From positions 9,233 through 73,232 of the forward strand of contig JAFAZI010000031.1 in the NCBI GenBank assembly GCA_019239875.1: DNA of 64,000 nucleotides, read 5' to 3'. How positions within the stretch are numbered: position 1 is the first letter of the stretch; each line of letters begins with the position of its first letter. Source of the DNA: Frankiaceae bacterium. GTDB taxonomy: Bacteria > Actinomycetota > Actinomycetes > JAFAQI01. Made by a program: the position numbers and the translations under genes. Below, piece by piece: positions 1 to 64,000 of the stretch. The notes below the pieces were generated by a model. It was not told the origin of the DNA. It was given only the letters and a program-made list of their open reading frames with translations, and did not search any database.

Positions 1-48
1 GCCGGTTCACTAGGTCCTTTCAGGTTCGCTCAGCATCACTCGATACGT

Positions 49-864
49 TTGCGCGTCGTGACCCGCCGAGACGAGCCGACCGTGCGAGCGCGAGTGATCG
101 GCGGCGTTGCCGCCAGCGCATTGCTGGCGGTTGCCGGGTGCAGCAACGGGTCGAGTTCCGCCGCCCCGCGCCCGAGCACGTCGTCGTCACCCAGTACGTC
201 GTCGGTGCCAAGCGTTACTTCGAGCCCTTCACCGTCGTCCTCGACTGGTTCGCCGTCACCGTCGTCCCCGCCCCCGGCCGCCGATCCGCAACTCGCGCAC
301 ATGTTGCTGACCCAGGCCGAGGTGACGTCCGCCAGCAAGCAGCAGGTGATCATCCATCTCTTCACGGGCGGGACGAGCGTGACGGACCAGCCGACGCTGG
401 ACGAGTGCGGGGCGACCTACCCGAGCGAGTCCAAGCGCGACGCTCGGATCCAGGTCGGCTACGTCACGGTCGACGCAACGGGACAACAGACGCAGTCGGC
501 AAGCAACGAGGTCGTGCGCTACGAGCTCGGCGGCACCGATCAGGCATACCGCGAGCTCGCCACGGCGATCCGGACCTGCCCGCCCCGAGTCCCGCTCGGC
601 AAGGGCACTGTCGTGTCACACCTTCGTGTCCTGCCCGTCGATCCGCAGCTCGTGACCCGGCAGCGCACCGTCGTCGCACAGATCACGTCCAAGGGGCAGC
701 CGATCTGGTTTGCCGCGACGTTCCTCTTTGACGGCGATCTGTTCGACGGCGTGTACACCTACGACGCCAGCAAGTCCGTGGCCATCCGCGTCGACCGTGC
801 GCTCGCGCGCACGGCGAACCAACGCCTCCGCGCCGCCCTCGCCTCGGAGGGCACTGCTACGTGA
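49..864 (+). CDS. putative lipoprotein with Ser/Pro-rich linker and a C-terminal domain of unknown function
   Basis: 271-aa ORF. N-terminal hydrophobic segment ends in a lipobox-like LAVAGC, followed by a long S/P/T low-complexity stretch and a ~170-aa globular part. The true start may be an internal GTG/ATG. Confidence 0.5.
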   Translation: MRVVTRRDEPTVRARVIGGVAASALLAVAGCSNGSSSAAPRPSTSSSPSTSSVPSVTSSPSPSSSTGSPSPSSPPPAADPQLAHMLLTQAEVTSASKQQVIIHLFTGGTSVTDQPTLDECGATYPSESKRDARIQVGYVTVDATGQQTQSASNEVVRYELGGTDQAYRELATAIRTCPPRVPLGKGTVVSHLRVLPVDPQLVTRQRTVVAQITSKGQPIWFAATFLFDGDLFDGVYTYDASKSVAIRVDRALARTANQRLRAALASEGTAT

Positions 865-1252
865 CGGTCTGCGCGGCGTAATAGCGGTTGCCGTCGAGGT
901 CGCGGAACAGGAACGACCGGTAGTGCGGCGACGTGACGATCTCGCTACAGGTGACGCCGTGGCTCAGCAGGTCGGCACGGATCTCATCGGCGTCGCGATC
1001 CACGACCAGGTTGATCGTCGTGCTCTCGGCGCCGGGAGGTGCCGGTTCGAGGGCCGCTTCGATGGGTTCGAGGACGACGAGGGCGCCGGCGATCTGGTAG
1101 GTCGCGAAGCGATGCCCATCGGTGCCCGTGAAGATCGGCTCGAGGCCGAGCACGTCGCCGTACCAGGCGATGGCGGCGTCGAGGTCCGCCGCGTACAACG
1201 TCGTGGCGGCGACGCTGACCGTGCCGAGCGGACCAGGTAGTGCGCTTGCCAC
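857..1252 (-). CDS. VOC family protein (glyoxalase/bleomycin-resistance/dioxygenase fold)
   Basis: 131-aa ORF with typical VOC-fold sequence features (YGDVLGLEP...FRDLDGN). Confidence 0.65.
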   Translation of the reverse strand: MASALPGPLGTVSVAATTLYAADLDAAIAWYGDVLGLEPIFTGTDGHRFATYQIAGALVVLEPIEAALEPAPPGAESTTINLVVDRDADEIRADLLSHGVTCSEIVTSPHYRSFLFRDLDGNRYYAAQTVT

Positions 1253-1354
1253 CCCGTGACCATAGCGCCCGCCACCCGCAGACCTGTCAGCGTTTGCGGT
1301 CGCTATGGCGACCTCTGGTGCTGACAGGTCGAGCTGGTTGCTGACGCTCGTCGC

Positions 1355-1936
1355 CTACCGGGCGGGACGGGTGGTGACCGAACGGCGCGGCGCGGTCTTG
1401 TGCGACGCAGGCGCGGCGGGGACGGTGCTCGCGGGAACGAAATATCCACTGACGACTGCGCTGCCGTTATCCGTGACGGTAGCCAGCGTCAGGCCCTGAC
1501 CACCCCTGACGACCAGGCCAGATGGGAACGACTGCGTGGACGACTGATCCGTGGGTGAGACCGCAGCCGTGAGGAATTGGGCGCAGTCGCCCGAGTAAAG
1601 GTCGAGCTCGCCGGGGCTCGTCGCGGGATGGTTGAAGAACGTCACAGCGGTGATGACCAGTGCCTTGCCAGCCGGCGGCATATAAGAAGGCGTGCAGCTG
1701 CCGCCGCCGTAGAGAAAGACGTTGAACAGGTTGGTGGGGACGGCAGGGACCGCGAGGAGCTGACCGGAGTTGGTCACCTTCGCCAGGTTCGTGCCGCCGC
1801 CGCCCTGAATTGCCACAACGGTCGCTGTCGCGGCATACGCCGTACCACTCAGCGCCACCACGAGGGCGCCAATGCCGATGATCACACCTGCCGACGGACG
1901 CCTGAACGATGTGCGCATGATTTCCCCCGATGTCAT
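1355..1936 (-). CDS. secreted hypothetical protein
   Basis: 193-aa ORF with an N-terminal signal peptide (VIIGIGALVVALSGTAYA) and Gly/Thr-rich mature region. I recognise no domain. Confidence 0.5.
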   Translation of the reverse strand: MTSGEIMRTSFRRPSAGVIIGIGALVVALSGTAYAATATVVAIQGGGGTNLAKVTNSGQLLAVPAVPTNLFNVFLYGGGSCTPSYMPPAGKALVITAVTFFNHPATSPGELDLYSGDCAQFLTAAVSPTDQSSTQSFPSGLVVRGGQGLTLATVTDNGSAVVSGYFVPASTVPAAPASHKTAPRRSVTTRPAR

Positions 1937-1990
1937 GACTGACGAGTGTTGCGATCTCCGGCATGCTAACCCGTCGCGCCGCTTCCCCCG

Positions 1991-2902
1991 TCAGCCCGTG
2001 AGCAGGTCCGGGCGCAGCGCCTCGACCATGCGACGGAAGCCGTCCTTCCAGTGCACGGTCGAGTGGCCGACCAGCTCGTGCATCTTGTCGAGATTCAGCT
2101 CGACACTCTGCAGGGAGTTCTCGGACACGACCAGGTTCGCTGGGAGGCCGGTCAGCTCGGAGAGGTACGCGGTCCACTCCTCGACGCTGACCTTCTCGTC
2201 ACCGCCCCAGTTCACGATGGTGGCGGGGACACTCGCGATCTCGATGAGGCGCGGGATAGTCGCCACGATGTCGTCCGTGTGCAACGGCTGGAAGACGCTT
2301 GGCGCATCCGCGTGGATGGCGATGTCCTGGCCGGCTTCCATCATCGCGAGATGGATGAAGGGCCAGCCGCCGCCGTCGCCGTAGGGGACGTTGAGGCGGG
2401 CGATCGTGGTCGGCAGGTCGTAGCGGCGAGCCGCGTACCGGACCGCCGACTCCGCTGCGATCTTCGAGATCGAGTACGTCGGGAGGAAGTACGCGCGATG
2501 GTTGTCGCCGAGCGGCGAGTCCTCGTGAAACTCGGTGTGGCCGTCGGGCTGGTAGACCGCCGTCGTGGAGCAGTGGAAGAACGCCTTCGCCTGGTGGTAG
2601 CGCTCCATCAGCGTGAGCACTCCGCCGACGTTGCCGTCGAGGTCGACGCCCCACTTCTGGCTCTTCACGACGGCGAAGTGCAGGACGTAGTCGACCGACT
2701 GCGGCAGGTCGCTGACGTCGGCGTTGACAAGGTCAGCACGGACCGTCGTGATGCCGTGGGACTCGAAGAGTTCCCGCGCGGCGGCGTCGCGCCACCGCGC
2801 CGCGCCGTACACCGTGTTCTCCTTCGCCAGCGAGATCGCGACCGGCTTGGCGACCTCGCTGGTGATCCCCGTCACGAGGACGGTGGCACCGGAGACGCTC
2901 AC
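1991..2902 (-). CDS. NAD-dependent epimerase/dehydratase family protein (extended SDR)
   Basis: N-terminal Rossmann motif VLVTGITSEVAKPV. The TYSISK segment resembles the catalytic YxxxK. Its start overlaps the upstream stop (ATGA). Confidence 0.75.
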   Translation of the reverse strand: MSVSGATVLVTGITSEVAKPVAISLAKENTVYGAARWRDAAARELFESHGITTVRADLVNADVSDLPQSVDYVLHFAVVKSQKWGVDLDGNVGGVLTLMERYHQAKAFFHCSTTAVYQPDGHTEFHEDSPLGDNHRAYFLPTYSISKIAAESAVRYAARRYDLPTTIARLNVPYGDGGGWPFIHLAMMEAGQDIAIHADAPSVFQPLHTDDIVATIPRLIEIASVPATIVNWGGDEKVSVEEWTAYLSELTGLPANLVVSENSLQSVELNLDKMHELVGHSTVHWKDGFRRMVEALRPDLLTG

Positions 2903-4005
2903 GGCCCGACCGAACCGAGATCGGTGAACCCGCTCGGCGTGTGCTTGCCGATCGTGCCGTGCTCGAACAGGCCCCAGCCGACGTCGTCACCGATCTGAGC
3001 CCGGCCGACGTGGTCGATGACACCCCACGGTGACCTGGCGTCGACGGCAGGATCGGTGAAGTCATAGGTCGCGCCCTCGACCCAGTCCCGGCCTCGCCAC
3101 TGGCCGTGGGTCCAGTCCGGGTCCCCGCCGTACCCGCATCCCACGTGCAGCGGTACGGCGAGTAGCGCGTCGACCTCCATCACGAGCGGCCGGCCATCCG
3201 GCTCGGTCAGCTCGACCCGGGCGTGCTCGGGGATCCGGGTGCCGGAGCGGTAGGTGATCGTCACGCGCGGCCACCCGAGTTGCTCGGTCCGGCCATCGGG
3301 CAGGATGCGCACGGCGTCGTTCAAGGTTCGATGCCCGTTGCCGTCCTCCTGGACGATGATCATGATCGAGTAGTCATCGAAGCGGACCGGGATGTAGAGC
3401 CAGTAGAAGCCGAAGTCATCGGCGTTGTCGGCCGGGCGGCCCGCCGGCTCGGCGTCGCCGACCGGGCGGATCCCCCACGACCGGTCGCGAGAGCCCACCC
3501 AGACCGCCGGGTCGACCGTGATGGTCTCGCCGTCCATCCGGATCTCGCCCTCCCACGAGCCGAGCTGGGCGAACCGCGATGCCTCCACGATCGGGCGAAT
3601 GCCCTGGCGCAGGATGTGGTGCTCCTCGTCGACGGTCGGAAACGAGCCCCGCCACGTCAGGTCGAAGCCCAGCCCGTGGTCGTCGCCGTCGCAGACGAGC
3701 CGGATCTCGTGCAAGGGCTCGACGACCTCGACGCGATACGGGCCGACCGTGACGTTGAGCCGCTCGTCGTCGAGTGCGTCGGAGCACCGGATCACGCGCT
3801 GGGTGGTGCCGCGCCGCACGACGGCGTAGGCGTCCTTGACCCCGAGCTGCGGATAGATGCCGGCACCTGTGATCAGGAAGATGTCACCCGTGCGGTCGTG
3901 GGCGTTGAAGTAGCAGCGGTCGTAGAAGTTGCGGTCGCTGGTGCCGACGTACCTCATCGACAGCGGGGTCTGGTGGACCGGGTATTCGTCCATGGGGACA
4001 GGCAT
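2899..4005 (-). CDS. conserved hypothetical protein (unknown function)
   Basis: The track ORF 2899..4473 has an Arg/Pro-rich, non-protein-like N-terminal 156 aa. I place the start at ATG 4005 (MPVPMDEYPVHQ), 14 bp after the upstream phosphotransferase stop, with a GA-rich RBS. Confidence 0.55.
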   Translation of the reverse strand: MPVPMDEYPVHQTPLSMRYVGTSDRNFYDRCYFNAHDRTGDIFLITGAGIYPQLGVKDAYAVVRRGTTQRVIRCSDALDDERLNVTVGPYRVEVVEPLHEIRLVCDGDDHGLGFDLTWRGSFPTVDEEHHILRQGIRPIVEASRFAQLGSWEGEIRMDGETITVDPAVWVGSRDRSWGIRPVGDAEPAGRPADNADDFGFYWLYIPVRFDDYSIMIIVQEDGNGHRTLNDAVRILPDGRTEQLGWPRVTITYRSGTRIPEHARVELTEPDGRPLVMEVDALLAVPLHVGCGYGGDPDWTHGQWRGRDWVEGATYDFTDPAVDARSPWGVIDHVGRAQIGDDVGWGLFEHGTIGKHTPSGFTDLGSVGP

Positions 4006-4019
4006 TGGCGGGCCTCTTC

Positions 4020-5138
4020 TTAGATACCGGCGAACTCGGGAAGCAGCGACTCGAGATGCATGCTGTTGCGGATCAGCTCCTCGGGCGCGGCCGGCATCTC
4101 GATCTCGCCGAAATGCGCCTGGCGGGTGCCCGTGCGGAGGAACACGATGCCCCACTGAATGGCGGAGTAGACCATGAACCAGTGGAGGTCCCGCGGGGTG
4201 TGGCCGGAGATCTTCTCGTAGTGCCCGGCGACGTCGGTGGGCGTCATGAAGTGCGTCATGCCGGGCAGCTCGAAGAAGCCCGCCAAGGTTTGGAAGACGT
4301 GGTGGGCGTAGATGATCCAGGCGATGTCGAGCTCGGCCGGGCCGAGGCCGGCCATCTCCCAGTCGAGCAGCGCGACCGGGGCGAAGTCGTCGTACAGCAC
4401 ATTGCCGATCCTCGAGTCGCCCCATGACAGGACGGGCTTGCTCTCCTGGGCAGGCCAGTTCGCCTCGAGCCACGCGAAGCCGCGTTCGACGAGCGGAGAG
4501 AAGGCGCCGTCGGCCTTAACCATCTCGTACCAGGCTGCGGTGTTCGCGACGTGCCGCCGCAGGTGGGTGTCGCCTGGTGCGCTGCGCTCGAGGAAGTGGA
4601 ACCGCTCGGTGGGGTTGTCGATCGCGTGCAGCGCCGCGACCGCCTCGACGGTCGAGTCCTGCAGCTTGCGCTGCTGATCGTCGGGTGCGTCGAAGAGCCA
4701 GTTGTCGCCGAAGGTGTAGGGCATCACGTCGGGTGGGACGACGCCGTCGACTCGGCTCATCACGAAGAACGGTGCGCCCATCGGGTCCCGCGAGGTCTCG
4801 CACCACCACGTCTTCGGGACCGGCGCGTCCGTGATCTCGCCGACGCTGCGGATCACGTCGAACTGGCCTTGCATGTCATAGGTCGGGAAGACCGGTACGT
4901 CGTGCTCGTCCGGGGCGACCCGTGCCACCATCCGCTCGTCGTGCGGGCCGTCATCGCCGGACCAGGTGGCGCGGAACAACATGGTGTCGCTGGACATGCC
5001 GTTGGCCTCGGTGCCAGCAAGGTCGGAGACCGACGGCTCGGCATCGGGGCCAAGAGTCTTCGCGAGCCATTGCTCGAGGCGCTGGCGGGTCTCGTCCGGG
5101 TCGCGACTGCTGCGCTGCATCCGCATCGGCTCTGTCAT
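4020..5138 (-). CDS. phosphotransferase enzyme family protein (APH/choline-kinase-like)
   Basis: 372 aa with a typical APH-fold Brenner/catalytic region (LSWGDSRIGNVLYDD...DWEMAGLGPAELDIAW). Its start overlaps the TetR stop (ATGA). Confidence 0.8.
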   Translation of the reverse strand: MTEPMRMQRSSRDPDETRQRLEQWLAKTLGPDAEPSVSDLAGTEANGMSSDTMLFRATWSGDDGPHDERMVARVAPDEHDVPVFPTYDMQGQFDVIRSVGEITDAPVPKTWWCETSRDPMGAPFFVMSRVDGVVPPDVMPYTFGDNWLFDAPDDQQRKLQDSTVEAVAALHAIDNPTERFHFLERSAPGDTHLRRHVANTAAWYEMVKADGAFSPLVERGFAWLEANWPAQESKPVLSWGDSRIGNVLYDDFAPVALLDWEMAGLGPAELDIAWIIYAHHVFQTLAGFFELPGMTHFMTPTDVAGHYEKISGHTPRDLHWFMVYSAIQWGIVFLRTGTRQAHFGEIEMPAAPEELIRNSMHLESLLPEFAGI

Positions 5139-5755
5139 GACGGGCCTACCTTGCTCTCGTCGAGCGTCGTCGTGATCACCTTCGCGACCGCGTGCGCAAA
5201 CGCCTCGGCTCCCTCGGCGCCTTCGTTCAGGGCGCGCGTGAACAGCGCGCCGAGCATGACGTCGAAGAGCTGGTCGGCGTCGACCACCGGATCGCGCCCG
5301 GTCTTGGCGATGTAGTCACGGAACGACGCGCGCATCGGCGTGACGCTTCGCTCCATGCCGCGCTGCCACATCGCGTGGTCGTTCTGGTATTCGACGAGCA
5401 GGCCGGGAATCGCCGCTCGAATCGCCGGGTCAGAGAGGTACTCGAGAATCTGCAGGCAGTACGGCTTGAGGTCGGTGATGACGTCTCCGGTGATCGCTTC
5501 GGGCGCCAACAACCCGCTCGGGAAGACGGCCTCCTCGATCAGCTCCGCCTTGCTCGACCAGCGGCGGTAGACGCTCGGTGCGCTGACTCCCGCCCGGCGC
5601 GCGATCGCCTGGATGGTGGTGGCCTGGTAGCCGTCCTCGACCAGGAGCTCGAGTGTCGCCTTCGCAATCGCGGTGTCGACCCGTGGGTCGCGCGGGCGTC
5701 CGACGCGGGCGGGCTCGTCCGGGGAGATGTCGTCGGTCCGGACCGCCTCGGGCAT
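5135..5755 (-). CDS. TetR/AcrR family transcriptional regulator
   Basis: N-terminal TetR HTH (TTIQAIARRAGVSAPSVYRRWSSKAELIEEAV); 206 aa. Confidence 0.85.
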   Translation of the reverse strand: MPEAVRTDDISPDEPARVGRPRDPRVDTAIAKATLELLVEDGYQATTIQAIARRAGVSAPSVYRRWSSKAELIEEAVFPSGLLAPEAITGDVITDLKPYCLQILEYLSDPAIRAAIPGLLVEYQNDHAMWQRGMERSVTPMRASFRDYIAKTGRDPVVDADQLFDVMLGALFTRALNEGAEGAEAFAHAVAKVITTTLDESKVGPS

Positions 5756-5804
5756 GGGCTGACCCTAAAACGTTTCGTGATGTAACGCAACGGAGTGTTT
5801 TTGC

Positions 5805-6344
5805 TCAGAACAGGGCTGGCTGCCCTTCGAACGCCGCGCCCTCGATGTGCAGCATCCGGATCTTGGTGTGCACGCCGCCGGGCGCCGAGAATCCGACCAG
5901 CTTGCCGCCCGCACCCAGCACCCGATGGCACGGAACGATGATCGGCACCGGGTTGCGGCCGAGTGCCTGCCCGACCTCGCGGGCGGCGTGCGGCTGGCCG
6001 AGCTGCCTGGCGATCTCGCCGTACGTCGTCGTCTCACCCGGTCCGACGGTGCGGGTGATCTCCCACACCTGTCGAGAAAAATCCGAGGCCTCACCGAAGT
6101 CGATCGCCACATCGCGCAGGTCATCAGCCGACTCGCCTGCCAGAAGGCGCACCATGCGGTCGATGGCTTGTTGGATCGGTGATGGCGGCGGCAGCGGCTC
6201 GCCGTCGCCATGTCGCTTGCGAAGCTCGCCGGCGATGCCCAGCTCCGAGTGCGAGGGCAACATCACCGAGCGAATCCCGTCGTCGCCCCACGCGACGCCG
6301 CACTCGCCGATCGCTGTGTGGAATCCCGTCATGCCCAACGTCAT
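5805..6344 (-). CDS. ogt: methylated-DNA--protein-cysteine methyltransferase
   Basis: PCHRV active-site motif and MGMT-type helix-turn-helix (TTYGEIARQLGQP...NPVPIIVPCHRVLGAGG). The long track ORF 5805..6860 has an implausible N-terminal extension. The start is placed at ATG 6344 (alternative 6332). Confidence 0.8.
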   Translation of the reverse strand: MTLGMTGFHTAIGECGVAWGDDGIRSVMLPSHSELGIAGELRKRHGDGEPLPPPSPIQQAIDRMVRLLAGESADDLRDVAIDFGEASDFSRQVWEITRTVGPGETTTYGEIARQLGQPHAAREVGQALGRNPVPIIVPCHRVLGAGGKLVGFSAPGGVHTKIRMLHIEGAAFEGQPALF

Positions 6345-6407
6345 GGCGTCACCGTAGTGAGCGGCACTGACATCTTCGGGTGACTCGCGCACTGGCAGAA
6401 ATGAGGG

Positions 6408-6896
6408 ATGGCGCTCGGGCCCGATCCGGTCCACGATGAGCCGATGGAGCAGCGCATCGACATCGTCACGCTGGGTGTCCACGACGTGAAGGCGGCGCGT
6501 GAGTTCTACGTCGAAGGACTCGGGTGGGAGATCGCGCTCGAAGTTCCCGGTGACATCGTCTTCGTCCAGGTGAACCACGGACTGCTGCTCGCGTTCTTCG
6601 GGGCCGAGGATCTGGCCGCCGACGTGTCCGCGGGACAGCGAAGCGATCCGGCCGCCCATCCGCCGCCGATGAGCCTTGCGCAGGTCGTCACCGACGAGGA
6701 CGAGGTCGTGGCGGTCTGCGAGCGGGCCCGTGCCGCCGGCGCCACGATCCTCAAGGAGCCGCAGGCCGCGGACTTCGGCGGCTTCCACTGCTACTTCGCC
6801 GACCCGTCCGGCTTCCACTGGGAGGTCTCGACCAATCCCGGCTGGCAGGTCGACGAGCATGGCCGCGTGACGATCGGCACGGTCGACACCGCCTGA
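6408..6896 (+). CDS. VOC family protein (glyoxalase-like)
   Basis: VOC-fold features (IVTLGVHDVKAAREFYVEGLGWE...FHCYFADPSGFHWEV). An alternative start at ATG 6444 (MEQRIDIV) is possible. Confidence 0.7.
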   Translation: MALGPDPVHDEPMEQRIDIVTLGVHDVKAAREFYVEGLGWEIALEVPGDIVFVQVNHGLLLAFFGAEDLAADVSAGQRSDPAAHPPPMSLAQVVTDEDEVVAVCERARAAGATILKEPQAADFGGFHCYFADPSGFHWEVSTNPGWQVDEHGRVTIGTVDTA

Positions 6897-6949
6897 GAGC
6901 TGTCCGAAGCAGGCGTGGCTATGACCCCGCCACCGCCGGACAACACTCG

Positions 6950-8203
6950 TCAGCCGGTGGGCAGGGAGCGGAGCCGCGATTCGAGGAAGTCGCGCTCGAC
7001 GGCGTTGTCGGTGAGCGCGATCGCGTCGAGGTACGCCGCCCTGGCATCGTCGGCTCGCCCGACGCGGCGCAGGAAATCCGCCCGCGCCGCCGGCAGGTAG
7101 CGGTATCCGGCGAGCTCCGGCTCAGCTGCCAGCGCGTCGACGGCGGCAAGCCCAGCCGCCGGACCACGCGCCATCCCGACCGCGACCGCGCGGTTGAGAG
7201 CGACCACCGGCGACGGCCACACGGCACAGAGCTGGTCGTAGAGCTCGACCACCTCCTCCCAGTCGGTGTCCGCCCACGTCGGCGCCGCGGCATGGACGGC
7301 GGCGATCGCCGCCTGTAAGGCGTACCGCCCGGGTGGGCGGTGGTCGGACGCTTCGCGCACCAGCAGCAAACCCTCGCGGATCTCGCTCTGGTTCCACTGC
7401 GACCGGTCCTGTTCCTCCAGCAGGAGCAGCCGCCCGGTGCGGTCGACCCGAGTGTTCCGCCGAGCATCGGTCAGCAGGATCAGCGCGAGCAGGCCGGCGA
7501 CGTCCGGATGGCTCGGCAACAATGCCCGCAGCATTCGCGCGAGCTCCAGTGCCCGCTCGACGAGGTCACGGCGGACGAGGTCTGCGCCCACTGGCGCCGT
7601 GTGTCCGGTCGTGAAGACCAGGTGGACGACGCCGAGGACGGCGGCAAGCCGCTCGGGCAGCTCGTCGGCCGGCGGCACGCGGTACGGGATCTTGGCCGCG
7701 GCGATCTTCTGCTTCGCCCGGGTCAACCGCGCTGCCATCGTCGGCTCGGAGACGAGGAAGGCACGGGCTACCTCCGCCGTGCTCAACCCGCAGAGCAGGC
7801 GCAGCGTCAACGCCAGCTGGGCTTCGACGGCCAACGCCGGATGACAGCACGTGCAGATCAGTCGGAGCCGCTCGTCGGGGATCTCGTCGCCACCGACGGC
7901 CTCGGCAACGTCCGCGACAAGCTCGTCGGGCACGAGCTTGGGCAGCGCGCGTTGCGCGGTGGCATCTCGGCGATGCAGGTCGAGGGCACGGCGCCGAGCG
8001 ACGGTGGTCAGCCACGCGCCCGGCTTGGCAGGGATGCCGCGGGCCTCCCACTGCTGCAGGGCCTGGGCGTACGCGTCTTGCACGCACTCCTCGGCGCGGT
8101 CGATGTTGCCGGCGACGCGCACCGTCGCGGCGAGGACGAATCCCCACTCGCGACGGTGAGCCTCGGCGACAGCGGCCGCGACCTCGGTCTGGGTGCGTGG
8201 CAC
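6950..8203 (-). CDS. ECF-type RNA polymerase sigma-70 factor with long C-terminal (DUF6596/TPR-like) extension
   Basis: Sigma-70 region 2 (REWGFVLAATVRVAGNIDRAEECVQDAYAQAL) and region 4 (TAEVARAFLVSEPTMAARLTRAKQKI), followed by a ~200-aa extension. I place the start at GTG 8203; the track ATG at 8326 would add an S/R-rich junk N-terminus. Confidence 0.7.
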   Translation of the reverse strand: MPRTQTEVAAAVAEAHRREWGFVLAATVRVAGNIDRAEECVQDAYAQALQQWEARGIPAKPGAWLTTVARRRALDLHRRDATAQRALPKLVPDELVADVAEAVGGDEIPDERLRLICTCCHPALAVEAQLALTLRLLCGLSTAEVARAFLVSEPTMAARLTRAKQKIAAAKIPYRVPPADELPERLAAVLGVVHLVFTTGHTAPVGADLVRRDLVERALELARMLRALLPSHPDVAGLLALILLTDARRNTRVDRTGRLLLLEEQDRSQWNQSEIREGLLLVREASDHRPPGRYALQAAIAAVHAAAPTWADTDWEEVVELYDQLCAVWPSPVVALNRAVAVGMARGPAAGLAAVDALAAEPELAGYRYLPAARADFLRRVGRADDARAAYLDAIALTDNAVERDFLESRLRSLPTG

Positions 8204-8210
8204 GTTTGGC

Positions 8211-8549
8211 TCAGGAGTCGAAGACCATGATCGGGCGGAGCTCGACGGCGCCGTACTTCGCGGGGACCTGCTTCGCGATCGAGATCGCCTCGTCGAGATC
8301 CGCGGCCTCGATGAGGTAGTAGCCACCGAGGGCTTCCTTGGTCTCCCCGAACGGTCCGTCCGTCACGACACCGTCGCGGATCGTGGTCGCCGTCGCCGTC
8401 GGCTGCAGGGCGTTGCCCCCCACCAGCTTCGGCCCGTTGTTCTCGCCGAACTTCATGTGTGCGGCATAGACCTCGGCGTGCACCTCGGCGGCGCCCGGAC
8501 CTTCGAACGGCGCCTCGTCCTCGTAGATCAGGATCAGGTACTGCGACAT
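8211..8549 (-). CDS. YciI-like (Dabb-fold) family protein
   Basis: MSQYLILIYEDE...GGYYLIEAADLDEA is typical of YciI. A strong RBS (GAGAGGAAAG) sits before ATG 8549. It lies 7 bp downstream of the ECF sigma gene. Confidence 0.8.
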   Translation of the reverse strand: MSQYLILIYEDEAPFEGPGAAEVHAEVYAAHMKFGENNGPKLVGGNALQPTATATTIRDGVVTDGPFGETKEALGGYYLIEAADLDEAISIAKQVPAKYGAVELRPIMVFDS

Positions 8550-8645
8550 CTGCTTTCCTCTCGATCGGGGCCCGTAGGTCGAGCCTCTCAATCATTCCGA
8601 CGTGCTGGTCGGACCCAGATCGACAGCGACTGTCGAGAAAGCTTG

Positions 8646-9401
8646 TTACGACGGCACGAAACGGCTGAGCAGTCGCTGCAGGACCGGGTCCTCGGCCGGG
8701 ATCCGGCCGTAGAAGGTCAGGACCATCTCGAGCGTCGGCATCGCCACGACACCGACGTCCCCCGCGACGAGTGCTGCTGCATCGCCGACCACAAGCGTGC
8801 CGTCGTGGATCGCGAACCCGATCGGTTCGTGCTCACCGAGGCGCAGTTCGTACCGCTCGTCGGGGGCGTCGGCGCGCAACCACGCCCCCATCAGCTCACC
8901 TGGCACCATCAGGTGGGCGTCGGCCTCGCTGATCTCCCAGGGTTGGTCGAGGGCGCGCGCCACGTCGTACCCGTGGATCAGGAACTCCCCGAGGACGACG
9001 TGCAGGGCCGGCGTCATCGTCGTCTCGACACCGCCGTGGAAGGGGAACACTCGGTCGTCGGCGATCTTCGGGTAGACGAGATCGAGCGCCGTGTGGACAT
9101 CGGCGCGCAGCAGCTCGGCGAGGGCCGCGGGGTCGCGCTCCTCGAGCTCGTCGAGACAGATCTGGTTGAGGCCGGCGGTCTCCTCCGGGGTCGCGCTGCG
9201 GCGCGGATCGCGATATCCCCGCCGAATCACCGTCAGCACGTGGCCGATCGTCTCGCCGACGGTCCATTCGAGCGGTGGAACGGGGCGTGCCGCGTCAGAC
9301 GGGGTCACGGCCGCCGCCAGCTCGATGAATCGAGCCGACGCGTCGTGCAGTGCGGCCATCACTTCTGCGCGCGTCCCCACGCCGCTGACCGTACTGCCCA
9401 C
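8646..9401 (-). CDS. maleylpyruvate isomerase N-terminal domain protein (DinB_2 / mycothiol-dependent TIGR03083-like)
   Basis: N-terminal DinB-like four-helix region with a His-containing motif (GETIGHVLTV); 251 aa. An alternative start at 9359 is possible. Confidence 0.6.
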   Translation of the reverse strand: MGSTVSGVGTRAEVMAALHDASARFIELAAAVTPSDAARPVPPLEWTVGETIGHVLTVIRRGYRDPRRSATPEETAGLNQICLDELEERDPAALAELLRADVHTALDLVYPKIADDRVFPFHGGVETTMTPALHVVLGEFLIHGYDVARALDQPWEISEADAHLMVPGELMGAWLRADAPDERYELRLGEHEPIGFAIHDGTLVVGDAAALVAGDVGVVAMPTLEMVLTFYGRIPAEDPVLQRLLSRFVPS

Positions 9402-9517
9402 GATTCGTTTCCTCGCAGCGCACGTTGCCGCAAGAAACTCCGATGCACCTACAGACGAATCGGCTCGAGGCGGGCTAGCGTGCCGCCACGGTCAGAACAC
9501 GAAATCAGAGGTACGAC

Positions 9518-12500
9518 GTGACGGTCAGCTCTGCGTCTCCCACCATCCGAATTGTCTCGATAAGCGCCGCCGCGCTGGTTGTCGGCGGCCTGCTTGCCGG
9601 CCCTGTGGCGGCGGCATCGAGCCAGGGAAGGACGCCCTACGCCCGCATCGGCAAGGCGCCACGGGTTCCGTCGAGCGCGCACTACGCCGGGCGGACGGCA
9701 TCAAGCCAGCGGGTTTCCGGGTCGGTCGCGCTCAAGGCGCGGAACCCTGAGGCGCTGCGCCGTGAGGCGACCGCCGTGTCGAACCCGCGCTCGGCCAGCT
9801 TTCATCGGTTCTTGGCGAAGGGCGCCTTCGCGGCCAAGTACGGTCCGACCGCCGCTACCATCGCGGCGGTCGAGGACTCGCTGCGTTCTGCCGACCTGAA
9901 GGTCACATCGGTGTCGGCCAACCACCTTTTCGTGCACTTCAGCGGCACCGTGAAGCAGGCCGAGACTGCATTCCGCACCCACCTTGCGAACTACCGGATG
10001 CGGGACGGGCGGACGGCGATGGCGCCGTCGACGCCGGTCTCAATGCCAGCATCGGTGTCGAGCCAGGTGCTCAGCGTCGTCGGCCTCGACACCGTGCTGC
10101 AACCGACCAGCAGTGTCGAGCGAGGTAGCAAGCAGGGGACGAGCGCGCCCCGGCGGCCGAACATTGCCCACTACGCAGGCGCACCCAAACCGTGCCGGGC
10201 CGCGACGCAGGCCGCCAATCTCTTCGGCGGGCTGACCGACGACCAGATCGCGCACGCGTACGGCGTCGACGGTCTCTACAAGAACCACAACACGGGCTCG
10301 GGTCAGACCGTCGCGATCTACGAGCTCGAGCCGTTCTCCCAGACCGACCTCCACAAGTTCAACAAGTGCTACTACGGCAAGACCGCAGCCGATGAGATGG
10401 CCAACCGGCTCGAGGTCGTCAAGGTCGACGGTGGTGCCGGTACCGGCGCCGGCAGCGGCGAGTCGATCCTCGACATCGACGACGTCTCCGGCCTCGCGCC
10501 GGGCGCGAACATCAAGGTCTACGAAGCGCCGAACTCCACGGTCGGCGCGATGGACGAGACCAACCAGATCGTGCAGGACGACACCGCGCAGCAGGTGACG
10601 ACCAGCTGGGGTTTCTGTGAGCTCGACGAGGTGAACCTCGAGCCCGGCTACATCAACGTGGGCAACCAGCTCTACGAGCAGGCGGCGCTGCAAGGCCAGA
10701 CCTGGTTCGCTTCCTCGGGTGATGCAGGCTCCGACTCGTGCGCCTACCAGTCGGCCACGCCATCGGATCCGCAGCTGTCGACCGGCGATCCCGGGACCCA
10801 GCCCTTCGTCGTCGGCGTGGGCGGTACGACGATCACCAACGCCGCGAACTCGCCGACCGAACAGGTCTGGAACGACGGCAACGCGGGCGGTGGCGCGGGC
10901 GGTGGCGTGTCCGCCGTGTGGAGTGCCCCCAGCTGGCAGGTGAAGTTCAACAACAAGGCCGTGGCGGCCGACGCCGTCGCGGAGGGCGGGCTGGACCCGT
11001 GCCCGCAGTCGCCGACGACCGCGGCGCTGTGCCGGGAGACGCCCGACGTGTCACTGCAGGCTGACGAGTACACGGGTGCGATCACCGTTTACATCGGGCA
11101 GTACGGCGGGTGGAACACCTTCGGCGGCACGTCGAGCTCGGCGCCGCTGTGGGCGGCGATCCTCGCCGACATCAATGCCTCCACCAGCTGCCAGGCCTCC
11201 GGCGGCCTGGGGTTCGTCGCACCGGAGCTCTACGCGGTGGCATCGGTGCCGCATGACCGCAAGGCGTCGTTCAACGACGTGACGGTCGGCAACAACGACG
11301 TGTACGACCTGTTCAACGGCAAGTTCTTCGCCGCCCACCCGGGCTATGACATGGCCTCGGGTCTGGGCACGCCGAAGGTCACCGGCGCGAAGGGAAAGGC
11401 CGGGCTGGCGTCGTACCTTTGCGCACTGTCCTCGCCGAACGCGCCGCAGCGACCGACGATCTCGGGCTTGAGCCCGGACACCGTCCCGACTGTGCCGGTC
11501 GGCTCGTTGACGATCACCGGCGCCGATCTCCTCGATGCCACTGCGGTGTCGATCGGCGGCTACCCGGTGCCGGCCGCTAACTGGTCGGCGACGAACGACA
11601 CGCACATCATCGTGTCCACGGTCCCGACCGCGGCGCAGGCGGGTAACGGCGGCGGCGGTCCGCAGGACGGCACCGGGCGCGCCATCGTCAGCGTCACGAC
11701 GGCCGACGGCCAGACAACGCTGGTCACACCGAACGCCACGTTGATGTACGTCGACGGCACGGCCGCCTCACCGGTGCCGGCCGTGACCGGTGTCAGCGCC
11801 TTCGGTGGTTCGAAGGCGGGTGGCAACATCGTGACCGTCTTCGGGTCGGGCTTCACCGACATCGGACCGAACCAGATCACCGGCATCACCGTCGGCAACG
11901 TCGCGGTCGCCAGCTTCGACGTCGTCAGCCCCACCGAGCTCACGATGACGATCCCCGCGTACGACGGCGGCGCCACGGTCTGCAAGCCGGGGACGAATCC
12001 CGCGACCGACGTCTGCCAGACGCAGGTGGTCGTGTCCAACGCAAACGGCGACAGCGACAAGGCGGTGATCGCTCATCCGTATGAGGGTGAGCCCTTCCTG
12101 GGCGCGAGCGGCGGGACCCCGTTGCCGGATTGCGTCGTCGATCACACCTGCGAGATCGTGCCGGCATCGACCGAGTACGACTATTTCGCCGACCCGACGA
12201 TCACCTCGGTCACGACGACCTCCGACGGCGCGTCGCCGGTCTGGGTCAGCGAGCAGGGTGACACGCTCGCGACCGTCGACGGCAAGGGCTTCGACTCGCT
12301 CGGACTGGAGTACGCCGTCATCGGCGATCCGAACAACGCCAACAACCTGGACTACGACATCGTCGACATCACGCCGACAGAGATCCAGCTGATCATCAAC
12401 GGTCACGCACCCACGCGGCAGCCGGTGGTCAAGGCGTTGACCGTGCAGACTCTCGCTGGCCTGTCGAACCCCTCGCCGATCTCCTACGCCGGTATCCCGA

Positions 12501-13432
12501 AGGTGACGAGCGTCGCGCCGCCGTACGTGCGCGACAGCGGCGGCGATCACATCACGATCACCGGCAAGGCGTTCCAGGGCATCGCGGCCAAGGATGGTGG
12601 CGAGCTCATGTACCAGTACGTCCAGGCGGACGCTGCGACAGAGCAGCTGTCGGGCTACACCGCGACGAGTGACACCTCGATCTCGGCGACGACGCCGGCA
12701 AGCAACCCGGGGACCTTTGTCGTCGCGGTCTGCACGATCACGTTCTGTTCCGAGCCACAGAGCTTCAAGTCCTTCGAGAACTCGCTGCTCGACTTCTACG
12801 AGCCGGGCGACCCCGTGGTCACCTCCATCAGCAAGCAGGTCGGCCCGGCATCGGGCGGTACGAAGGTCGTGATTCGCGGGACCGGCCTGTCGGACGCAGT
12901 CGAGGTCGACTTCGGCAAGACGCCGGCGGTACGGCCGCACAACGGCTATCAGATCCTGACCAACGGCAGCAGCACGAAGGTGATCGCGCACTCGCCACCG
13001 GGCACCGCAGGCAAGACGGTGCACGTCACCGTGACGACCGCCGAGAGCATTGCCGAAGGCGCACCGAGTGCGAAGACAAAGGCGACGAAGTTCCACTACG
13101 TCGCAAGTCCGCCGTCGCCGCCACAGGCCATCCAGGCGAAGCCGCATCACACGTCGCTGCACGTGACCTGGAAGGCGCCGGCCTCAGACGGTGGTCACCC
13201 GATCACCGGCTACCGGGTCTCCGCGGTCGCGGTACCGAACAGCTTCAAGCGGCACGCGAAGAAGCCGAAGCCCGTCGTCGTCGACACGAAGAACGGCAAC
13301 GCGCGCTCGGCGACCGCCAAGGGGCTGCGTGGCGGCTGGACGTACTTCGTCAAGGTCCAGGCGATCAACAGTCTCGGCCGCGGGCTCGTCGGCGAGTCAT
13401 CGCGCTTCTACGCGATTCATCAGGCGCCCTAA
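9518..13432 (+). CDS. secreted S53 family serine peptidase (sedolisin/kumamolisin-like) with IPT/TIG repeats and a C-terminal fibronectin type III domain
   Basis: It has a signal peptide and a pro-kumamolisin activation domain. The sedolisin catalytic motifs are present: GESILDIDDV (Glu/Asp), SSGDAGS (oxyanion Asp) and GGTSSSAPLWAAI (Ser). About five IPT/TIG-like beta-sandwich repeats and a terminal FN3 follow. An AGAGG RBS precedes ATG 9518. Confidence 0.85.
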   Translation: MTVSSASPTIRIVSISAAALVVGGLLAGPVAAASSQGRTPYARIGKAPRVPSSAHYAGRTASSQRVSGSVALKARNPEALRREATAVSNPRSASFHRFLAKGAFAAKYGPTAATIAAVEDSLRSADLKVTSVSANHLFVHFSGTVKQAETAFRTHLANYRMRDGRTAMAPSTPVSMPASVSSQVLSVVGLDTVLQPTSSVERGSKQGTSAPRRPNIAHYAGAPKPCRAATQAANLFGGLTDDQIAHAYGVDGLYKNHNTGSGQTVAIYELEPFSQTDLHKFNKCYYGKTAADEMANRLEVVKVDGGAGTGAGSGESILDIDDVSGLAPGANIKVYEAPNSTVGAMDETNQIVQDDTAQQVTTSWGFCELDEVNLEPGYINVGNQLYEQAALQGQTWFASSGDAGSDSCAYQSATPSDPQLSTGDPGTQPFVVGVGGTTITNAANSPTEQVWNDGNAGGGAGGGVSAVWSAPSWQVKFNNKAVAADAVAEGGLDPCPQSPTTAALCRETPDVSLQADEYTGAITVYIGQYGGWNTFGGTSSSAPLWAAILADINASTSCQASGGLGFVAPELYAVASVPHDRKASFNDVTVGNNDVYDLFNGKFFAAHPGYDMASGLGTPKVTGAKGKAGLASYLCALSSPNAPQRPTISGLSPDTVPTVPVGSLTITGADLLDATAVSIGGYPVPAANWSATNDTHIIVSTVPTAAQAGNGGGGPQDGTGRAIVSVTTADGQTTLVTPNATLMYVDGTAASPVPAVTGVSAFGGSKAGGNIVTVFGSGFTDIGPNQITGITVGNVAVASFDVVSPTELTMTIPAYDGGATVCKPGTNPATDVCQTQVVVSNANGDSDKAVIAHPYEGEPFLGASGGTPLPDCVVDHTCEIVPASTEYDYFADPTITSVTTTSDGASPVWVSEQGDTLATVDGKGFDSLGLEYAVIGDPNNANNLDYDIVDITPTEIQLIINGHAPTRQPVVKALTVQTLAGLSNPSPISYAGIPKVTSVAPPYVRDSGGDHITITGKAFQGIAAKDGGELMYQYVQADAATEQLSGYTATSDTSISATTPASNPGTFVVAVCTITFCSEPQSFKSFENSLLDFYEPGDPVVTSISKQVGPASGGTKVVIRGTGLSDAVEVDFGKTPAVRPHNGYQILTNGSSTKVIAHSPPGTAGKTVHVTVTTAESIAEGAPSAKTKATKFHYVASPPSPPQAIQAKPHHTSLHVTWKAPASDGGHPITGYRVSAVAVPNSFKRHAKKPKPVVVDTKNGNARSATAKGLRGGWTYFVKVQAINSLGRGLVGESSRFYAIHQAP

Positions 13433-13461
13433 CCGCGAGAGATCGCTCGTAGGGTCGAGGG

Positions 13462-16449
13462 GTGCGAGTCGACGTCCTCGGCCCAGTCGCGCTCAGCGAC
13501 GCCGACGGACGAGTCCTGCCGGTCGGCGGTCCGCGGCAGCAGGCGGTGCTCGGCGTGCTCGGCCTGCTCGCGGGTACGCCGGTGCCCCTCGATGCGCTGA
13601 TCGACGCCGTCTGGGCCGGCGCACCACCTCGAACTGCAGAGCACACGCTCCACAACTATGTGCTGCGACTGCGGCGAGCAGGTGTCGCCATCACGCGCGT
13701 CGGGGACGCATACCGACTGGACACGCCGACTGATGCGCAAGTGATGGACGATGCACGTTCGAGCGGAGTTTCGGTCGGCGACGCGCTTGCGTTGGTGCGT
13801 GGCGAACCGGGGCGGGGACTCCCGGACCATGATCTGATCCGGTCGCGTTGCGCCGGGCTGATGGAGACCATCGACTCGCTTCGTGAAGACGCTGCCGCGG
13901 CAGCGTTGGAGGCCGCTGACTCGTCGGCCGCGGCAGGCCGACTGGTCAGTGAGCTACGGAGCCTTGCCACGGCCGCGCCGTATCGGGAACGTCGGTGGGA
14001 GCTGCTGATGCTCGCGCTGTATCGGGCTGGTCGGCAAAGCGATGCCTTGGATGCGTTCGCCCAGGCACGCGCCCTGCTCGCGGACGAGCTCGGGATCGAA
14101 CCGTCGCCCAGCCTCCGCCGGGTGCAACAGGCGGTGCTGTCACAGGATCCCGCGCTCGGTGGCGAAGCCGCCCTAGGCAGGGCTGCAGCGCCGGCCGGTG
14201 CCGGTGGTTGGTCGCTGCCGGGGGTCGCGACCCGTCTGGTGGGGCGGGAGCAAGAACTGCGCACCCTGCATGGCGCGCTGGCGGCGTCACGGCTGGTCAC
14301 CCTCGTCGGACCCATGGGGTCGGGCAAGACCAGGCTCGCGCTCGAGGTCGCGCACGATCAGGCGAGCGAAGTCTGGTTCGTCTCCGTCGAGGGCCTTGCG
14401 GCGCCGACCACGGTCACTGACGCGGTGCTCGCCGTCGTGGCCCCGACCTCGCGGGCCGGCGACGTCACCGCCGGCCTGCTCGCGGCGCTGGCCGCGAGCG
14501 ACGGCCTGCTCGTCCTCGACGGTGCAGAGCAACGGGTGGGTGAGCTGCTCGAGCTCGTCGCCCGGCTGCTTGCCGGATGCCCGAAGCTTCGGCTGCTGGT
14601 CACGTCGCGCCATGCGCTAGGTGCCCGCGACGAGGCAGCGGTGCCGATCGGCTCGCTGTCTGCCCTCGACCGGCGATCTCTCCTGGTTGATCGCGCGCGC
14701 CTGGCCGAGCCGTCGTTCGACCTCACCGTCGCAGATCTTCCCGCTGCGGATCGGCTCTGCGAGCTGCTCGACGGTCTGCCGCTAGGGATTGAGCTGGTCG
14801 CGCGGCACTTGCGGTTCCTCTCAGTGGCGGAGCTCGCGGATCGGGTGGACGCCGACCTCGACCGATGGACCGCTGTGGCCGGTGGAAGCGGCGGCCTGAT
14901 CGGCGCCGTCGCGGCGGAGGTGGCGGCCTTGGCGGCCGACGAGCAGACCCTGCTCACCTGCCTGTCGGTCCTGTCGGCCGGGGCCGATCTCGCGCTGATC
15001 CAGCAAGTAGCCGCGCCGAGCGCGGCAGACGACTGGGTGTTCGACGCGCTGGCCTCCCTGGCTGACCGCAGTCTGGTGCAGCTGCGTGGCGGTCCAGCGG
15101 GCGTGCGCTACGCCGTACTCCTCTCGGTTCGCCGTTTCCTGCTCGGCTTGATCGACGAAGCGGAGCGCCAGCGCATCGAGCGGCGATATGTGACCGCCGT
15201 CCTTAGTCGCTGCGAGCGACTGGCGGCGGAACTGAAGTCGGCCAACCGCTCGGCGGTGTTGACGGCGCTCGACGCCGACGCACCACATCTACGGGCGGCG
15301 CTCGCCGCGGGACTCGACGCCGATCCGGCGGCTGCCCTTCGCGCCGCGACCGGTCTCGCGGACTACTGGCTGGCGCGGCGGCCGGCGGAGGGTCTGGCCT
15401 GGCTGCAGCGGCTGCTGGCCGTCGCGCCGGTCTCCGGCGCGGCGCGCGCCGAGGTCTTGCTTCAGATGGGGCACTTCGCCTACTGGCTGACGGAGTTCGA
15501 CCTGGGCACCAAGTTGTTGGCCGAGGCTCGCGAGCTGCTGTCCGCGGCCACAGAGCCGGTCCTCCTCGGACGTGTCCTTCGGCGGATGGGTGCGATCGCG
15601 GCCGCCAGCGACGATGTCGCTCGTGCGAACCTCCTCCTCTCCGAGTCCGCAGCTGTCCTTGCAGCATCGGGTGCCGAGGTCGAGGAGGCGGTGTCGTTGC
15701 TCCACCTCGGGTCGCTGCTCGCGGACGAGAACCGTCCGGCGGAGGCGCTGCCGCTCCTGGCTCGTGCCCGGGACGCTTTGCGAACGGCCGGCGATCCGCT
15801 GCAGGAGGCTCATGCGCTCGGCGCTCTCACGTTGGCGTGGTGGAAGGCTGGAGACCTTCTGGCGGCCAAGGGTGCGGGCGATCGTGCACTCGAGCGATTC
15901 AGATCCCTCGGCCACCGCCCGAGTGAAGGAGTGGTCGCCTACCGCCTCGCCTCGGTCACCCGTGCGCTCGGTGACTTGCCCGGTTCGCGAGAGTACGTCG
16001 ACATCGCGCTGGAGTCGGGTCGTGAGACCGGCACTCGCACCACGCTGGCTCTGGCGCAGCTCGCCGCGGCTCGACTTGATCTCGATGCCGGCGAACTCGG
16101 GCAGGCGGCGACAGCCGTCAAGGCCGCTCTCGCGAGCCTCGACGTGACGACCGACCGGTGGGTGCTCGTCGAAGGTCTCGAGGTCGCCGGCCGGCTCGAG
16201 GCGATGCGGGGGCGATCGGCGGCTCGTCTGCTGGACCGGGCCGCCGAGCTGCGCGAGGAGATCGGACAGCCCGCCCCGCCGCCGGACGCCGACGAGATCG
16301 CGAAGCTCCGATCGGGGTTGGCGCCGGGCGAAGCTGCGACAACGAGTGCGCCGGATGTGAGCGACACGGCGGCACTGAGGGCTTGGGCACTCGACGTCTG
16401 CTCGGCAGCCGGGCCTGGTGACGCCCGGTCCCCGGCTCCGGTCGGGTGA
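13462..16449 (+). CDS. AfsR/SARP family transcriptional regulator (OmpR-type wHTH + BTAD + NB-ARC/STAND ATPase + TPR)
   Basis: N-terminal SARP wHTH/BTAD (LGPVALSD...WELLMLALYRAGRQSDALDAFAQARALLADELGIEPSP). Walker A LVGPMGSGKTRL, with C-terminal TPR-like helical repeats. GTG start with a GAGG RBS, 29 bp after the peptidase gene. Confidence 0.85.
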   Translation: MRVDVLGPVALSDADGRVLPVGGPRQQAVLGVLGLLAGTPVPLDALIDAVWAGAPPRTAEHTLHNYVLRLRRAGVAITRVGDAYRLDTPTDAQVMDDARSSGVSVGDALALVRGEPGRGLPDHDLIRSRCAGLMETIDSLREDAAAAALEAADSSAAAGRLVSELRSLATAAPYRERRWELLMLALYRAGRQSDALDAFAQARALLADELGIEPSPSLRRVQQAVLSQDPALGGEAALGRAAAPAGAGGWSLPGVATRLVGREQELRTLHGALAASRLVTLVGPMGSGKTRLALEVAHDQASEVWFVSVEGLAAPTTVTDAVLAVVAPTSRAGDVTAGLLAALAASDGLLVLDGAEQRVGELLELVARLLAGCPKLRLLVTSRHALGARDEAAVPIGSLSALDRRSLLVDRARLAEPSFDLTVADLPAADRLCELLDGLPLGIELVARHLRFLSVAELADRVDADLDRWTAVAGGSGGLIGAVAAEVAALAADEQTLLTCLSVLSAGADLALIQQVAAPSAADDWVFDALASLADRSLVQLRGGPAGVRYAVLLSVRRFLLGLIDEAERQRIERRYVTAVLSRCERLAAELKSANRSAVLTALDADAPHLRAALAAGLDADPAAALRAATGLADYWLARRPAEGLAWLQRLLAVAPVSGAARAEVLLQMGHFAYWLTEFDLGTKLLAEARELLSAATEPVLLGRVLRRMGAIAAASDDVARANLLLSESAAVLAASGAEVEEAVSLLHLGSLLADENRPAEALPLLARARDALRTAGDPLQEAHALGALTLAWWKAGDLLAAKGAGDRALERFRSLGHRPSEGVVAYRLASVTRALGDLPGSREYVDIALESGRETGTRTTLALAQLAAARLDLDAGELGQAATAVKAALASLDVTTDRWVLVEGLEVAGRLEAMRGRSAARLLDRAAELREEIGQPAPPPDADEIAKLRSGLAPGEAATTSAPDVSDTAALRAWALDVCSAAGPGDARSPAPVG

Positions 16450-16530
16450 GGCGCGACTGCGTTGCGACCAGGTTGCGACTGATGTCGACGAGCATCGGCG
16501 TCGATACGACACCGGCTCGGAGGTCTTCGC

Positions 16531-17982
16531 ATGCGTACATCACGTTCTCTGCTCAGCGCGGGTGTTGTTGCCTCGGCACTGACCCTTGTCGGCTCGGGGG
16601 CGCACGCTGCCGGAAAGGGTCCCAGACCGGGTCTCGACGGGCCACGGATCACCCTCGCCCGCCACATCGACATGACGGCAGGTGACTCCGATCTGGTCAT
16701 GTCGGCCAACGGCACGGCATATGCAGGATGGCTCGGGTCCCCACCGGGAAGCACCACTCGGGTGGTGTATGCGTGCGTCCTGCCGCCCGGCGCGAAGGGC
16801 TGCAAGGGCGGGGTCCAGTCCACCAGTGCGGTCGCCGGCGCGACGGCGAGCGATCTGCACATGGTCATGCGCAACGGCACGCCGACGTTGCTCTGGCGGC
16901 ACGACACCGAGTCCAGCGGGGCGATCGCGGCCGCCATCATTAACCCGGCAGGCGTCCTCTCCGACAGTGCAGACGTCGCCGCCGGTCCGCGAAACGGCCG
17001 GTTGCTGGACGCGGTCGTCGGTCCCGGCAATGCCATCTGGACGATCACGTATCAGTCGGGTCTGCCACAGCACATCGAGCTGCACGCCGGCCTGACAGCA
17101 GTCGGCACGTCGATCGACACGCCGTGGCCGGTCGGCTACGCGCAGCTGGCATTCGCGGCCGGCAAGCCGGTCGTTGTCGCCACTGACTACGGCGCGATCG
17201 GCACGCCGCCGGCATACTCCACCAGTAAGGGCAACGGCTACACCGCGTTCAAGCCCGTGAAGCACACGTGGGCGGCGGGCGTGAACGTCGGATTGACAAC
17301 TACGTCGTCAGGCCTGCGGTTGACGGCCGCGATCGACAACGCGAACTACTGGCCGGTGGTCGCGAAGTGGAACGGTCACGGCTTCAGCCACCCGACGCCG
17401 ACAGGTGACCGAAGCTCATGTCCGCGTGGCGGACACGACACCTCGACGGAGGCGAGCGGACGGCTCATCGACGTCGCCAACCTCTGCGGCAAGATCACGG
17501 TCTCGAGCGCCGCGAACACCACGCGTGCCGCCCTGATCCGATTCAGCGCCGGTGGCACCGTCGCTGGAAACCGGCCGCAGATCGTCAGCTCGCCGCGCGG
17601 GCATGCCTGGGTCATGTGGGGGATCGAGGACTCGGCAGCCGGGGGCAACGGTGATCAGCTCTTCGTCGCACCAGTGCTGCTGCCGGACACCCATTCCGGC
17701 AAGAAGGCGCACGGCAAGCACGGGACCGTCTCGGTACAGGGGCCGACATCCTGTCTGCCGGCGGACCGGATCTCGGTGCGCATCAAGGCGAACCCCGATC
17801 GCGGCTGGAAGGTGGCCTCGAAGGAGCTCGAGCTCGCGGGCAAGAAGGTTCACCGATCGATCAACGGAGCGTCTCTCAAGCCCGGGAAGAAGTACGCGCT
17901 GATCGGCACCGCGGTGTTCCGCCACCACGGTCACGAGAAGGTGCATGCGAAGCTGAAGTTCCGGAGCTGCCCGAACCCGTAG
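16531..17982 (+). CDS. secreted hypothetical protein
   Basis: 483 aa with a signal peptide (ALTLVGSGAHAAG) and a Lys/His-rich C-terminus. I recognise no domain. Confidence 0.55.
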   Translation: MRTSRSLLSAGVVASALTLVGSGAHAAGKGPRPGLDGPRITLARHIDMTAGDSDLVMSANGTAYAGWLGSPPGSTTRVVYACVLPPGAKGCKGGVQSTSAVAGATASDLHMVMRNGTPTLLWRHDTESSGAIAAAIINPAGVLSDSADVAAGPRNGRLLDAVVGPGNAIWTITYQSGLPQHIELHAGLTAVGTSIDTPWPVGYAQLAFAAGKPVVVATDYGAIGTPPAYSTSKGNGYTAFKPVKHTWAAGVNVGLTTTSSGLRLTAAIDNANYWPVVAKWNGHGFSHPTPTGDRSSCPRGGHDTSTEASGRLIDVANLCGKITVSSAANTTRAALIRFSAGGTVAGNRPQIVSSPRGHAWVMWGIEDSAAGGNGDQLFVAPVLLPDTHSGKKAHGKHGTVSVQGPTSCLPADRISVRIKANPDRGWKVASKELELAGKKVHRSINGASLKPGKKYALIGTAVFRHHGHEKVHAKLKFRSCPNP

Positions 17983-17991
17983 TCTCGCTGC

Positions 17992-18891
17992 GTGATCTCG
18001 GAGCTCTTCGACCCCGGCGCCTGGACTCAGGTGCCGGGGTTCGACTTCGCGGACATCACGTATCACCGGGCCAACGACTCCGGGACGGTGCGGGTCGCAT
18101 TCAACCGGCCAGAGGTCCGCAACGCGTTCCGCCCGGGCACCGTCGACGAGCTGTTCACCGCGCTCGACCATGCCCGGGGACTCTCGGATGTCGGCTGCGT
18201 CCTGATCACCGGGAACGGGCCGTCAGCGAAGGACGGCGGCTGGGCGTTCTGCTCCGGTGGTGACCAACGGATTCGCGGCCGCGACGGCTATCGGTACGCC
18301 GAAGGCGACACCGCGGAGTCGATCGATCCGGCGCGGGCCGGGCGCCTGCACATCCTCGAGGTGCAGCGGCTGATCCGCTTCATGCCGAAGGTGGTCATCG
18401 CTGTGGTTCCTGGGTGGGCGGCCGGTGGCGGGCACAGCCTGCACGTCGTCTGCGACCTCACGATCGCGAGCCGCGAGCACGCCCGGTTCAAGCAGACCGA
18501 TGCCAAGGTCGCCAGCTTCGACGGCGGCTTCGGCTCGGCATACCTCGCCCGCCAGGTGGGGCAGAAGTTCGCGCGAGAGATCTTCTTCCTCGGCGACGAG
18601 TACGACGCCGACGCGGCGTACCGGATGGGCATGGTCAACACGGTGGTCGATCACGCCGACCTCGAGAGCACCGCACTCGAGTGGGCCGGGAAGGTGAACG
18701 CCATGAGCCCGATGGCGATCCGGATGCTGAAGTACTCGTTCAACCTGATCGATGACGGTCTGGTCGGCCAGCAGCTGTTCGCCGGCGAGGCGACTCGGCT
18801 CGGGTACATGACAGACGAGGCCGCCGAAGGGCGCGACGCGTTCCTCGAACGCCGTGACCCGGACTGGAGCGGTTACCCCTACTACTTCTGA
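17992..18891 (+). CDS. menB: 1,4-dihydroxy-2-naphthoyl-CoA synthase
   Basis: Crotonase fold with MenB-specific features (GNGPSAKDGGWAFCSGGDQRIRG...SGYPYYF C-terminus). Confidence 0.85.
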   Translation: MISELFDPGAWTQVPGFDFADITYHRANDSGTVRVAFNRPEVRNAFRPGTVDELFTALDHARGLSDVGCVLITGNGPSAKDGGWAFCSGGDQRIRGRDGYRYAEGDTAESIDPARAGRLHILEVQRLIRFMPKVVIAVVPGWAAGGGHSLHVVCDLTIASREHARFKQTDAKVASFDGGFGSAYLARQVGQKFAREIFFLGDEYDADAAYRMGMVNTVVDHADLESTALEWAGKVNAMSPMAIRMLKYSFNLIDDGLVGQQLFAGEATRLGYMTDEAAEGRDAFLERRDPDWSGYPYYF

Positions 18892-19343
18892 GCGGTGACG
18901 AGCTCTTCGATCCGCTCGAGCGTCTTCGTCATGTTCTCGATCGTCTTCTCCCGGGCCGGCCGGACGATCGCCTTGATGACTTCCTCCGAGATGTCCCAGG
19001 TCTCGCGCACCCGCGTGCCGCCGTCGACCGGCTCGAGCTCGTAGCGCCAGATCCGGCCGCCGGCCAGACGCTTGCCGATCGCGGGCCGACTCTGCCAGGC
19101 GATCCGCCGGTTCGGCTCGAACTCGATCACGGTGCTGACCATCGAGTACGGGATGCCGAGGCGCATGTTCATGCCGAACGTCGAGCCGAGCTCGAGCTGT
19201 GACGGCACCGCTTTGGCGGCGCGAACCGTGCCGCTGCCATCGATGTCGCGGTGCCGGTTCGGGTCCGCGATGAGAGCGAAGATCGCTTCGGGAGGCGCGG
19301 GGATGACGCGCTCGACCGATGCCGAGTCGGAGGTGTCTGCCAT
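18882..19343 (-). CDS. SRPBCC family protein (polyketide cyclase/dehydrase-like, START fold)
   Basis: 153-aa ORF with a Bet v1-like pattern. It is convergent with menB, with a 10-bp 3' overlap. Confidence 0.65.
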   Translation of the reverse strand: MADTSDSASVERVIPAPPEAIFALIADPNRHRDIDGSGTVRAAKAVPSQLELGSTFGMNMRLGIPYSMVSTVIEFEPNRRIAWQSRPAIGKRLAGGRIWRYELEPVDGGTRVRETWDISEEVIKAIVRPAREKTIENMTKTLERIEELVTAQK

Positions 19344-19354
19344 GGCGCCGAACG

Positions 19355-20257
19355 CTACTGCACGACCCAGCGCGGCGGATTCTTGACGTCGGCGTCACCG
19401 AGTTGTTGTGCCAGCAGCTCGTTCCACGGTTTGTACAGGGCGCTCACCATGCGTCGCGACGCCTCAGGGATCGGTCGGACCTCCGACTCGCGTTGATTCA
19501 CCGCTTCGTAAAGTCGCCTGCTGCGGGCGTACAGCGACGGGTACCGCCGGAACAGCGCGCGTGACCGCTTCGCCGCGCTGGCAGCGATCCGCTGCGCGGT
19601 CGGGCTGCGGTAGCTGCCAGAGGTGTTCTCCGCATCGGCATTCACCGTGGCCCCGCGCGGGTCGATGCCCAGGCGACGACTGACCTGGGCCAGGACGCCG
19701 TACGGGTTGGTGGTGAGGTCGTCGAAGAAGTAGATGTCACAGCGGCCCGGAAAGGTTTCGAGCCAGGCCGGCAGGTGGCGGGCGTACTGCCCGCCCACGA
19801 GCCCCGTGTAGACATTGTTCGCGCGATCGTTGATCTCGCTGTCCGGGACAGCTTGGCACCGCTCGACGTACTCCTGGAGTGTCATGTCCGCGGGCAGCTG
19901 CAGCCGGACCTGCATGAACCGGTAGAACGAGATGAGCCGGCTGATCGGCTCGCGGAGGACGATCGCGACCCGTGGATCGCAGACCTCCTTGATGGCCTCG
20001 GCTGTCGGCGCGCCGCCGTAGAAGTAGTCCGGCGTGCACTCCATCGTGACTGGCTGGCCGCTGCAGCGTTTGAAATAGGACTGGTACTCCGAGAGTGGTG
20101 CCAGCGGCTCGCCATACCGGATTGCCTGGAAGTACCGCGTCTCTTTCGTCGACGAGGCGCAGACCTGCGGGTGCGTGGCAAGCGCGTTGAACAGTGTCGT
20201 CGTGCCCGCGCGGCTGACGCCAACCACCACGAAGTTTGGCAGCGCCGCGCTGGTCAC
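19355..20257 (-). CDS. PAPS-dependent sulfotransferase family protein
   Basis: 5'-PSB motif VVVGVSRAGTTTLFNAL and 3'-PB region (RLISFYRF); 300 aa. Confidence 0.75.
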   Translation of the reverse strand: MTSAALPNFVVVGVSRAGTTTLFNALATHPQVCASSTKETRYFQAIRYGEPLAPLSEYQSYFKRCSGQPVTMECTPDYFYGGAPTAEAIKEVCDPRVAIVLREPISRLISFYRFMQVRLQLPADMTLQEYVERCQAVPDSEINDRANNVYTGLVGGQYARHLPAWLETFPGRCDIYFFDDLTTNPYGVLAQVSRRLGIDPRGATVNADAENTSGSYRSPTAQRIAASAAKRSRALFRRYPSLYARSRRLYEAVNQRESEVRPIPEASRRMVSALYKPWNELLAQQLGDADVKNPPRWVVQ

Positions 20258-20311
20258 GCCCTACCCCCGCGTCCTCGATCACCGGTCATCGTGCTGTGGC
20301 AGGGTGAATCT

Positions 20312-21031
20312 ATGTCAGCCGCCGATGCCTCACCGACGGTGGCAGGCGTCGTCGTCATCATCCCGGCCCTCAACGAGGAAGTTCGCATCTCGGCGACGGT
20401 CGGATCGGCACAGCGCCTGGCGAATGTCTGCCATGTCATCGTCGCCGACGACGGCTCCACCGACAGCACAGCGGAGCTGGCGTCTGCGGCTGGCGCTCAG
20501 GTCGTCCGTCACGACCGGCGGCGTGGCAAGGCAGCGGCAATGACGACCGGCGCTGCTGCCGCAAGGGAGGCGGGGTACGGCGAGTACCCCCTGCTGTTCC
20601 TCGACGCTGATCTGGAGGCGTCTGCGGCGAACGCCGGCCCGCTCATCGCACCGGTCATCAAGGGGGCGGCGGACATGACGATCGCTGTCCTTCCGCCGGC
20701 GGTCGGCGGTGGCGGCAGGGGGTTCGTCATGCGATTAGCCGCGTCAGGTATCGAGCAGGCGACCGGCTGGCGTCCGACCGCGCCGTTGTCCGGGCAGCGG
20801 TGCATCACGCGAGGACTGTTCGACTCGGTCCTGCCGCTGGCGCCGGGCTTCGGTGTCGAGACCGGTCTGACCATCGACGCCCTGCGGCACGGTGCCAAGG
20901 TCAAGGAATGCCCCGCCGACCTCGGGCATCGCGTCACGGGCACCAGCTTCCGGGACCAACGACATCGGGCGCGCCAGTACCGCGACGTGTGGCGGGCGCT
21001 GGCGGCCCGGCGGGTCATCCGGTTCCGCTGA
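20312..21031 (+). CDS. family 2 glycosyltransferase (polyprenol-phosphate sugar transferase-like)
   Basis: GT-A fold: VVIIPALNEE...VIVADDGSTD...LFLDADL (DxD). The track ORF 19775.. has a junk N-terminal 179 aa. Start placed at ATG 20312 after an AGGGTGA RBS. Confidence 0.75.
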   Translation: MSAADASPTVAGVVVIIPALNEEVRISATVGSAQRLANVCHVIVADDGSTDSTAELASAAGAQVVRHDRRRGKAAAMTTGAAAAREAGYGEYPLLFLDADLEASAANAGPLIAPVIKGAADMTIAVLPPAVGGGGRGFVMRLAASGIEQATGWRPTAPLSGQRCITRGLFDSVLPLAPGFGVETGLTIDALRHGAKVKECPADLGHRVTGTSFRDQRHRARQYRDVWRALAARRVIRFR

Positions 21032-21044
21032 TTACTCTGGCCGT

Positions 21045-22058
21045 GTGCCGATAGCGACGCTGGACCAGCTGAGTCGGCCGGTCCGCGACCTGCGCCTGTC
21101 GGTCACCGACCGCTGCAACTTTCGCTGCCCGTATTGCATGCCCCGGTCGAAGTTCGGCGCCGACCATGCCTTCTCCCCGCGGGCGGAGCTCCTGACCTAC
21201 GAGGAGCTTGCCCGGCTGGTGGGCATCTTCGCGGGGCTCGGCGTGACCAAGGTCCGGCTCACCGGCGGCGAGCCACTGCTTCGCCGTGACCTCGAGACGT
21301 TGATCGCCATGATCGCGGCCACGCCGGGGATCGACGACGTTGCACTGACCACGAACGGGTCGCTGCTCGCCGATCGAGCCGCGACCCTGCGCGCGGCCGG
21401 CTTGCGCCGGATCACCGTCAGTCTCGACAGCGTCGACCCGCAGATGTTTGCCGCCATGACCGACTCCCCGATCGCGCTCGACACCGTGCTGGGTGGAATC
21501 GCAGCAGCGCAGGCAGCCGGCCTGACACCGGTGAAGGTGAACGCCGTCGTGCAGCGCGGCGTGAACGAGGCCGGTCTGCTCGACCTCGCGGAGTTCGCCC
21601 GGCAACAGGGCCTCGTGCTTCGCTTCATCGAGTACATGGACGTCGGCACGACGAACGAGTGGCAGAGCGGTGCCGTCGTACCGGCGGCGGAGATCATCGA
21701 ACGGATCGCCGCCGTGCACCCGCTCGAGCCGATCGCGGCGACGATTCGCGGCGAGGTCGCGAGACGCTGGCGGTACACCGATGGCGGTGGGGAGATCGGG
21801 GTGATCGCTTCCGTCACCCAGCCGTTCTGCACCGACTGCACCCGCGCCCGGGTGACGGCGACCGGCGAGTTGTTCACGTGTTTGTTCGCCGCGCGCGGTC
21901 GTGATCTCCGCGGGTTGCTTCGGGCAGGTGCATCCGACGCCGAGCTGGTGGATTTGATCGTAGGCGTGTGGCATGCGCGGACGGATCGGTACTCGGAGCA
22001 ACGCAGTGCGGATCACCAGAGCGGTCGCCGCGCCGAGATGAGCTACCTCGGAGGCTGA
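21045..22058 (+). CDS. moaA: GTP 3',8-cyclase (molybdenum cofactor biosynthesis protein A)
   Basis: Radical-SAM CNFRCPYC motif and C-terminal MoaA Cys cluster (CTDCTRARVTATGELFTC). Start placed at GTG 21045, just after the GT2 stop; an earlier in-frame start would overlap GT2. Confidence 0.8.
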   Translation: MPIATLDQLSRPVRDLRLSVTDRCNFRCPYCMPRSKFGADHAFSPRAELLTYEELARLVGIFAGLGVTKVRLTGGEPLLRRDLETLIAMIAATPGIDDVALTTNGSLLADRAATLRAAGLRRITVSLDSVDPQMFAAMTDSPIALDTVLGGIAAAQAAGLTPVKVNAVVQRGVNEAGLLDLAEFARQQGLVLRFIEYMDVGTTNEWQSGAVVPAAEIIERIAAVHPLEPIAATIRGEVARRWRYTDGGGEIGVIASVTQPFCTDCTRARVTATGELFTCLFAARGRDLRGLLRAGASDAELVDLIVGVWHARTDRYSEQRSADHQSGRRAEMSYLGG

Positions 22059-22082
22059 CCGGTCGCACCGCCGTTAGCCTTC

Positions 22083-22754
22083 TTGCCCATGGGGCTGCGG
22101 ATCGTCATCGCCGAGGACTCGTTGCTGGTCCGCGAGGGTGTGCGGGGCGTGCTCGACAGCCAGGACGACTTCGAGGTTGTCGGGCTGTGCGAGGACTTCG
22201 ACGGGTTGCTGGCCGCAGCCGACGAGCACCAACCTGATGTCGTGGTCACCGACGTCCGGATGCCACCGACCCAGAGCGACGAGGGGATCCGTGCGGCGCT
22301 GCAGCTGCGCGAGACACATCCGCGCGTGGGGGTCGTCGTGCTGTCGCAGTACGCCGAGCCGGCGTACGCACTGCCGCTGCTCGAGACCGGCAGCGACGGC
22401 CGCGCGTACCTGCTCAAGGAGCGGGTCAGCGAGCCCGCTCAGCTCGCCGAGGCGGTCCGCGCTGTTGCAACCGGCGGATCGGTGATCGACCCGAAGGTCG
22501 TCGAGGTGCTCGTGTCCGCACGGTCCGCCCAGAGCAGATCCCCGCTCGAACAGCTCACACCTCGGGAGCTGGAGGTCCTCGCCGAGATCGCGCAGGGCAA
22601 GAACAACGCGGCAGTCGCGGCGGCGCTGTTCCTCACCGAGCGCGCTGTCGAGAAGCACATCAACGCGCTGTTCGCGAAGCTGCAGCTGACCGACGAACCC
22701 GACGTCAACCGCAGGGTGAAGGCGGTCCTTCTCTACCTGTCCGAGACTGCGTAG
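22083..22754 (+). CDS. NarL/LuxR family two-component response regulator
   Basis: REC domain (VVTDVRMPP) plus C-terminal LuxR HTH (LTPRELEVLAEIAQGKNNAAVAAALFLTERAVEKHINALFAKL). Confidence 0.85.
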   Translation: MPMGLRIVIAEDSLLVREGVRGVLDSQDDFEVVGLCEDFDGLLAAADEHQPDVVVTDVRMPPTQSDEGIRAALQLRETHPRVGVVVLSQYAEPAYALPLLETGSDGRAYLLKERVSEPAQLAEAVRAVATGGSVIDPKVVEVLVSARSAQSRSPLEQLTPRELEVLAEIAQGKNNAAVAAALFLTERAVEKHINALFAKLQLTDEPDVNRRVKAVLLYLSETA

Positions 22755-22825
22755 TAGCACCCCCTCGGCTGGCATGTGGACACCCTTGGCCGTGACACCC
22801 GGGCACCGCACGATAGGAGGTCACC

Positions 22826-23200
22826 ATGGTGGAGGAGGCGAGCGAGATGGACGTGCTGGTCGTTGACGACCAGCCGACCTTCCGCGCCGTCGCTCGCACC
22901 CTGGTCGGTCTGACTCCAGGTTTGCGGGTCGCCGCCGAAGCTGAGTCCGGGGAGCAGGCGGTCGAGCTCGCCGGCCGGATCCATCCTCCTGTCGTGCTGA
23001 TGGACATCAACCTGCCCGGCATCTCGGGCATCGAGGCGACCCGGCTGCTGCGCGAGCACGACCCGTCGGTGACGGTGATCTTGATGTCCACGTACGCCGC
23101 TGCCGACCTCCCGGCGGACGCGATGGACAGCGGCGCCGTGGGCTACGTGCGCAAAGAAGACCTGACGCCGGCTGCGTTGACTGCCCTGCTACCCGACTGA
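22826..23200 (+). CDS. stand-alone response regulator receiver (REC-only) protein
   Basis: 124 aa: DVLVVDDQPTF...VLMDINLPGISG, with no output domain. A perfect AGGAGG RBS precedes the ATG. Its 3' end overlaps the convergent kinase gene by 12 bp. Confidence 0.75.
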   Translation: MVEEASEMDVLVVDDQPTFRAVARTLVGLTPGLRVAAEAESGEQAVELAGRIHPPVVLMDINLPGISGIEATRLLREHDPSVTVILMSTYAAADLPADAMDSGAVGYVRKEDLTPAALTALLPD

Positions 23201-24760
23201 CGCCGCGAGCGGCTCGCACGGTACGTCGCCGCGGATCGTCGTGCCGGTTCCGGCCGCAGAGATCACGGACAGGGTGCCGCCGATCGCGCCGAGCCGGTCG
23301 GCCATGTTGGTGAATCCGTGTCCGAACTCAGTTGCGGCCGGATCGAACCCGGGGCCGTTGTCGTGCACTTCGAACGCGAGGCCGGTGTCGGTCACGTTGA
23401 TCGTCACGCTGACTTCGGCACCCTCGCCGGCGTACTTGCCGGCGTTCTGTAGCGCCTCGAGACAGCAGAAGTACGCCGCTGCCTCCGCCTCCGCCGGGTA
23501 TCGGCCGGGGAGGTCGGCCGTGACCGAGACCGGAAGAACCGAGCGATTCGCGGCGGTGGCGAGCGCCTCCCGAAGCCCTCGGTCACGCAACAACGGCGGG
23601 TAGATTCCGTGCGCCAGCTCGCGCAGCTCGCCGATCGTGGTCTGGACGTCGGCCCGGAGCTCGTCCAGCAGCTCGGAGACCGTGGGGGAGCCCTCGCCCA
23701 CCACCTGTTTGGCGAGTCCGAGCTTCACGGCCAGGGCGACGAGGTGCTGTTGTGCTCCGTCGTGCAGGTTGCGCTCGATGGCACGCCGGGATTCATCTGA
23801 CGCGGCCACGATGCGGGCGCGGGAGGCCTGGAGCTCGACGTTGCGCTCTTGCAGCTCCTGCAGCGACGCCTGGAGAGCGGAGTCGAGCCGAACGTTGTGG
23901 AGCGCGAGGCCGACCTGGCGCGCGAGATCGGCAAGCACGCTGTCCTCGTCGTCGCCGTACGGCGGCGCCTGGCCGTCACGCCCGACGACGATCAGACCCA
24001 GCAGTTCGCCGAGATGGGCGATCGGTGCAACTCGGAACTGATGCCGCTCACGACCCTCGAGCATCGACGGCAACCAGACCTGCAACCACGTGTTGCCGCT
24101 GACCCGCGCGTGGGCGGCAACGCGTCGCTCCTCATCGCCGAGCTTGAGCGCGGGACGCCCCCGGTCGGGTACCGCAACGGCGATCTCGAGGTGGCCGTCG
24201 ATGCCGGTCCAGATCTCTGCGCCTGCCGGTCCGATCGTCGCGTGCAAGGTCTCGGCGAGTTGGAGCAACAGCTCGTCCATCGGAACGGCGCGAGTCATCC
24301 GGGCGCCGAACGTCTCCAACGCAGTCGACACCGGTCGCGGGTCCTCACCGGACCAGCGGCGGGCCAGGTCGAGCAGCCGCTGCCGCGCGGGCTCGGCGAG
24401 GATCACCGCAACGACGGCTGCCACCATCGACAGTCCAAGCACGTGTCGCTCGTTGCCTTCGGGTGAGGATCCGAGTCCGATCACGATCACGACGTACGCG
24501 CCGAGCACCAGACCGATCAGGCCACCGGTGACAACGCCGTACCGCAGCGCACGGTCGGCGTGGACTCGCAAGGCGGGGATCCGGCCCAGGATCAGCCCGA
24601 GTGGCAGACCAGCAAGCGCAACGAGACAGATCGCGCCGATCGCGCCGGGCCGCCCGACCAGCAGGTGGAAGCCGGTCGCCGTCCCGGCGACGACGACCGT
24701 CGCAAGGACTCCGGTGACGGTCCACAGGAAGCCGGAGGTGCGGGTCGTGGTTGTCGTCAT
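23189..24760 (-). CDS. sensor histidine kinase (multi-TM N-terminus, GAF-like region, HisKA_3 + HATPase_c)
   Basis: HisKA_3 H-box ERNLHDGAQQHLVAL and an HATPase_c region with GxG motifs. Start ATG 24760 overlaps the permease stop (TGATG). Confidence 0.8.
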   Translation of the reverse strand: MTTTTTRTSGFLWTVTGVLATVVVAGTATGFHLLVGRPGAIGAICLVALAGLPLGLILGRIPALRVHADRALRYGVVTGGLIGLVLGAYVVIVIGLGSSPEGNERHVLGLSMVAAVVAVILAEPARQRLLDLARRWSGEDPRPVSTALETFGARMTRAVPMDELLLQLAETLHATIGPAGAEIWTGIDGHLEIAVAVPDRGRPALKLGDEERRVAAHARVSGNTWLQVWLPSMLEGRERHQFRVAPIAHLGELLGLIVVGRDGQAPPYGDDEDSVLADLARQVGLALHNVRLDSALQASLQELQERNVELQASRARIVAASDESRRAIERNLHDGAQQHLVALAVKLGLAKQVVGEGSPTVSELLDELRADVQTTIGELRELAHGIYPPLLRDRGLREALATAANRSVLPVSVTADLPGRYPAEAEAAAYFCCLEALQNAGKYAGEGAEVSVTINVTDTGLAFEVHDNGPGFDPAATEFGHGFTNMADRLGAIGGTLSVISAAGTGTTIRGDVPCEPLAASVG

Positions 24761-27135
24761 CACTCTGCCCTCAGGATCTCGCTGACCCGCAGCCGCGCAG
24801 CGCGGCGCGCCGGGACAGTGGCGAGCGCGTTCGCTGCGGCGACCGTCGCCGGCACTGCGCCAAGTACGACGGCCAGGGCCAGCGGCGCGACGTACAGCAC
24901 CGGCGTCGCATGGGCCAGCACCCGCCATCCAGTGCGGCCGATCGCGACACCCAGGGGAATTCCGATCACGAGCCCGACGAGCGCGAGCACCGTGGCCTGC
25001 ACGATCACGATCAACCGGGTCTGCCACCGCGTCATGCCCAGGGCGCGGAGCACCGCCACATCACGGCGCCGACGCCGGACTGCGGTCGCGAGTCCGTGGC
25101 CGACCGCGCCGGTCGCCAGCAATAGGAGGAACCCGCCGAGCAGCATCGGCTCGATCCGCACGCTCCGCAGCTCGATCTGCTGCTGCGGCGTTATGAACTC
25201 CGTCGTCAAACCCACGCCGCCCGGCGCGAGGCCTTTCGGAAGTCGTGAGAAGGCCGCCTGCGGATCGACCCCGGGCGCCAGGTCGAACCGGACCTCATGG
25301 AACTTGTCATGCGCCTGGCTGGGCTGAACGACCGCGAAGCCGGCCGTGGTCAGCCACGCGCCGTCCGTGTAGTCGTTGTGAGGGTTCTCGGGGACGAAAG
25401 TGACGCCGCTGACGGTCAGTTGATGACCGTCCACCGAGACGGTGTCGCCAGCATGCATGCCGAGATCTTTCGCCGTGGTCGGTCCGAGCGAGATCTCGTC
25501 AGGGCCGACCGGCGCTCGACCGGACAGGGCGACGATGTCTACCGACCCGACGATCGGCGTGATCGACGTCGTACTCGTCGGGCGACCGTTGACGGTGACC
25601 ACCGCCACGCGCATGTCGTCGAGCGCCGCGATGTCAGGGTCGTGCTTGACCTCGGACAGTGCCTTGGCGAACGACGGCGGTGGCGCACCCTCACTGACGA
25701 AGCCGAACGCGTCGAAGGTCTGGCCGTAGCGGTTGAGGTCGTCCACGGTGCCCGACAGCCCGGCCCGGAAGGTGAGGGCGCCAACGACCCCGATGACGCC
25801 GGCGGCAGCGCCCGCGAGTGCGGGGCGCACCGGGACTCTGGCCTTTCCCCGACCTGGCTCGAGGGCGAACCGGGTGCCGAGGACCGCGCTGACGTGCAGC
25901 CGTGACCGACTCGCCGTGCTGGCCACCCACGAGCGGTGGTCCGGCTCGTCAGCCGACTCACGGGCGACCGTTCGCGACGACACGTAGGCGCCCAGGATTC
26001 CCAACCCCAGCACGCCGATTCCCCCGAGGCTGAGCACTAGGGGATCCAGGTTGGTACCGGGCGTCGGCTCGTACTTGCCCGCGATGCCGGAGGGAAAGAG
26101 CGAAGACATGGCGATGGCGCTCCCGACCGCCCCGATCGTGCCCGCGACCGATGCGATGACCGGGCCGCTCGCGGCCGCGAGCCGGATCTGGGTTCGATCC
26201 ATGCCGACGGCGCTGAGGGCTCGCAGCTCATCCGTCGCTCCGCTTCCGAACCTCGCGAACGCCTGACCCAGCAGGATCAACGAGGCAACGAGCGCGATCA
26301 GCGCGAAGAGCAGCCAGCTGATCGTGGTGAACGTTGCGGTGCGTTGCAGGATCCGGTCGACCGTGTGCTGGTCGGCAACCTGCACGTCGGCGTCGCCCGG
26401 GATGCTCGCGAGCTCCTTGGAGAACTCCGGGATGGCCGCAGCGCCACCGTTGAGAATGACTCGGGCGTTCTTGAAGTACGGGAAGACCGGTTTGATGAAC
26501 TTCACAAAGAACGCGTGGGTCGGCATGTAGACGGGCCCGCCGCCGGGCCCGAGGTCGAAGGTGTTGACGCCGATCCCGACGACGTGAAGCTGAACCGTCG
26601 GTCCGGCGTACGTCGTGCCCGGGGGGAACGCACTTCCCGGTCGCAACGAGTCGACCTGTGCCTTGGATGGCAGCTGAACCGAGATGGTGCGCCCGTACTT
26701 GCCGACGAAGCCCGGACTCGCCACGATCTCGTACGGGTTGCTCGGATCGGCGGTCCTACCGCTGATGATCTTGGGCCGATCGATTGCGATGTTCTGGGTG
26801 AGATCCCCACCCGGGAATCCGGCGACGGTGCCGAAGTCGAAGCCGACGCCCTTTGGCGCGACACCTTCAGCGAGCACGAACGTACCGAGCGTCTTCACCG
26901 CCGGCAGCCGGCGCACCGGACCCCATCGAAACCCGGGCTGGTTCGGCAGCACCATGACGTCGGCCGGCGCGATCGCGCTGTTGAGCCGGGTCAGCACGGT
27001 GTCGGTGCGCCGGGCTCCGGCTGTCGTGGCGATGATGACGCCGCCGGCCATCGTGATCAGCAGCGCGAGGACCACGAGGGAGCGCCATCGGCGCCGGAGG
27101 TCGAGGCGCGCGAACGCTAGTACGGCGGCCATCAC
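24760..27135 (-). CDS. ABC transporter permease, FtsX/MacB-like with a large extracytoplasmic domain
   Basis: 791 aa, with N- and C-terminal FtsX-type 4-TM bundles separated by a large loop. Architecture resembles BceB/MacB. Confidence 0.8.
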   Translation of the reverse strand: MMAAVLAFARLDLRRRWRSLVVLALLITMAGGVIIATTAGARRTDTVLTRLNSAIAPADVMVLPNQPGFRWGPVRRLPAVKTLGTFVLAEGVAPKGVGFDFGTVAGFPGGDLTQNIAIDRPKIISGRTADPSNPYEIVASPGFVGKYGRTISVQLPSKAQVDSLRPGSAFPPGTTYAGPTVQLHVVGIGVNTFDLGPGGGPVYMPTHAFFVKFIKPVFPYFKNARVILNGGAAAIPEFSKELASIPGDADVQVADQHTVDRILQRTATFTTISWLLFALIALVASLILLGQAFARFGSGATDELRALSAVGMDRTQIRLAAASGPVIASVAGTIGAVGSAIAMSSLFPSGIAGKYEPTPGTNLDPLVLSLGGIGVLGLGILGAYVSSRTVARESADEPDHRSWVASTASRSRLHVSAVLGTRFALEPGRGKARVPVRPALAGAAAGVIGVVGALTFRAGLSGTVDDLNRYGQTFDAFGFVSEGAPPPSFAKALSEVKHDPDIAALDDMRVAVVTVNGRPTSTTSITPIVGSVDIVALSGRAPVGPDEISLGPTTAKDLGMHAGDTVSVDGHQLTVSGVTFVPENPHNDYTDGAWLTTAGFAVVQPSQAHDKFHEVRFDLAPGVDPQAAFSRLPKGLAPGGVGLTTEFITPQQQIELRSVRIEPMLLGGFLLLLATGAVGHGLATAVRRRRRDVAVLRALGMTRWQTRLIVIVQATVLALVGLVIGIPLGVAIGRTGWRVLAHATPVLYVAPLALAVVLGAVPATVAAANALATVPARRAARLRVSEILRAE

Positions 27136-27184
27136 TCGGCTCGCAACACGTCAGCCGGCCGCCTCGTCCACACGAGGATGGCGG

Positions 27185-27934
27185 TCACGGCGTGGCGACC
27201 GCCTCGGACGCCAGGTCATCGCTGACCACCTTGCCGTCGTGCATTCGAACGATGCGTGACGCGCCCGCCGCCACCTCGGCGGAGTGCGTGACCATCAGGA
27301 TCGTCTGCCCGTCGTCGTGCAATCGGCGGAACAGCTCGAGGACCTCGTTGCCGCCGTCACTGTCGAGGGCTCCGGTTGGCTCATCGGCGAGCAGCAGAGT
27401 TGGCGAGTTGACGAGAGCGCGAGCGATCGCCAGGCGTTGGCGTTGGCCGCCAGACAGCACGGCGGGCAGCTGTGCCGTGCGATCACCGAGGCCCAGCAGG
27501 TCTAGCAGATCACGAGCCCGCGACTCCGCCGGCTTGCGCTTCGATCCTCCGATCACTGCAGGGAGGACGAGGTTCTCGAGGCAGCTGACCCCGTCGAGCA
27601 GGTTGAAGAACTGGAAGACGATGCCGACGTTGTGCCGCCGGAACCGGGCTAGCCAGTCCTCGTCGCGCCCGGTGATGATCTGGCCGTCGACGACGATCTC
27701 GCCCTCGTCGGCGACGTCGAGTCCGGCGACGAGGTTCAACAAGGTCGACTTGCCGCAACCGGATGGGCCCATGAGGGCGACGAACTCGCCCGCGGCGATG
27801 TCTAGATCGGCACCTCGAAGCGCCCTGACCGGAGCCAGCTCGGCCGTGAACGTCTTCCGGACGCCTCGTACCGACAGCGCGCTGGCGGCAGGCGCGGCGG
27901 AGCTCGCTCCGGTGGCGTTGGTCGTGGTGGTCAT
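27185..27934 (-). CDS. ABC transporter ATP-binding protein (MacB/LolD/BceA-like)
   Basis: Walker A GPSGCGKSTL, signature LSGGQRQRLAIARAL, Walker B LLLADEPTGALD. Start overlaps the upstream stop (ATGA). Confidence 0.85.
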   Translation of the reverse strand: MTTTTNATGASSAAPAASALSVRGVRKTFTAELAPVRALRGADLDIAAGEFVALMGPSGCGKSTLLNLVAGLDVADEGEIVVDGQIITGRDEDWLARFRRHNVGIVFQFFNLLDGVSCLENLVLPAVIGGSKRKPAESRARDLLDLLGLGDRTAQLPAVLSGGQRQRLAIARALVNSPTLLLADEPTGALDSDGGNEVLELFRRLHDDGQTILMVTHSAEVAAGASRIVRMHDGKVVSDDLASEAVATP

Positions 27935-29289
27935 GCGCGTGCCCCCCCAGGGCTGGTCGGTTCGATGGTGGTTGATTCTGTCGCGTGCGCCGGCCCGAGG
28001 ACGCGCGCCGCGGTGACCGGCATGACGCGTCCTTTGACCTTCTGTGCCGGCAGCGATTCGAACTGCCAGCCGTTGCCGAGCTCGGCCGTCGGTCCGCTGA
28101 CCACCGTGGTGCCGGCCGGTCGGGCGAGGTCCTGGAGACGCTGGGCCAGGTTCACGATGTCGCCGACGACGGTGTACTCCAAGCGCTCCTCGCTGCCCAG
28201 AAGCGCCGCCGCGACCTCACCAGTCGACAGGCCGATCCCCAAGCCGAACGGAGAGAGTCCGGCGGCACCCCATGTGGCGTCGAGCGCCGCCTGCCGCTCG
28301 TGCATCGCCGCAGCCGCGGCAAGCGCCTGCGTCGCATGATCAGCCTGCGGGAACGGCGCCCCGAACACCGCCATCACCGCGTCCCCGACGTACTGCATCA
28401 CCGTGCCGCCGTGAGAGAGGACTGCCGCGTTCATCTCCCGGCGGTGCTCGTTCAACTGACCGGCGAGCGCCGCCGGGTCGGTGCGCTCCGCGATGCCGGA
28501 GTAGCCGCGAACGTCGGACATGAGCACCGTGACGGTCAGGCGCTCGGTCTGGCCCGGCTGGCCGCCCTGCTCCCGGAGCTTGCGAACGAGCCCACCGGGA
28601 AGAAGTCGCGACAATGTCTCGCCCTGTTCTTCCCGATCGACGATTGCCTGCTGCAGCATCCGTAGTCGACGCAGCGCGCCCTCCCGACCGGCTGTGGCAT
28701 CCTGCGCCAGATGCAGGAACAGTGCTTCGATCTCGCCATTGATCGTCTCGAGCGGGCAGGCCCGGGCGGCGGCGATCGCCTTGACCGTGCGTCCCTCGGC
28801 GATCATCCGCAGCAGGTCCTCCTCGGCTGGGGCGAGCTCGTCCGGGCCTCGCACCGGGGTCACGAGGGCAGCGACGATCTCCGGGTCGAGCATCGACCCG
28901 CCGGTCGCGACCTCGCGAATCGCACGGGCCAGCCGGTCGCCATCCGCGACGCGGTCCTTCAGCAGATAGGCGAAGCCGGCGGCGCCGTCGGAGAGCAGTG
29001 ACACCGCATACTCCGGCTCGTCGTACTGGGAAAGCACGACAACTCCCGTTCCTGGCAGCCGTCGCCGGATCTCCTTGGCGGCCTCGATGCCTTCGTTCTG
29101 GAACGACGGGGGCATCCGGATGTCGGTGACGAGAACCTGCGGCGCGAGCGACGACGCGGTGTCGACGAGCTCGTCGTAGTCACCGGCCACGCCGACGACG
29201 TCGACCTCAGGGTCACGATCGAGGAGGGCGCGCACGCCCTCGCGGACGATCAGGTTGTCGTCCGCCAGCACCACGGTGATCGCTTGCAC
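27931..29289 (-). CDS. response regulator (REC + degenerate LuxR-type HTH) fused to a class III nucleotidyl (adenylate/guanylate) cyclase domain
   Basis: The REC domain is about 60% identical over ~100 aa to the regulator at 22083 (IRMPP...VVVLSQY...LLKDRV...VATGGS). A LuxR-like helix follows (LLRMIAEGRTVKAIAAA). The C-terminal cyclase has the metal-binding Asp residues (VLMSDVRGYS, YVGDAVMAVFGAP) and the transition-state NxxxR (DIVNLAQR). Confidence 0.8.
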   Translation of the reverse strand: MQAITVVLADDNLIVREGVRALLDRDPEVDVVGVAGDYDELVDTASSLAPQVLVTDIRMPPSFQNEGIEAAKEIRRRLPGTGVVVLSQYDEPEYAVSLLSDGAAGFAYLLKDRVADGDRLARAIREVATGGSMLDPEIVAALVTPVRGPDELAPAEEDLLRMIAEGRTVKAIAAARACPLETINGEIEALFLHLAQDATAGREGALRRLRMLQQAIVDREEQGETLSRLLPGGLVRKLREQGGQPGQTERLTVTVLMSDVRGYSGIAERTDPAALAGQLNEHRREMNAAVLSHGGTVMQYVGDAVMAVFGAPFPQADHATQALAAAAAMHERQAALDATWGAAGLSPFGLGIGLSTGEVAAALLGSEERLEYTVVGDIVNLAQRLQDLARPAGTTVVSGPTAELGNGWQFESLPAQKVKGRVMPVTAARVLGPAHATESTTIEPTSPGGARA

Positions 29290-29450
29290 GGGGCCATTAA
29301 CCCGCGCCGGGGCCGATCAGCGAAAGGGGGGCAATGCCCGTGTTCTCGGATGCTGGCACCCCTACCGGTTCACGGGGCTGCGCCCTCGTACCCACCGAGC
29401 GCGATTCCTACGGTGACGGAAGGCCGCTGGACTCGGCGCGACCTTAGGGA

Positions 29451-30458
29451 GTGGTGGGGATGAAGGTAACTGGCAGCGCGACGTCGATCTCATGGATTCC
29501 CTCGGAGGCCGTCACTGGCCCGACGAAGGCAACGTTCGGGCTCGGAATCAGCCACTACGACAGCCCGCCGCCTGACGTCATCACGGATCTTGAAGGCCTG
29601 TGTGCCGCGGACGGCTTCCGCTTCGCGAACCGCCTCACGGTGACCGCCGAGTTCGACGGTGACCGCCTCGTTTCCCATGACGTCGAAGGCGGGATCGTCA
29701 TGGGGGCCACGACGGTGAACGTCGCCAAGCTCGGCGCGACCTTCGAGGCGGTGTCGCTGCCGGACCTGCGGGCGCCGGTGGAGAAGGGGCCCGGATGGGT
29801 CCGCGTCACGCAGACCTGTGGCGGTCGTACGGCGCTGCCGCTGCCTCGCCCGGTCCGTCACCCACCGTTCGTCAAGCTGCAGGCTCCGATCGTGTGGACG
29901 ACGATCGCGCTGACCCTGCACTCCGACGGCCGTACCGAGGTCGCGCTGCCGAGCGCGAGCCGGTTCCCGCGGCACTGGGTCTATGACACCGACGGCAAAC
30001 TCGTGCTCAAGACGGCGCTCGCGGAATATCACGAGTGGATGGCTCATTCGTTCGGCAAGCGGACCCCGTGGGGCAACGACGACTCACAGGTCGTGACGAC
30101 CGCCGCTGAGACCGCGCTGGAACGCGACCTGTCCACCCGGATCATGCGAGCCGACGCCACGCACGACGTGCACAAACTCGACGCCGGCACCGTCCTCGCG
30201 AAACAAGGCGACCCTGGCGACGAGCTCTACCTTCTGCTCGACGGTGTCCTCTCGGTGGACGTCGATGGCGAGTCTGTCGCCGAGCTCGGTCCCGGCGCGG
30301 TTGTCGGCGAGCGAGCCGTGCTCGAGGGAGGTCGTCGTACGTCGACCCTGACGGCCAGCACGAGGGCAAAGGTCGCAGCGGTGGCCGCCGCCGACATCGA
30401 CCTGGATCGCCTTCGGGAGCTGGCAGAAGGACACAACCGGGAGTCCGCCGACTCCTGA
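29451..30458 (+). CDS. cyclic nucleotide-binding domain protein with an N-terminal domain of unknown function
   Basis: C-terminal CAP-family cNMP-binding beta-barrel (LLDGVLSVDVDGESVAELGPGAVVGERAVLEGGRRTSTLTA). The N-terminal ~220 aa carries no domain I recognise, no TM segment and no HTH. It is divergent from the cyclase-fusion gene across a 161-bp spacer. ATG 29460 is an alternative start. Confidence 0.7.
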   Translation: MVGMKVTGSATSISWIPSEAVTGPTKATFGLGISHYDSPPPDVITDLEGLCAADGFRFANRLTVTAEFDGDRLVSHDVEGGIVMGATTVNVAKLGATFEAVSLPDLRAPVEKGPGWVRVTQTCGGRTALPLPRPVRHPPFVKLQAPIVWTTIALTLHSDGRTEVALPSASRFPRHWVYDTDGKLVLKTALAEYHEWMAHSFGKRTPWGNDDSQVVTTAAETALERDLSTRIMRADATHDVHKLDAGTVLAKQGDPGDELYLLLDGVLSVDVDGESVAELGPGAVVGERAVLEGGRRTSTLTASTRAKVAAVAAADIDLDRLRELAEGHNRESADS

Positions 30459-30745
30459 GTGGCGATCGGTCGACACCGATGGGCCATGCGCCCCTCAGGC
30501 GACGCCGAGCCGTGCGAAATGGGCGGTAAGAGTGTCCCCGGCCGCCCTTTCCGCCCGGCTCGGCGATCGTGTCGACACCGATGGGCCATGCGCCGAGGTG
30601 ACGCCGAGCCGTGCGAAATGGGCCGTAAACCCCGGCATTTTGGCCCGTTTCGCGTGGCTCGGCGATCGGTCGACACCGATGGGCCATGCGCACCCCGACC
30701 TGCGCACCGATGGGCCATGCGTGCGCGGCGCTCGGCGATCGGTCG

Positions 30746-30750
<5 letters not shown>
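30459..30750. repeat. intergenic tandem repeat, ~3 copies of a ~100-bp unit
   Basis: The unit core GGCGATCG(G/TG)TCGACACCGATGGGCCATGCGC recurs at 30461, 30562 and 30661, with a fragment at 30706. Each copy is followed by a second conserved block, GACGCCGAGCCGTGCGAAATGGGC(G/C)GTAA (30501, 30600). The period is 99-101 bp with roughly 85% identity. It lies between the convergent 3' ends of the cNMP-binding gene and lon. Confidence 0.8.
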
Positions 30751-33109
<2,359 letters not shown>

Positions 33110-33201
33110 TGCCTGTCTTCGAGCCGATCAGAGTTGAGTCCGGTTCGCTCAACGGCAGGATGCGCCAGATTGTTTCCGGTGTTCGCTCTGCGAGAACGCC
33201 G

Positions 33202-35127
33202 CTACTTCCGCGCGATCGGGGCGGTGATCAGCTCGTCAGGAATGCCGAAGGCCTCGACAAGGTCGGAGGCGAACGGCCGTAACGCATGACAGAGGTCGTT
33301 CACCGCAGTGGTGATGGCCTTGCTTCGAGTGGGCGTGAGCCGGTTGTGTTCGAGGAACCAGGCGCGTTCGGCCTCGATCGTCGCCAGCGCGTGAAGGTCC
33401 GCAAGCCGCGACATCAACACCTTGGTATCGCCATCCTCCATTCGCTCGACGGCGGCCGCGAACGCCTCCATGATGCGGGCGTCGGCGTGCGCGCGAGCGG
33501 CGAGCAGCAGGTGGTCCTGCGCGTGATTGAAGACGACGAACGGATCCTCGTCGGCCTCGAATCCCTTCTTGAGGCGCCGCGCGACACCCTCGAGCGTGTG
33601 CTTCTCCCGGAACGCGATCAAGGACAGCTGGTAGTCGCGATCCGTGAGGTTGGTGTCCTCGTCCGTGCCGGGGATCGCGTCGACGATGCGTTGGAACAGC
33701 GCCCGCGCTCCGGTGCGCTCGATCACGACTTCGGCGACGTGCTCGGCGACGAACCGCACCGTGCCGATGCTGTCGAGCTCACCGAACTCGGCCTGGAAGT
33801 TGGTGAGCAGGGTCTTCGCGACCAGCTGGAGCAGGACGGTGTTGTCGCCTTCAAAGGTTGTGAAGACGTCGGTGTCGGCCTTGAGTCCCGCCACCTGGTT
33901 CTCGGCGAGGTAGCCCGCGCCGCCGCAGGCCTCGCGGCAGTCCTGGATGGTCTTCGTCGCATGCCAGGTGGAAACGGCCTTCAGTGCGGCGGCGAAGGTC
34001 TCGAGCTTGCGCCGAGCCGCATCGTCGTCGGTGCATTCGGTTTGAACCTCGTGGAGCTCACCGACCAGTTCGGCCTGGGCGAAGCTGAGGGCGTACGTCT
34101 TCGCCAGAGCGGGAAGCAGCACTCGCTGATGGGCCAGATAGTCGAGGACCGCGATCTCGGTCTCGCTGTCCGGTGCCTTGAACTGCCGGCGGCGGTCGCC
34201 GTAGCGAACCGCGATCAGCAGTGCTTTCTTGGCAGCGCTCACGGCCGCACCGGAAATGCTGATCCGGCCCTGAACCAGCGCGCCCAGCATCGTGAAGAAC
34301 CGCTTGTTCTCGCTCTCGATGGAACTGGAGTAGGTGCCGTCCGCTGCCACCGTGCCGAACCGGTCGAGCAGGTTGTCGCGGGGGATCCGGACGCCGTCGA
34401 ACGAGATCCGACCGTTGTCCACGCCGTTCAGGCCGGCCTTGATGCCGTCGTCCTCGATGCGGACGCCGGGTTGGATCTCGCCGGTCTCATCGCGGATCGG
34501 AACCAGGAACGCGTGGACGCCGTGTGACTCGTCGTTAGTGATCAACTGGGCAAACACCGCCGCCATCCGGCCGTGGCGCGCCGCGTTGCCGATGTAGTCC
34601 TTGCGCGCCTCGTCGTCGGGCGTCGAGATGACGAACTCATCCGTCGCCGGGTCGTAGGTCGCCGTCGTACGCAGCGATTGGACATCGGAGCCATGACCGG
34701 TCTCGGTCATCGCGAAGCAACCGGGGAGGGCGAGCGACAAGATGTCTTCGAGGTAGCGGTCGTGGTGCCGCTTCGTGCCCAGGTTGCGCACGGTGCCTCC
34801 GAACAGCCCCCACTGCACGCCACCCTTCACCAGCAGGGAGAGGTCTCCGAACGCCTGCGTCTCGAAGCCACTGATCGCACCTCCCACCTCGTCGAGGCCG
34901 CCGTACTCCTTCGGGAACAGCAGTTTGGGCCCGTCGCTCTTGGAGATTGCGAGGGCCTGCTCGAAGATGTGGTCGCGCTGCTCGTCGAGGGTGAGGCCCT
35001 CACGCGGGACGAACACCGGATCGCGCAGCGTCTCGCGTGCTTGGTCGCGGACGTCCGCCCACCGGCCGTCGAGCAGTCGGCGGATCCTTGCCACATCGAT
35101 GTCCAGGTCGAGGGCGTCGATCGTCAT
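33202..35127 (-). CDS. acyl-CoA oxidase
   Basis: 641 aa with an acyl-CoA dehydrogenase/oxidase fold (CFAMTETGHGSDV, ACGGAGYL) and an ACOX C-terminal domain. Confidence 0.85.
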   Translation of the reverse strand: MTIDALDLDIDVARIRRLLDGRWADVRDQARETLRDPVFVPREGLTLDEQRDHIFEQALAISKSDGPKLLFPKEYGGLDEVGGAISGFETQAFGDLSLLVKGGVQWGLFGGTVRNLGTKRHHDRYLEDILSLALPGCFAMTETGHGSDVQSLRTTATYDPATDEFVISTPDDEARKDYIGNAARHGRMAAVFAQLITNDESHGVHAFLVPIRDETGEIQPGVRIEDDGIKAGLNGVDNGRISFDGVRIPRDNLLDRFGTVAADGTYSSSIESENKRFFTMLGALVQGRISISGAAVSAAKKALLIAVRYGDRRRQFKAPDSETEIAVLDYLAHQRVLLPALAKTYALSFAQAELVGELHEVQTECTDDDAARRKLETFAAALKAVSTWHATKTIQDCREACGGAGYLAENQVAGLKADTDVFTTFEGDNTVLLQLVAKTLLTNFQAEFGELDSIGTVRFVAEHVAEVVIERTGARALFQRIVDAIPGTDEDTNLTDRDYQLSLIAFREKHTLEGVARRLKKGFEADEDPFVVFNHAQDHLLLAARAHADARIMEAFAAAVERMEDGDTKVLMSRLADLHALATIEAERAWFLEHNRLTPTRSKAITTAVNDLCHALRPFASDLVEAFGIPDELITAPIARK

Positions 35128-35423
35128 CAGGTCCTCCCCGCGCGTTGATCTTGACCCAGATTTACCCGGCGCCGGGCGGAATGAACACCCGTTCTCGCGG
35201 GCATAAATGCGACGTATAGGAAGCGAGAGTTCTCATGCCGTCACATCGATCCGGGACTTTCATGCGCGAGCGGGAACGCGAAACGCCGCAGAAAGTCGCG
35301 GAGATCAGATATCGCAAGCAGGGTATGCCGACCAGACGGACGATCACATTGCCCGACTCGAAGGTGCGCAGCCCGCAGCAGACCAAGGGCTGAACTGCCC
35401 CAACCGACCTGTCCTGGCGGGAA

Positions 35424-36428
35424 TCAGGCGCTGACCGCCGCCACATCCTCGGCAGTCGCGCCGGCTTCGGCCAACGCCGCCACCAACTCATCCTTCGTCA
35501 TCGAGGATCGACCTGCGATGTCGTGGTCCGCAGCGAGCTGGGTGAGTTTGGCCTTCGACAGCTTCTCCAACTGCGGCCGCGCTGCCCCCTTGCCCTTCGA
35601 TGGGGCATCCGGCTTGGCGGACCCGCTCTTCGTGGACTTGCTGGCCGCCTTCCCGGTGCGAGCGACGGACGCCTCGAGGGCGGCCATGAGGTCCACGACG
35701 TTCGTCTTCGGCTTCTCAGCCTTGGCGACGACCGCCTTGCCCTCGCGCTTCGCTTCGATCAGCTCCTCGACCTTGTCGCGATAGGTGTTGTGGTACCGCT
35801 CCGGCTCCCATTCGACGGTCAAGGACTCCACAAGGGTCTTCGCGACGTCGAGTTCGCGCCCTTCGAACCGGCTCTTGTCCGGCAGCGAGTCCAACTCCTC
35901 GCTCGCCGAGCGGATCTCCTCCGGGAAGAACATGGTCTCGACGACGAGGACGTCGTCCTGCGGCCGGATCGCGACCAGGTGCTCCTTGTCGCGCAGGATC
36001 AGGGTCGCGACACCGATCTTTCCCGACTCCTCCATGGCCTGTCGCAGCAGGGAGTAGGCCCGGTCGGCACCCTTCCCACGCGGCGCCAAGTAGTAGGACT
36101 GCCGGAAGTAGATCGGATCGATCGATTCGAGGTCGACGAAGTCACTGATCTCGATGAGCTCGGATTTGCCCGGAGCAACCTCCTTGAGCTCTTCCTTGGT
36201 GACGATGACGTACTCGCCGTCGCCGAGATCGAACCCGTTCACGATGTCAGAGGCCGGGACCTCCTCGCCGGTCACCTCATCGACCTTCTTGTAGCGGATC
36301 CGATTCCCAGTCTTGCTGTTGAGCTGGTTGAAATGGATCGTCTGGTCCTCGGTGGCGCGGAACATACCGACGGGAACGCTGACCAGCCCGAAGCTCACGA
36401 AGCCGGTCCACAATGCCCGCGCCATCAC
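35424..36428 (-). CDS. ku: non-homologous end-joining protein Ku, with C-terminal Lys-rich tail and SAP/HeH-like motif
   Basis: Ku core (LWTGFVSFGLVSVPV...IRYKKVDEVTGEEV). The C-terminus is KAEKPK.../SKSTKSGSAKPDAPSKGKG followed by LTQLAADHDIAGRSSMTKDELVAALAEAG. The start may be the second Met (36425). Confidence 0.85.
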   Translation of the reverse strand: MMARALWTGFVSFGLVSVPVGMFRATEDQTIHFNQLNSKTGNRIRYKKVDEVTGEEVPASDIVNGFDLGDGEYVIVTKEELKEVAPGKSELIEISDFVDLESIDPIYFRQSYYLAPRGKGADRAYSLLRQAMEESGKIGVATLILRDKEHLVAIRPQDDVLVVETMFFPEEIRSASEELDSLPDKSRFEGRELDVAKTLVESLTVEWEPERYHNTYRDKVEELIEAKREGKAVVAKAEKPKTNVVDLMAALEASVARTGKAASKSTKSGSAKPDAPSKGKGAARPQLEKLSKAKLTQLAADHDIAGRSSMTKDELVAALAEAGATAEDVAAVSA

Positions 36429-36478
36429 ATCTCCCGTCGATTACCGGTATTTGATTGTCGCATGCGAGGGTCACCCCG

Positions 36479-37756
36479 ATGACTGTCGAACTGGACGCTC
36501 CGATGTCGGCGATCGCACCGGGCGACCTCTCGCGGCTGCGCCGGATGAAGGCGACCGCGACCGGTTTCCTCGCCACCGCTGCCGTGATCTATGGGTGCAC
36601 GTTCATCGGGTCCGGCGGTGGCAATGGTCTGGTCGGCTTCGTTCGGGCAGGGTCGGAAGCCGCGATGGTCGGTGGCCTGGCGGACTGGTTCGCCGTCACG
36701 GCGTTGTTCCGTCGCCCGTTCCACCTTCCGATCCCGCACACCGCCATCATTCCCAACAAGAAGGACGAGATCGGCTCGAAGCTCGGCGCATTCGTCACGG
36801 CTAACTTCCTGACCGCCGACCTGATGACTCGACATCTTGCAGAGGCGAACATCGTCAGCAAGGTCGGGCGCCGGCTACGAGAGCCGATGTACGCCGATCG
36901 GCTCGGCGTCGAGGTGTCGCACGCGATATCGGTTGCGCTGGAGGAGATCGATCCAGACGCCGTCGTGAGGTTGGGAGTTGAGCTCGCCCGGCGCGATCTC
37001 GAGCGCCGTTCCTATGCCCCGCTCCTCGGTCAGCTGCTCGAGCGTCTTGTCGAGGGCGACGTGCAGCGTCCGCTCGTCGAGCTGATCACGTCCCGCGCCC
37101 ACGCGTACATAGCGGCAAATCGCGCCGAGCTCCAGCCGATGTTCAAGGAGTACCTCGAAGACCAGCACTTCTTGCTCTGGCTCGCGATCACGGACAAGCG
37201 CACTGATCGGCTGATCGACCTGGCCCTGCGGGTGTTGGACGAGATGACCCGCGACGCGCGCCATCCGCTGCGCCGATCCATCGATGGGATGTTGCAGTCA
37301 CTCGCCGAGAGTCTGCAGTCCGACGGCGTCGCGGCCGCGCGACTCGACGCGATCGCCAAGCAGATTCTCGACAACGACTCCTATCAGGAGCCGCTGCGCC
37401 ACTTCGTCAGGGACGCCGTCGCTTCGTTCCGGACGATGCTCGACGACGAGCAGGGTGCCCTCGCGGCGTCGGTCTCGCAGTTCATCCAGGGCATCGGTCA
37501 ACGAATCGAGAACGACGCGGCGTTCGAGGCGATGCTCGAGGCCTGGTTGCTCCGCATCACCTTGCACGCCGTCCGCGACTACGGCGACGAGCTCACCACC
37601 CTGATCCGGCGCACGGTCGCCGGTTGGGATCCGACCGCCGCCTCCCGGCGAATCGAAGTGGCCGTCGGGCGTGACCTCCAGTTCATCCGGATCAACGGCA
37701 CCGTGGTCGGCGCACTGGCCGGGCTCACCATTCATGCCGTGACGGTCGCGGTATGA
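36479..37756 (+). CDS. DUF445 domain-containing membrane-associated protein
   Basis: Similar to the DUF445 family (WFAVTALFRRPFHLPIPHTAIIPNKKDEIG). The track ORF starts at TTG 36455; I prefer ATG 36479. Confidence 0.65.
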   Translation: MTVELDAPMSAIAPGDLSRLRRMKATATGFLATAAVIYGCTFIGSGGGNGLVGFVRAGSEAAMVGGLADWFAVTALFRRPFHLPIPHTAIIPNKKDEIGSKLGAFVTANFLTADLMTRHLAEANIVSKVGRRLREPMYADRLGVEVSHAISVALEEIDPDAVVRLGVELARRDLERRSYAPLLGQLLERLVEGDVQRPLVELITSRAHAYIAANRAELQPMFKEYLEDQHFLLWLAITDKRTDRLIDLALRVLDEMTRDARHPLRRSIDGMLQSLAESLQSDGVAAARLDAIAKQILDNDSYQEPLRHFVRDAVASFRTMLDDEQGALAASVSQFIQGIGQRIENDAAFEAMLEAWLLRITLHAVRDYGDELTTLIRRTVAGWDPTAASRRIEVAVGRDLQFIRINGTVVGALAGLTIHAVTVAV

Positions 37757-37839
37757 CGGCTGCTTCGGAATCCGTTGCGATTGCGTGACGCTGCCAGCGT
37801 TTCCGTTGACGCAGAGCGCTTACCCCATAGGATCCGGTC

Positions 37840-38910
37840 GTGGATCATGCTCAGGGGGAGCCACAACCCCCACCGGCCGCGATTCGGCTGACCGGGCTTC
37901 GGAAACGCTTCGGTGACACGGTCGCGCTCGATGGGGTCGACCTCGCCATCCGGGCCGGTGAGTTCTTCACCATGCTCGGGCCTTCCGGCTCCGGGAAGAC
38001 GACGATGCTGCGGGTGATCGCGGGCTTCGAGCAACCGGATGCCGGAACCGTCGAGTTGCACGGTGAGGACGTGACCCAACGACCGCCGTACCTGCGTGAC
38101 GTGAACACCGTGTTCCAGGACTACGCGCTGTTCCCGCACATGGACGTGCAGGACAACGTCGAGTACGGCCTGCGGATCCGCAAGGTCGATCGCTCACGTC
38201 GACGGGAGAGAGCCGCAGCGGCGCTCGAGCTCGTCGGTCTCGCCGGTCTTGGTTCAAGGAAGCCGAGCGAACTCTCGGGTGGTCAGCGACAGCGCGTCGC
38301 GCTGGCGCGCGCGATCGTCAACGAGCCGTCGGTTCTCCTGCTCGACGAGCCGCTTGGCGCGCTCGATCTCAAGCTGCGCCAAGGCATGCAGGTAGAGCTC
38401 AAGCGAATCCAGCGTGACGTCGGCATCACCTTCGTCTACGTCACCCACGATCAAGAAGAAGCGCTCACGATGAGCGACCGGGTCGCGGTGTTCAACCGCG
38501 GCCAGATCGAACAAGTCGGCTCACCAGTCGAGATCTACGACCGACCGACTACGGAGTTCGTTGCGGGGTTCGTCGGCGTCTCGAACCTCGTGTCACATGG
38601 TGGCCAGACGTACGCGATCCGGCCCGAGCGCGTACAGCTGCTCGACCCGACCGGCGTCGCGCCGACCAGCGCCGTACTCAGCAGGGGGACCGTGACGGAC
38701 ACGGTGTTTCTCGGCGTACTGACCCGCTACACCGTGGCGCTCGACGACGGCGGGTCGCTTGTGGCCGTGCGACCGAATCTCGAACGCGGGTCGCTCTCGG
38801 AGAGCGACCTGCGCGGTCAGGCGGTCATCGCCGCCTGGCAGCTCGATCAGGCAACTGACATCGAAATGTCCGCCGACCTGGCGGGGGAGCATGTGGAGGA
38901 ATCAGCATGA
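37840..38910 (+). CDS. potA: spermidine/putrescine-type ABC transporter ATP-binding protein
   Basis: Walker A GPSGSGKTT, signature LSGGQRQRVALARAI, Walker B LLLDEPLGALD, and a C-terminal TOBE-like domain. Confidence 0.8.
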   Translation: MDHAQGEPQPPPAAIRLTGLRKRFGDTVALDGVDLAIRAGEFFTMLGPSGSGKTTMLRVIAGFEQPDAGTVELHGEDVTQRPPYLRDVNTVFQDYALFPHMDVQDNVEYGLRIRKVDRSRRRERAAAALELVGLAGLGSRKPSELSGGQRQRVALARAIVNEPSVLLLDEPLGALDLKLRQGMQVELKRIQRDVGITFVYVTHDQEEALTMSDRVAVFNRGQIEQVGSPVEIYDRPTTEFVAGFVGVSNLVSHGGQTYAIRPERVQLLDPTGVAPTSAVLSRGTVTDTVFLGVLTRYTVALDDGGSLVAVRPNLERGSLSESDLRGQAVIAAWQLDQATDIEMSADLAGEHVEESA

Positions 38911-40112
38911 GGCGGTTCAGGACAACTGGTGTTGCGGCGAGCGCGTTGCTACTCGCAGTCGCGGTGGCGGCGTGCGGATCGAGCAGCTCAGGCAGCAGCT
39001 CAGGGGGAGGCGGCGGTCCGAGTGGACTCACTGCGCCGACCGCCGACCTGCCTGTGCCGACGTCGATCGGCACGGGCGAGGGTCAGCTCAACCTGATCGC
39101 CTGGGAGGGCTACACCCAGCCGCTGTGGGTGAAGCCGTTCGAGCAGAAGACCGGCTGCCAGGTGCGTGCGAAATACGCCGGCTCCTCGAGTGAGATGGTG
39201 TCGCTCCTGGCTGACGGAGGCGGCGGCCAGTACGACATGGTGTCGGCGTCGGGCGACGCCGATCTGCGGTTGATCTATGCCGGTGATGTGCGGCCGATCA
39301 ATCCCGATCTCGTGCCGCAGATCAAGAACTTCCACAGCTTCCTGCAGGCGCCGGCGTTCAACACCATCGACGGCAAGCACTACGGCACCTCGTTGCAGTT
39401 CGGACCGAACGTCCTGCTCTACAACACGGACGACTTCAGTACGGCGCCCACATCGTGGTCGACGATCTACGACAAGAAGTACTCCGGCAAGATCTCGGTG
39501 CCGGACAACCCCATCCAGATCGCGGATGCGGCGCTCTACCTGTCCAAGACTCAGCCGGACCTCGGCATCACGGATCCCTACGAGCTCACGCAACCGCAGT
39601 TCGACGCATCGGTCAATCTGCTCAAGCAACAGCAGCCGTTGGTCAAGAAGTACTGGGGCCTTGCGTCGCAAGAGGTCTCGCTGTTCAAGACCGGCTCGGC
39701 GACCATCGGTGCTGCGTGGCCGTACCAGACGTCGTTGCTGCTCGACGCTAAGGCGCCCGTCGCCGACACGATTCCCAAGGAGGGTGCGACCGGCTGGGCC
39801 GACAGCTGGTTGATGGCGACGAAGGCCCCGCACACCAACTGCGCCTACATGTGGATGGACTACATCACGTCGCCGAAGGCGCAGGCGCTGCAGGCGACCT
39901 GGTATGGCGAGACCCCGGCGAACAAGCTGGCCTGCCCGATCATGGACAAGCTCGTCAAGGGCTCGTGCAGCGTCCTCCACGCCAACGCACCGCAGGCGTA
40001 CTACGACACCATCAAGTTCTGGAAGACCCCGCTCGCCCAATGTGGCAACGGCCAGAACAACTGCGTGCCGTACTCCAAGTGGACGACCGCCTGGACCACG
40101 ATCACCGGCTGA
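38907..40112 (+). CDS. ABC transporter substrate-binding lipoprotein (PotD/PotF polyamine-binding family)
   Basis: Signal peptide with lipobox (LLLAVAVAACGSS) and a periplasmic-binding fold. Start overlaps the potA stop. Confidence 0.8.
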   Translation: MRRFRTTGVAASALLLAVAVAACGSSSSGSSSGGGGGPSGLTAPTADLPVPTSIGTGEGQLNLIAWEGYTQPLWVKPFEQKTGCQVRAKYAGSSSEMVSLLADGGGGQYDMVSASGDADLRLIYAGDVRPINPDLVPQIKNFHSFLQAPAFNTIDGKHYGTSLQFGPNVLLYNTDDFSTAPTSWSTIYDKKYSGKISVPDNPIQIADAALYLSKTQPDLGITDPYELTQPQFDASVNLLKQQQPLVKKYWGLASQEVSLFKTGSATIGAAWPYQTSLLLDAKAPVADTIPKEGATGWADSWLMATKAPHTNCAYMWMDYITSPKAQALQATWYGETPANKLACPIMDKLVKGSCSVLHANAPQAYYDTIKFWKTPLAQCGNGQNNCVPYSKWTTAWTTITG

Positions 40113-40120
40113 TCGGGTCG

Positions 40121-40990
40121 GTGGCGCGAGGAGTGAACAACGCACTGTGGCGGCGAGCGTGGTTGCGCGCGACGCTGACGCTTTCGCCGCCACTTGCGTG
40201 GTTCCTCGTCGTCTACCTGGCATCGCTGGTCGTGATGCTCGTGACGGCGTTCTGGACGCTGAACGACTTCACGAACCAGCTCGTGCAGAGCTGGAACCTC
40301 CAGAACTTCCGCGACCTGTTCTCCGAGCCCTATCCGCACATCATCGGCCGTACGGTCGGGCTGGCTGCTCTTGTCACGGTGACTGACATCGTCATCGCGC
40401 TGCCGTTCGCGTACTACATGGCTCGGGTGGCGACACCTCGGACGCGCAACTTGCTGTTCGCCGCTGTGCTGCTGCCGTTGTGGGCGAGCTATCTCGCGCG
40501 GGTCTATGCGTGGATCGTGATCTTGCAGAAGGGCGGCACCCTCGACTGGTCGTTCAGTAAGCTGGGGCTGGGTGCGCCAGACATCGGCTACAGCAACACC
40601 GCGTTGTGGATCGTCTTCAGCTACATCTGGTTGCCGTACATGATCATCCCGGTCTTCGGTGCCATGGAGCGGATCCCGAACAGCCTGCTCGAGGCGTCCG
40701 CCGACCTGGGAGCTCGCGGCGCTCGGACCACGTGGCGGGTGATCCTCCCGCTGGTCCTGCCGGGCATCGCGGCTGGCTCGATCTTCACGTTCTCGCTCAC
40801 CTTGGGTGACTTCATCACGCCGGTGCTGGTCGGTGGCGCCAGATCGAAGTTCATCGGCAACGTCATCTACGACAACATCGGCCTGGCCGGCAACCTGCCG
40901 TTCGCTGCGGCGCTCGCCGTCGTACCGATCGTGATCATGATCGTCTACCTGTCCGGCGCTCGGCTGCTCGGCGCGTTCCGGGAGCTGTGA
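40121..40990 (+). CDS. ABC transporter permease (PotB-like)
   Basis: 6-TM BPD-type permease with an EAA-like loop (LEASADLGARGARTTWRVILP). The track ORF 39851.. includes a non-protein-like N-terminus that overlaps the SBP gene. GTG 40121 is chosen as the start, but it is uncertain. Confidence 0.7.
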   Translation: MARGVNNALWRRAWLRATLTLSPPLAWFLVVYLASLVVMLVTAFWTLNDFTNQLVQSWNLQNFRDLFSEPYPHIIGRTVGLAALVTVTDIVIALPFAYYMARVATPRTRNLLFAAVLLPLWASYLARVYAWIVILQKGGTLDWSFSKLGLGAPDIGYSNTALWIVFSYIWLPYMIIPVFGAMERIPNSLLEASADLGARGARTTWRVILPLVLPGIAAGSIFTFSLTLGDFITPVLVGGARSKFIGNVIYDNIGLAGNLPFAAALAVVPIVIMIVYLSGARLLGAFREL

Positions 40991-41778
40991 TGGAGCTCCG
41001 GTTGAGTCGGGTCGTGCTGCGGCTGTGGGTCGCAGCGGTGCTGCTCTTCCTCTTCGTGCCGATTGCGCTGGTGATCCTCTACGCGTTCAATGACTCAAGA
41101 ATCGAGACCTGGCCGATCGCGCACTACAGCACGAAGTGGTTCTCCGTCGCATGGCACGACCCAGAGGTCCGATCGTCATTGTGGCTGTCGTTCAAGGCCG
41201 GGTTGTTCGCATCCGCGATAGCGGTCGTGCTGGGTTCGGCAGCGGCATTCGGCGTCCACAAGTACCGGTTCTTCGGTCGTGAGGCGGTGTCGTTGCTTCT
41301 TGTGCTGCCGCTCGCCCTGCCCGGCATCATCACCGGCATCGCCTTGAAGTCGACGTTCGACTACGCGGGCATCGACCTGTCGCTGCTGACGATCATCATC
41401 GGCCACGCAACGTTCTGCATCGTGGTGGTCTACAACAACGTGGTTGCGCGGCTTCGACGGGTCTCGGGATCGTTGCTCGAGGCGTCCGCGGACCTCGGGG
41501 CGAAGCCGTGGCAGACCTTCCGGTATGTGACGCTCCCATCGATCTCCACCGCTGTGGTGTCGGGGGCGTTGCTCGCGTTCGCGCTCTCCTTCGACGAGGT
41601 GATCGTCACGACCTTTACTGCAGGGGCGCAGAACACGCTGCCGTTGTGGATCTTCGGTGCGATCCGACTCGGGCAGCAGCTTCCCGAGGTCAACGTCGTC
41701 GTAGTCGGAGTGCTGATCCTCACGGTGATCCCGGTGGCCATCGCTGTCCGCCTCACCGGTCGCGCCGGCATTCGCTGA
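40987..41778 (+). CDS. ABC transporter permease (PotC-like)
   Basis: 6-TM permease with EAA loop LEASADLGAKPWQTFRYVTLP. Start overlaps the upstream stop. Confidence 0.8.
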   Translation: MMELRLSRVVLRLWVAAVLLFLFVPIALVILYAFNDSRIETWPIAHYSTKWFSVAWHDPEVRSSLWLSFKAGLFASAIAVVLGSAAAFGVHKYRFFGREAVSLLLVLPLALPGIITGIALKSTFDYAGIDLSLLTIIIGHATFCIVVVYNNVVARLRRVSGSLLEASADLGAKPWQTFRYVTLPSISTAVVSGALLAFALSFDEVIVTTFTAGAQNTLPLWIFGAIRLGQQLPEVNVVVVGVLILTVIPVAIAVRLTGRAGIR

Positions 41779-41830
41779 GACTGCGCGCGCGCGGGCGTTC
41801 GGGTGGTGCATTTCACGCTATGAAGTTCGC

Positions 41831-42133
41831 ATGATCATCATCACCTTGAAGGCCAAGCTGAACGACGCGCATCGCGACGAGGCGATCGCGGCCGCGAAGA
41901 AGATGAGCGCGCATTCACTGACCGAGGCCGGCTGCATCGACTACCGCTTCTGGGCATCGGTCGACGACCCGTCATCGTTCCTCCTGCTCGAGCAGTGGGA
42001 GGACCAGGCGTCGATCGACGCACACATGGGCACGCCGCAGATGGCGGAGTTCGCCGCTGCCCTCGGCCCCGCCCTGGACGGCGGCATGGAGGCCCTCAAG
42101 CACGAGGTAACGAGCTCGGGACCGCTCTTCTAG
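41831..42133 (+). CDS. antibiotic biosynthesis monooxygenase (ABM) family protein
   Basis: 100 aa with a ferredoxin-like ABM pattern (IIITLKAK...FLLLEQWEDQASIDAHM). Confidence 0.7.
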   Translation: MIIITLKAKLNDAHRDEAIAAAKKMSAHSLTEAGCIDYRFWASVDDPSSFLLLEQWEDQASIDAHMGTPQMAEFAAALGPALDGGMEALKHEVTSSGPLF

Positions 42134-42143
42134 CACCAGTCGG

Positions 42144-42812
42144 TCAGAGGTCGAGGGTCGTCGTCGCGCTCGGGATGTTCTGGCGCGCCAGGATCTTTGC
42201 CTTCGTCCGTACTAGGAGCTCCCGGGGTACGACGGCGATGTCCGCGGCCATCGCCTCGGCGGCGGCGATCAGCTCGTCAGGTGGGACCACCTGGTTCACC
42301 AGCCCGATGCTCCGCGCCTCGCCCGCCGACACGACTCGTCCCGTCAGGACGAGCTCGCGCGCGACGGCGCCACCGACCAGATCGTGCAGCGGCGCATAGA
42401 CGACGTCACCGAACGTGCGTTCCGGGTGGGCGAAGCGCGCCGTCTCCGATGCGATCCGGAGGTCGCACATGACGGCCAGATCTAACCCGCCGGCGAGTGC
42501 TGCGCCGTTGACGGCCGCGATCACCGGGACCGGGAAGTGCAGCATGCCGCGGTGGAACCGGTCGCTGGAGACCCACAGCCGCTCCTGGAAGCCGGGCTCG
42601 TCAACCGTGAACTCTCGGAGATCGAAGCCGGCACTGAATGTGTCACCCCTGCCGGTCACGATCACGCACCTGGTCGACTCGTCATCGCGGAGGTCGTCCA
42701 GGGCATCGCTGAACAGGTCCCGAAGCGCGATCGACAAGGCGTTCTTCTTGTCGGGACGGTTCAGCGCGATGGTCGCGACGGGACCGTCACGCGCGACTTC
42801 GACCTCCGCCAT
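42144..42812 (-). CDS. enoyl-CoA hydratase/isomerase family protein
   Basis: Crotonase fold (IALNRPDKKNAL...FSAGFDLREF...AAVNGAALAGGLDLA). Confidence 0.75.
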   Translation of the reverse strand: MAEVEVARDGPVATIALNRPDKKNALSIALRDLFSDALDDLRDDESTRCVIVTGRGDTFSAGFDLREFTVDEPGFQERLWVSSDRFHRGMLHFPVPVIAAVNGAALAGGLDLAVMCDLRIASETARFAHPERTFGDVVYAPLHDLVGGAVARELVLTGRVVSAGEARSIGLVNQVVPPDELIAAAEAMAADIAVVPRELLVRTKAKILARQNIPSATTTLDL

Positions 42813-42823
42813 CGCTGGAACAG

Positions 42824-43732
42824 CTACGAGCGCGTGCCTGCCATGGACGCGTTCGGTGCGGCGTCGGCGACCAGGTTCGGGACGACCTCTCCGAGCTCAC
42901 CCGGCAGCCAGCGCTCGGTGCGCTCGGCGCTCGGACCGTAGACCCAGCCCTCGCCGACCGAGATCTTGTTCCCGGTGACGCCGAACACCCGCCCGGTGAT
43001 GCCGCTGGCCTCAGCGCTGCCGAGCCACACGACCAGCGGCGAGATGTTCTCGGGGGCGAGCGCCTCTTTCATCGCGTCATCGGCGCCGTCGAAGCCACCG
43101 AGGTCCTCAGTCATCCGGGTGAGAGCTGTGGGTGCGATGGCGTTGACGGTGACGCCGTATCGAGCCAGTTCGCCGGCGGCGATGATCGTGAAGGCGGCGA
43201 TACCCGCCTTGGCCGCGCCGTAGTTGGTCTGCCCGAGATTGCCGAAGATGCCGGACGGCGAGGACGTGTTGATGATGCGAGCGTCGGGCTGGTTGCCGGC
43301 CTTCGACTGCTCACGCCAGTAGGCGGCCGCGAAATGCGCCGGCGCGAAGGTGCCTTTGAGATGCACTTTGATGACGGCGTCCCACTCCGCTTCGGACATG
43401 TTCGTGAGCATCCGGTCGCGGAGGATCCCCGCATTGTTGACGACGACGTCGATGCCCCCGAAGGTGTCGATCGCGGTCTGGATCAGGCTCTCAGCGCCCT
43501 CCCAGCTGGAGATGTCCTCGGTGTGCGCGACGGCTTCGCCGCCCGCTGCCGTGATCTCGTCCACGACTGCCTGGGCGGGTCCTGCCGAACCGCCGGTACC
43601 GTCACGAGCGCCACCGAGGTCGTTGACGACGACCTTGGCGCCTTCCTGTGCAAACAGCAGTGCGTGCGCTCGGCCGATTCCGTTGCCCGCGCCGGTCACC
43701 GCGACGATCCGCCCGTCGACTACGCCCTTCAT
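42824..43732 (-). CDS. SDR family NAD(P)-dependent oxidoreductase
   Basis: TGAGNGIGRA cofactor motif and NNAG; 302 aa. A 12-bp gap separates it from the downstream hydratase gene. Confidence 0.8.
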   Translation of the reverse strand: MKGVVDGRIVAVTGAGNGIGRAHALLFAQEGAKVVVNDLGGARDGTGGSAGPAQAVVDEITAAGGEAVAHTEDISSWEGAESLIQTAIDTFGGIDVVVNNAGILRDRMLTNMSEAEWDAVIKVHLKGTFAPAHFAAAYWREQSKAGNQPDARIINTSSPSGIFGNLGQTNYGAAKAGIAAFTIIAAGELARYGVTVNAIAPTALTRMTEDLGGFDGADDAMKEALAPENISPLVVWLGSAEASGITGRVFGVTGNKISVGEGWVYGPSAERTERWLPGELGEVVPNLVADAAPNASMAGTRS

Positions 43733-43834
43733 CGGCTTCGCTCTCCTCCCGTCGTGAGGCGCCGCTCAGGCATCGGCCCGTGCGGGTACACGACCTGACC
43801 TCAACGCGGGAGCGTATCCACCCCCGGCCGCCCA

Positions 43835-44161
43835 TCAGCGGCCGACGGCACGTTCCAACTCGGCCTTGCTCATCGATGACCGGCCGCGGATGTTCTTTGC
43901 CTTGGCCTCGGCGTACAGCTGGGCCTTCGTCCGGCCGCCCGGGCCCTTGTGCGAGCGGAGTCCGCCGCGTCGCCCGGAGGAGATGTCGTCGATCGACGTT
44001 CGACTCGCCTGCCGTGCTTCACCGGCTCTTGCGCGCTCCTTGTTCACTGTCCGCGCCGCGATCTCCTCGGCCTCGGACTCGGAGCGACCGCGCTCCTCCA
44101 ACCCTTCCTTGATGTGCTCGTACTGACGTTCGCGCTTGCGGTTCCAGCTGCGTGGTGGCAT
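43835..44161 (-). CDS. small basic protein with C-terminal Rho_N/SAP-like motif (often annotated as plasmid-stabilization-like)
   Basis: 108 aa: MPPRSWNRKRERQYEHIKE...SMSKAELERAVGR. A GGGGGAA RBS precedes ATG 44161. The longer track ORF (to 44713) is antisense junk. Confidence 0.6.
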   Translation of the reverse strand: MPPRSWNRKRERQYEHIKEGLEERGRSESEAEEIAARTVNKERARAGEARQASRTSIDDISSGRRGGLRSHKGPGGRTKAQLYAEAKAKNIRGRSSMSKAELERAVGR

Positions 44162-44239
44162 GGCTATCTGGTTCCCCCGATGTGGTCCGCTACGCACGGC
44201 ATTAGGTTGGGATCGAACCTTCGAACGGATGGACGCAGG

Positions 44240-45112
44240 ATGAAACTCGGCGTGCATGTCTCCCAGTTCACCTGGCCCGGCGGGCCGGCAACGATGGCGT
44301 CGGACCTGACGCGGATCGCAACCGCGACCGACGAGCTCGGCTTCGACAAGCTCAGCGTGATGGACCACGTGTGGCAGATCCTCCATCTCGGGCCGCCCGA
44401 GCACGACATGCTCGAGGCCTACACGACCCTTGGCTACCTCGCCGCTCGGACCTCCCGGGTGAAGCTGCTCGCCTGGGTGACGGCAGTCGTCTACCGCGAT
44501 CCCGGGCTGCTTGCCAAGGCGGTCACCACTCTCGACGTGCTGTCCGAGGGGCGTGCCTACCTCGGGATCGGTGCCGCTTGGAACGAGCCGGAAGCCAAGG
44601 GTCTCGGCTTGTTCTTCCCGCCGCTTGCCGAGCGATACGAGCGGCTCGAGGAGACGCTGCAGATCATGATGGAGATGTGGAGCGATCGTGACGCGGCGTA
44701 CCACGGTCAGCACTACACGCTGGAGCGCACGCTCAACTCACCGCAGGCGCTGTCCTCGCCACATCCGCCGATCCTGATCGGTGGCGGCGGCGAGAAGAAG
44801 ACGCTGCGGCTGGTCGCCAAGTACGCCCAGGCGTGCAACCTGTTCGCGTCTCCTGATCTCGGTCACAAGCTCGACGTGCTGCGAGCTCATTGCGAGGACG
44901 TTGGTCGCGACTACGACGAGATCGAGAAGACGGTGATGGGCCCGCTCGATCCTGGCGCCGATGGATCTGGCGTCGGTGACTTGATCGACTCGATGCGCGG
45001 GATGGCTGATCTCGGCATCACGCACTACCACGGCACCGTGCCGAATGTCGTCGCGATCAAACCGCTCGAGATCCTCGCCGAGCAGGTCATGCCGGTCGTC
45101 GCCGACCTCTGA
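44240..45112 (+). CDS. LLM class (luciferase-like) F420-dependent oxidoreductase
   Basis: 290 aa with a TIM-barrel LLM pattern (MKLGVHVSQF...LSVMDHV...LGIGAAWNEPEAKGLG). Confidence 0.75.
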   Translation: MKLGVHVSQFTWPGGPATMASDLTRIATATDELGFDKLSVMDHVWQILHLGPPEHDMLEAYTTLGYLAARTSRVKLLAWVTAVVYRDPGLLAKAVTTLDVLSEGRAYLGIGAAWNEPEAKGLGLFFPPLAERYERLEETLQIMMEMWSDRDAAYHGQHYTLERTLNSPQALSSPHPPILIGGGGEKKTLRLVAKYAQACNLFASPDLGHKLDVLRAHCEDVGRDYDEIEKTVMGPLDPGADGSGVGDLIDSMRGMADLGITHYHGTVPNVVAIKPLEILAEQVMPVVADL

Positions 45113-46080
45113 TGTCCAACCTCGAGACCGCTCCGGACATCGCCGTCCGTGGTGGCACGTCGGAGGTCGCGGCGAACCCGGTGCGGGAGATCTTCGCCGG
45201 CAAGGAGGTGACGCTCGGCGGCGACACCGTCGTACGACGGCTGCTCCCGAACCTCGGCCGACGCATGGTCGGGCCGTGGTGCTTCATCGATCACTACGGC
45301 CCCGATGACATCTCGGCGCGCGCCGGGATGGCGGTGCCGCCGCATCCCCATATCGGGTTGCAGACGGTCAGCTGGCTGCTCGACGGCGAGGTCCATCATC
45401 GGGACAGCATCGGAAGCGATCAGCTGATCCGCCCCGGCGAGCTCGGGCTGATGACGGCGGGGGCAGGCATCGCGCACGCGGAGCACTCACCCGTCGCGCA
45501 TCCGGCGCTGCTCCACGGCGTTCAGCTGTGGGTTGCCCTGCCCGAGGCCAGTCGCGCCACCGCCCCCGCTTGGCAGCATCACTCGCGGCTCCCGCGCCTG
45601 GACATCGCCGGCTTGTCTGCCACGGTCATCTTGGGCGACGTCGAGGGTGAGCGATCACCTGGCAAGACCTTCGCACCGATCGTGGGGCTGGACGTCACGC
45701 TGCCTCCCGGCGGTGGCGGCCGGCTTCCGCTCGAGGCCGAGTTCGAGTACGCCGCACTTGTGATGTCAGGGGGGATGGAGGCTGACGGGGTCGCGCTCGC
45801 ACCGGGGTCGATGCTCTACCTGGGGTGCGGCCGCAACGACCTGCGCCTCGCGAGCGACGCAGGGGCGCGGGTACTCGTACTCGGCGGCCAACCGTTCGAG
45901 GAACGCATCGTCATGTGGTGGAACTTCGTCGCGAGATCCGGTGACGAGATCGCTGCGGCACGGGAGGACTGGATGGCAGGGGATCGCTTCGGCGAGGTCA
46001 GTGATGCTGGCGCCCGCACGCCCGCGCCTGCGCTGCCGTCCGGCACGCTGAAACCGCGCGGGCGCGTCCGCGACCAGTAG
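45112..46080 (+). CDS. pirin family protein
   Basis: Cupin His motif HPHIGLQTVSWLLDGEVHHRDS. Start overlaps the upstream stop. Confidence 0.8.
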   Translation: MSNLETAPDIAVRGGTSEVAANPVREIFAGKEVTLGGDTVVRRLLPNLGRRMVGPWCFIDHYGPDDISARAGMAVPPHPHIGLQTVSWLLDGEVHHRDSIGSDQLIRPGELGLMTAGAGIAHAEHSPVAHPALLHGVQLWVALPEASRATAPAWQHHSRLPRLDIAGLSATVILGDVEGERSPGKTFAPIVGLDVTLPPGGGGRLPLEAEFEYAALVMSGGMEADGVALAPGSMLYLGCGRNDLRLASDAGARVLVLGGQPFEERIVMWWNFVARSGDEIAAAREDWMAGDRFGEVSDAGARTPAPALPSGTLKPRGRVRDQ

Positions 46081-46089
46081 TGCGGCCAG

Positions 46090-46731
46090 TCAGGACGGCT
46101 GGTGGATGAACTGGCTGTGCTTGCGGTCGTACGCCATCGTGGTCGTGTAACCGCCGTCGGATCCCTGGCCCATCGAGCTGATCGTGATGCGATGGTGGGC
46201 GAGCACGTCTTCGACGTACGCAACGTGGCCGCCGGCGCTCGCTGTATAGGTGACGCCGTCGCTGGTCGTGCCCATGTCAGCGTTTCGCCCCCACGAGGCG
46301 ATGTCGCCGACGGCAGGAGCGTGGTTCACCGTGTACCCGGCCTTCTTGGCGTCGACGGCGATCCGCCAGGCGCCCGGATGCTTCGAGGAGTAGCCGTACT
46401 TCCAGACTGCGTTGACCCAGACGTCCGGGCGTTTCTCGGCGGCCCAGTACGCGCAGTTGTAGTACGGCGTCTCCGTGGCACCAGCGCCCTCGGTGTTGCA
46501 GGGGTCGAGCGGGACGTGCCACGGACCGGTGCCCTTGGGGGTGCGGTTGTACTTCGACGGCTTGTCGCCGGTCGAACTCGGCGACGTGCACTCGTCGTCC
46601 TCGTGACTCGCCGCCTGATGTGTCGTGCCTCGCGCAACCGCAGCCTGCCCGGCTGCGGCCGACGGGACCAGCGCTCCCGCGCAGACGGCGGCCGCCGCCG
46701 AGGTGAGGACGGTCAGTCGACGTGCACGCAT
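46090..46731 (-). CDS. secreted CHAP domain-containing protein (putative peptidoglycan amidase/peptidase)
   Basis: Signal peptide, candidate catalytic Cys (YNCAYWAAEK) and His (GGHVAYVE). Confidence 0.6.
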   Translation of the reverse strand: MRARRLTVLTSAAAAVCAGALVPSAAAGQAAVARGTTHQAASHEDDECTSPSSTGDKPSKYNRTPKGTGPWHVPLDPCNTEGAGATETPYYNCAYWAAEKRPDVWVNAVWKYGYSSKHPGAWRIAVDAKKAGYTVNHAPAVGDIASWGRNADMGTTSDGVTYTASAGGHVAYVEDVLAHHRITISSMGQGSDGGYTTTMAYDRKHSQFIHQPS

Positions 46732-47042
46732 GCTTTGAGCTCCCGATGTCCACCCCGGCCGCGTGGCGCGGCAACTGCACGATCACCTCAAGAATCGACG
46801 CTCGCGAACCCCCGCTTGAGTGCTCCAAATGGCGGCAAGTTCTTGCGTGAGCCAAGTATCTGTTTGGTGCCGATCGTTCCGGCGCGCCCGCTCGATGAGT
46901 TCCGCTGCCGGGATCCGTCACCCAAGTGCGAGATGCTCCGTGTCGACTGTGACGAACAAAACTCAGTCGATCTGGCGGGGTCGTGGTGATTGGCTGCTAG
47001 GCAGGAGAAGACGTTGCGGATCAGGTCGTTCAAGAGGGGGTC

Positions 47043-49172
47043 ATGGTCGTGAGGCGGATCGCGGAGTTCGTGCTGCGGCACCGGCGCTGGGTGCTCGTAG
47101 CGTGGTTGCTGACGATCGTGATCGGCGGAGCGTTGGTGCAGAAGACCAATGACCGGCTGGTCATCGACTTCTCGCTCCCTGGTCAGCCCGGCACCGAGAC
47201 CGCCAACCAGATCGACCAGGAGTTCCATGCCGGCGGCAAGACGGCGCCCTACGTCCTGACCGTGACGATGCCGCAGGGCCAGACCGTCAGCGGGAACGAG
47301 CAAGCCATCGGCAAGACCTTCGCGTCGATTCAGCAAGACGTGCCAGACGTCCGGGTGCTCGACGAGGCGAACACCGCAGACAAGGCGTTCCGCACGAGCG
47401 ATGACCGTACGGCGTACGCACTCGTGTTCTACCGATTCCTCCATGACCCGACGGCATCGTTCCCGACCGACAACTTGAGGACCAAGCTGAAGGCGGCTGC
47501 GCCGCCCGGCGCCACCATCGGGGTGACCGGCGAGGATGCGCTGGCCTCGGGTGGCGACAGTGGCGGTAATGGCGTGCTCGCGGAGGTCTTCCTCGGCGGA
47601 CTGGGTGCCCTCATCGTCCTCGCGTTCGTCTTCGCTTCGCTGCTGGCGCTGCTGCCGCTTCTGGTCGCGATCTGCTCGATCGTCGCGACCTTCCTGCTGC
47701 TGCTGCCGCTCACGTATCTGACCGATGTGTCGTTCATCGTCGAGTTCCTCGTCGCACTGATCGGACTCGGTGTGGCGATCGACTACTCGCTGATCCTGGT
47801 GACGCGGTGGCGGGAGGAGCGGGACCACGGCCGTGACAATCACGACGCCGTCGTCGTGGCGATGGAGACCGCCGGACGGGCGGTGGTGTTCAGCGGGTTC
47901 ACGGTCGCCATCGGCCTGCTGGCCCTCGTCGTGCTTCCCGTGCCGTTCATGCGCAGCATCGGGATGGGCGGGGCACTCATCCCGCTCGCGAGCGTCCTCA
48001 CGACGCTGACCCTCACGCCGGCGATCCTCGGCGGCATCGGGCCGAAGGTCGACTGGCCGAAGATCCGTCACGAGAACCGGGCCAGCAAGTCATGGAGCCG
48101 CTGGGCACGCGGCGTCGTCAAGCACCGGATCGTCGCGGCGGGCGTGGCGTTCGTCGCGCTCGGGCTGCTCTTTGCCTCGTTCCTCGGCATCAAGATCGGC
48201 CTCGCGTCATCTGACTCGTTGTCGCATGGCGGTCCCGAGTACACCGCGCTCCAGCAGCTCAAGAGCGGGGGAGTCAGCACCGGCATCCTCACGCCGATGG
48301 AGATCCTCGTCGACACGCCGCAGGCGCAGACCGTCGCCGATCGGATCCGACAGATCGATGGTGTGGCACGCGTCGACGTCGCGACCGGCGATGGTCAGAC
48401 CGCGGGCGGTCACACGATCGTCACGGTGATCCCGAAGGAGGAGACCGCCAACTCCTCGTCAGTCGGTCCGGTCCGGGATGTCAAGGACGCCGTCGACGGG
48501 ATGCCGGGCGTGGTCGGGGTGGCCGGCGTCGGCGCCGACCAGATCGACTTCCTGAAGGCGGTGTACGGCAACTTCCCGTTGATGCTCGGGATCATCGCGT
48601 TGCTGACCTTCATCCTCTTGGCGCGCGCCTTCCGGTCGCTCGTGCTGCCGATCAAGGCGATCCTGCTGAACCTCGTGACGCTGGCCGCGACGCTGGGCTT
48701 CATGGTGTTGTTCTGGCAGTACGGCCATGGCTCGCAGGCGCTGTTCAACGTTCACGAGACCGGCGCGGTCACCTTCTGGATCCCGCTGATGGTCTTCGCG
48801 TTCCTCTTCGGGCTGTCGATGGACTACGAGGTGTTCATCCTGGCGCGGATCCGGGAGGAGTACACGAGGACCGGCGCGACGGACGACGCTGTGGTCGAAG
48901 GAATCGGTCGCACCGGTCGCCTCGTCACCAGTGCCGCACTGATCCTGTTCCTCGCGTTCGTCGCCCTCGCATCAGGACCGGGAACGGACTTGAAGACGTT
49001 CGCGACCGCGCTCGGGTTCGGCATCCTGCTCGACGCGACGATCGTGCGATCGATGCTGGTTCCGGCGCTGGTCTCGATGTTCGGCAACTGGAACTGGTAC
49101 ATGCCTGGCTGGCTGGCCAAGCTGCTCCGCGTCCCAGCGGTGGCGGCGCCCCAACCCGCCGTCGGCGACTAA
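47043..49172 (+). CDS. MMPL family (RND superfamily) transporter
   Basis: 709 aa with two 6-TM bundles, each followed by an extracytoplasmic domain. It has conserved MMPL motifs (IDYSLILVTRWREE, GLSMDYEVFIL). Confidence 0.85.
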   Translation: MVVRRIAEFVLRHRRWVLVAWLLTIVIGGALVQKTNDRLVIDFSLPGQPGTETANQIDQEFHAGGKTAPYVLTVTMPQGQTVSGNEQAIGKTFASIQQDVPDVRVLDEANTADKAFRTSDDRTAYALVFYRFLHDPTASFPTDNLRTKLKAAAPPGATIGVTGEDALASGGDSGGNGVLAEVFLGGLGALIVLAFVFASLLALLPLLVAICSIVATFLLLLPLTYLTDVSFIVEFLVALIGLGVAIDYSLILVTRWREERDHGRDNHDAVVVAMETAGRAVVFSGFTVAIGLLALVVLPVPFMRSIGMGGALIPLASVLTTLTLTPAILGGIGPKVDWPKIRHENRASKSWSRWARGVVKHRIVAAGVAFVALGLLFASFLGIKIGLASSDSLSHGGPEYTALQQLKSGGVSTGILTPMEILVDTPQAQTVADRIRQIDGVARVDVATGDGQTAGGHTIVTVIPKEETANSSSVGPVRDVKDAVDGMPGVVGVAGVGADQIDFLKAVYGNFPLMLGIIALLTFILLARAFRSLVLPIKAILLNLVTLAATLGFMVLFWQYGHGSQALFNVHETGAVTFWIPLMVFAFLFGLSMDYEVFILARIREEYTRTGATDDAVVEGIGRTGRLVTSAALILFLAFVALASGPGTDLKTFATALGFGILLDATIVRSMLVPALVSMFGNWNWYMPGWLAKLLRVPAVAAPQPAVGD

Positions 49173-49199
49173 CCCGACGCCGCCGGCGCAGGAGGCTTT

Positions 49200-49239
49200 G
49201 TGCTGCGTGAGCTACCTCGCGAGGTAGGTCGCGCAGCAC
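49200..49239. promoter_or_regulatory. 40-bp imperfect palindrome (18 of 20 arm pairs) - candidate TetR operator and/or mmpL terminator hairpin
   Basis: GTGCTGCGTGAGCTACCTCG | CGAGGTAGGTCGCGCAGCAC is centred at 49219/49220. It lies 28 bp after the mmpL stop and 37-67 bp before the TetR start. A second small palindrome, CAGGCttGCCTG, follows at about 49262. Confidence 0.4.
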
Positions 49240-49275
49240 AGCTCTGACCAGCCACTTGCAGGCAGGCTTGCCTGT

Positions 49276-49929
49276 TTGTTGATTTGGGGCCATCATGCCC
49301 TGATGGCGGTGCCGCAGGCGGAGCGTGCCGAGCGCATGCGGGAGCGGCTGCTCGACGCGACGATCGAGTGCCTGGCCACGACCGGCTACGGGCTGATGTC
49401 GACCAACGACGTGGTCCGCACGGCGGGCGTGTCCCGCGGCGCGCTCGCCCACCACTTCCCGACGAAGACCGACCTGGTCACCGCGGCAGCGATCCGGCTG
49501 CTCGCCCAACGCGAGGCCGACTTCCGCGCCCGATTCTCCGCACTCGCTCCCGCGGACCGCACGCCCGCCGTCGCACTTGACGTCCTCTGGTCGTTCTACG
49601 CCGACCCGTCAGGCATCGCGCTCCTCGAGCTCACGGTCGCCGCTCGTAGCCACCCGGAGCTCAAGGACGTCCTCGCCCCGATGACGAAGCAGATCGAGGC
49701 GAGCACCGCAGACGTCTTCGGCGAGTACTTCCCGGACCTAGCTCGGCTGCCGATCGCCGAGCCGGCGCTGCGCGCTATCTATGCCTTGTTCGCCGGCCTG
49801 ACCGTGACATCGATGGGCGGCGACAGCCACGGCGACGAGGTCCGCGAGTTCCTCAAGACTCTCGTTGCTTTCAGTGACCTGCTCATCCCCCTCTTGCCGG
49901 ACCAGCTTCTCGCAGGGAGTTCCGCATGA
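49276..49929 (+). CDS. TetR/AcrR family transcriptional regulator
   Basis: HTH LMSTNDVVRTAGVSRGALAHHFPTKTDLV. An alternative start at 49306 is possible. Confidence 0.75.
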   Translation: MLIWGHHALMAVPQAERAERMRERLLDATIECLATTGYGLMSTNDVVRTAGVSRGALAHHFPTKTDLVTAAAIRLLAQREADFRARFSALAPADRTPAVALDVLWSFYADPSGIALLELTVAARSHPELKDVLAPMTKQIEASTADVFGEYFPDLARLPIAEPALRAIYALFAGLTVTSMGGDSHGDEVREFLKTLVAFSDLLIPLLPDQLLAGSSA

Positions 49930-50786
49930 CAGCTGCACCGTCGTACGCCGATGTTCCGAAGCCGGTGATCAAGACTCGCCGGGTCAGGTTCGACAGCTCG
50001 GGCCTGCGTCGTCACTACGCCGGCGGCGATCTCGTCATGAGTCACATCGTCGCGATCCTGTCGGCGATGTTCCCCGAGGGTGAGGACTTCTTCGTCCGGT
50101 CGGTGCGGCACTACTCCGACCGGATCACCGATCCGGTGCTGAAGGCACAGGTCGCCGGCTTCATCGGACAGGAGACGATGCACGGCCGCGAGCACCGGGC
50201 ACTCAACGACCGACTTCAACAGATGGGCTACCCCACCCACGCCGTCGACCGTCGGGTCAAGCGCGATCTTGCCCGGGCCCACCGGAAGATGCCGCCGAAG
50301 ATGCAGCTCGCCGTGACCAGCGCACTCGAGCACTACACGGCCACCCTCGCCGAGGTCCTGCTCGGCGACGAGAAAGCCCGCGACATCCTCGGCGACAGCG
50401 AGGTCCGCAACGTGTTGCTCTGGCACGCGCTCGAGGAGTCCGAGCACAAGGCGGTGGCGTTCGATGTCTATCGAGCGGTCGGCGGCACCGAGAAGATGCG
50501 GATCCGCGTGATGCGAGTGATGACCTTCTCCTTCTTGATCGGAACCATCCTCGAGACGATCATGTCGATGCTTCGTGACCGCGCGACCTACAACCCGGTC
50601 CGCCTCATCAAGAGCCTGCTCGGCCTGCGGCACTCTCCATGGCTCAGCAAGGAGGTGCGGCAGCGGATTCGCGACTACAACAAGGTCGGCTTCCACCCCG
50701 ATGACAACGACAACTCCGCCTTGCTCGCGCACTGGACCGAGGAGCTGTTCGGCGCGCAGGGCCAGCTGGCAGCGAAGCTCAAGTAA
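49926..50786 (+). CDS. metal-dependent hydrolase (PF10118-like)
   Basis: 286 aa with conserved His/Glu clusters (QETMHGREHRALN...WHALEESEHKAVAFD). Start overlaps the TetR stop (ATGA). Confidence 0.6.
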   Translation: MTAAPSYADVPKPVIKTRRVRFDSSGLRRHYAGGDLVMSHIVAILSAMFPEGEDFFVRSVRHYSDRITDPVLKAQVAGFIGQETMHGREHRALNDRLQQMGYPTHAVDRRVKRDLARAHRKMPPKMQLAVTSALEHYTATLAEVLLGDEKARDILGDSEVRNVLLWHALEESEHKAVAFDVYRAVGGTEKMRIRVMRVMTFSFLIGTILETIMSMLRDRATYNPVRLIKSLLGLRHSPWLSKEVRQRIRDYNKVGFHPDDNDNSALLAHWTEELFGAQGQLAAKLK

Positions 50787-52288
50787 TGGAGTCCCGAGTG
50801 CCGCCGGATCACGACGTTGTGATCGTCGGTAGCGGCTTCGGCGGCATGGGTGCGGCAATCCAGTTCAAGCGACTGGGGATCGATGACCTGCTGATCCTCG
50901 AGCGTGAGAGCGACCTCGGTGGCACCTGGCATGTCAATCGCTATCCCGGCCTGGCGGTCGACGTCGCATCGGTGACCTACTCGTACTCCTTCGAGCCCAA
51001 CCCATACTGGTCGCGCCTGTTCGCGCCCGGTGCGGAGCTCAAGCGGTACGCCGAGCACGTGGCCGACAAGTACGACCTTCGCCGGCACATGCGCTTCGAC
51101 ACCGCGGTCGGCGGAGCTCGCTGGGATGAGGAGAACCAGCACTGGGTTGTCTCCCTCGCGGAGGGTGAGACGGTGACCACTCGTTACCTCGTGACGGCCA
51201 CCGGCTTCCTGTCCCAACCGCATCGTCCTGACATCCCGGGCATCGAGGACTTCGCCGGGACCGTGATCCACACCGCGGCGTGGGACGACACGCACGACCT
51301 CGCCGGAGAGCGCGTTGCGGTGATCGGCACCGGTGCGACGGCGGTGCAGCTGATTCCAGAGCTGGCGAAAGTCGCTGGCGAGCTGACCGTCTATCAACGG
51401 ACGCCGATCTGGGTCGTGCCGAAGATCGACGCTCGGATCCCCGAGCCGGTGCAGCGGTTGTTCGCCCGCGTACCGGCCACGCAACGGTTCGCGCGCCTGC
51501 TCAACACGAGCATGCTCGAGCTGTTGATGGTCACCGCCGTACTGCACTTCCGCCAGGCGAAGCGCATGAACCGCCAGGCGGCAGGTATGGCGGTCCGCCA
51601 TCTCAGGCGCCAGGTCGAAGACCCGGAGCTCCGGCGCAAGCTCACTCCCGACTACGACTTCGGGTGCAAGCGGCCGACGTTCTCCAACGACTATTTCCCG
51701 ACGTTCACGAAGCCGCACGTCACCCTCGAGACGACCTCGATCGACCACTTCGAGGCGGACGGGATCGTCACCACCGACGGCCGTAAGACCGCCATCGACA
51801 CGCTCGTCCTCGCGACCGGCTACAACATCTGGGACATCAACTTCCCGGCGATCGAGCTGATCGGGCGCGACGGGCGAAACCTCGGCAAGTGGTGGCGCGA
51901 GAACCGGTTCCAGGCATACGAGGGCGTCAGCGTCCCGATGTTCCCGAATTACCTCAGCCTGGCCAGTCCTTACTCCTACAGCGGGCTGTCGTACTTCACC
52001 ACGATCGAGTCCCAGATGCGTCACATCAAACGGCTCTTCCGCGAACTGGACCGGCGCCATGCCCATGTCTTCGAGGTCAAGCAGGCGGCCAACGACCAGT
52101 TCCTGGCCCGGATGCGTTCGAAACTGACCTCGTCGGTGTTCAACCTCGGCCACTGCGAGACCGCCAACAGCTACTACTTCAACCAGCACGGGGAGGCGGC
52201 GATCCTGCGGCCGACGTCAACCGTCAACGCTTTCCGGGAAGCCGAGCGATTCCCACTGGACGACTACACATATTCCCGCGCCGGCTGA
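50786..52288 (+). CDS. flavin-dependent monooxygenase, Baeyer-Villiger/FMO type
   Basis: FAD GxGxxG (VIVGSGFGG), BVMO fingerprint FAGTVIHTAAWDD, and a second Rossmann motif VIGTGATAVQ. Start overlaps the upstream stop. Confidence 0.8.
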   Translation: MESRVPPDHDVVIVGSGFGGMGAAIQFKRLGIDDLLILERESDLGGTWHVNRYPGLAVDVASVTYSYSFEPNPYWSRLFAPGAELKRYAEHVADKYDLRRHMRFDTAVGGARWDEENQHWVVSLAEGETVTTRYLVTATGFLSQPHRPDIPGIEDFAGTVIHTAAWDDTHDLAGERVAVIGTGATAVQLIPELAKVAGELTVYQRTPIWVVPKIDARIPEPVQRLFARVPATQRFARLLNTSMLELLMVTAVLHFRQAKRMNRQAAGMAVRHLRRQVEDPELRRKLTPDYDFGCKRPTFSNDYFPTFTKPHVTLETTSIDHFEADGIVTTDGRKTAIDTLVLATGYNIWDINFPAIELIGRDGRNLGKWWRENRFQAYEGVSVPMFPNYLSLASPYSYSGLSYFTTIESQMRHIKRLFRELDRRHAHVFEVKQAANDQFLARMRSKLTSSVFNLGHCETANSYYFNQHGEAAILRPTSTVNAFREAERFPLDDYTYSRAG

Positions 52289-52325
52289 CCCGACGTGTCA
52301 GCCTCTCCGGCCGCTCCAGCGTCCG

Positions 52326-53163
52326 CTAACGCTGACAGGTAGCGATTGCCTCGCGGAGTTGTGCGACCGCGCGTGCGTCGTCGGTGTAGATCGCGATGCT
52401 GGGGAAACGCAGCGTGAGCTTTCTCGCGATCGCGACGTCGTTGTCCTTGGCGGTGTCTTCCCACCGCTTGTCGAGACGCAGGTGGATGCCGCCGTCGATC
52501 TCGACCATCAGCCGCTCGCGCGGAAGGTCGAACTCTGCGTCGAGGTAGCGGCGGCGGCCAGCGCTGTCCTTCCGCACCCTGGTCGCCGGCGTGCGGAAAT
52601 GGTGACGCCGGCACCACTTCAGGAACTCGACCTCGGACATCGCGTCGGCCCCTCCTTCGAGGTCCATACGGCGGCATCTACCGCAGCCCGGGCGACGTCA
52701 CAACAGGTGGGCGACGGGGCAGCACGTCCTCCGGGCCGAATCGGCGCGACTCATGGACGACCATGTTGACGCCGTCGACGGCCGGAACGTGGGCGCCTCG
52801 AGGCACGATGATGTGCACGCCATCGACGGTCATCCCATAGACCCTGACGCCGGACGCTTCGAGTCCCGTCAGCCCCGCCAATGCGACGACGCCAGGCGCC
52901 GAGAGCACCGCCGCCCACCGCTGCTGCTCGGGCGACAATGGGCCGTTGTGCGTGCAGATCACTATCTCGTTGAGTGACCGCCAGGAGCTAGCGGCCGACC
53001 TGGCGGAGGTCGCCAGGCGATCCGTGCCTTGACGCGCGACGCGGTCAATCCGGACCGGTACAGCTGACGCCGGGTCGCCAGGCCGCACTGCTCGACCAGA
53101 AAATCCATCAGGCGATAGTGCGTGAGACCGGAGCGCGGCGCGTGTCGCTATCCCCAAACGCAT
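52326..53163 (-). pseudogene. DUF559 (Vsr-like endonuclease domain) protein gene, apparently frameshifted
   Basis: The N-terminal part (52678..53163) and the DUF559 endonuclease part (52326..52667; VEIDGGIHL...WEDTAKDND) lie in different frames about 10 bp apart. Confidence 0.5.
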
Positions 53164-53211
53164 CTGTCCGCGTGAGGGGACGCTATGACGACCGGAGCGA
53201 CTGACAAGTCG

Positions 53212-53703
53212 CTATTCCCGGGCCAGGCGTGCTGTGAAGGCGGTGTGGTACCGCCACATCAGATGATCGCCGTCGTACCACCTCCGGATCTCGACACCGG
53301 GCATTCCCTGCGGCCGAAGCACCAGCGCGCCGGCCTCGAAGGATGCGGCGACGCTGATCGGAGTGGCATGGTCGAGGGCCGCCACGTCGTTCACACCGTT
53401 CTCGTAGGTCCCGTCGGCACGCATGTCGTGAACGACGCCGCCCGCGGTGATCACGACGCGATCGCCGGCTTGTTCGATTCGCTCGATGTGCTGCCACATC
53501 GGGTGATCGTGGGAGAGCACGGTGCCGTCATCCGCGCGAAGATCTAGCACCCGCCAGAGGCCGCGGAGGTCCGGGGCGCCGTCGGCGAGCGGGTCGTCGC
53601 AACCGTCGAGAATCGGGCCAGGCATCGTCGCGCCGTAACCGCCGGGCGGGGTGTGAGCCGTGGGAACATCGAGGTACGTCGGCATGCGCGAACTTCCGGT
53701 CAA
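53212..53703 (-). CDS. hypothetical protein
   Basis: 163-aa ORF with protein-like composition. It is divergent from the TetR gene at 53795. I recognise no domain. Confidence 0.45.
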   Translation of the reverse strand: MTGSSRMPTYLDVPTAHTPPGGYGATMPGPILDGCDDPLADGAPDLRGLWRVLDLRADDGTVLSHDHPMWQHIERIEQAGDRVVITAGGVVHDMRADGTYENGVNDVAALDHATPISVAASFEAGALVLRPQGMPGVEIRRWYDGDHLMWRYHTAFTARLARE

Positions 53704-53794
53704 GGTGTCTGGCGATCCTAGAAACTGACATATAGACTGTCAATAACCGCGGGGGCACGGTTGGTGCAGGAGCAGATTCGATGAGGAGCCGCGC

Positions 53795-54394
53795 ATGACG
53801 TCGGCAGCGACGGAGCTCGACGGCCGTCGGGCGAGGCGTGGCCGCAACCGCGAGGCGGTCGTCGACGCATTGCTCGAGCTGTTTCGCGAGGGGGAGCTGA
53901 GTCCATCGGTCGCCGCGGTCGCCGAACGCTCGGGGGTGTCGCTTCGGTCCGTGTTCCGGTACTTCGACGATCTCGACGAGATGGGTCGGATTGCCATCGC
54001 TCGGCACACCGAGGGCGTGCAGCACCTGTTCCCCCTGCCCAAGCTCGGGGAAGGTGCCCGCACTGATCGGATCAAGCGGATGGCTGATCACCGGGTGACG
54101 TTGTACGAAGCGGTCGCTCCGATCGTGCGAGCCACCATGATCCGCGCGCCTTTCCAACCAGTCATTGCGGCAGGCCTTCGGGACCGCCGCGAGTTCCTCC
54201 GCGGGCAGGTCGAAGCGCAGTTCGCGCCGGAGATCTCACGCGTCTCGGAGGCTGATCGGTTCGCGCTCGTGGCGGCGCTGGATGCGTTGACATCCTTCGA
54301 AACGCTCGAGTTGTGGCATCGCGATCGCGGCCTGGCGTTCACGAAGTGCGCGTCGGTCATGCGTCGCGCCCTCGACCAGTTGCTCCCTCGCTAG
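53795..54394 (+). CDS. TetR family transcriptional regulator
   Basis: N-terminal TetR HTH (VAAVAERSGVSLRSVFRYFDDLDEM). Confidence 0.8.
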   Translation: MTSAATELDGRRARRGRNREAVVDALLELFREGELSPSVAAVAERSGVSLRSVFRYFDDLDEMGRIAIARHTEGVQHLFPLPKLGEGARTDRIKRMADHRVTLYEAVAPIVRATMIRAPFQPVIAAGLRDRREFLRGQVEAQFAPEISRVSEADRFALVAALDALTSFETLELWHRDRGLAFTKCASVMRRALDQLLPR

Positions 54395-54404
54395 GAGGCC
54401 TCCC

Positions 54405-55316
54405 GTGCACGCCTTGCGTACTCCTGACGAGCGATTCGCGAACCTCCCAGGTTTCGCCTTCGCCCCGCACTACGCCGAAGTGCCGGACGGCGCGGGCGGG
54501 TCGCTGCGCATGCACTACCTCGACGAGGGTCCCGCGTCGGCGCCGGTCGTCGTACTCATGCATGGCGAGCCGTCGTGGTGCTTCCTCTACCGCACCATGA
54601 TCCCGGTGCTGGTGGATGCGGGCTTGCGTTGCATCGCGCCCGACCTGATCGGTTTCGGCCGATCCGACAAGCCGACTAATCGCGAGGACTTCAGCTACGC
54701 CGGACACGTGGCATGGGTCACCAACCTGCTCATCGAGCAGCTCCAGCTGACGGATGCGACGTTGTTCGGTCAGGACTGGGGCGGCCTGATCGGGCTTCGA
54801 GTGGTCGCTGAGAATCCGGACCACTTCGCTCGCGTGGTCGTCGGGAACACCGGACTGCCCACCGGCGACGCGAAGATCACGGAGGCGTTCCTGAACTGGC
54901 AACGCTTCTCTCAGGAGACACCGAACTTCGACGTCGGCGTGATCGTGAGCATAGGTGTCGCGTCGCCCATGGCGCCAGCGGTCGTCGATGCCTACAACGC
55001 GCCGTTTCCTGACGACAGTTACAAGGCCGCCGCGCGAGCCTTCCCGTTGCTGGTCCCGACGCAGCCGGACGATCCCGCGTCAGCGGCGAATCGGAAGGCA
55101 TGGGAAGTCTTCGCGTCCTGGGACAAGCCGTTCCTGACGGCGTTCAGTGACAGCGACCCGATCACCGCCGGCGGATTCCGGGTCTTCCAGGACAAGATCC
55201 CGGGTGCGGCTAGCCAAGCCCATGTCACCATCGAGGCGGCCGGTCACTTCCTCCAGGAGGACAAGGGCCCCGAGCTCGCCGCAACGATCGTCGACTTCAT
55301 CAACTCGACGAGCTGA
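54405..55316 (+). CDS. haloalkane dehalogenase (alpha/beta-hydrolase)
   Basis: HGEPSWCFLYR, nucleophile elbow GQDWGG, and C-terminal His in AAGHFLQED. This is a typical haloalkane dehalogenase pattern. Confidence 0.8.
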   Translation: MHALRTPDERFANLPGFAFAPHYAEVPDGAGGSLRMHYLDEGPASAPVVVLMHGEPSWCFLYRTMIPVLVDAGLRCIAPDLIGFGRSDKPTNREDFSYAGHVAWVTNLLIEQLQLTDATLFGQDWGGLIGLRVVAENPDHFARVVVGNTGLPTGDAKITEAFLNWQRFSQETPNFDVGVIVSIGVASPMAPAVVDAYNAPFPDDSYKAAARAFPLLVPTQPDDPASAANRKAWEVFASWDKPFLTAFSDSDPITAGGFRVFQDKIPGAASQAHVTIEAAGHFLQEDKGPELAATIVDFINSTS

Positions 55317-56025
55317 CCTCGGCGAGCGCCGCCGCGAGCTCGTTGATGAACGGCTGCATCACGACGGCATAGCAGCCATCGTCCCAGTCCTGCGTCGCGA
55401 TCGCGTCGCGCACTGCCCCGACGTCGGCGGCCGGGATCGCGTGCCATCGCGCGGCTGCCCAGGTGCGACCGTCGCCGATGATCACCGCGTCGACCCGGAA
55501 CGTCGCCAGTGGCCGGCAGCCCGGCGTCGCGATGCCTGGTGCGGCGTCGTCCGCCACGAGCTGCAGCAGCAGGAGCTCCTCATCCGCAAGCCGCACGGGG
55601 TAAATCGTCTCAACCCGCGGATAGGTCGCGGCGACGATCGTCGACGCCATCCCTGCCTCTTTGTGCACGTGGAGCTCCCGAAAGGCCGGCGAGGACTCCA
55701 TCTCGAGCATGGCGCGTCGCGAGGGGTAACGCACGATCGCGATGCGATCCCAGACCGGCACGTCGCCGATCAGCTGTTCGACGACCGGTGCCACGAGAAC
55801 GATCCGGGCGCCGACCGCCGCGAGCGGCTCGAACGGCGCGTACCGGTCGTCTGCCTCCTGGCCCGTGATCGTCGACTCGCGCCCGTCGCGGTAGTCGGCG
55901 ACCGCGCGATAGTGCATGAGGTTCAACGCCCACATCGGCTCGTCGTCTGGGATGGTGTCCCACGACGCGATGTAGTCGAGGTTCAGGGTGCCGTAGCGGG
56001 GTGGCTGCGTGGCGAGGTCGGTCAT
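55300..56025 (-). CDS. hypothetical protein with DUF1330-like (Dabb-fold) regions
   Basis: 241 aa. The segment WDRIAIVRYPSRRAMLEMESSPAFREL resembles DUF1330. Start overlaps the sulfatase stop (ATGA). Confidence 0.45.
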   Translation of the reverse strand: MTDLATQPPRYGTLNLDYIASWDTIPDDEPMWALNLMHYRAVADYRDGRESTITGQEADDRYAPFEPLAAVGARIVLVAPVVEQLIGDVPVWDRIAIVRYPSRRAMLEMESSPAFRELHVHKEAGMASTIVAATYPRVETIYPVRLADEELLLLQLVADDAAPGIATPGCRPLATFRVDAVIIGDGRTWAAARWHAIPAADVGAVRDAIATQDWDDGCYAVVMQPFINELAAALAEVSSSS

Positions 56026-58607
56026 GCGGTGGGCCCATCCTTGCGTGCCTCGACGAGCCGCATCATCGCGTCGGCCACCATCGGGCCGGCGTTCTGGTTC
56101 TGCCCGGTGACGAGATTGCCGTCGCTGACCCAGTGATTGGCGAACGGGTCACGGAAGCGGGTGGCGCTCTCGAACTTCGCACCCACGCGCCGTAGTTCTT
56201 TCTCAGGATGAAACGGCGTTCGGGTGATGCCGAGCTCGCGGACTTGCTTGTCGGTCACCGCACTGACCGCGCGCCCCTCGACCAGCGGTCGGCCGTCGGG
56301 TGCGGTCGCGTTCACCAGACCGAGCGGCCCGTGACACACGCCTCCGATGACCACGTCGGCGGCGGCCGCGGCTGTCATCGCATCGGCCAGCTCTTGCGAC
56401 GTCGCGAAGTCGAAGGCCGCGCCCCACCCGCCGGCCAGGAACACGGCGTCGTACTCGGCGACATCGACGGCGCTGATCGCGATGGAGTCGTTCAGCTTCT
56501 CCCGCAGCACCGGGTCGGCGAGCATGCGGTCGTCGGCGTCGCTGCGGATCACCGGCTTGAGCGACATCGGATCGATGGGTACGACGCCACCTCGCGGGCT
56601 GGCGACCTCCACCTGCATGCCGGCGTCGAGGAACGCGTAGTAAGGAACGGTCAGCTCCGAGGCGAACACCCCGGTCGGCTTCCCGATGTCGAGCACGCCG
56701 TGATTCGTGGCGATGACGAGGGCCCGGCACCCGGTGAGGTCGCCGTCGTAGCGGTCGGGTGCGTCAGGATGCATGCCGATCCGCTGCACGACTTTGCGAA
56801 GCACTCGCGCCGGCGGTGGCGGCTGCTGCTTGGTCACGGTCGACGCCCGACTCGTCTGGTACGGCCAGGGCGAGTTCCGCTCCGGCACGCAGTGATGGCG
56901 CTCTTCCTTCAGTCGCGCCTTGAGGTGGGTGAGCACCTCGCGGAACATCGGGTCGTGTGCCCGGTTGACCGACTCGGTCGGGTCGGCATCGAGGTCGTAG
57001 AGCTCCCACTCGTCGGGGAGCGGTTCGCGTCGGGTCATGGCACCGCCGACGCCGTTGGCGGCGAGCTGCTGGACGCCCGGTGTGGTCCACGTCGCCGGGT
57101 CGTCGAAGGTTCGGACGAGCTTCCATAGATGGTCCGCACCAAGCGTGGCGTCGCCGGCGGCCACGCGCGTCACGATGCCCTCGAAATTGCTCCCGACGTG
57201 GGCCGCGACCTGGATCCTTAGCGGCGCCGGAGGGTTCGACGTACGGTTCAACTTCCGGGCCAGCCCAGACAGGCCGGAGTCGCCCTCGAGCATGTTGTCC
57301 CGGGTGAGCAGGTACACGGCCCGATCGGCATCGCCCGATTCGCCCTCGACGGTCGGCATCAGGCTCCGGCCCGGAAGCTCGTGGACTTCTGAGAAGTTCG
57401 CCCGCAGCGCGGCGGCCGTCGCCTCGACGTCGATACCCGCCGCCTCGAGCAGCGTTGGCACCACATCGACGTGAGACGTCGGCGTGGTCACCTGCCGAGC
57501 CGTGGTCGGCCGGGCGCCGACTCGCGCGACGAAGAACGGGATCCGCGTCGCTTCGTCGTAGAGGTTGAACCACTTCTGATGCAGCCCGCCGTGAGCGCCG
57601 AGCAGCTCACCGTGGTCCGACGTCCGCACGATGACGGCGTCGGTCGACCCGTCCGTGACGGCTCGGCGGACCCGGTCGATCGACCCGTCGACCTCCGCGT
57701 GCAGCCGGTAGTAGAGGTTGCGATAGGCCTGCGCGCCCTTGCGATAGATGCGTTCGATCGCCGGCGCGGGGCCGTATCCGGTCGGGTAGCTGGCTCGATA
57801 TGCGACCTGCGCGGCCGGCTTGGATCGCAGGTCTTCGTGATCGGTGGGGGACTCCGGGATGTCGGGCGGGTCGAGCGGCGACGGCGCGATCGGGCTCCGT
57901 CGTTGCCATGCCGGGAACAGCACGATGTCGTGCGGGTTCACGAAGCTCACGACGAGCAGGAATGGCCGCAGCGCGTCGGCATCGCCTGCCGCCCGGCGGG
58001 CGTAGCGGTCGGCGAGCCACTCGACGGTGCGGTCGGCGAGCAGGGGGTCACGGCGCAGCCCACAGTCGGCGATCCCCGCGCCGTGGGGCTCGGGCCCGAC
58101 CCAGCCCGAGAACCCGTACGGTGCAAGCGGATCCGCGTCGAGATAGGCCTTGACCCCATCCGGCAGCACCTCGCCGGACGCAGTGTTGGTGGCGAGCGGC
58201 TTGCCGGTTGCCGGGTCGGTCAGGTCCGCGTGGCTGATGTGCCACTTGCCGTCGTAGTGCGTGTCGTAGCCAGCGGCCCGGAACCAGTTCCCGAGGGTGG
58301 GCACTTCGCCCTGGCGCAACCACCGCATCCGGCTGTCGTCGGCGGCCTTTCCGAGCCCGTCCGTCTGGGTAACACCGTGGACATCGGGGTACTGGCCGGT
58401 GAACAGCGTCGGCCGGCTCGGCACGCAGGCAAGCGAGCCGGTGTAGTGGCGCGTGAAGCTCACCGCGTTGTCGGCGAACCAGTTCGTGCTGGCCAGCTGC
58501 TCGCGCCGCCACGCTGCAATCGACTCGGACTCATACGACGGAGCCGCCCGCTCCTCGTCGGTCATGATGATGACGACGTCCGGCCGGCTGTTGTGCCGCG
58601 GGCTCAT
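56022..58607 (-). CDS. sulfatase (formylglycine-dependent, CxPxR type) fused to a C-terminal DJ-1/PfpI (class I glutamine amidotransferase-like) domain
   Basis: Sulfatase signature SLACVPSRPTLFTGQYP in the N-terminal ~560 aa. The C-terminal ~230 aa has DJ-1/PfpI features (GGWGAAFDF...VIGGVCHGP). Start placed at ATG 58607, with GAGGAG 8 nt upstream; the track ORF adds a junk 80 aa. Confidence 0.75.
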   Translation of the reverse strand: MSPRHNSRPDVVIIMTDEERAAPSYESESIAAWRREQLASTNWFADNAVSFTRHYTGSLACVPSRPTLFTGQYPDVHGVTQTDGLGKAADDSRMRWLRQGEVPTLGNWFRAAGYDTHYDGKWHISHADLTDPATGKPLATNTASGEVLPDGVKAYLDADPLAPYGFSGWVGPEPHGAGIADCGLRRDPLLADRTVEWLADRYARRAAGDADALRPFLLVVSFVNPHDIVLFPAWQRRSPIAPSPLDPPDIPESPTDHEDLRSKPAAQVAYRASYPTGYGPAPAIERIYRKGAQAYRNLYYRLHAEVDGSIDRVRRAVTDGSTDAVIVRTSDHGELLGAHGGLHQKWFNLYDEATRIPFFVARVGARPTTARQVTTPTSHVDVVPTLLEAAGIDVEATAAALRANFSEVHELPGRSLMPTVEGESGDADRAVYLLTRDNMLEGDSGLSGLARKLNRTSNPPAPLRIQVAAHVGSNFEGIVTRVAAGDATLGADHLWKLVRTFDDPATWTTPGVQQLAANGVGGAMTRREPLPDEWELYDLDADPTESVNRAHDPMFREVLTHLKARLKEERHHCVPERNSPWPYQTSRASTVTKQQPPPPARVLRKVVQRIGMHPDAPDRYDGDLTGCRALVIATNHGVLDIGKPTGVFASELTVPYYAFLDAGMQVEVASPRGGVVPIDPMSLKPVIRSDADDRMLADPVLREKLNDSIAISAVDVAEYDAVFLAGGWGAAFDFATSQELADAMTAAAAADVVIGGVCHGPLGLVNATAPDGRPLVEGRAVSAVTDKQVRELGITRTPFHPEKELRRVGAKFESATRFRDPFANHWVSDGNLVTGQNQNAGPMVADAMMRLVEARKDGPTA

Positions 58608-59044
58608 GACAGCTCCTCGAGGTAGTCGGCTAGGCCGGCCAGCATCCGGCTGGATTCGCTGCCCAGCTTGCGGCGCAGGACGCGGCTGACCACCTTGCCG
58701 GGAGGACCGGGCACTGCGTCGATCGTCGTGGACATCGTCGTCAGCGTCCCGCCATCCTGCGGGAGCAGCGTCCACGTCGTCTCGACGGCACCCGCCGCCG
58801 GCGGCAGGCCGGTGATCGCGTACCTGAGCCGCTCGTCCGGCAGCCAATCCGTGACACGTTCCAGCAGCGCGATTCGCCCGAGCTGCACGCGGCGTACCGC
58901 CCCAACGCCGTCGGTCGTCGCGCTGGCGACTGAGGAATGCTCGACGCCCGGTGCCCAGCGGCTGATCGCCCCGAAGTCGGCGAGCGCCTTCCAGACCGCC
59001 GCGGGCGGATGCGAGATCAGTCGCGATTTCGCAACCGTGGTCAT
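58604..59044 (-). CDS. SRPBCC family protein (polyketide cyclase/dehydrase-like)
   Basis: 146 aa: [33 protein letters not shown]. Start and stop overlap both neighbours (ATGA). Confidence 0.7.
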
Positions 59045-59868
59045 GGGATCACCACCTGGTGGAGGTCGTCGCCGAGCTCGAGCCGGCCCGCGAAGTGTGC
59101 GGCGGCCCGGCGCCGCCACTCCGGCTCTGAATCGGGTGTCAAGGCTGGGACGTAGTGAGTCAGAACGAGCGTCGCCGCGCCGGCGCGGGCGGCGGTCTGC
59201 GCGACCTGCTCGACAGAGGAGTGGTACTCGCAGACGTCCTGCAATCGCTGCAGCGGTGCGGCTTCGAGCAGGTCGGTGCGCAGGGCGGTGTGAACGATCG
59301 CGTCCGCCCCGAGGCACAAGGCGTCCAATGACTCGCACGGGACGGTGTCCCCTGCGGCGACCACCGAGCGCTCGCCGTGCTCCACCCGGAACGCGATGGT
59401 GGGGCTGACCGGCCGATGGTCGGTGGGTCCGGCGAGCACGGTGACCTCTGGCGTCTTGAGGCACACGCCCTCGGTGACCTCGTGGACGTCGACGGGTGGC
59501 GTCCACGTCAGGTCCGCGTGGTGCGCGATCCGGTATCGGATGTCGGGTGCCAGGGCGGCGAGCAGGCCGTCGACGACCTCGCTCGTGCCTGACGGCCCGA
59601 CGATGGTCAGTGGGGCCGGCTGGAAGCTGGTCACCCAACGGCTGGTGATGACGTCTGACAGGTCGGTGATGTGGTCGCTGTGCAGGTGCGTCAGCAGCAC
59701 GGCATCCAGACTGGCGGCGCTGGCCCCAACAGCTGCCGCGCGCATCAGCACGCCTCGACCGGCGTCGATGAGCAGCGTTGTCGAGCCGGCCCGGATCAAG
59801 GTCGACGGTCCGGCGCGGTCCGGGTCGGGCAGCGGACTACCGGTGCCGAGCAGGGTGATCTCGATCAT
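59041..59868 (-). CDS. MBL-fold metallo-hydrolase
   Basis: HxHxDH motif [11 protein letters not shown]; 275 aa. Confidence 0.75.
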
Positions 59869-60428
59869 GACGTCATCCCGCCGAGGCCGACCAGCGCCCG
59901 GGCATGCTCGATCTCACCCATGTGGCGGAGACCGTGCTGATAGACCCAGCATTCGAGCGCATCGAGTCTGGTGAGTCCGGCCTCGCCGGCAACTCGCGCG
60001 CTGTAGGTGTTGGCGACCATGTCGGGCAGCGGGCGAGGGATGAGCAGGTCGGTGAGGCTCGTGGGATCGACGTCGGCCAGCCAGGTCTCAGTCTTCGTGA
60101 AGACGGCGGACATGTAGTTGGTAAACGCGTCGTAGTCGGTGATCCGCTGCGCCATCATCTCGCCGACGGTCCGCTCCTTGCCGTGGTCGTCGACCCCCGG
60201 TGCGATACGTGCCGCCCAGTCCGCGTCGTACACCGGCGCCGGTGCGCCACAGACGTGCGACGTGTCGTCCTCCATCCGGACCAGGTGGAACAGTGAGAAC
60301 GCGATCGGCAGCACGCCATCCCGCTCGACGTGGTTCACCTGCTCGACATCCATCGAGGCGACCGCGTCATGCCACAGCGAGTGCATCGCCGCCAGCCGAC
60401 GGCGCAGGCTGTCGAGGATCAGGTCCAT
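59865..60428 (-). CDS. DinB/YfiT-like family protein
   Basis: 187 aa with four-helix-bundle His motifs (LWHD...[12 protein letters not shown]...[13 protein letters not shown]). Start at ATG 60428 overlaps the DedA stop. Confidence 0.6.
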
Positions 60429-61054
60429 CAGGTTTCGCTTCCTCTCCGGCGTACGACGGCGACCGCGACAACGAGAACGACAACCGCACCACCGACGACC
60501 AGGACGCCGCGCCCGCTGAGGAACCGGCTCAGCGTGTCGAGGTGGCCTCCGGCCTGGTCGCCGATCGCGGCCCAGGCGATCGCCCAGACCAAGGCACCGA
60601 GGAGATTTGCCACGGCGAAGCGTCCGAACGGCATCTCGCTGACGCCTGCGACAAGTCCCGACCAACGGCGCAGGAAGGGCAGGAAGCGCGACACGAGCAC
60701 GATGATCACGCCTCGTCGGCGGTAGAAGTCCTCGGCGGAAGCGAGCCGTTCGTGGGTGATGCCGATCCTCGCGCCTTTCGCGACGATCAGCGGGTGCCCG
60801 GCACGGTCGCCGATGAGATAGCCGATCATGCTGCCGACCGCGGCGGCTGCGGTTGCGACCATGGCGACGGCGGTCAGGTCGAGATGTCCGTTGGCGGCGA
60901 AGACCGCTCCGACGACCATGGCGGCTTCCATCGGTACGACCGGTATTCCGATGTTGCCGAGCAGGATGGCTGCGCCGATCGCGAGGTAGCCGTGGTGGTC
61001 GATCAGCGGCGCGATGCTGCCGAAGATGCCGGGCAGGTCGTCGGAGGTCATCAT
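60428..61054 (-). CDS. DedA/VTT-domain family membrane protein
   Basis: 208 aa: HHGYLAIGAAILLGNIGIPVVP...GVIIVLVSRFLPFLRRWSGLVAGVS. Start at ATG 61054 overlaps the upstream stop. Confidence 0.75.
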   Translation of the reverse strand: MMTSDDLPGIFGSIAPLIDHHGYLAIGAAILLGNIGIPVVPMEAAMVVGAVFAANGHLDLTAVAMVATAAAAVGSMIGYLIGDRAGHPLIVAKGARIGITHERLASAEDFYRRRGVIIVLVSRFLPFLRRWSGLVAGVSEMPFGRFAVANLLGALVWAIAWAAIGDQAGGHLDTLSRFLSGRGVLVVGGAVVVLVVAVAVVRRRGSET

Positions 61055-62178
61055 CAGATTGTCGGCGGTGGGCCGTGCCGTGGCGACCGGAAGCGGCCGA
61101 CGCCGAACTCGGGTGCGGTCCTCACGGGCGGTGGTTCGTTGGCCCAGGCGGCGCGCAGGACGCGGAGCGCGCTGACCGACGCGACGGCCGGATCCGTCGA
61201 AGAGAGCCATGTGGCGGCGACGACGAGCCCGACAAGCAGGGCGATCGCGGCCCACCGTGCCCGGTTGTCGTCGAGTGCGCTCACGTGAGTGGCACGGACC
61301 ACCGCCCGCGGCGCGGCGGTCTCGGCAACCGTGGGTTGGGCGCCGTTGTCCGACCCGCCGGACGATGTCGCGCCGAGCGGCGGCAGCCCGCCGCCGTTGT
61401 CGGTGCCCGAGCCGCCGCCACCGTTGGAGAGCGGGCCGTTGTTGCTGCGAGGCGTCGAGCTCGTCTGGTTGGACTTCGGTGTGGGTGGGCTCGTCGGTGG
61501 CGGCACCGGTGTCGAGAAGCTGAGCAGCTTCAACGTGCTCGGTCCCGGCCGGGTGAACACGAGGCGCTCGAGGCCGATGGTGCCGGGCAGGATGATGAAC
61601 GACAGCCGGCGGCCGTGCGTGAGCCGGCCGATGCTCGTGAACTCAATCGACTTCTTGTCGACGGCGAGCGCACCGATGACGCTGCGCCGTTTGCAGCTGT
61701 ACGAAGGAGCGGCCGACCCGACCTGCTGCGCGCCCGGCTTCCACTTGGACGTGGTCGGGCAGGCGATGGGGGAGACGCCACCGGGCAGGCGGCCCTGGGC
61801 GTTGGTCAGCGTTGTCGCGCTCAGGTCGAGCCGCAACGTGCCCGCTGATGTGCCCGTCGGGAGGAGGAAGGACATCGCGGTCAGCGCCGCGACGCGGTGT
61901 TCGACCGGGACGGTGACCGGCGGAGCGACCGGCAGCTGCCCGGCGTCAGCGGTGAGCCCGTCGACGACCAGGTCGTGCTTGCCGACGCCCGGTTGCGGCA
62001 GCCCGGGTGCGGCCTTGGTCTCGCGGGTGACGTCGTACCACGCCGTAGCCGTCGGTGCGATCGACGCAGCTGCCTGCTTGTCGGGTGCGGCATGTGCGGG
62101 AGCAACGGCAAGCGTCAGACCCGCGGCGGCGGTACCGAGGAGCAGCGCGGCGATCACCGCGCGGCGTGGCGTGATCAT
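61054..62178 (-). CDS. secreted protein with Pro/Thr- and Gly-rich linker and a C-terminal TM anchor; N-terminal domain unknown
   Basis: Signal peptide (AALLLGTAAAGLTLAVAPAHA), a ~200-aa domain, a PPPTSPPTPKS...GGGGSGTDNGGG linker, and a hydrophobic helix (WAAIALLVGLVVAATWL) near the C-terminus. Start at ATG 62178 overlaps the ABC gene stop (ATGA). Confidence 0.55.
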   Translation of the reverse strand: MITPRRAVIAALLLGTAAAGLTLAVAPAHAAPDKQAAASIAPTATAWYDVTRETKAAPGLPQPGVGKHDLVVDGLTADAGQLPVAPPVTVPVEHRVAALTAMSFLLPTGTSAGTLRLDLSATTLTNAQGRLPGGVSPIACPTTSKWKPGAQQVGSAAPSYSCKRRSVIGALAVDKKSIEFTSIGRLTHGRRLSFIILPGTIGLERLVFTRPGPSTLKLLSFSTPVPPPTSPPTPKSNQTSSTPRSNNGPLSNGGGGSGTDNGGGLPPLGATSSGGSDNGAQPTVAETAAPRAVVRATHVSALDDNRARWAAIALLVGLVVAATWLSSTDPAVASVSALRVLRAAWANEPPPVRTAPEFGVGRFRSPRHGPPPTI

Positions 62179-64000
62179 GCCGTCGCTCCGGTTGTGACCA
62201 GCCCGGAACGATTGACGGTCGCATCGTTCGTGCCGAGGTACGAGGCGACGACCTGCGGATCGCGCAGGACCTCGTCGGGGGTGCCTTCCGCGATGACGCG
62301 GCCCAGTTCGAGGGCGAGCAGTCGATCGCTGATCGAGCAGATCAACGGCATGTCGTGCTCGATGACGAGCAGGCCGCAGTTCGCCTCGTCGCGGATTCGC
62401 AGGAGCAGCGGACCGAGCGCCTCCGTCTCGCGCTGCGCGATCCCGCTGCTGGGCTCGTCGAGGAGCAACACGTCCGGGTCGTAGGCCAGGGCCATCGCGA
62501 TGTCGACCATCCGTCGGGTCCCGGTCGACAGCTCGCGGACCAGCTTGTCGCGGTAGTTGCCGAGGTTGAGCAGCTCGATCAGGTCCGAGACGGTCCACGC
62601 GATGTGTCGTTCGGCCTCACTGACGTCGGGGAGGCACAACGCAGCCGCTAGGTGGTCTCGGACCTCGAGGTGTCGTTCGAGGGAGACCGCGATGTTCTCG
62701 GCGACCGACAGGCTTGCGAAGATCCGGGCGTCCTGGAACGACCGGCCGAGGCCGAGGCGGCCACGTTGGTCCGGCGACGCAGCGGTGACGTCTCCGCCGT
62801 TGAACCACACCGATCCGTCGATCGGTTTGAGGAATCCGCTGATCAGATCGAAGACGGTGGTCTTGCCGGCACCGTTCGGGCCGATCAGGCCGAGGATCTC
62901 CTTGTTCTTGACGGTGAACGACACGCTGTCGACCGCTCGCACGCCGCCGAACGCAACGCCGAGGTTTGTCACTCGCAGCAGATCGGGGCGGTCCTCGGTG
63001 CGAGGCGATGGCTTCCGCTTTCGGGGAGCGGGCACCGGAGCCGGCGCGTCAGCGGCGGCGAGGAACACCGACCGGACGATGTCGTCTCGCTCCAGCAGCT
63101 CGGCGGTCGAGCCTTCGAACCTGACCTCGCCCTTCTCCATGAAGTACGCGCGGTCGGCGATCGTCAACGCGACGTTCAGCGACTGTTCGACCAGGATGAC
63201 GGTGGTGCCCTCGGCGTTCAGCTGGCGGACGACGTCGAGCAGGCGCTCCACGATCGTCGGGGCGAGGCCGAGTGACAGCTCGTCGATGATGAGCAGCTGC
63301 GGTCGTGCGATGAATGCCATGCCGACCGCGAGCTGCTGGGCCTCGCCACCTGAGAGGTTGCCCGCGAGGGTGTCCCACTTGGTCTTCAAGTGGGGGAACC
63401 ACTCGAGCACCTGCGCCTCTGCGGCGTCGGCGTCGGTTTGCTGATCGCGCGTGTGCGTCCACCGGGCGGCTCGAAAATGATCGGCGACCGTGATCGTCGG
63501 GAAGATTCCCTTCCCGCCAGGCACTTGAGCGATGCCGTCGCGGGCACGGGCAACCGCGTCGTGCTTGGCGATGTCGCGACCCGCAAAGTGGATCGTGCCG
63601 GCCGACGATGCGGTGAGCCCGCTGACGGCGCGCAGCAGGGTCGACTTTCCCGCACCGTTGGTGCCGAGGAGAGCGAGGATCTCGCCCTGTCGGACGTGCA
63701 TGTTGACGCCGAACAGCACCTGGACGCCGTCGTACCCGACGTCGAGGTTGCGACAGACCAGCAGGGCGTCATCGGGTGGATCGTCGGCGTGGCTGCGGCT
63801 GGATGATTCACCGGCCGAGTCCTCGGCCGATTCCTGCCGGTCGGCGACGAGGCTTGGCAGGTCGATGCCGTGTCGGTCGGCGACGACCGCGAGGAACCGG
63901 TCGCGGAGTCTCACGCCGGTGGAGGCGATGCCGCCAGGGAAGAACGCGAGAACGAGCAAGACGCCGGATGACAGCCCGAGCTCGTCGATGACACTGAGCA
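62175..64000 (-). CDS. ABC transporter protein with tandem ATP-binding domains (branched-chain amino acid LivF-like + LivG-like), 5' end outside window
   Basis: Two complete NBDs (GTNGAGKSTL...LSGGEAQQLAV; GPNGAGKTTV...LSTGTRRMVDIAMAL). The reading frame stays open to the window edge. The first ~30 residues in the window (LVLAFFPGGIASTG) resemble a permease C-terminus. This is either a permease-ATPase fusion or a read-through of an overlapping liv permease gene. Confidence 0.7.
   Translation of the reverse strand, partial: LSVIDELGLSSGVLLVLAFFPGGIASTGVRLRDRFLAVVADRHGIDLPSLVADRQESAEDSAGESSSRSHADDPPDDALLVCRNLDVGYDGVQVLFGVNMHVRQGEILALLGTNGAGKSTLLRAVSGLTASSAGTIHFAGRDIAKHDAVARARDGIAQVPGGKGIFPTITVADHFRAARWTHTRDQQTDADAAEAQVLEWFPHLKTKWDTLAGNLSGGEAQQLAVGMAFIARPQLLIIDELSLGLAPTIVERLLDVVRQLNAEGTTVILVEQSLNVALTIADRAYFMEKGEVRFEGSTAELLERDDIVRSVFLAAADAPAPVPAPRKRKPSPRTEDRPDLLRVTNLGVAFGGVRAVDSVSFTVKNKEILGLIGPNGAGKTTVFDLISGFLKPIDGSVWFNGGDVTAASPDQRGRLGLGRSFQDARIFASLSVAENIAVSLERHLEVRDHLAAALCLPDVSEAERHIAWTVSDLIELLNLGNYRDKLVRELSTGTRRMVDIAMALAYDPDVLLLDEPSSGIAQRETEALGPLLLRIRDEANCGLLVIEHDMPLICSISDRLLALELGRVIAEGTPDEVLRDPQVVASYLGTNDATVNRSGLVTTGATA

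Follow-up and report, generated by a model that had tools for sequence, protein, structure and literature searches.

In this study, we found that the gene at 27931..29289 on the minus strand of the window (the whole stretch of 64,000 nucleotides that was analysed) encodes a fusion protein of 452 aa, in which a receiver domain is followed by a degenerate LuxR-type helix-turn-helix (HTH), a helical linker with a segment like a cyclase transducer element (CTE), and a class III nucleotidyl cyclase domain. We consider it probable that this protein is a phosphorylation-controlled class III nucleotidyl cyclase derived from a NarL-type response regulator. In the open reading frame listing the gene starts with GTG, and the same interval read on the plus strand is a stop-rich frame. 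The Pfam model Response_reg matched aa 6-106 (E 4.7e-15, 56.2 bits against a cutoff of 30.2), Guanylate_cyc (PF00211) matched aa 252-421 (E 3.4e-17, 63.1 bits against a cutoff of 21.9), and GerE stayed below its cutoff in the HTH region (15.5 against 23.5 bits). The Pfam, profile and alignment results agree with the initial annotation, which had read the protein as a receiver, a degenerate LuxR HTH and a class III cyclase and had proposed the profile search as a check on its C-terminal domain.

The fusion has 7412 homologues, and the top 120 are at least 70% identical to it across the full length; residue conservation was counted in 120 relatives. Relatives are encoded in at least 596 species genomes of Actinomycetota and some Dormibacterota. 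The best 80 of these genomes, whose relatives are 62-77% identical to the fusion, were used as the sample for synteny. As judged from the sequences, the identity at rank 80 among the at least 596 genomes is still no lower than 62%, which indicates that the family is under purifying selection, and the fusion belongs to a tightly conserved family that is neither rare nor a one-off. Some relatives already carry the automatic annotation "class 3 adenylate cyclase/NarL-FixJ response regulator".

The receiver domain (aa 4-128, 28906..29280, minus strand) shows the beta-alpha pattern of a receiver in the AF2 model, and its acidic pocket D10/D11, phospho-acceptor D56, S87 and K111 are each found in 120/120 relatives. 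The fusion thus has both the profile match and all the key residues of a response regulator receiver (PF00072). Behind it, the degenerate HTH (aa ~150-200, 28690..28842, minus strand) was recognised from identity to a paralogue, from a PDB profile and from helices in the AF2 model (154-164, 169-175 and 180-199). The paralogue is the canonical NarL/LuxR DNA-binding response regulator at 22083..22754 on the plus strand (Pfam REC and GerE). It is 46% identical to the fusion over aa 4-194 (E 4e-51), through the HTH region, in keeping with the paralogy claimed before. The PDB profile of the fusion matches DevR, DesR, VraR and NarL across both receiver and HTH. When aa 136-226 were searched alone, the top PDB match was the C-terminal domain of NarL (E 0.008), with VraR, DesR and RcsB ranking next. 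The N-terminal half of the model also superposes on full-length VraR and RcsB in Foldseek. The fusion is therefore homologous to NarL, DosR, VraR and DesR throughout its N-terminal 200 aa, and these regulators likewise have HisKA_3 partner kinases. It differs from them in an HTH below the GerE threshold and in a further 250 aa that run into the cyclase. In the 120 relatives the recognition helix reads N184, G/D185, E/A186, I and E188, with Glu188 invariant, and the basic DNA-contact residues are replaced. With the sub-threshold GerE match and without these basic residues, the fusion does not qualify as a NarL/FixJ DNA-binding regulator. From the alignment and the model, this appears to be a former DNA-binding domain that has kept its helical fold and lost its basic DNA-contact residues.

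A candidate operator lies upstream of the cyclase gene: the palindrome GGGTGCCAGCATCC (minus-strand writing; also written GGGTGCCAGCAYCC) is found at 29348..29361, about 65 nt upstream of the gene start. When up to 2 mismatches to the consensus were allowed, it was found in 17 of 79 upstream regions and in 7 of 1580 shuffles, mostly 60-80 nt upstream of the cyclase gene. The window holds one exact copy, and one further site with 2 mismatches, at 46002, is within chance expectation. This conserved palindrome, together with the retention and conservation of the HTH fold, would suit a fusion that is still a DNA-binding transcription factor, in which the cyclase domain is no enzyme but serves for regulation, dimerisation or nucleotide sensing. 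However, the recognition helix carries N, D/G, A/E and the invariant Glu188 in place of basic residues, the cluster already has a genuine DNA-binding paralogue, and the catalytic residues are all conserved in at least 119/120 relatives, which is unexpected in a pseudo-enzyme. We believe that such a role is quite improbable and that the fusion probably works as a cyclase.

The last helix of the HTH would be extended into the linker and through it, by way of the CTE-like segment, to the catalytic domain. This long helix and CTE-like segment (aa ~203-245, 28555..28683, minus strand) was delimited by invariant columns, by an alignment to 6fht and by the PDB profile. It contains the invariant block REEQG..LSRLLPGG, in which R228 is invariant; the concept of the CTE and its conserved Arg have been described (PMC5995499). 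The fusion motif LSRLLP aligns to FGRYL in the 6fht CTE, with SRLL opposite GRYL, in a region of low AF2 confidence, and the PDB profile matches to the CTE-containing structures 5o5k and GC-A begin at fusion position 215. These alignments suggest that the linker resembles a CTE. The AF2 model had a pTM of 0.48, which means low inter-domain confidence, and a pLDDT below 50 for aa 220-234, so that it gives no structural support to a dimerisation mechanism.

The catalytic domain (aa 248-433, 27991..28548, minus strand) is a class III, IIIb-like nucleotidyl cyclase according to Pfam, alignments, conservation and Foldseek. Its PDB profile matched CyaB (E 1.7e-33) and Cya2 (E 1.3e-31), and Foldseek aligned the domain to Cya2 and CyaB with a target-length-normalised TM-score of about 0.8. 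The nearest structures are the homodimeric class IIIb enzymes CyaB, CyaC and Cya2, and the catalytic positions were assigned by alignment to CyaB 3r5g, CyaC 1wc0 and Cya2 2w01. In this alignment, a single chain supplies all six active-site positions, which is also the case in homodimeric bacterial enzymes. The metal-binding D259 and D303, the transition-state R384 and the class IIIb Thr373 are present in 120/120 relatives, and the transition-state N380 in 119/120. The initial annotation had described the cyclase domain as complete, with both metal-binding Asp and the Asn/Arg pair conserved. These four residues are indeed kept, but it overlooked that the base-specifying Lys is Gln299 in the fusion (Gln in 117/120 relatives, His in 3/120). 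The fusion thus has only the Thr of the canonical adenine-specifying pair. Gln299 bears on substrate specificity and leaves membership of the class III family untouched, and the change from Lys could alter or weaken nucleotide binding.

Because Gln replaces the base-specifying Lys, the product may be cAMP, cGMP or another nucleotide. The class IIIb Thr makes cAMP the most likely product as far as the active-site residues tell, although the Gln in place of the adenine-selecting Lys makes this uncertain. Rv0386 of M. tuberculosis reportedly has a Gln/Asn pair and a guanylyl cyclase side activity. We weighed whether the fusion could be an active, phospho-regulated cyclase whose product is not cAMP, with cGMP, mixed or pyrimidine specificity. 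The position of Q299 is Lys in CyaB and CyaC and Glu in the guanylyl cyclase Cya2, and a single E488K exchange at the equivalent position turns Cya2 from a guanylyl into an adenylyl cyclase (PMC5995499). Moreover, Q299 in 117/120 relatives speaks for selection and not for a defect, and there is a precedent in the alternative substrate-binding mode of Rv0386 (Castro et al. 2005, as cited in PMC3466318). On the other hand, the second specificity residue is the Thr of the adenylyl cyclases CyaB and CyaC, where Cya2 has Gly, and the cyclic-nucleotide-binding (CNB) domain of the neighbouring protein, as its sequence was examined, does not discriminate cAMP from cGMP. We regard a product other than cAMP as rather unlikely, and cAMP is kept as the preferred product of the fusion.

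The fusion gene is the first of a string of minus-strand genes, as initially annotated. The cyclase stop and the ATG of a MacB/LolD-type ABC ATPase gene (27185..27934) overlap as ATGA, and the stop of a permease gene (24760..27135) overlaps the GTG of a HisKA_3 histidine kinase gene (23189..24763) as GTGA; both overlaps had been claimed correctly. The ATPase was identified by Pfam ABC_tran and by NCBIfam MacB/LolD models, of which MacB gave E 4e-65, under its equivalog cutoff. It lies directly downstream of the fusion gene in 55/70 loci, with 63-85% identity. Its gene is separated from the permease gene by 49 nt that contain a small hairpin. The permease of 791 aa is a duplicated FtsX/MacB_PCD protein, in which FtsX matched two stretches. 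Hydropathy predicts 8 transmembrane (TM) helices and two large extracytoplasmic domains, so the FtsX assignment of the initial annotation stands, but its single large extracellular loop does not. An ABC_tran ATPase with FtsX twice and MacB_PCD makes this a MacB-type (type VII) ABC transporter. Promoter and terminator scans of 22000-30800 returned no sites in this GC-rich DNA and are uninformative on co-transcription.

For the kinase of 524 aa, 4-5 TM helices are predicted at the N-terminus, and GAF gave a weak match. Its extracytoplasmic loops are all short, which is consistent with a signal received through the membrane itself or through partner proteins in it. The association of such fusions with FtsX/kinase operons, raised as a question by the initial annotation, was followed in the best 80 genomes. 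It held for the kinase, which is downstream in 56/63 loci (identity about 50-66% among actinobacterial loci, 31-40% where the ABC genes are lacking), but not for the permease, which lies between ATPase and kinase in 22/63 loci. ATPase and kinase without an intervening permease were found in 27/63 loci, the permease varies among loci (27-52% identity, from 0 to at least 4 copies), and the Dormibacterota loci have no ABC genes. The frequent absence of the permease and these Dormibacterota loci indicate that transporter-dependent sensing is not essential to the core module.

Bce-type modules combine a 10-TM BceB permease with a single large loop, a 2-TM HisKA kinase BceS and an OmpR-type regulator. 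The cluster shares with Bce-type modules (BceRS-AB) an ABC ATPase and an FtsX-family permease encoded with a short-loop kinase, and by this analogy transporter-assisted sensing by the cluster kinase is plausible. In contrast, the permease here, with its 8 TM helices and pair of extracytoplasmic domains, varies among loci or is missing from its place in the operon, the kinase is a HisKA_3 protein with 4-5 TM helices, the regulators are of NarL type, and the hosts are Actinomycetota and Dormibacterota instead of Firmicutes. By permease, kinase and regulator type the cluster is not a Bce-type module. Of the comparison made in the initial annotation, the ATPase and FtsX permease encoded with a kinase remain, but the permease and kinase types differ, which leaves a loose analogy.

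Three cluster genes had been overlooked, namely a cyclic-nucleotide-binding gene, the NarL regulator as a member of the cluster and a stand-alone receiver. The NarL regulator gene converges on the kinase gene, as it usually does in other loci. The regulator is present in 54/63 loci with enough flank, at 52-79% and mostly 58-79% identity. Because MoaA lies upstream, it has no kinase of its own. The proposal that a cyclic-nucleotide regulator replaces the DNA-binding one was therefore wrong: as a conserved cluster member without its own kinase, the NarL regulator indicates that the output is branched and not replaced. The stand-alone receiver protein (124 aa, 22826..23200, plus strand; Pfam REC, E 5e-24) adjoins the NarL regulator, and a relative of at least 45% identity occurs in 54/80 loci, in nearly all of them beside the NarL gene. 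The alpha1 motif VREGVR is invariant in the fusion family and identical in the NarL paralogue of the window. Since this motif is common in the NarL family, we dropped it as proof of a kinase shared by the fusion and the paralogue.

On the other side of the fusion gene, a divergent gene at 29460..30458 (plus strand) encodes a cyclic-nucleotide-binding protein of 332 aa, with a beta-rich N-terminal domain (aa 1-~230) and a CNB domain whose phosphate-binding cassette (GERA...RRTS) is intact and invariant. It is divergent from and adjacent to the fusion gene in 57/74 loci. We believe that this protein is most likely the receptor of the nucleotide made by the fusion. With the E limit relaxed to 10, its N-terminal domain still matched nothing in Pfam. 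A representative search with this domain returned 1143 clusters, and among the 150 listed most members were of about 330 aa; the few longer relatives that were scanned carried a CNB domain, sometimes with other domains. We also considered whether cyclase and cyclic-nucleotide-binding protein could be a Pycsar-like anti-phage pair that lies near a transporter/two-component locus by coincidence. Pycsar systems pair a stand-alone PycC cyclase with a TIR or TM effector that a cyclic nucleotide activates, and they sit in variable defence islands. The PADLOC models PycC and PycTIR do match the cyclase and CNB domains (E 2e-20 to 2e-10), but these matches are confined to the generic domains. In the cyclic-nucleotide-binding protein no TM segment was predicted, and neither Pfam nor PADLOC matched anything beyond the CNB domain; the cyclase, for its part, would be controlled by a receiver. 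Synteny of the pair also extends across classes, with the identity at rank 80 given above, and such conserved synteny and identity form a pattern of housekeeping signalling and not of a patchy defence island. With domain-level matches alone, no TM effector and chromosomal synteny across classes, a Pycsar system was rejected as highly improbable, and the protein is further taken as a putative receptor of the fusion's product.

PleD and WspR are REC-GGDEF response regulators whose output is a nucleotide second messenger from a dimer-dependent cyclase. The fusion would follow the same logic and differs in catalytic family (class III against GGDEF), product and linker. Control of a class III cyclase by a receiver in the same polypeptide is also known. 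For example, cyanobacterial CyaC (Spirulina/Anabaena) is activated by phosphotransfer (Kasahara & Ohmori 1999, as cited in PMC1183210), and the domains of Dictyostelium ACR have been dissected with respect to receiver control of its class III cyclase (PMC3009899). Unlike the fusion, CyaC and ACR are hybrid proteins that combine a kinase domain of their own with two receivers. The fusion is a stand-alone regulator of NarL lineage, with a vestigial HTH in mid-protein, Gln instead of Lys in the active site and, as we infer, a separate membrane kinase. M. tuberculosis Rv0386, Rv1358 and Rv2488c combine a cyclase, an ATPase and a LuxR HTH (PMC3466318). They resemble the fusion in joining a class III cyclase to a LuxR-type HTH in Actinobacteria; however, their cyclase is N-terminal (the opposite order), they have no receiver, and a large ATPase/TPR region lies between. 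The census in PMC3466318 confines the combination of cyclase homology domain and LuxR to Mycobacterium and does not list the order REC-HTH-cyclase. Our literature search found nothing on this architecture or on its coupling to ABC, FtsX and kinase genes, which agrees with the initial claim that the coupling is undescribed, and nothing relevant on actinobacterial ABC/FtsX clusters with NarL-type kinases or on the NCBIfam names MctR and MctS. Receiver-controlled class III cyclases are thus known, and the fusion family and its cluster appear undescribed.

We propose that the intramembrane-type HisKA_3 kinase would sense the signal, probably with the MacB-type ATPase and the variable FtsX permeases, and would phosphorylate D56 of the fusion. 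In parallel, it may phosphorylate the DNA-binding NarL paralogue and the stand-alone receiver. As for the direction of regulation, phosphorylation would drive dimerisation or re-register the linker helix, which would bring about the productive head-to-tail cyclase dimer. The cyclic nucleotide produced, most likely cAMP with the uncertainty that Gln299 brings, would be read by the divergent cyclic-nucleotide-binding protein, which may act via its uncharacterised N-terminal domain. Only tentatively do we propose the wider scheme of a signalling module common to many Actinomycetota and some Dormibacterota, in which one kinase, partnered with the highly conserved ATPase and interchangeable permeases, feeds three receivers in parallel and the cyclic nucleotide is read by a dedicated CNB protein with an undescribed effector domain. 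In this scheme the NarL-derived HTH would serve as a mechanical relay to the cyclase, and the product is possibly not plain cAMP.

What is known of cyclic-nucleotide signalling in Actinomycetota comes mainly from the cyclases of mycobacteria and Streptomyces, whose inputs are often unclear. The locus offers a testable chain from a membrane kinase, with its ABC partner, through a receiver-cyclase and a cyclic nucleotide to a dedicated binding protein, and the fusion family occurs in the culturable Jiangella, Nonomuraea, Microbispora, Planotetraspora and Herbidospora, with orthologues for example in Microbispora corallina NBRC 16416 and Jiangella muralis DSM 45357. The synteny of the locus also offers a first clue to the N-terminal domain of the cyclic-nucleotide-binding protein. 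The fusion is a natural case of a DNA-binding output domain reused as a linker to an enzymatic output, and its conserved Gln299 may point to an unusual nucleotide preference. If the proposed scheme is true, it would connect the sensing of the envelope or of transport with cyclic-nucleotide signalling by a route not described before.

The open reading frame at 27931..29289, on the minus strand with a GTG start, encodes the 452-aa receiver-cyclase fusion that the initial annotation had proposed; the plus strand of this interval contains stops throughout when translated. Pfam Response_reg matched aa 6-106 (E 4.7e-15) and Guanylate_cyc matched aa 252-421 (E 3.4e-17), both well over the curated cutoffs. 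The NCBIfam models MadR, MctR, NarL, UhpA and RcsB began to align at aa 1-4 and ended at aa 174-194, inside the HTH, and the NarL-family scores were far under the equivalog cutoffs. In BLASTP, aa 4-194 shared 46% identity (E 4e-51) with the DNA-binding response regulator at 22083..22754(+), with LAPAEEDLLRMIAEGRTVKAIAAARACPLETINGEIEALFLHL aligned opposite LTPRELEVLAEIAQGKNNAAVAAALFLTERAVEKHINALFAKL, so this regulator is indeed a paralogue of the fusion (hereafter the NarL paralogue).

The middle domain had been called a degenerate LuxR HTH, and this is fair. When aa 136-226 of 16 family members were made into a profile and this was run by itself against PDB sequences, the best match was the NarL DNA-binding domain (1je8, E 0.008), followed by the domains of VraR, DesR, ComA, RcsB and TraR. 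Pfam GerE scored 15.5 bits on the fusion against a cutoff of 23.5, and matched 10 of the 16 family members at E <10. The AF2 model (mean pLDDT 74) predicted three helices in the HTH region (154-164, 169-175 and 180-199) followed by a long helix at 203-221, and in Foldseek its N-terminal half could be superposed on VraR and RcsB at full length. The recognition helix of the NarL paralogue reads E-K-H-I-N, whereas 120 relatives of the fusion carry N184 (114/120), D/G185, A/E186, I/V187 and an invariant E188. The fold has been kept and the basic DNA-contact chemistry has been lost.

The nearest solved relatives of the cyclase domain were the class IIIb homodimeric enzymes P. aeruginosa CyaB (3r5g), Spirulina CyaC (1wc0) and Synechocystis Cya2 (2w01 and the 6fht fusion). 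Residues were assigned by alignment to these structures and counted over the 120 relatives. As first reported, both metal-binding Asp (D259 and D303, 120/120 each) and the transition-state Asn and Arg (N380, 119/120; R384, 120/120) are kept, and the class IIIb specificity Thr, T373, was found in all 120. The cyclase is very likely active. The alternative, in which the fusion still binds DNA through its NarL-like fold and the cyclase is inert, is unlikely, with the basic residues replaced and the catalytic ones conserved. The base-selecting position is Q299 in 117/120 relatives and His in 3; the adenine-selecting Lys occupies it in CyaB and CyaC, and Glu in the guanylyl cyclase Cya2. Cya2 switches between GC and AC through one position, E488K (PMC5995499). 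The sequence does not fix the nucleotide preference, and a product other than cAMP is plausible.

On the N-terminal side of the cyclase's core, the invariant block REEQG..LSRLLPGG aligned with the cyclase transducer element (CTE) of 6fht, with SRLL paired to GRYL and the element's conserved Arg matched as well (PMC5995499). Structures that bear a CTE (5o5k, GC-A) matched the profile from position 215 onward, and no solved chain covering both halves of the fusion was found by the PDB profile search and Foldseek.

The fusion gene is followed by an ABC ATPase (27185..27934(-)), a permease (24760..27135(-)) and a HisKA_3 kinase (23189..24763(-)). Both annotated overlaps were confirmed: the fusion TGA overlaps the ATPase ATG (ATGA), as does the TGA of the permease with the GTG of the kinase (GTGA). 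The 49-nt spacer between ATPase and permease holds a small GC-rich hairpin, CCTCGT GTGG ACGAGG, at ~27150-27175 (-), with no following T-run. Scans of 22000-30800 for consensus promoters and terminators found none. The ATPase is MacB/LolD-like (Pfam, NCBIfam). The permease had been described as an FtsX permease with a large extracellular loop, in an operon called Bce/MacB-like. It does contain two FtsX stretches and MacB_PCD, but eight predicted TM helices enclose two extracytoplasmic domains (aa 39-271 and 455-660), and it is therefore of the duplicated MacB type, not the BceB type. Within aa 11-126 of the kinase, 4-5 TM helices joined by short loops are predicted; a weakly matching GAF region comes next, and then HisKA_3 and HATPase_c. 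The gene before the NarL paralogue in the window encodes MoaA (radical SAM, molybdenum cofactor; 20892-22058 (+)) rather than a kinase. A stand-alone receiver of 124 aa (22826-23200 (+)) directly follows the NarL paralogue, and its 3' end overlaps that of the convergent kinase gene by 12 nt; it may serve as a third output or as a sink for phosphate. MoaA, Lon protease (30746-33109 (-)) and acyl-CoA oxidase (33202-35127 (-)) are flanking housekeeping genes.

The fusion is not the unique oddity first suspected. The protein database gave 7412 matches, of which the top 120 were full-length, >=70% identical and 433-489 aa long, save one of 656 aa; JGI labels relatives 'class 3 adenylate cyclase/DNA-binding NarL/FixJ family response regulator'. 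At least 596 genomes (one per species) encode a tightly conserved relative. The best 80 of these comprised Mycobacteriales MAGs, Acidimicrobiia, Microthrixaceae, Dormibacterota MAGs, Jiangella, Nonomuraea, Planotetraspora, Microbispora, Herbidospora, Acrocarpospora and Nocardiopsis. When the window proteins were compared with these 80 loci by tblastn, counting loci with enough flank, a stable gene cluster was found around the fusion. The ATPase was immediately downstream in 55/70 loci (63-85% identity), the kinase downstream in 56/63, the NarL paralogue, mostly convergent just past the kinase, in 54/63 (52-79% identity, mostly 58-79%), and the stand-alone receiver beside it in 54/80. The 332-aa upstream gene was divergent and adjacent in 57/74 loci and elsewhere in the locus in 8 more. 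Permeases were the variable component (27-52% identity, 0 to at least 4 copies), lying between ATPase and kinase in 22/63 loci and absent there in 27/63 (e.g., L043, L007, L014, L017 and L027). In such loci the ATPase may partner the kinase membrane domain directly; the L043 kinase (12001-14211) has 736 aa with a much larger N-terminal multi-TM region. At least three tandem paralogous FtsX permeases stood behind one ATPase in L008 (11324-20521), L057, L065 and L052, in the genera Jiangella, Acrocarpospora and Herbidospora, which suggests interchangeable sensor or substrate modules. ABC genes were missing from Dormibacterota loci, which retained the upstream gene along with the fusion, the NarL paralogue and kinase(s). 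Two full receiver-cyclases, each near a cNMP-binding gene, were present in L029 (Microthrixaceae; 3873-5159 (-) and 10001-11293 (+)), and several Acidimicrobiaceae loci (L043, L049, L058, L070 and L080) had a second, more distantly related cyclase-domain match a few kb downstream (~34-37% identity).

The product of the upstream gene (29460..30458(+)) has a C-terminal cNMP-binding domain (CNB; E 1.3e-15) with an intact phosphate-binding cassette, in which G283, E284, A286 and R293 are invariant and T294 nearly so. Its N-terminal ~230 aa are strongly conserved (SWIPSE, HYD.PP, QTxGGR, FPRHW), matched no Pfam family and are predicted to be beta-rich. This domain occurs in ~1143 clusters at 50% identity; the 150 listed were mostly ~330 aa long, matching the CNB fusion in size, and CNB was present in 3/8 relatives scanned with Pfam. 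As a receptor for the cyclase product, the protein encoded upstream is the obvious candidate. A Pycsar-like defence pair of cyclase and CNB gene was rejected, as PADLOC matched generic domains only. In the divergent intergenic region, the palindrome GGGTGCCAGCATCC (29348-29361, ~65 nt upstream of the fusion start) is a candidate operator. Matches to GGGTGCCAGCACCC with <=2 mismatches were found in 17/79 upstream regions vs 7/1580 shuffles, usually 60-80 nt upstream. The NarL paralogue, the sole DNA-binding protein in the cluster, may plausibly bind it.

The best reading of the cluster is a branched two-component system. The intramembrane-type kinase, probably acting together with the ABC ATPase and the variable permeases, would phosphorylate three proteins: the receiver-cyclase, the DNA-binding NarL regulator and the stand-alone receiver. 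In the receiver-cyclase, dimerisation of the receiver would be coupled through the CTE to a productive cyclase dimer by the vestigial HTH and its extended last helix, and the neighbouring CNB protein would read the nucleotide. Domain architecture, conserved residues, gene overlaps and synteny are observed here; which regulators the kinase serves, the direction of control, the product and the receptor are inferred. Class III cyclases under receiver control are already known from ACR (PMC3009899) and CyaC (Kasahara & Ohmori 1999, as cited in PMC1183210), and REC-GGDEF regulators share the logic of these enzymes. Rv0386-type proteins also combine a cyclase with a LuxR HTH, but they lack a receiver and have the two domains the other way round (PMC3466318). 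A literature search found no paper on the fusion family or gene cluster. The module is an uncharacterised signalling system, both widespread and tightly conserved. Taken with all its components, it is of more interest than the fusion by itself.

Follow-up and report, generated by a model that had tools for sequence, protein, structure and literature searches.

A soluble cyclic-nucleotide-binding protein with an unnamed N-terminal domain is a probable receptor in a two-component-driven cyclase circuit of Actinomycetota

Main finding

Within a 64,000-nucleotide stretch of a contig from a Frankiaceae bacterium (hereafter the window), a response regulator-cyclase gene is paired head to head with the gene of a protein that we call X-CNB. 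Judged from its sequence, X-CNB is a soluble protein of the cyclic-nucleotide-binding kind, and its N-terminal two-thirds lie outside any named family. We consider it probable, at roughly two chances in three, that X-CNB is the dedicated cytoplasmic receptor or effector of a chromosomal, two-component-driven cyclic nucleotide (cNMP) circuit linked to a MacB/FtsX-type ABC transporter. An earlier note on this DNA had left the choice between a local cAMP circuit and antiphage signalling of the Pycsar/CBASS type. We read X-CNB as the receptor of a conserved signalling circuit and not as a phage-defence effector because the head-to-head pairing recurs in many Actinomycetota and Dormibacterota. The features on which this reading is based are listed in Table 1.

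Table 1 Features of the X-CNB locus. Coordinates are positions in the window; residues of X-CNB are numbered, as throughout the text, according to the 335-aa version of the protein.
Feature	Position	Strand	Evidence or remark
HisKA_3 sensor histidine kinase, 523 aa	23189..24760	-	HisKA_3 and HATPase_c
MacB/FtsX-type ABC permease, 791 aa	24760..27135	-	FtsX (two stretches) and MacB_PCD
ABC transporter ATPase	27185..27934	-	PF00005
Response regulator-cyclase (REC-cyclase), 452 aa	27931..29289	-	Pfam Response_reg, Guanylate_cyc, weak GerE
Divergent intergenic region between X-CNB and the REC-cyclase operon	29290..29459	.	Sequence; 126-189 bp in most of 48 loci
7-2-7 palindrome CGGATGC-TG-GCACCCC, candidate operator	29347..29362	.	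57 nt from the REC-cyclase start codon
Receptor gene, X-CNB	29460..30458	+	332 aa from ATG 29460
N-terminal beta-rich domain (residues 4-222), no named family	29460..30116	+	Motifs
Cyclic-nucleotide-binding domain (residues 226-335)	30126..30455	+	C-terminal
Phosphate-binding cassette G280-A302 (E287 and R296-T297 within)	~30288-30356	+	Sequence
Paralogous NarL-type response regulator (REC and GerE HTH)	22083..22754	+	tblastn; Pfam Response_reg and GerE

X-CNB is a soluble protein with an intact cNMP-binding domain

The open reading frame from which the analysis started (29451-30458) opens at a GTG and encodes 335 aa; it was confirmed as a real gene with a cNMP-binding C-terminus. The ATG at 29460 is the likelier start because the database copy of the protein, P0001 from a Frankiaceae bacterium MAG, which is 100% identical, has 332 aa. 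The predicted protein has a mass of 35.3 kDa and a pI of 5.3. No transmembrane (TM) segment is indicated, as Kyte-Doolittle means in 19-residue stretches do not exceed 1.05. Pfam and hydropathy scans likewise bore out the initial observation that the N-terminus carries no recognisable output, with neither an HTH nor a TIR domain nor a TM segment.

In the C-terminal part, Pfam cNMP_binding (PF00027) matched residues 241-316 with an E value of 1.3e-15, above the curated threshold, and the phosphate-binding cassette is intact, with G286-E287 and R296-T297 in place. Eight positions in this region (G280, P281, G282, G286, E287, R296, T299 and A302) do not vary among 49 homologues, and the PF00027 match together with the invariant R296 establishes the CAP-type barrel with its phosphate-binding Arg that had been noticed at the outset. 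In CRP and in PsPycTIR (G86, E87 and R97 of the latter), the Gly-Glu pair serves the ribose 2'-OH and the Arg, followed by Thr or Ser, serves the phosphate (PMC11224242). The base is specified in these proteins at the +46 position, by S128 in CRP and N143 in PsPycTIR (PMC11224242). The C-helix of X-CNB stops 39 residues past R296, before that position, and the base preference can therefore not be read from the receptor sequence. The protein ends 19 residues beyond the Pfam match (316 of 335), with a conserved GHxRE motif that includes H328.

Membership in the CRP/FNR family was not indicated: a C-terminal winged HTH is absent, no HTH family matched, and the NCBIfam CRP match was confined to residues 238-326 and scored 18.5 bits against a cut-off of 266. 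The binding domain of PycTIR (8jsk) matched that of X-CNB in both structure and sequence. A tblastn search of the window with the receptor's domain returned no second cNMP-binding domain at E<=1e-3.

The N-terminal domain is conserved and matches no named family

Residues 1-222 had no match in Pfam, NCBIfam or PADLOC, and when 24 family members were scanned singly at E<=10, no N-domain match recurred. The possibility that this part belongs to a known housekeeping family, which would have spoken against a dedicated receptor, was addressed by profile and fold searches, and no such family matched. Conservation over the first 220 residues equals or exceeds that of the binding domain; an alignment of 24 sequences has 43 invariant columns there, and the two domains are almost always fused among relatives. 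The conserved motifs of the N-domain are SWIPSE, HYDxPPP, FRFAN, QTxGGRT, VWTT, GASxFPRHW and TPWG. Residues W15 and H175 are invariant across the whole family, in which S14, D37, R57, Q121 and S170 are also well conserved; among the closer homologues the invariant set comprises E19, H35, D37, R57, Q121, R126, R133, S170, R174, H175 and K187.

The fold comparison of the N-domain covered the PDB and viral models. The sole neighbour in the PDB was 3c5p (BAS0735 of Bacillus anthracis), a structural-genomics protein that superposes over most of the domain, and going by a predicted model the N-domain is of a BAS0735-like fold. BAS0735 shares only 15% identity with the N-domain and differs in being a stand-alone protein of 194 residues without a cNMP-binding domain. 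The family profiles A2 and A4, one of them built from 35 divergent representatives, did not retrieve 3c5p from the complete set of PDB sequences at E<=10; the search of the viral models yielded nothing at E<=0.001, and literature queries for BAS0735 or 3c5p returned unrelated papers. Because the N-domain has so many well-conserved polar and aromatic residues, we favour the view that it may bind a ligand or act as an enzyme under allosteric gating.

The divergent partner is a receiver-fused class III cyclase

The REC-cyclase consists of a receiver domain, a degenerate LuxR/GerE HTH and a class III cyclase domain. PF00072 matched the receiver domain with an E value of 4.7e-15, and the translation contains all the residues expected of an intact receiver, namely the acidic pair D10/D11, the phospho-acceptor D56, the conserved Ser/Thr at S87 and the Lys at K111. 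NarL-type NCBIfam models matched residues 4-194. The cyclase domain (PF00211, E 3.4e-17) has the metal-binding Asp residues D259 and D303 and the transition-state residues N380 and R384 aligned with those of Cya2 and CyaB, and is predicted to be catalytically complete. Active sites of class III cyclases form only at the dimer interface.

Adenylyl cyclases typically have Lys/Asp or Lys/Thr at the base-specifying positions and guanylyl cyclases Glu/Cys or Glu/Gly. Here these positions are Q299 and T373, a pair that corresponds to neither signature; where Gln299 stands, CyaB has Lys, the adenine-specifying residue, and Cya2 has Glu. Gln together with Thr or Ser was found in 57 of 57 orthologues. 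A tblastn search with the cyclase domain found no second copy in the window at E<=1e-3, in agreement with the earlier note, which had described this as the only cyclase gene there.

The REC-cyclase gene leads an operon in which neighbouring genes share nucleotides, 4 nt (ATGA) between the cyclase stop and the ATPase start and 1 nt between the permease stop and the kinase start. The kinase resembles MctS, LiaS and NarX. Fusion of the cyclase to a receiver domain, in one operon with a kinase and a transporter, points to a phosphorelay input. The separate NarL-type response regulator encoded nearby is 46% identical to REC-cyclase residues 4-194 and has MadR-, MctR- and NarL-like NCBIfam matches.

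The gene arrangement recurs in two phyla

Homologues scored at E<=0.001 numbered 7304, and relatives are encoded in at least 572 species genomes. Mean column identity within the receptor family is 47-64%, and both the relatives and their synteny span several classes and two phyla, the carriers being soil Actinomycetota and Dormibacterota. An orthologous REC-cyclase, with 58-76% identity in the cyclase domain, lies within ~6 kb of the receptor gene in 58 of 80 related genomes and is directly divergent from it in 48 of the 80 loci, whereas an orthologous cyclase is missing nearby in 22. Homologues are thus not scattered without linked cyclases, although the linkage, seen at 58 loci and missing at 22, is not universal. 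For the window itself the head-to-head arrangement was recovered as originally described, with a spacer of 161 bp to the GTG or 170 bp to the ATG. tblastn matches to the ATPase, the permease and the kinase were obtained in 51, 41 and 37 of the 80 loci, respectively, counts that include some distant paralogues or genes on the other side. The link to this machinery is also seen at ~7 of the loci without the cyclase, which retain an FtsX permease or kinase gene close to the receptor gene. Among called genes, the complete module is present in Microbispora and on a 526-kb metagenome contig. The flanking genes have housekeeping functions, namely Lon, acyl-CoA oxidase and Ku in the window and DnaE and DAHP synthase in Microbispora. 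A metabolic-pathway reading of the neighbourhood was considered and rejected, as a recurrent CrtI-like oxidoreductase occurs at no more than 28 of the 80 loci and an amidohydrolase in one arrangement.

In relatives, the receptor gene is frequently followed by a gene for a metallo-beta-lactamase (MBL) fold protein, which begins directly after it in 47 of 80 loci and is absent at the other 33, the window among them. At the three loci for which genes had been called, the MBL start and the receptor stop share 4 nt. The HxHxDH motif (H69-L-H71-W-D73-H74) is invariant in 31 sequences. Profile matches were to RNase Z (E 8e-13), BA1088 (7.2e-6) and YhfI (6kns; 7.7e-6), and the NF041851 model 'cyclic nucleotide-degrading phosphodiesterase' matched over the full length with an E value of 1e-7, far under its cut-off. 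RNase Z and cNMP phosphodiesterases share a common fold, and YhfI-type MBL enzymes hydrolyse both cAMP and cGMP (PMC9117128). On this basis the product is predicted to be an RNase Z/YhfI-like phosphodiesterase of the class II MBL fold with cNMPs as its putative substrate.

The divergent spacer contains a palindrome with the family consensus GGGGTGC-NN-GCACCCC. In a set of 49 spacers, 48 from relatives plus that of the window, it occurred with <=2 mismatches in 17 (0.2 expected from shuffles) and with <=3 mismatches in 31 (2.3 expected), and in 12 of the 17 best matches it lies ~57-58 nt from the cyclase start. In the window it occurs once, which taken alone is not significant. Rfam, promoter and terminator scans of positions 29200-30850 gave chance hairpin matches only and no consensus sites. 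Our guess for the protein that binds the palindrome is a NarL-type regulator.

Discussion

We propose the following course of events. The HisKA_3 kinase would sense a signal probably tied to the transporter or the envelope, by analogy with transporter-coupled two-component modules, and would phosphorylate D56 of the REC-cyclase; from what is known of the family, dimerisation driven by the receiver domain would then assemble the cyclase active sites. The product would be a 3',5'-cyclic mononucleotide, by default cAMP. With an invariant Gln at the position that sets specificity, the base is uncertain, and of the local cAMP circuit envisaged at the outset the circuit is supported, the REC-cyclase being co-operonic with the ABC ATPase, permease and kinase, while cAMP, with Gln in place of Lys, is an assumption. 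The nucleotide would bind X-CNB through E287 and R296-T297, and binding may move the C-terminal helix and the linker helix, thereby switching the N-terminal beta domain, which would be the output. In most relatives the MBL phosphodiesterase probably ends the signal, a step that would have been lost from the window's locus, and a NarL-type regulator probably co-controls both operons through the conserved palindrome between them.

A Pycsar-like role, in which infection would activate the cyclase and the resulting cNMP would make the N-domain kill or arrest the cell, shares the gene logic of a cyclase beside a cNMP-binding effector, and PADLOC models for PycC and PycTIR do match the cyclase and cNMP-binding domains. 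The non-canonical Gln would leave room for an unusual nucleotide, and an unnamed N-domain might be toxic. However, the PADLOC PycTIR/Effector models cover residues 237-316 only and leave the effector part unmatched, so that what they recognise are generic domains; X-CNB has no TIR domain according to Pfam, no TM segment and no killing domain, and the cyclase carries a receiver domain and shares its operon with kinase and ABC-transporter genes. Very high sequence conservation, synteny that is fixed across classes and two phyla and the housekeeping genes on either side also argue against defence, as does the lack of any relative in 72,556 plasmids, 50,697 phages and 2.9 million viral contigs. 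We therefore regard the antiphage reading, which the earlier note had entertained, as extremely unlikely.

Other readings keep the circuit and change the part played by X-CNB. The N-domain could be a protein-protein module that tunes the transporter, the kinase or the MBL enzyme in response to cNMP, with no catalytic or small-molecule role. Such an adaptor or feedback regulator would fit the ~7 cyclase-less loci in which an FtsX permease or kinase gene is still found near the receptor gene, and it would fit a beta fold that shows no recognisable catalytic signature and matched no enzyme family; the MBL gene directly behind the receptor gene in 47 of 80 loci, with its overlap where genes were called, hints that the two are expressed in step and may form a complex. 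The many polar residues that are invariant among the closer homologues, however, would suit a ligand-binding or active site better than a flat interface, and since 33 of 80 loci have the receptor gene but no MBL gene, regulation of the phosphodiesterase cannot be its sole role, which makes us consider the adaptor rather unlikely. A buffering role has reportedly been proposed for abundant cAMP-binding proteins in mycobacteria, and a single cNMP-binding domain without recognisable output would suit a sponge that shapes the free pool merely by sequestering nucleotide. From a protein that does nothing but buffer, one would not expect an N-domain that is under at least the constraint of the binding domain and almost always fused to it, and we deem this role very unlikely.

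The preferred reading, a receptor or effector of a transporter-linked circuit, has partial precedents. In Xanthomonas campestris, the guanylyl cyclase XC_0250 is paired with XC_0249, a fusion of a cNMP-binding domain with GGDEF. There the output is GGDEF, whereas here it is an unnamed domain and the order is output, then binding; moreover, unlike XC_0250, the cyclase described here carries a receiver and a degenerate HTH in the same chain and belongs to a kinase/ABC-transporter operon. Mycobacterium tuberculosis Rv0998 (Pat) combines a cNMP-binding domain with a GNAT acetyltransferase, and Bdellovibrio Bd1971 combines one with an EAL phosphodiesterase. Their effector domains are known enzymes, and the N-domain matches neither GNAT nor EAL; we know of no dedicated adjacent cyclase in either system. 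Pycsar resembles the present pair in that a cyclase gene (PycC) adjoins one whose product joins a cNMP-binding domain to an effector (PycTIR or PycTM), yet it is a two-gene unit with a TIR or TM effector and a cyclase without phosphorelay input, in contrast to the intact receiver and the ATPase/permease/kinase operon found here. The Pycsar product is cCMP or cUMP, and residues that specify pyrimidines have been described for PycC (PMC11224242). Transporter-coupled two-component modules are known from the BceRS-BceAB type, in which histidine kinase and response regulator genes similarly cluster with those of an FtsX-type permease and its ATPase. The analogy has limits, as the kinase here is of the HisKA_3 type and the regulator of the NarL type, not of the BceS and OmpR types, the permease has MacB_PCD, and the regulator output adds a cyclase to transcription.

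A literature search found no description of the module as a whole. The locus presents a compact, conserved module in which a cyclase, a dedicated receptor and, in most cases, a phosphodiesterase are wired to a two-component system and a MacB/FtsX ABC transporter. What is known of cyclic nucleotide signalling in Actinomycetota comes mainly from mycobacteria, with transcription factors, an acetyltransferase and few other outputs. Somewhat short of even odds, and hence put forward tentatively, is the fuller proposal of an undescribed pathway in which a transporter-coupled two-component signal, of the envelope or antibiotic type, would be converted into a cNMP, possibly not plain cAMP, that acts on a new effector, the N-domain, with the MBL enzyme as the reset. 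If true, it would amount to a new cNMP effector domain family and a new receiver-to-cyclase relay, and establishing what the N-domain does would put a name to a new domain family and add another type of output for cyclic nucleotides. Because the genes for input, messenger, receptor and reset adjoin one another, the circuit is directly testable in culturable carriers, which include Microbispora, Nonomuraea, Nocardioides and Jiangella, and the invariant Gln of the cyclase makes the identity of the messenger an easily answerable question.

Variant architectures

Departures from the two-domain layout of X-CNB are rare. The longer proteins P0171, P0224, P0247 and P0254 look like frameshifted or out-of-frame gene calls, P0248 is frameshifted as well, and P0132 and P0144, which seem to consist of the N-domain alone, are truncated by the ends of their contigs. 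Only two variants are likely genuine, P0136, which has an extra Mpo1-like tail, and P0135, which has two cNMP-binding domains.

A probable cyclic-nucleotide receptor divergent from a receiver-cyclase fusion

The ORF reported in the earlier note, here called the receptor gene (X-CNB), is real as an ORF call in the window, which has a GC content of 63-72%. Because a 332-aa database protein, P0001 from a "Frankiaceae bacterium" MAG, is identical to its product, the true start is probably the ATG at 29460, which trims three codons from the mechanical ORF; the 335-aa numbering is used for all receptor residues. The single Pfam domain is cNMP_binding (residues 241-316, E 1.3e-15), with the phosphate-binding cassette G286-E287...R296-T297, and G280, P281, G282, G286, E287, R296, T299 and A302 are invariant in an alignment of 49 homologues, which upholds the CAP-type cNMP-binding domain with its phosphate-binding Arg recognised previously. 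These cassette residues correspond to ribose and phosphate contacts described for CRP and the Pycsar effector PycTIR (PMC11224242). The C-helix stops short of the base-specifying position of CRP, PycTIR and XC_0249 (PMC11224242) and therefore gives no clue to the messenger base. A C-terminal GHxRE motif is conserved, with H328 invariant in the 49 homologues, and may form a lid. The receptor belongs to the cNMP-binding superfamily but not, since it has no HTH, to the CRP/FNR factors. Hydropathy found no membrane-spanning hydrophobic segment, and tblastn found no second cNMP-binding domain of the receptor type in the window.

The divergent neighbour (REC-cyclase) carries Response_reg and Guanylate_cyc domains according to Pfam, and a tblastn search with its cyclase domain yielded no second copy, in line with its description as the only cyclase gene in the window. 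The two genes are separated by 161 bp if the GTG is taken as the receptor start and by 170 bp if the ATG is. In the receiver none of the expected residues is missing (D10/D11, D56, S87 and K111, as read from the translation). NCBIfam models of the NarL type span residues 4-194, which comprise the receiver and most of a LuxR-type HTH, and in the HTH region Pfam GerE is marginal (E 0.088). The catalytic domain aligned best with Cya2 (2w01) and CyaB (3r5g), and both metal Asp as well as the Asn and Arg are kept. Adenylyl cyclases have Lys and guanylyl cyclases Glu at a position that is Lys in CyaB, Glu in Cya2 and Gln299 here, with Thr373 at the partner position. Gln paired with Thr or Ser occurs in 57/57 orthologues, and the messenger base is therefore not predictable from the usual rules. 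Because Rv0386 of M. tuberculosis, with Gln at the same position, functions as an adenylyl cyclase and shows some guanylyl side activity, we take cAMP, by analogy, as the default product.

The unnamed N-terminal domain

The first reading had recognised no output in the N-terminal part, and this held up: residues 1-222 have no match in Pfam, NCBIfam or PADLOC, the part lacks a membrane segment, and scanning 24 family members one by one at E<=10 gave no recurrent match. Its AlphaFold2 model (24 homologues; pLDDT 80, pTM 0.81) is predicted to be almost wholly beta, with ~14 strands and three short helices, and has a single fold neighbour, BAS0735 (3c5p). A profile of the domain retrieved 1367 proteins at E<=0.001 from 1.84 billion cluster representatives; among the best 150, nearly all full-length members are ~330 aa long and have the identical layout of N-terminal plus binding domain. 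The odd-length matches that were inspected turned out to be frameshifted calls or contig-end fragments, with P0136 and P0135 as the sole apparent real variants: the former (452 aa) carries an extra C-terminal Mpo1-like domain (PF06127) after the cNMP-binding domain, and the latter has two cNMP-binding domains.

The domain has 43 invariant columns in 24 sequences that are 54-87% identical to the window protein. Among representatives at 33-55% identity, W15, P17, G124, W149, G160, P173 and H175 are invariant and S14, D37, R57, Q121, T122, S170, F172, W196 and W207 nearly so. Given this conservation pattern, the unnamed domain is real and under constraint. The conserved polar and aromatic residues within it would fit a ligand or active site better than a scaffold, and we tentatively prefer a gated module for ligand binding or catalysis; a pure adaptor appears unlikely.

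A conserved module and its hydrolase partner

At least 572 genomes encode a receptor relative when one genome per GTDB species is searched. The 80 best loci, labelled Actinomycetes, Acidimicrobiia, Solirubrobacterales and Dormibacterota, were compared with the window genes by tblastn. An orthologous REC-cyclase is present in 58/80 loci (58-76% identity in the cyclase domain) and lies directly divergent from the receptor in 48 of those 58, mostly across a spacer of 126-189 bp. Matches to the ABC ATPase (51/80), the FtsX permease (41/80) and the kinase (37/80) include some distant paralogues or genes on the far side of the receptor; Lon, acyl-CoA oxidase and Ku were found near the receptor in 0/80 loci by tblastn. 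By these counts, conservation extends to the module but not to the genes around it. A different cyclase (31-40% identity) is nearby in 4/80 loci, and in ~7 loci without any cyclase an FtsX permease or kinase is still near the receptor gene. Three MAGs with the full module, labelled Bifidobacteriaceae (L020), Saccharimonadales (L056) and Acidiferrales (L060), are odd against the remaining distribution and may be mis-binned contigs.

The canonical layout is seen in the called genes of Microbispora: a single operon in the order REC-cyclase, ABC ATPase, MacB_PCD/FtsX, FtsX and HisKA_3 kinase runs divergently from the receptor gene, and a Lactamase_B_2 gene comes next after the receptor gene, with a 4-nt overlap. 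The same layout recurs on a metagenome contig of 526 kb, except that an amidohydrolase gene is inserted in front of the receptor; in locus L083 the amidohydrolase stop overlaps the receptor start, an arrangement of one lineage. In the window, where the Pfam labels of the module genes were checked, the minus-strand genes are tightly packed, cyclase and ATPase overlapping in ATGA and permease and kinase by 1 nt.

All-against-all clustering of the ORFs of the 80 loci revealed a ~285-aa gene beginning a median 3 nt after the receptor stop in 44 loci (47/80 with tblastn) and overlapping the receptor gene by 4 nt in three loci with called genes. The protein has an MBL fold (PF12706) with an invariant HxHxDH motif. 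Its profile matched RNase Z/ElaC (E 8e-13), B. subtilis YhfI (6kns, 7.7e-6) and BA1088 (1zkp, 7.2e-6), and NCBIfam NF041851, "cyclic nucleotide-degrading phosphodiesterase", aligned over the whole length far below its cut-off. One study groups YhfI, which it reports to prefer cAMP and cGMP, with RNase Z, yeast PDE1 and Apyc1 among the class II phosphodiesterases of the MBL fold (PMC9117128). A signal-terminating phosphodiesterase would be the simplest reading of these matches, although the protein may instead have RNase-like activity. A CrtI/CrtO-like FAD oxidoreductase (~480 aa) occurs in 28/80 loci, mostly after the MBL gene, and is not in the window.

The window has no MBL homologue (best tblastn E 0.043), nor does L001, its closest relative in the set. 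At the site occupied by the MBL gene in most relatives, the window has a 288-bp stretch that separates the receptor stop from the convergent Lon gene and holds ~three tandem repeats of a ~100-bp unit, every copy including an inverted repeat of 22-24 nt (hairpins). The 17-mer CACCGATGGGCCATGCG is found 4 times in this stretch and at no other place in the window, against 0.03 expected; the repeats have no Rfam match.

Positions of features in the window and in related loci (L numbers)
Feature	Sequence	Position	Strand	Remark
Receptor gene (X-CNB)	window	29451-30458	+	
REC-cyclase	window	27931-29289	-	
Palindrome copy	window	29347-29362		CGGATGCTGGCACCCC
Canonical NarL-type response regulator	window	22083-22754	+	REC + GerE; 46% identical to REC-cyclase residues 4-194
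Tandem repeats	window	30461-30750		
Lon protease, acyl-CoA oxidase-like gene, Ku homologue with Rho_N-like tail	window	30746-36428	-	
MBL gene	L081	9996-10769		directly after receptor gene
MBL gene	L037	7012-7875		directly after receptor gene
CrtI-like oxidoreductase	L022, L032, L036, L038, L054 and others	about 7850-9300		
CrtI-like oxidoreductase	L021, L027, L035, L048, L062			upstream
Amidohydrolase	L083	7808-9001		between promoter region and receptor; closest NCBIfam model Xaa-Pro dipeptidase

Signalling circuit or antiphage defence

We read the receptor as part of a two-component and transporter-linked cyclic-nucleotide circuit (probability about 0.65). In this scheme D56 of REC-cyclase would be phosphorylated by the kinase, which may report on the ABC transporter, and receiver dimerisation would assemble the cyclase; the nucleotide would bind the C-terminal domain of the receptor and switch the N-terminal domain through a predicted linker helix (residues 220-231), and the MBL enzyme would reset the signal. 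The local second-messenger circuit suggested in the earlier note gains support from the linked REC-cyclase orthologues, the kinase/transporter operon and the dedicated MBL partner. The alternative offered there, a Pycsar-like antiphage effector, is disfavoured by domains, context, conservation and mobile-element searches and seems very improbable. PADLOC recognises nothing beyond the generic cyclase and cNMP-binding domains, the receptor contains neither a TIR nor a TM domain nor any other known killing domain, and the cyclase takes its input from a receiver domain within a kinase/transporter operon. Conservation within the family is strong and synteny is fixed across classes, the neighbours are housekeeping genes, and searches of 72,556 plasmids, 50,697 phage genomes and 2.9 million viral contigs turned up no relative. 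Combined, these features are the opposite of the usual defence-system signature, though they would be compatible with a toxic output, and on testable criteria the receptor and REC-cyclase differ from Pycsar.

The logic of a local cyclase-receptor pair is the same as in XC_0250/XC_0249 and resembles that of the enzyme-fused cNMP-binding proteins Rv0998 and Bd1971. New are the output domain of the receptor, the receiver-HTH-cyclase fusion with its invariant Gln, the coupling of the cyclase to a MacB/FtsX transporter and kinase, and the dedicated MBL partner; no description of the module emerged from a literature search. All components have adjacent genes, and the pathway is testable in culturable carriers.

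A candidate operator in the divergent promoter region

The gene for the canonical NarL-type regulator of the window lies a short way past the kinase gene and faces it in convergent orientation. Because this paralogue of REC-cyclase adjoins the kinase gene, one kinase may serve two regulators, a transcriptional and a cyclic-nucleotide branch. The commonest 8-mers of 49 spacers of the divergent promoter region (48 relatives from within L001-L079, plus the window) assemble to the 7-2-7 palindrome GGGGTGC-NN-GCACCCC, a candidate NarL/LuxR-type operator. NarL-family dimers use this site geometry, and we therefore suspect, by analogy, that both divergent operons are jointly controlled through the palindrome by one or other of the two NarL-type regulators. 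It is present at <=2 mismatches in 17/49 spacers and at <=3 mismatches in 31/49 (0.2 and 2.3, respectively, expected from shuffles), and in 12 of the 17 best-matching spacers some 57-58 nt separate it from the start codon of the cyclase.

Follow-up and report, generated by a model that had tools for sequence, protein, structure and literature searches.

The convergent spacer and its repeat array

The window (the whole 64-kb stretch of DNA that was analysed) carries a gene for a cNMP-binding-domain protein that converges on lon, the gene of the Lon protease (Table 1). Measured from stop codon to stop codon, the spacer between them is 287 bp long (30459-30745) and is wholly occupied by a repeat array. 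The TGA stop of the cNMP-binding gene (30456-30458) lies 2 nt from the array start, and the stop codon of lon is at 30746-30748. An identical cNMP-binding product of 332 aa, with its ATG at 29460, is recorded in other assemblies. The Lon protein is 100% identical to an 'endopeptidase La' of a Frankiaceae bacterium (P0001), which comes from a MAG, and the next relatives are 85-86% identical. Upstream, a response-regulator-adenylate/guanylate cyclase gene (-) is divergent from the cNMP-binding-domain gene (+) within 27931-30458, and the two make a plausible pair of a cyclic-nucleotide producer beside its receptor.

Using TRF, a single array was found in the spacer (30461-30691, period 99, 2.3 copies, 83% matches, score 286). 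It was the strongest tandem repeat of the 64-kb window, where the runner-up had a TRF score of 57. The repeat counts were also above expectation. The 17-nt core CACCGATGGGCCATGCG of one module, which we call P, was present in 4 exact copies in the window (0.49 expected at <=3 mismatches), and the 24-mer of a second conserved block (block B) was present in 2 copies (0.00 expected). A preliminary description of this DNA had reported an intergenic tandem repeat between convergent genes that fills the entire spacer, and these results, with the flanking genes as it had described them, bear it out.

The same description had proposed a unit of about 100 bp, occurring three times and built from two conserved blocks. 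The period of 99 bp agrees with this, as do the three occurrences of block A (spacings 102 and 98 bp). The left part of block B, however, was found only twice (spacing 99 bp), and in the third 'copy' of the array a 31-bp sub-repeat takes its place. Block A is made up of the final bases of the right arm of a 63-nt inverted repeat, H, then a 9-10-nt junction and the P core; block B is the left arm of H. The two blocks do not make up a single unit; they belong to P and H, which are dispersed modules found separately and in other arrangements. The module order in the spacer is (H remnant)-P-H-P-H-P-P-(H remnant), in which both remnants adjoin stop codons and all four P cores share one orientation. 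This was the one P/H cluster in the 64 kb of the window.

Table 1. Genes and array elements at the cNMP-binding gene-lon spacer (window coordinates)
Feature	Position	Strand	Details
cNMP-binding-domain protein gene, upstream convergent	29460..30458	+	332 aa; Pfam cNMP_binding E = 1.3e-15
Truncated H right-arm end and H-to-P junction (GGCGATCGGTCGA), left array edge	30461..30473	+	identical 13 nt at 30661-30673, after H copy 2
P core copy 1 (CACCGATGGGCCATGCG)	30474..30490	+	exact match
H copy 1, 63-nt imperfect hairpin, 22-24-nt arms, 15-19-nt variable centre	30503..30565	.	inverted repeat I1, 88% complementary
P core copy 2, junction ATCGTGTCGA (30566-30575) before core	30576..30592	+	exact match
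H copy 2, 63-nt hairpin, 24-bp stem fully paired including G-U pairs	30602..30664	.	inverted repeat I2
Two head-to-tail 31-bp P units, cores 30674-30690 and 30705-30721	30674..30735	+	copy-number-variable part
Truncated H right-arm end and junction (CGCGGCGCTCGGCGATCGGTCG), reaching lon stop	30724..30745	+	direct repeat D5: 30724-30748 88% identical to 30651-30675
Lon protease gene, downstream convergent	30746..33106	-	786 aa; Pfam Lon_C, LON_substr_bdg, AAA, Lon_lid

The two H copies have arms of 22-24 nt that are 87-88% complementary, and their centres differ. The H consensus is 63 nt long and GC-rich, with conserved 22-nt arms (CGCCGAGCCnnGCGrAAnGGGC) and a free centre. It is joined to P by a conserved junction, GGCTCGGCG-ATCGnnnnA-CACCGATGG. 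Before the second P core this junction makes a local palindrome, and the perfect palindrome that had been pointed out in copy 2 (GTGTCGACAC) is indeed present there. The GTCGAC-centred palindrome holds for this locus and is specific to it, since the junction of a sister locus reads ATCGAGCCACACCGAT.

When the unit was folded for hairpins, which the preliminary description had put forward as a check, H gave predicted energies of -41.5 kcal/mol (copy 1, z = -6.1) and -45.8 kcal/mol (copy 2, z = -6.7). Over the H copies as a whole the range was -41 to -47 kcal/mol, with z = -3.9 to -6.7, and for the whole spacer z was -5.4 on the + strand and -5.2 on the - strand. This 63-nt hairpin, the dominant structure of the array, was absent from the earlier account.

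We also looked for other features that could account for the spacer. No tRNA or tmRNA was found in the window, and no sigma-70-like promoter site in 29800-31400. Hairpin-plus-T-run terminators numbered zero on either strand of that interval, in which H is present without a T-run. A search of 30000-31200 against Rfam at a permissive E-value gave mir-1307 as the best match, with 26 bits against a gathering score of 69; the others were lower, and we regard all of them as eukaryotic miRNA-model noise drawn by the long hairpin. With no promoter-like site and no Rfam match, the small-RNA locus that had been suggested here found no support. Five ORFs cross the array, and none had a Pfam match at E <= 1, so a degraded CDS was rejected. 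A CRISPR array was rejected too, because the stretches separating the P cores recur themselves, as H or as a 14-nt linker, with periods of 31 and about 100 bp. Using blastn, no similarity was seen to 72,556 plasmids or 50,697 phages. Scans of viral contigs gave two single P cores without the family flanks and no H, and on these grounds a phage or plasmid origin was also set aside.

Dispersal and conservation of the P and H modules

To follow P, we scanned 185,579 species-representative genomes with the pattern RCACCGATGGGCCATGCGY and obtained 26 loci. Ten of these were in four related MAGs, namely Mycobacteriales SMAG_U5597 (5), Frankiaceae co54_360 (3), Actinomycetota MFD05502 (1) and MFD04434 (1). 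The remaining 16 were single matches in unrelated taxa, and by our calculation about 17 are expected by chance from a pattern equivalent to an 18-mer. The scan gave 1-3 exact cores for each of the ten family loci, where the core was often repeated 2-4 times at an exact spacing of 31 bp. Two of the 8-kb family loci contained a second P array. Head-to-tail P arrays of this period adjoin stop codons at 12 or more loci in the four MAGs. Among the 185,579 species representatives, none of the Mycobacterium genomes had the exact core, and no cultured genome carried it in the family context.

The loci with an exact core were all extragenic or abutted stop codons (5 in one MAG and 3 in another, plus arrays in the flanks). 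A stop codon lay within about 20 nt of one end in almost all arrays, with P in either orientation to the gene. Nearly all P cores of the other arrays were co-oriented, and a clear inverted doublet was seen only in L007. We considered a rule by which the first unit of each array is inverted. Only L007 bears it out firmly. In other arrays the unit at the end is a variant of almost perfect symmetry, whose orientation is given by the central base alone, and the rule was dropped. Immediately 3' of one P array (L030, ~480-700), the sequence ...CTGAGAGGG...ACCTGATCCGGGTCATGCCGGCGTAGGGA... resembles, by eye, a TPP (THI-box) riboswitch.

When 31 P units from the other MAGs and 15 from the window's community were aligned in register, the core was near-invariant. 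In the 31 units of the other MAGs, conservation was >=80% at nearly every core position. The flanks differ between the two groups. In the other MAGs they read TAGCC(A)-core-TGGGGCTA and form a 29-nt dyad, and in the window's community they read TAGCCGCG-core-CACCCC, with the dyad mostly gone. The 29-nt palindrome of the other MAGs (TAGCCACACCGATGG-G-CCATGCGTGGGGCTA) folds at -10.5 kcal/mol with z = -0.4, and single P units are no more stable than shuffled sequences (z = -0.4 to -1.0). Because the units fold like shuffles, and the palindromic flank is lost while the core stays, the alignment indicates that P is conserved as sequence and not as structure. Its invariance across lineages whose Lon proteins are ~83% identical, with the hairpin potential gone, suggests a sequence-specific partner.

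The distribution of H was estimated from one metagenome scan with a degenerate pattern that fits all four H arms. About 130 arm matches were listed, of which ~114 were chance matches. We therefore counted as true H only those with a complementary partner arm, so that the distribution given here is a lower bound. Among the matches listed, 15 had such a partner arm, 18-20 of 22 positions being complementary, and in every case it lay at an offset of exactly 41 nt, so that the element is always 63 nt long. The remaining matches scored <=14. All 15 came from the window or from the JGI samples Ga0213876 and Ga0213882, which represent the same soil community. Beyond the window they represent the same locus in another contig (L079) and at least three other loci among the matches listed. 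One of these, found in two samples (L126 = L113), is a solo H between convergent genes, and another (L150) is a solo H adjoining a stop codon. The third (L104 and L144) consists of super-repeats of H plus 3-5 P units, and its contigs break within the array. As none of these contigs aligns to the window, the loci are distinct from the window locus. The H-to-P junction is common to the window and L104/L144, and the GTCGAC palindrome is not.

The arms were near-invariant among seven distinct H copies, and the centres were unrelated. In the stem 87% of cells were paired, against ~40% when the partners were slid. Covariation in the seven copies gave a null result: the paired and the compensatory counts equalled those of shuffles, and 15 of 24 pairs never vary. 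The compensatory change between H copies 1 and 2 (GGGCGG/CCGCCC vs GGGCCG/GGCCC) was likewise no better than shuffles over the 7 copies. Selection on pairing itself, as against conservation of a palindromic sequence, is not supported by these counts.

Copy number, assemblies and synteny

The number of 31-bp units varied between assemblies of the locus, with two in the window and L001 and three in L002 and L079. L002 was 100% identical to the window over 3.6 kb apart from one extra 31-bp unit. This difference of two against three could be VNTR-like, and an assembler effect is also possible. A search for the unit elsewhere, proposed in the preliminary description, thus returned both modules at other loci and an array of varying copy number. 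The possibilities that it had set against its own reading, a unit unique and invariant in copy number or blocks of a degraded CDS, were not what we found (the ORFs have no Pfam match).

The same lon is present on three short contigs, from NCBI, JGI and ENA (L001, L002 and L003), whose ends lie inside the array at 30480, ~30515 and 30674; the NCBI contig starts at window position 30480. A Logan contig carrying the cNMP gene (L155) ends 32 nt past the stop, at ~30490, the end of the first P core. Four of the six assemblies of the locus (L001, L002, L003 and L155) therefore break inside the array. The JGI contig L079 crosses the whole array with the same structure, and because this independent assembly spans it, the array is real and no assembly artefact. 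Compared with window 26612-34506, L079 (= L154) showed full identity (100%) up to the array from the cNMP gene, and 98.5% identity (55 mismatches, 3 gaps) on the side of lon. This contig would be either a natural strain recombinant or an assembly chimera joined at the repeat.

We observed that P arrays coincide with breaks of synteny, both between the window and L004/L005 and at both ends of the alignment of L007 with L008. These last two share 92.8% identity over 3.8 kb, and their homology ends exactly at P units on both sides. A P unit beside an exonuclease-III-like gene is common to them, single in L007 and doubled in L008. Between two P sites, L007 has a 383-aa ORF (2508-3659, -) with an N-terminal hydrophobic segment and Gly/Asn/Ser-rich repeats. 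It is missing at the matching place in the otherwise 93%-identical L008. Its product is likely a secreted repeat protein, judging from its composition. We had considered a RAYT for this P-bracketed gene, and rejected it since the likely product is a secreted repeat protein and not a transposase.

The ACOX-lon synteny with L004 and L005 stops at the array of the window, and their downstream genes correspond to window ~18-22 kb. The relatives with 85-86% identical Lon have no array and other neighbours. About 8.7 kb (window 22062-30745) separates lon from the moaA orthologue, where L004/L005 have NUDIX or moaA directly after lon. This segment encodes a LuxR-type response regulator, a HisKA_3 kinase, an FtsX/MacB permease, an ABC ATPase, the response-regulator-adenylate/guanylate cyclase and the cNMP-binding protein. 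We considered whether the array might mark one end of a mobile island covering these 8.7 kb. The GC content is uniform, the far boundary has no repeat, and the genes are commonplace ones for signalling and ABC transport. Because of the uniform GC and the missing far-end repeat we do not read the segment as a foreign island; it looks like a lineage-specific signalling and transport block. Beyond it, a 333-aa ORF (21015-22016, -) has no Pfam match, though the moaA region of L005 aligns to 21063-22061; the real gene there is probably the overlapping 388-aa ORF at 20892-22058 (+).

In L004, an 85%-identical relative, the lon-NUDIX convergent spacer contains a perfect 14-bp inverted repeat, TGTGAACCGTCCGC...GCGGACGGTTCACA (6359-6418), which is unrelated to H and lies after the lon stop, at the position equivalent to the array. 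A potential hairpin right after the lon stop thus recurs, its sequence being different.

Interpretation and comparison with known repeat families

Together, these results make it likely that two lineage-specific interspersed repeat modules of an uncultured Frankiaceae/Mycobacteriales clade are clustered as a mosaic in the spacer. The array would have arisen and changed through slippage during replication or through unequal recombination across the 31-bp and the ~100-bp direct repeats. As both convergent transcripts must enter the array, its stable H hairpins are predicted to form a bidirectional barrier at the 3' ends, either as a U-tract-less terminator or as a shield from 3' exonucleases. 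The efficiency of terminators without a U-tract is debated in actinobacteria, and the absence of a T-run after H in 29800-31400 counts against the proposed barrier. The H hairpins probably act in both directions at the 3' ends; this reading draws on their stability, their position and the reports on REP/BIME and SPRITE (PMC3184786). P is probably recognised by a trans-acting protein, such as a transposase-like mobiliser or a DNA-binding protein. That proposal follows from the conservation of P as sequence and not structure, and it would account for both spread and invariance. No mobilising or binding protein was found; the sole P-bracketed gene inspected encodes the secreted repeat protein.

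The proposal can be taken further. A conserved trans-acting protein of the clade, which could be a mobiliser derived from a domesticated transposase or a factor that binds DNA or RNA ends, would then recognise P as its site. The stop-abutting, 31-bp-phased arrays together with H would be a hitherto undescribed actinobacterial counterpart of REPIN-RAYT, without the GTAG tag or the hairpin requirement. We consider this distinctly unlikely.

The main alternative is that the array is mainly a protein-binding array at the DNA level, in which P serves a dimeric DNA-binding protein as an operator-like site and H is incidental. The sites would be repeated in phase, 31 bp being about three helical turns, much as in plasmid centromere repeats or nucleoid-protein sites. 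Several features of P are consistent with it. The core is invariant in lineages with differing flanks and lost hairpin potential, single units fold like shuffles, the 31-bp period is strict across many loci, and the core reads as a 19-bp dyad, imperfect in the form CACCGATGG-G-CCATGCGTG and perfect in the variant CACCAATGG-N-CCATTGGTG. We nevertheless regard the explanation as unlikely, though with some weight, because the P sites follow stop codons and are not at promoters, no candidate protein was found, and a selfish repeat equally predicts head-to-tail amplification, copy-number change and contig breaks. The helical-phase argument is inference only. The data fit a P binding array or a selfish-repeat origin, and both could hold.

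The strong predicted structure on both strands, in a spacer directly 3' of both genes, could also point to a cis-regulatory element or small-RNA gene that is dedicated to lon or to the cNMP-binding gene. This is very unlikely, since the same modules lie after unrelated genes elsewhere, relatives with 85-86% identical Lon lack the array and have other neighbours, no promoter-like site is present and the Rfam scores are far under the gathering scores. An artefact, whether a degraded CDS, a mis-assembly or a CRISPR-like array, has next to no probability. High-GC ORFs do cross the array and many assemblies break there, but the five ORFs have no Pfam match, an independent assembly spans the same structure, and the supposed spacers between P cores are themselves repeated. 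The preliminary description had likened the array to MIRU of mycobacteria, and the likeness holds for the organisation, which is that of interspersed VNTRs, MIRU among them. That the array belongs to the MIRU family itself is not supported, and we consider a true member highly improbable. The clade belongs to the same order (Mycobacteriales), and the repeats are interspersed, head-to-tail, variable in number and intergenic as in MIRU (PMC3184786). Against this, the P unit has 31 bp and not 40-100 bp, the array lies between convergent genes and not in an operon with unit ORFs overlapping the neighbours, and no Mycobacterium species representative has the exact core.

On the preferred reading, as a cluster of interspersed repeat modules, the arrays have some practical consequences. 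They fragment short-read assemblies of the clade, and so affect the contiguity of MAGs, and they mark rearrangement junctions, and so affect synteny analysis. The 31-bp units offer a candidate VNTR marker with which strains of this uncultured group could be tracked. The general picture of bacterial repeats is unchanged unless the partner of P proves to be new.

Among the known families, REP/BIME, BOX and SPRITE have been associated with convergent 3' ends, recombination and mRNA stability (PMC3184786). The P and H modules resemble the REP elements and BIME clusters of Enterobacteria, Pseudomonas and Stenotrophomonas, which are short, GC-rich, extragenic palindromic repeats, dispersed over many loci, often clustered in mosaics with other motifs, biased to 3' ends and convergent genes, variable in copy number and associated with recombination and effects at mRNA 3' ends (PMC3184786, PMC2817692, PMC3733652). 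A REP is an imperfect palindrome of 20-40 bp with stem-loop potential, and one of its ends bears an unpaired tetranucleotide tag, GTAG or CGTC (PMC3733652). Here the P flank (C/A)TAGCC lies inside the dyad, GTAG occurs in a few L104/L144 units, and H starts with CGCC after variable bases. P thus differs from REP in being head-to-tail and without an unpaired tag, P of the window lineage is barely palindromic, and no RAYT gene was found at the one P-bracketed gene inspected; the H stem, with arms of 22-24 bp and a centre of 15-19 nt, is beyond the reported 5-13 bp. BIMEs are described as regularly spaced REPs of alternating orientation (PMC2817692), whereas the P cores are co-oriented, with the clear inverted doublet only in L007.

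BOX of Streptococcus pneumoniae has the form boxA-(boxB)n-boxC, an intergenic element with a tandem internal module and a stable structure (PMC3184786). A similar modular organisation was found here, in that the window, L079, L104 and L144 have H with 1, 2, 3 or 5 P units behind it, giving H-(P)n super-units with an internal module of variable number, as seen at L104/L144 and the window. The sequence is unrelated and the BOX host is a low-GC Firmicute; BOX also has fixed A and C ends, whereas here H-(P)n is itself iterated. SPRITE is a dispersed repeat that carries a terminator-like motif and has a bias to convergent 3' ends (PMC3184786). H resembles it, and the 'I-shaped' terminators of actinobacteria, in being GC-rich, without a T-run and at convergent 3' ends, with termination by H a prediction.

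MIRU consists of direct tandem units of 40-100 bp at about 40-50 intergenic loci, whose unit ORFs overlap the stop and start codons of their neighbours within operons (PMC3184786). The present repeats share with it the head-to-tail tandem units, the interspersed intergenic position, the variable number and the order (PMC3184786), and differ in unit size and gene context. The basic P unit is 31 bp, although the composite P+H unit at the window is ~99 bp, and the array lies between convergent genes with ORFs that have no coding support. The REP survey (PMC3733652) makes no mention of Actinobacteria, and the review (PMC3184786) mentions only MIRU for actinobacterial interspersed repeats. The P/H family is apparently undescribed, set apart from classical REP by the comparisons given here and from MIRU by the description of that family. 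The best reading, based on sequence and analogy, is that the P and H cluster is a lineage-specific interspersed repeat of an ordinary bacterial kind, like REP/BIME, BOX or MIRU.
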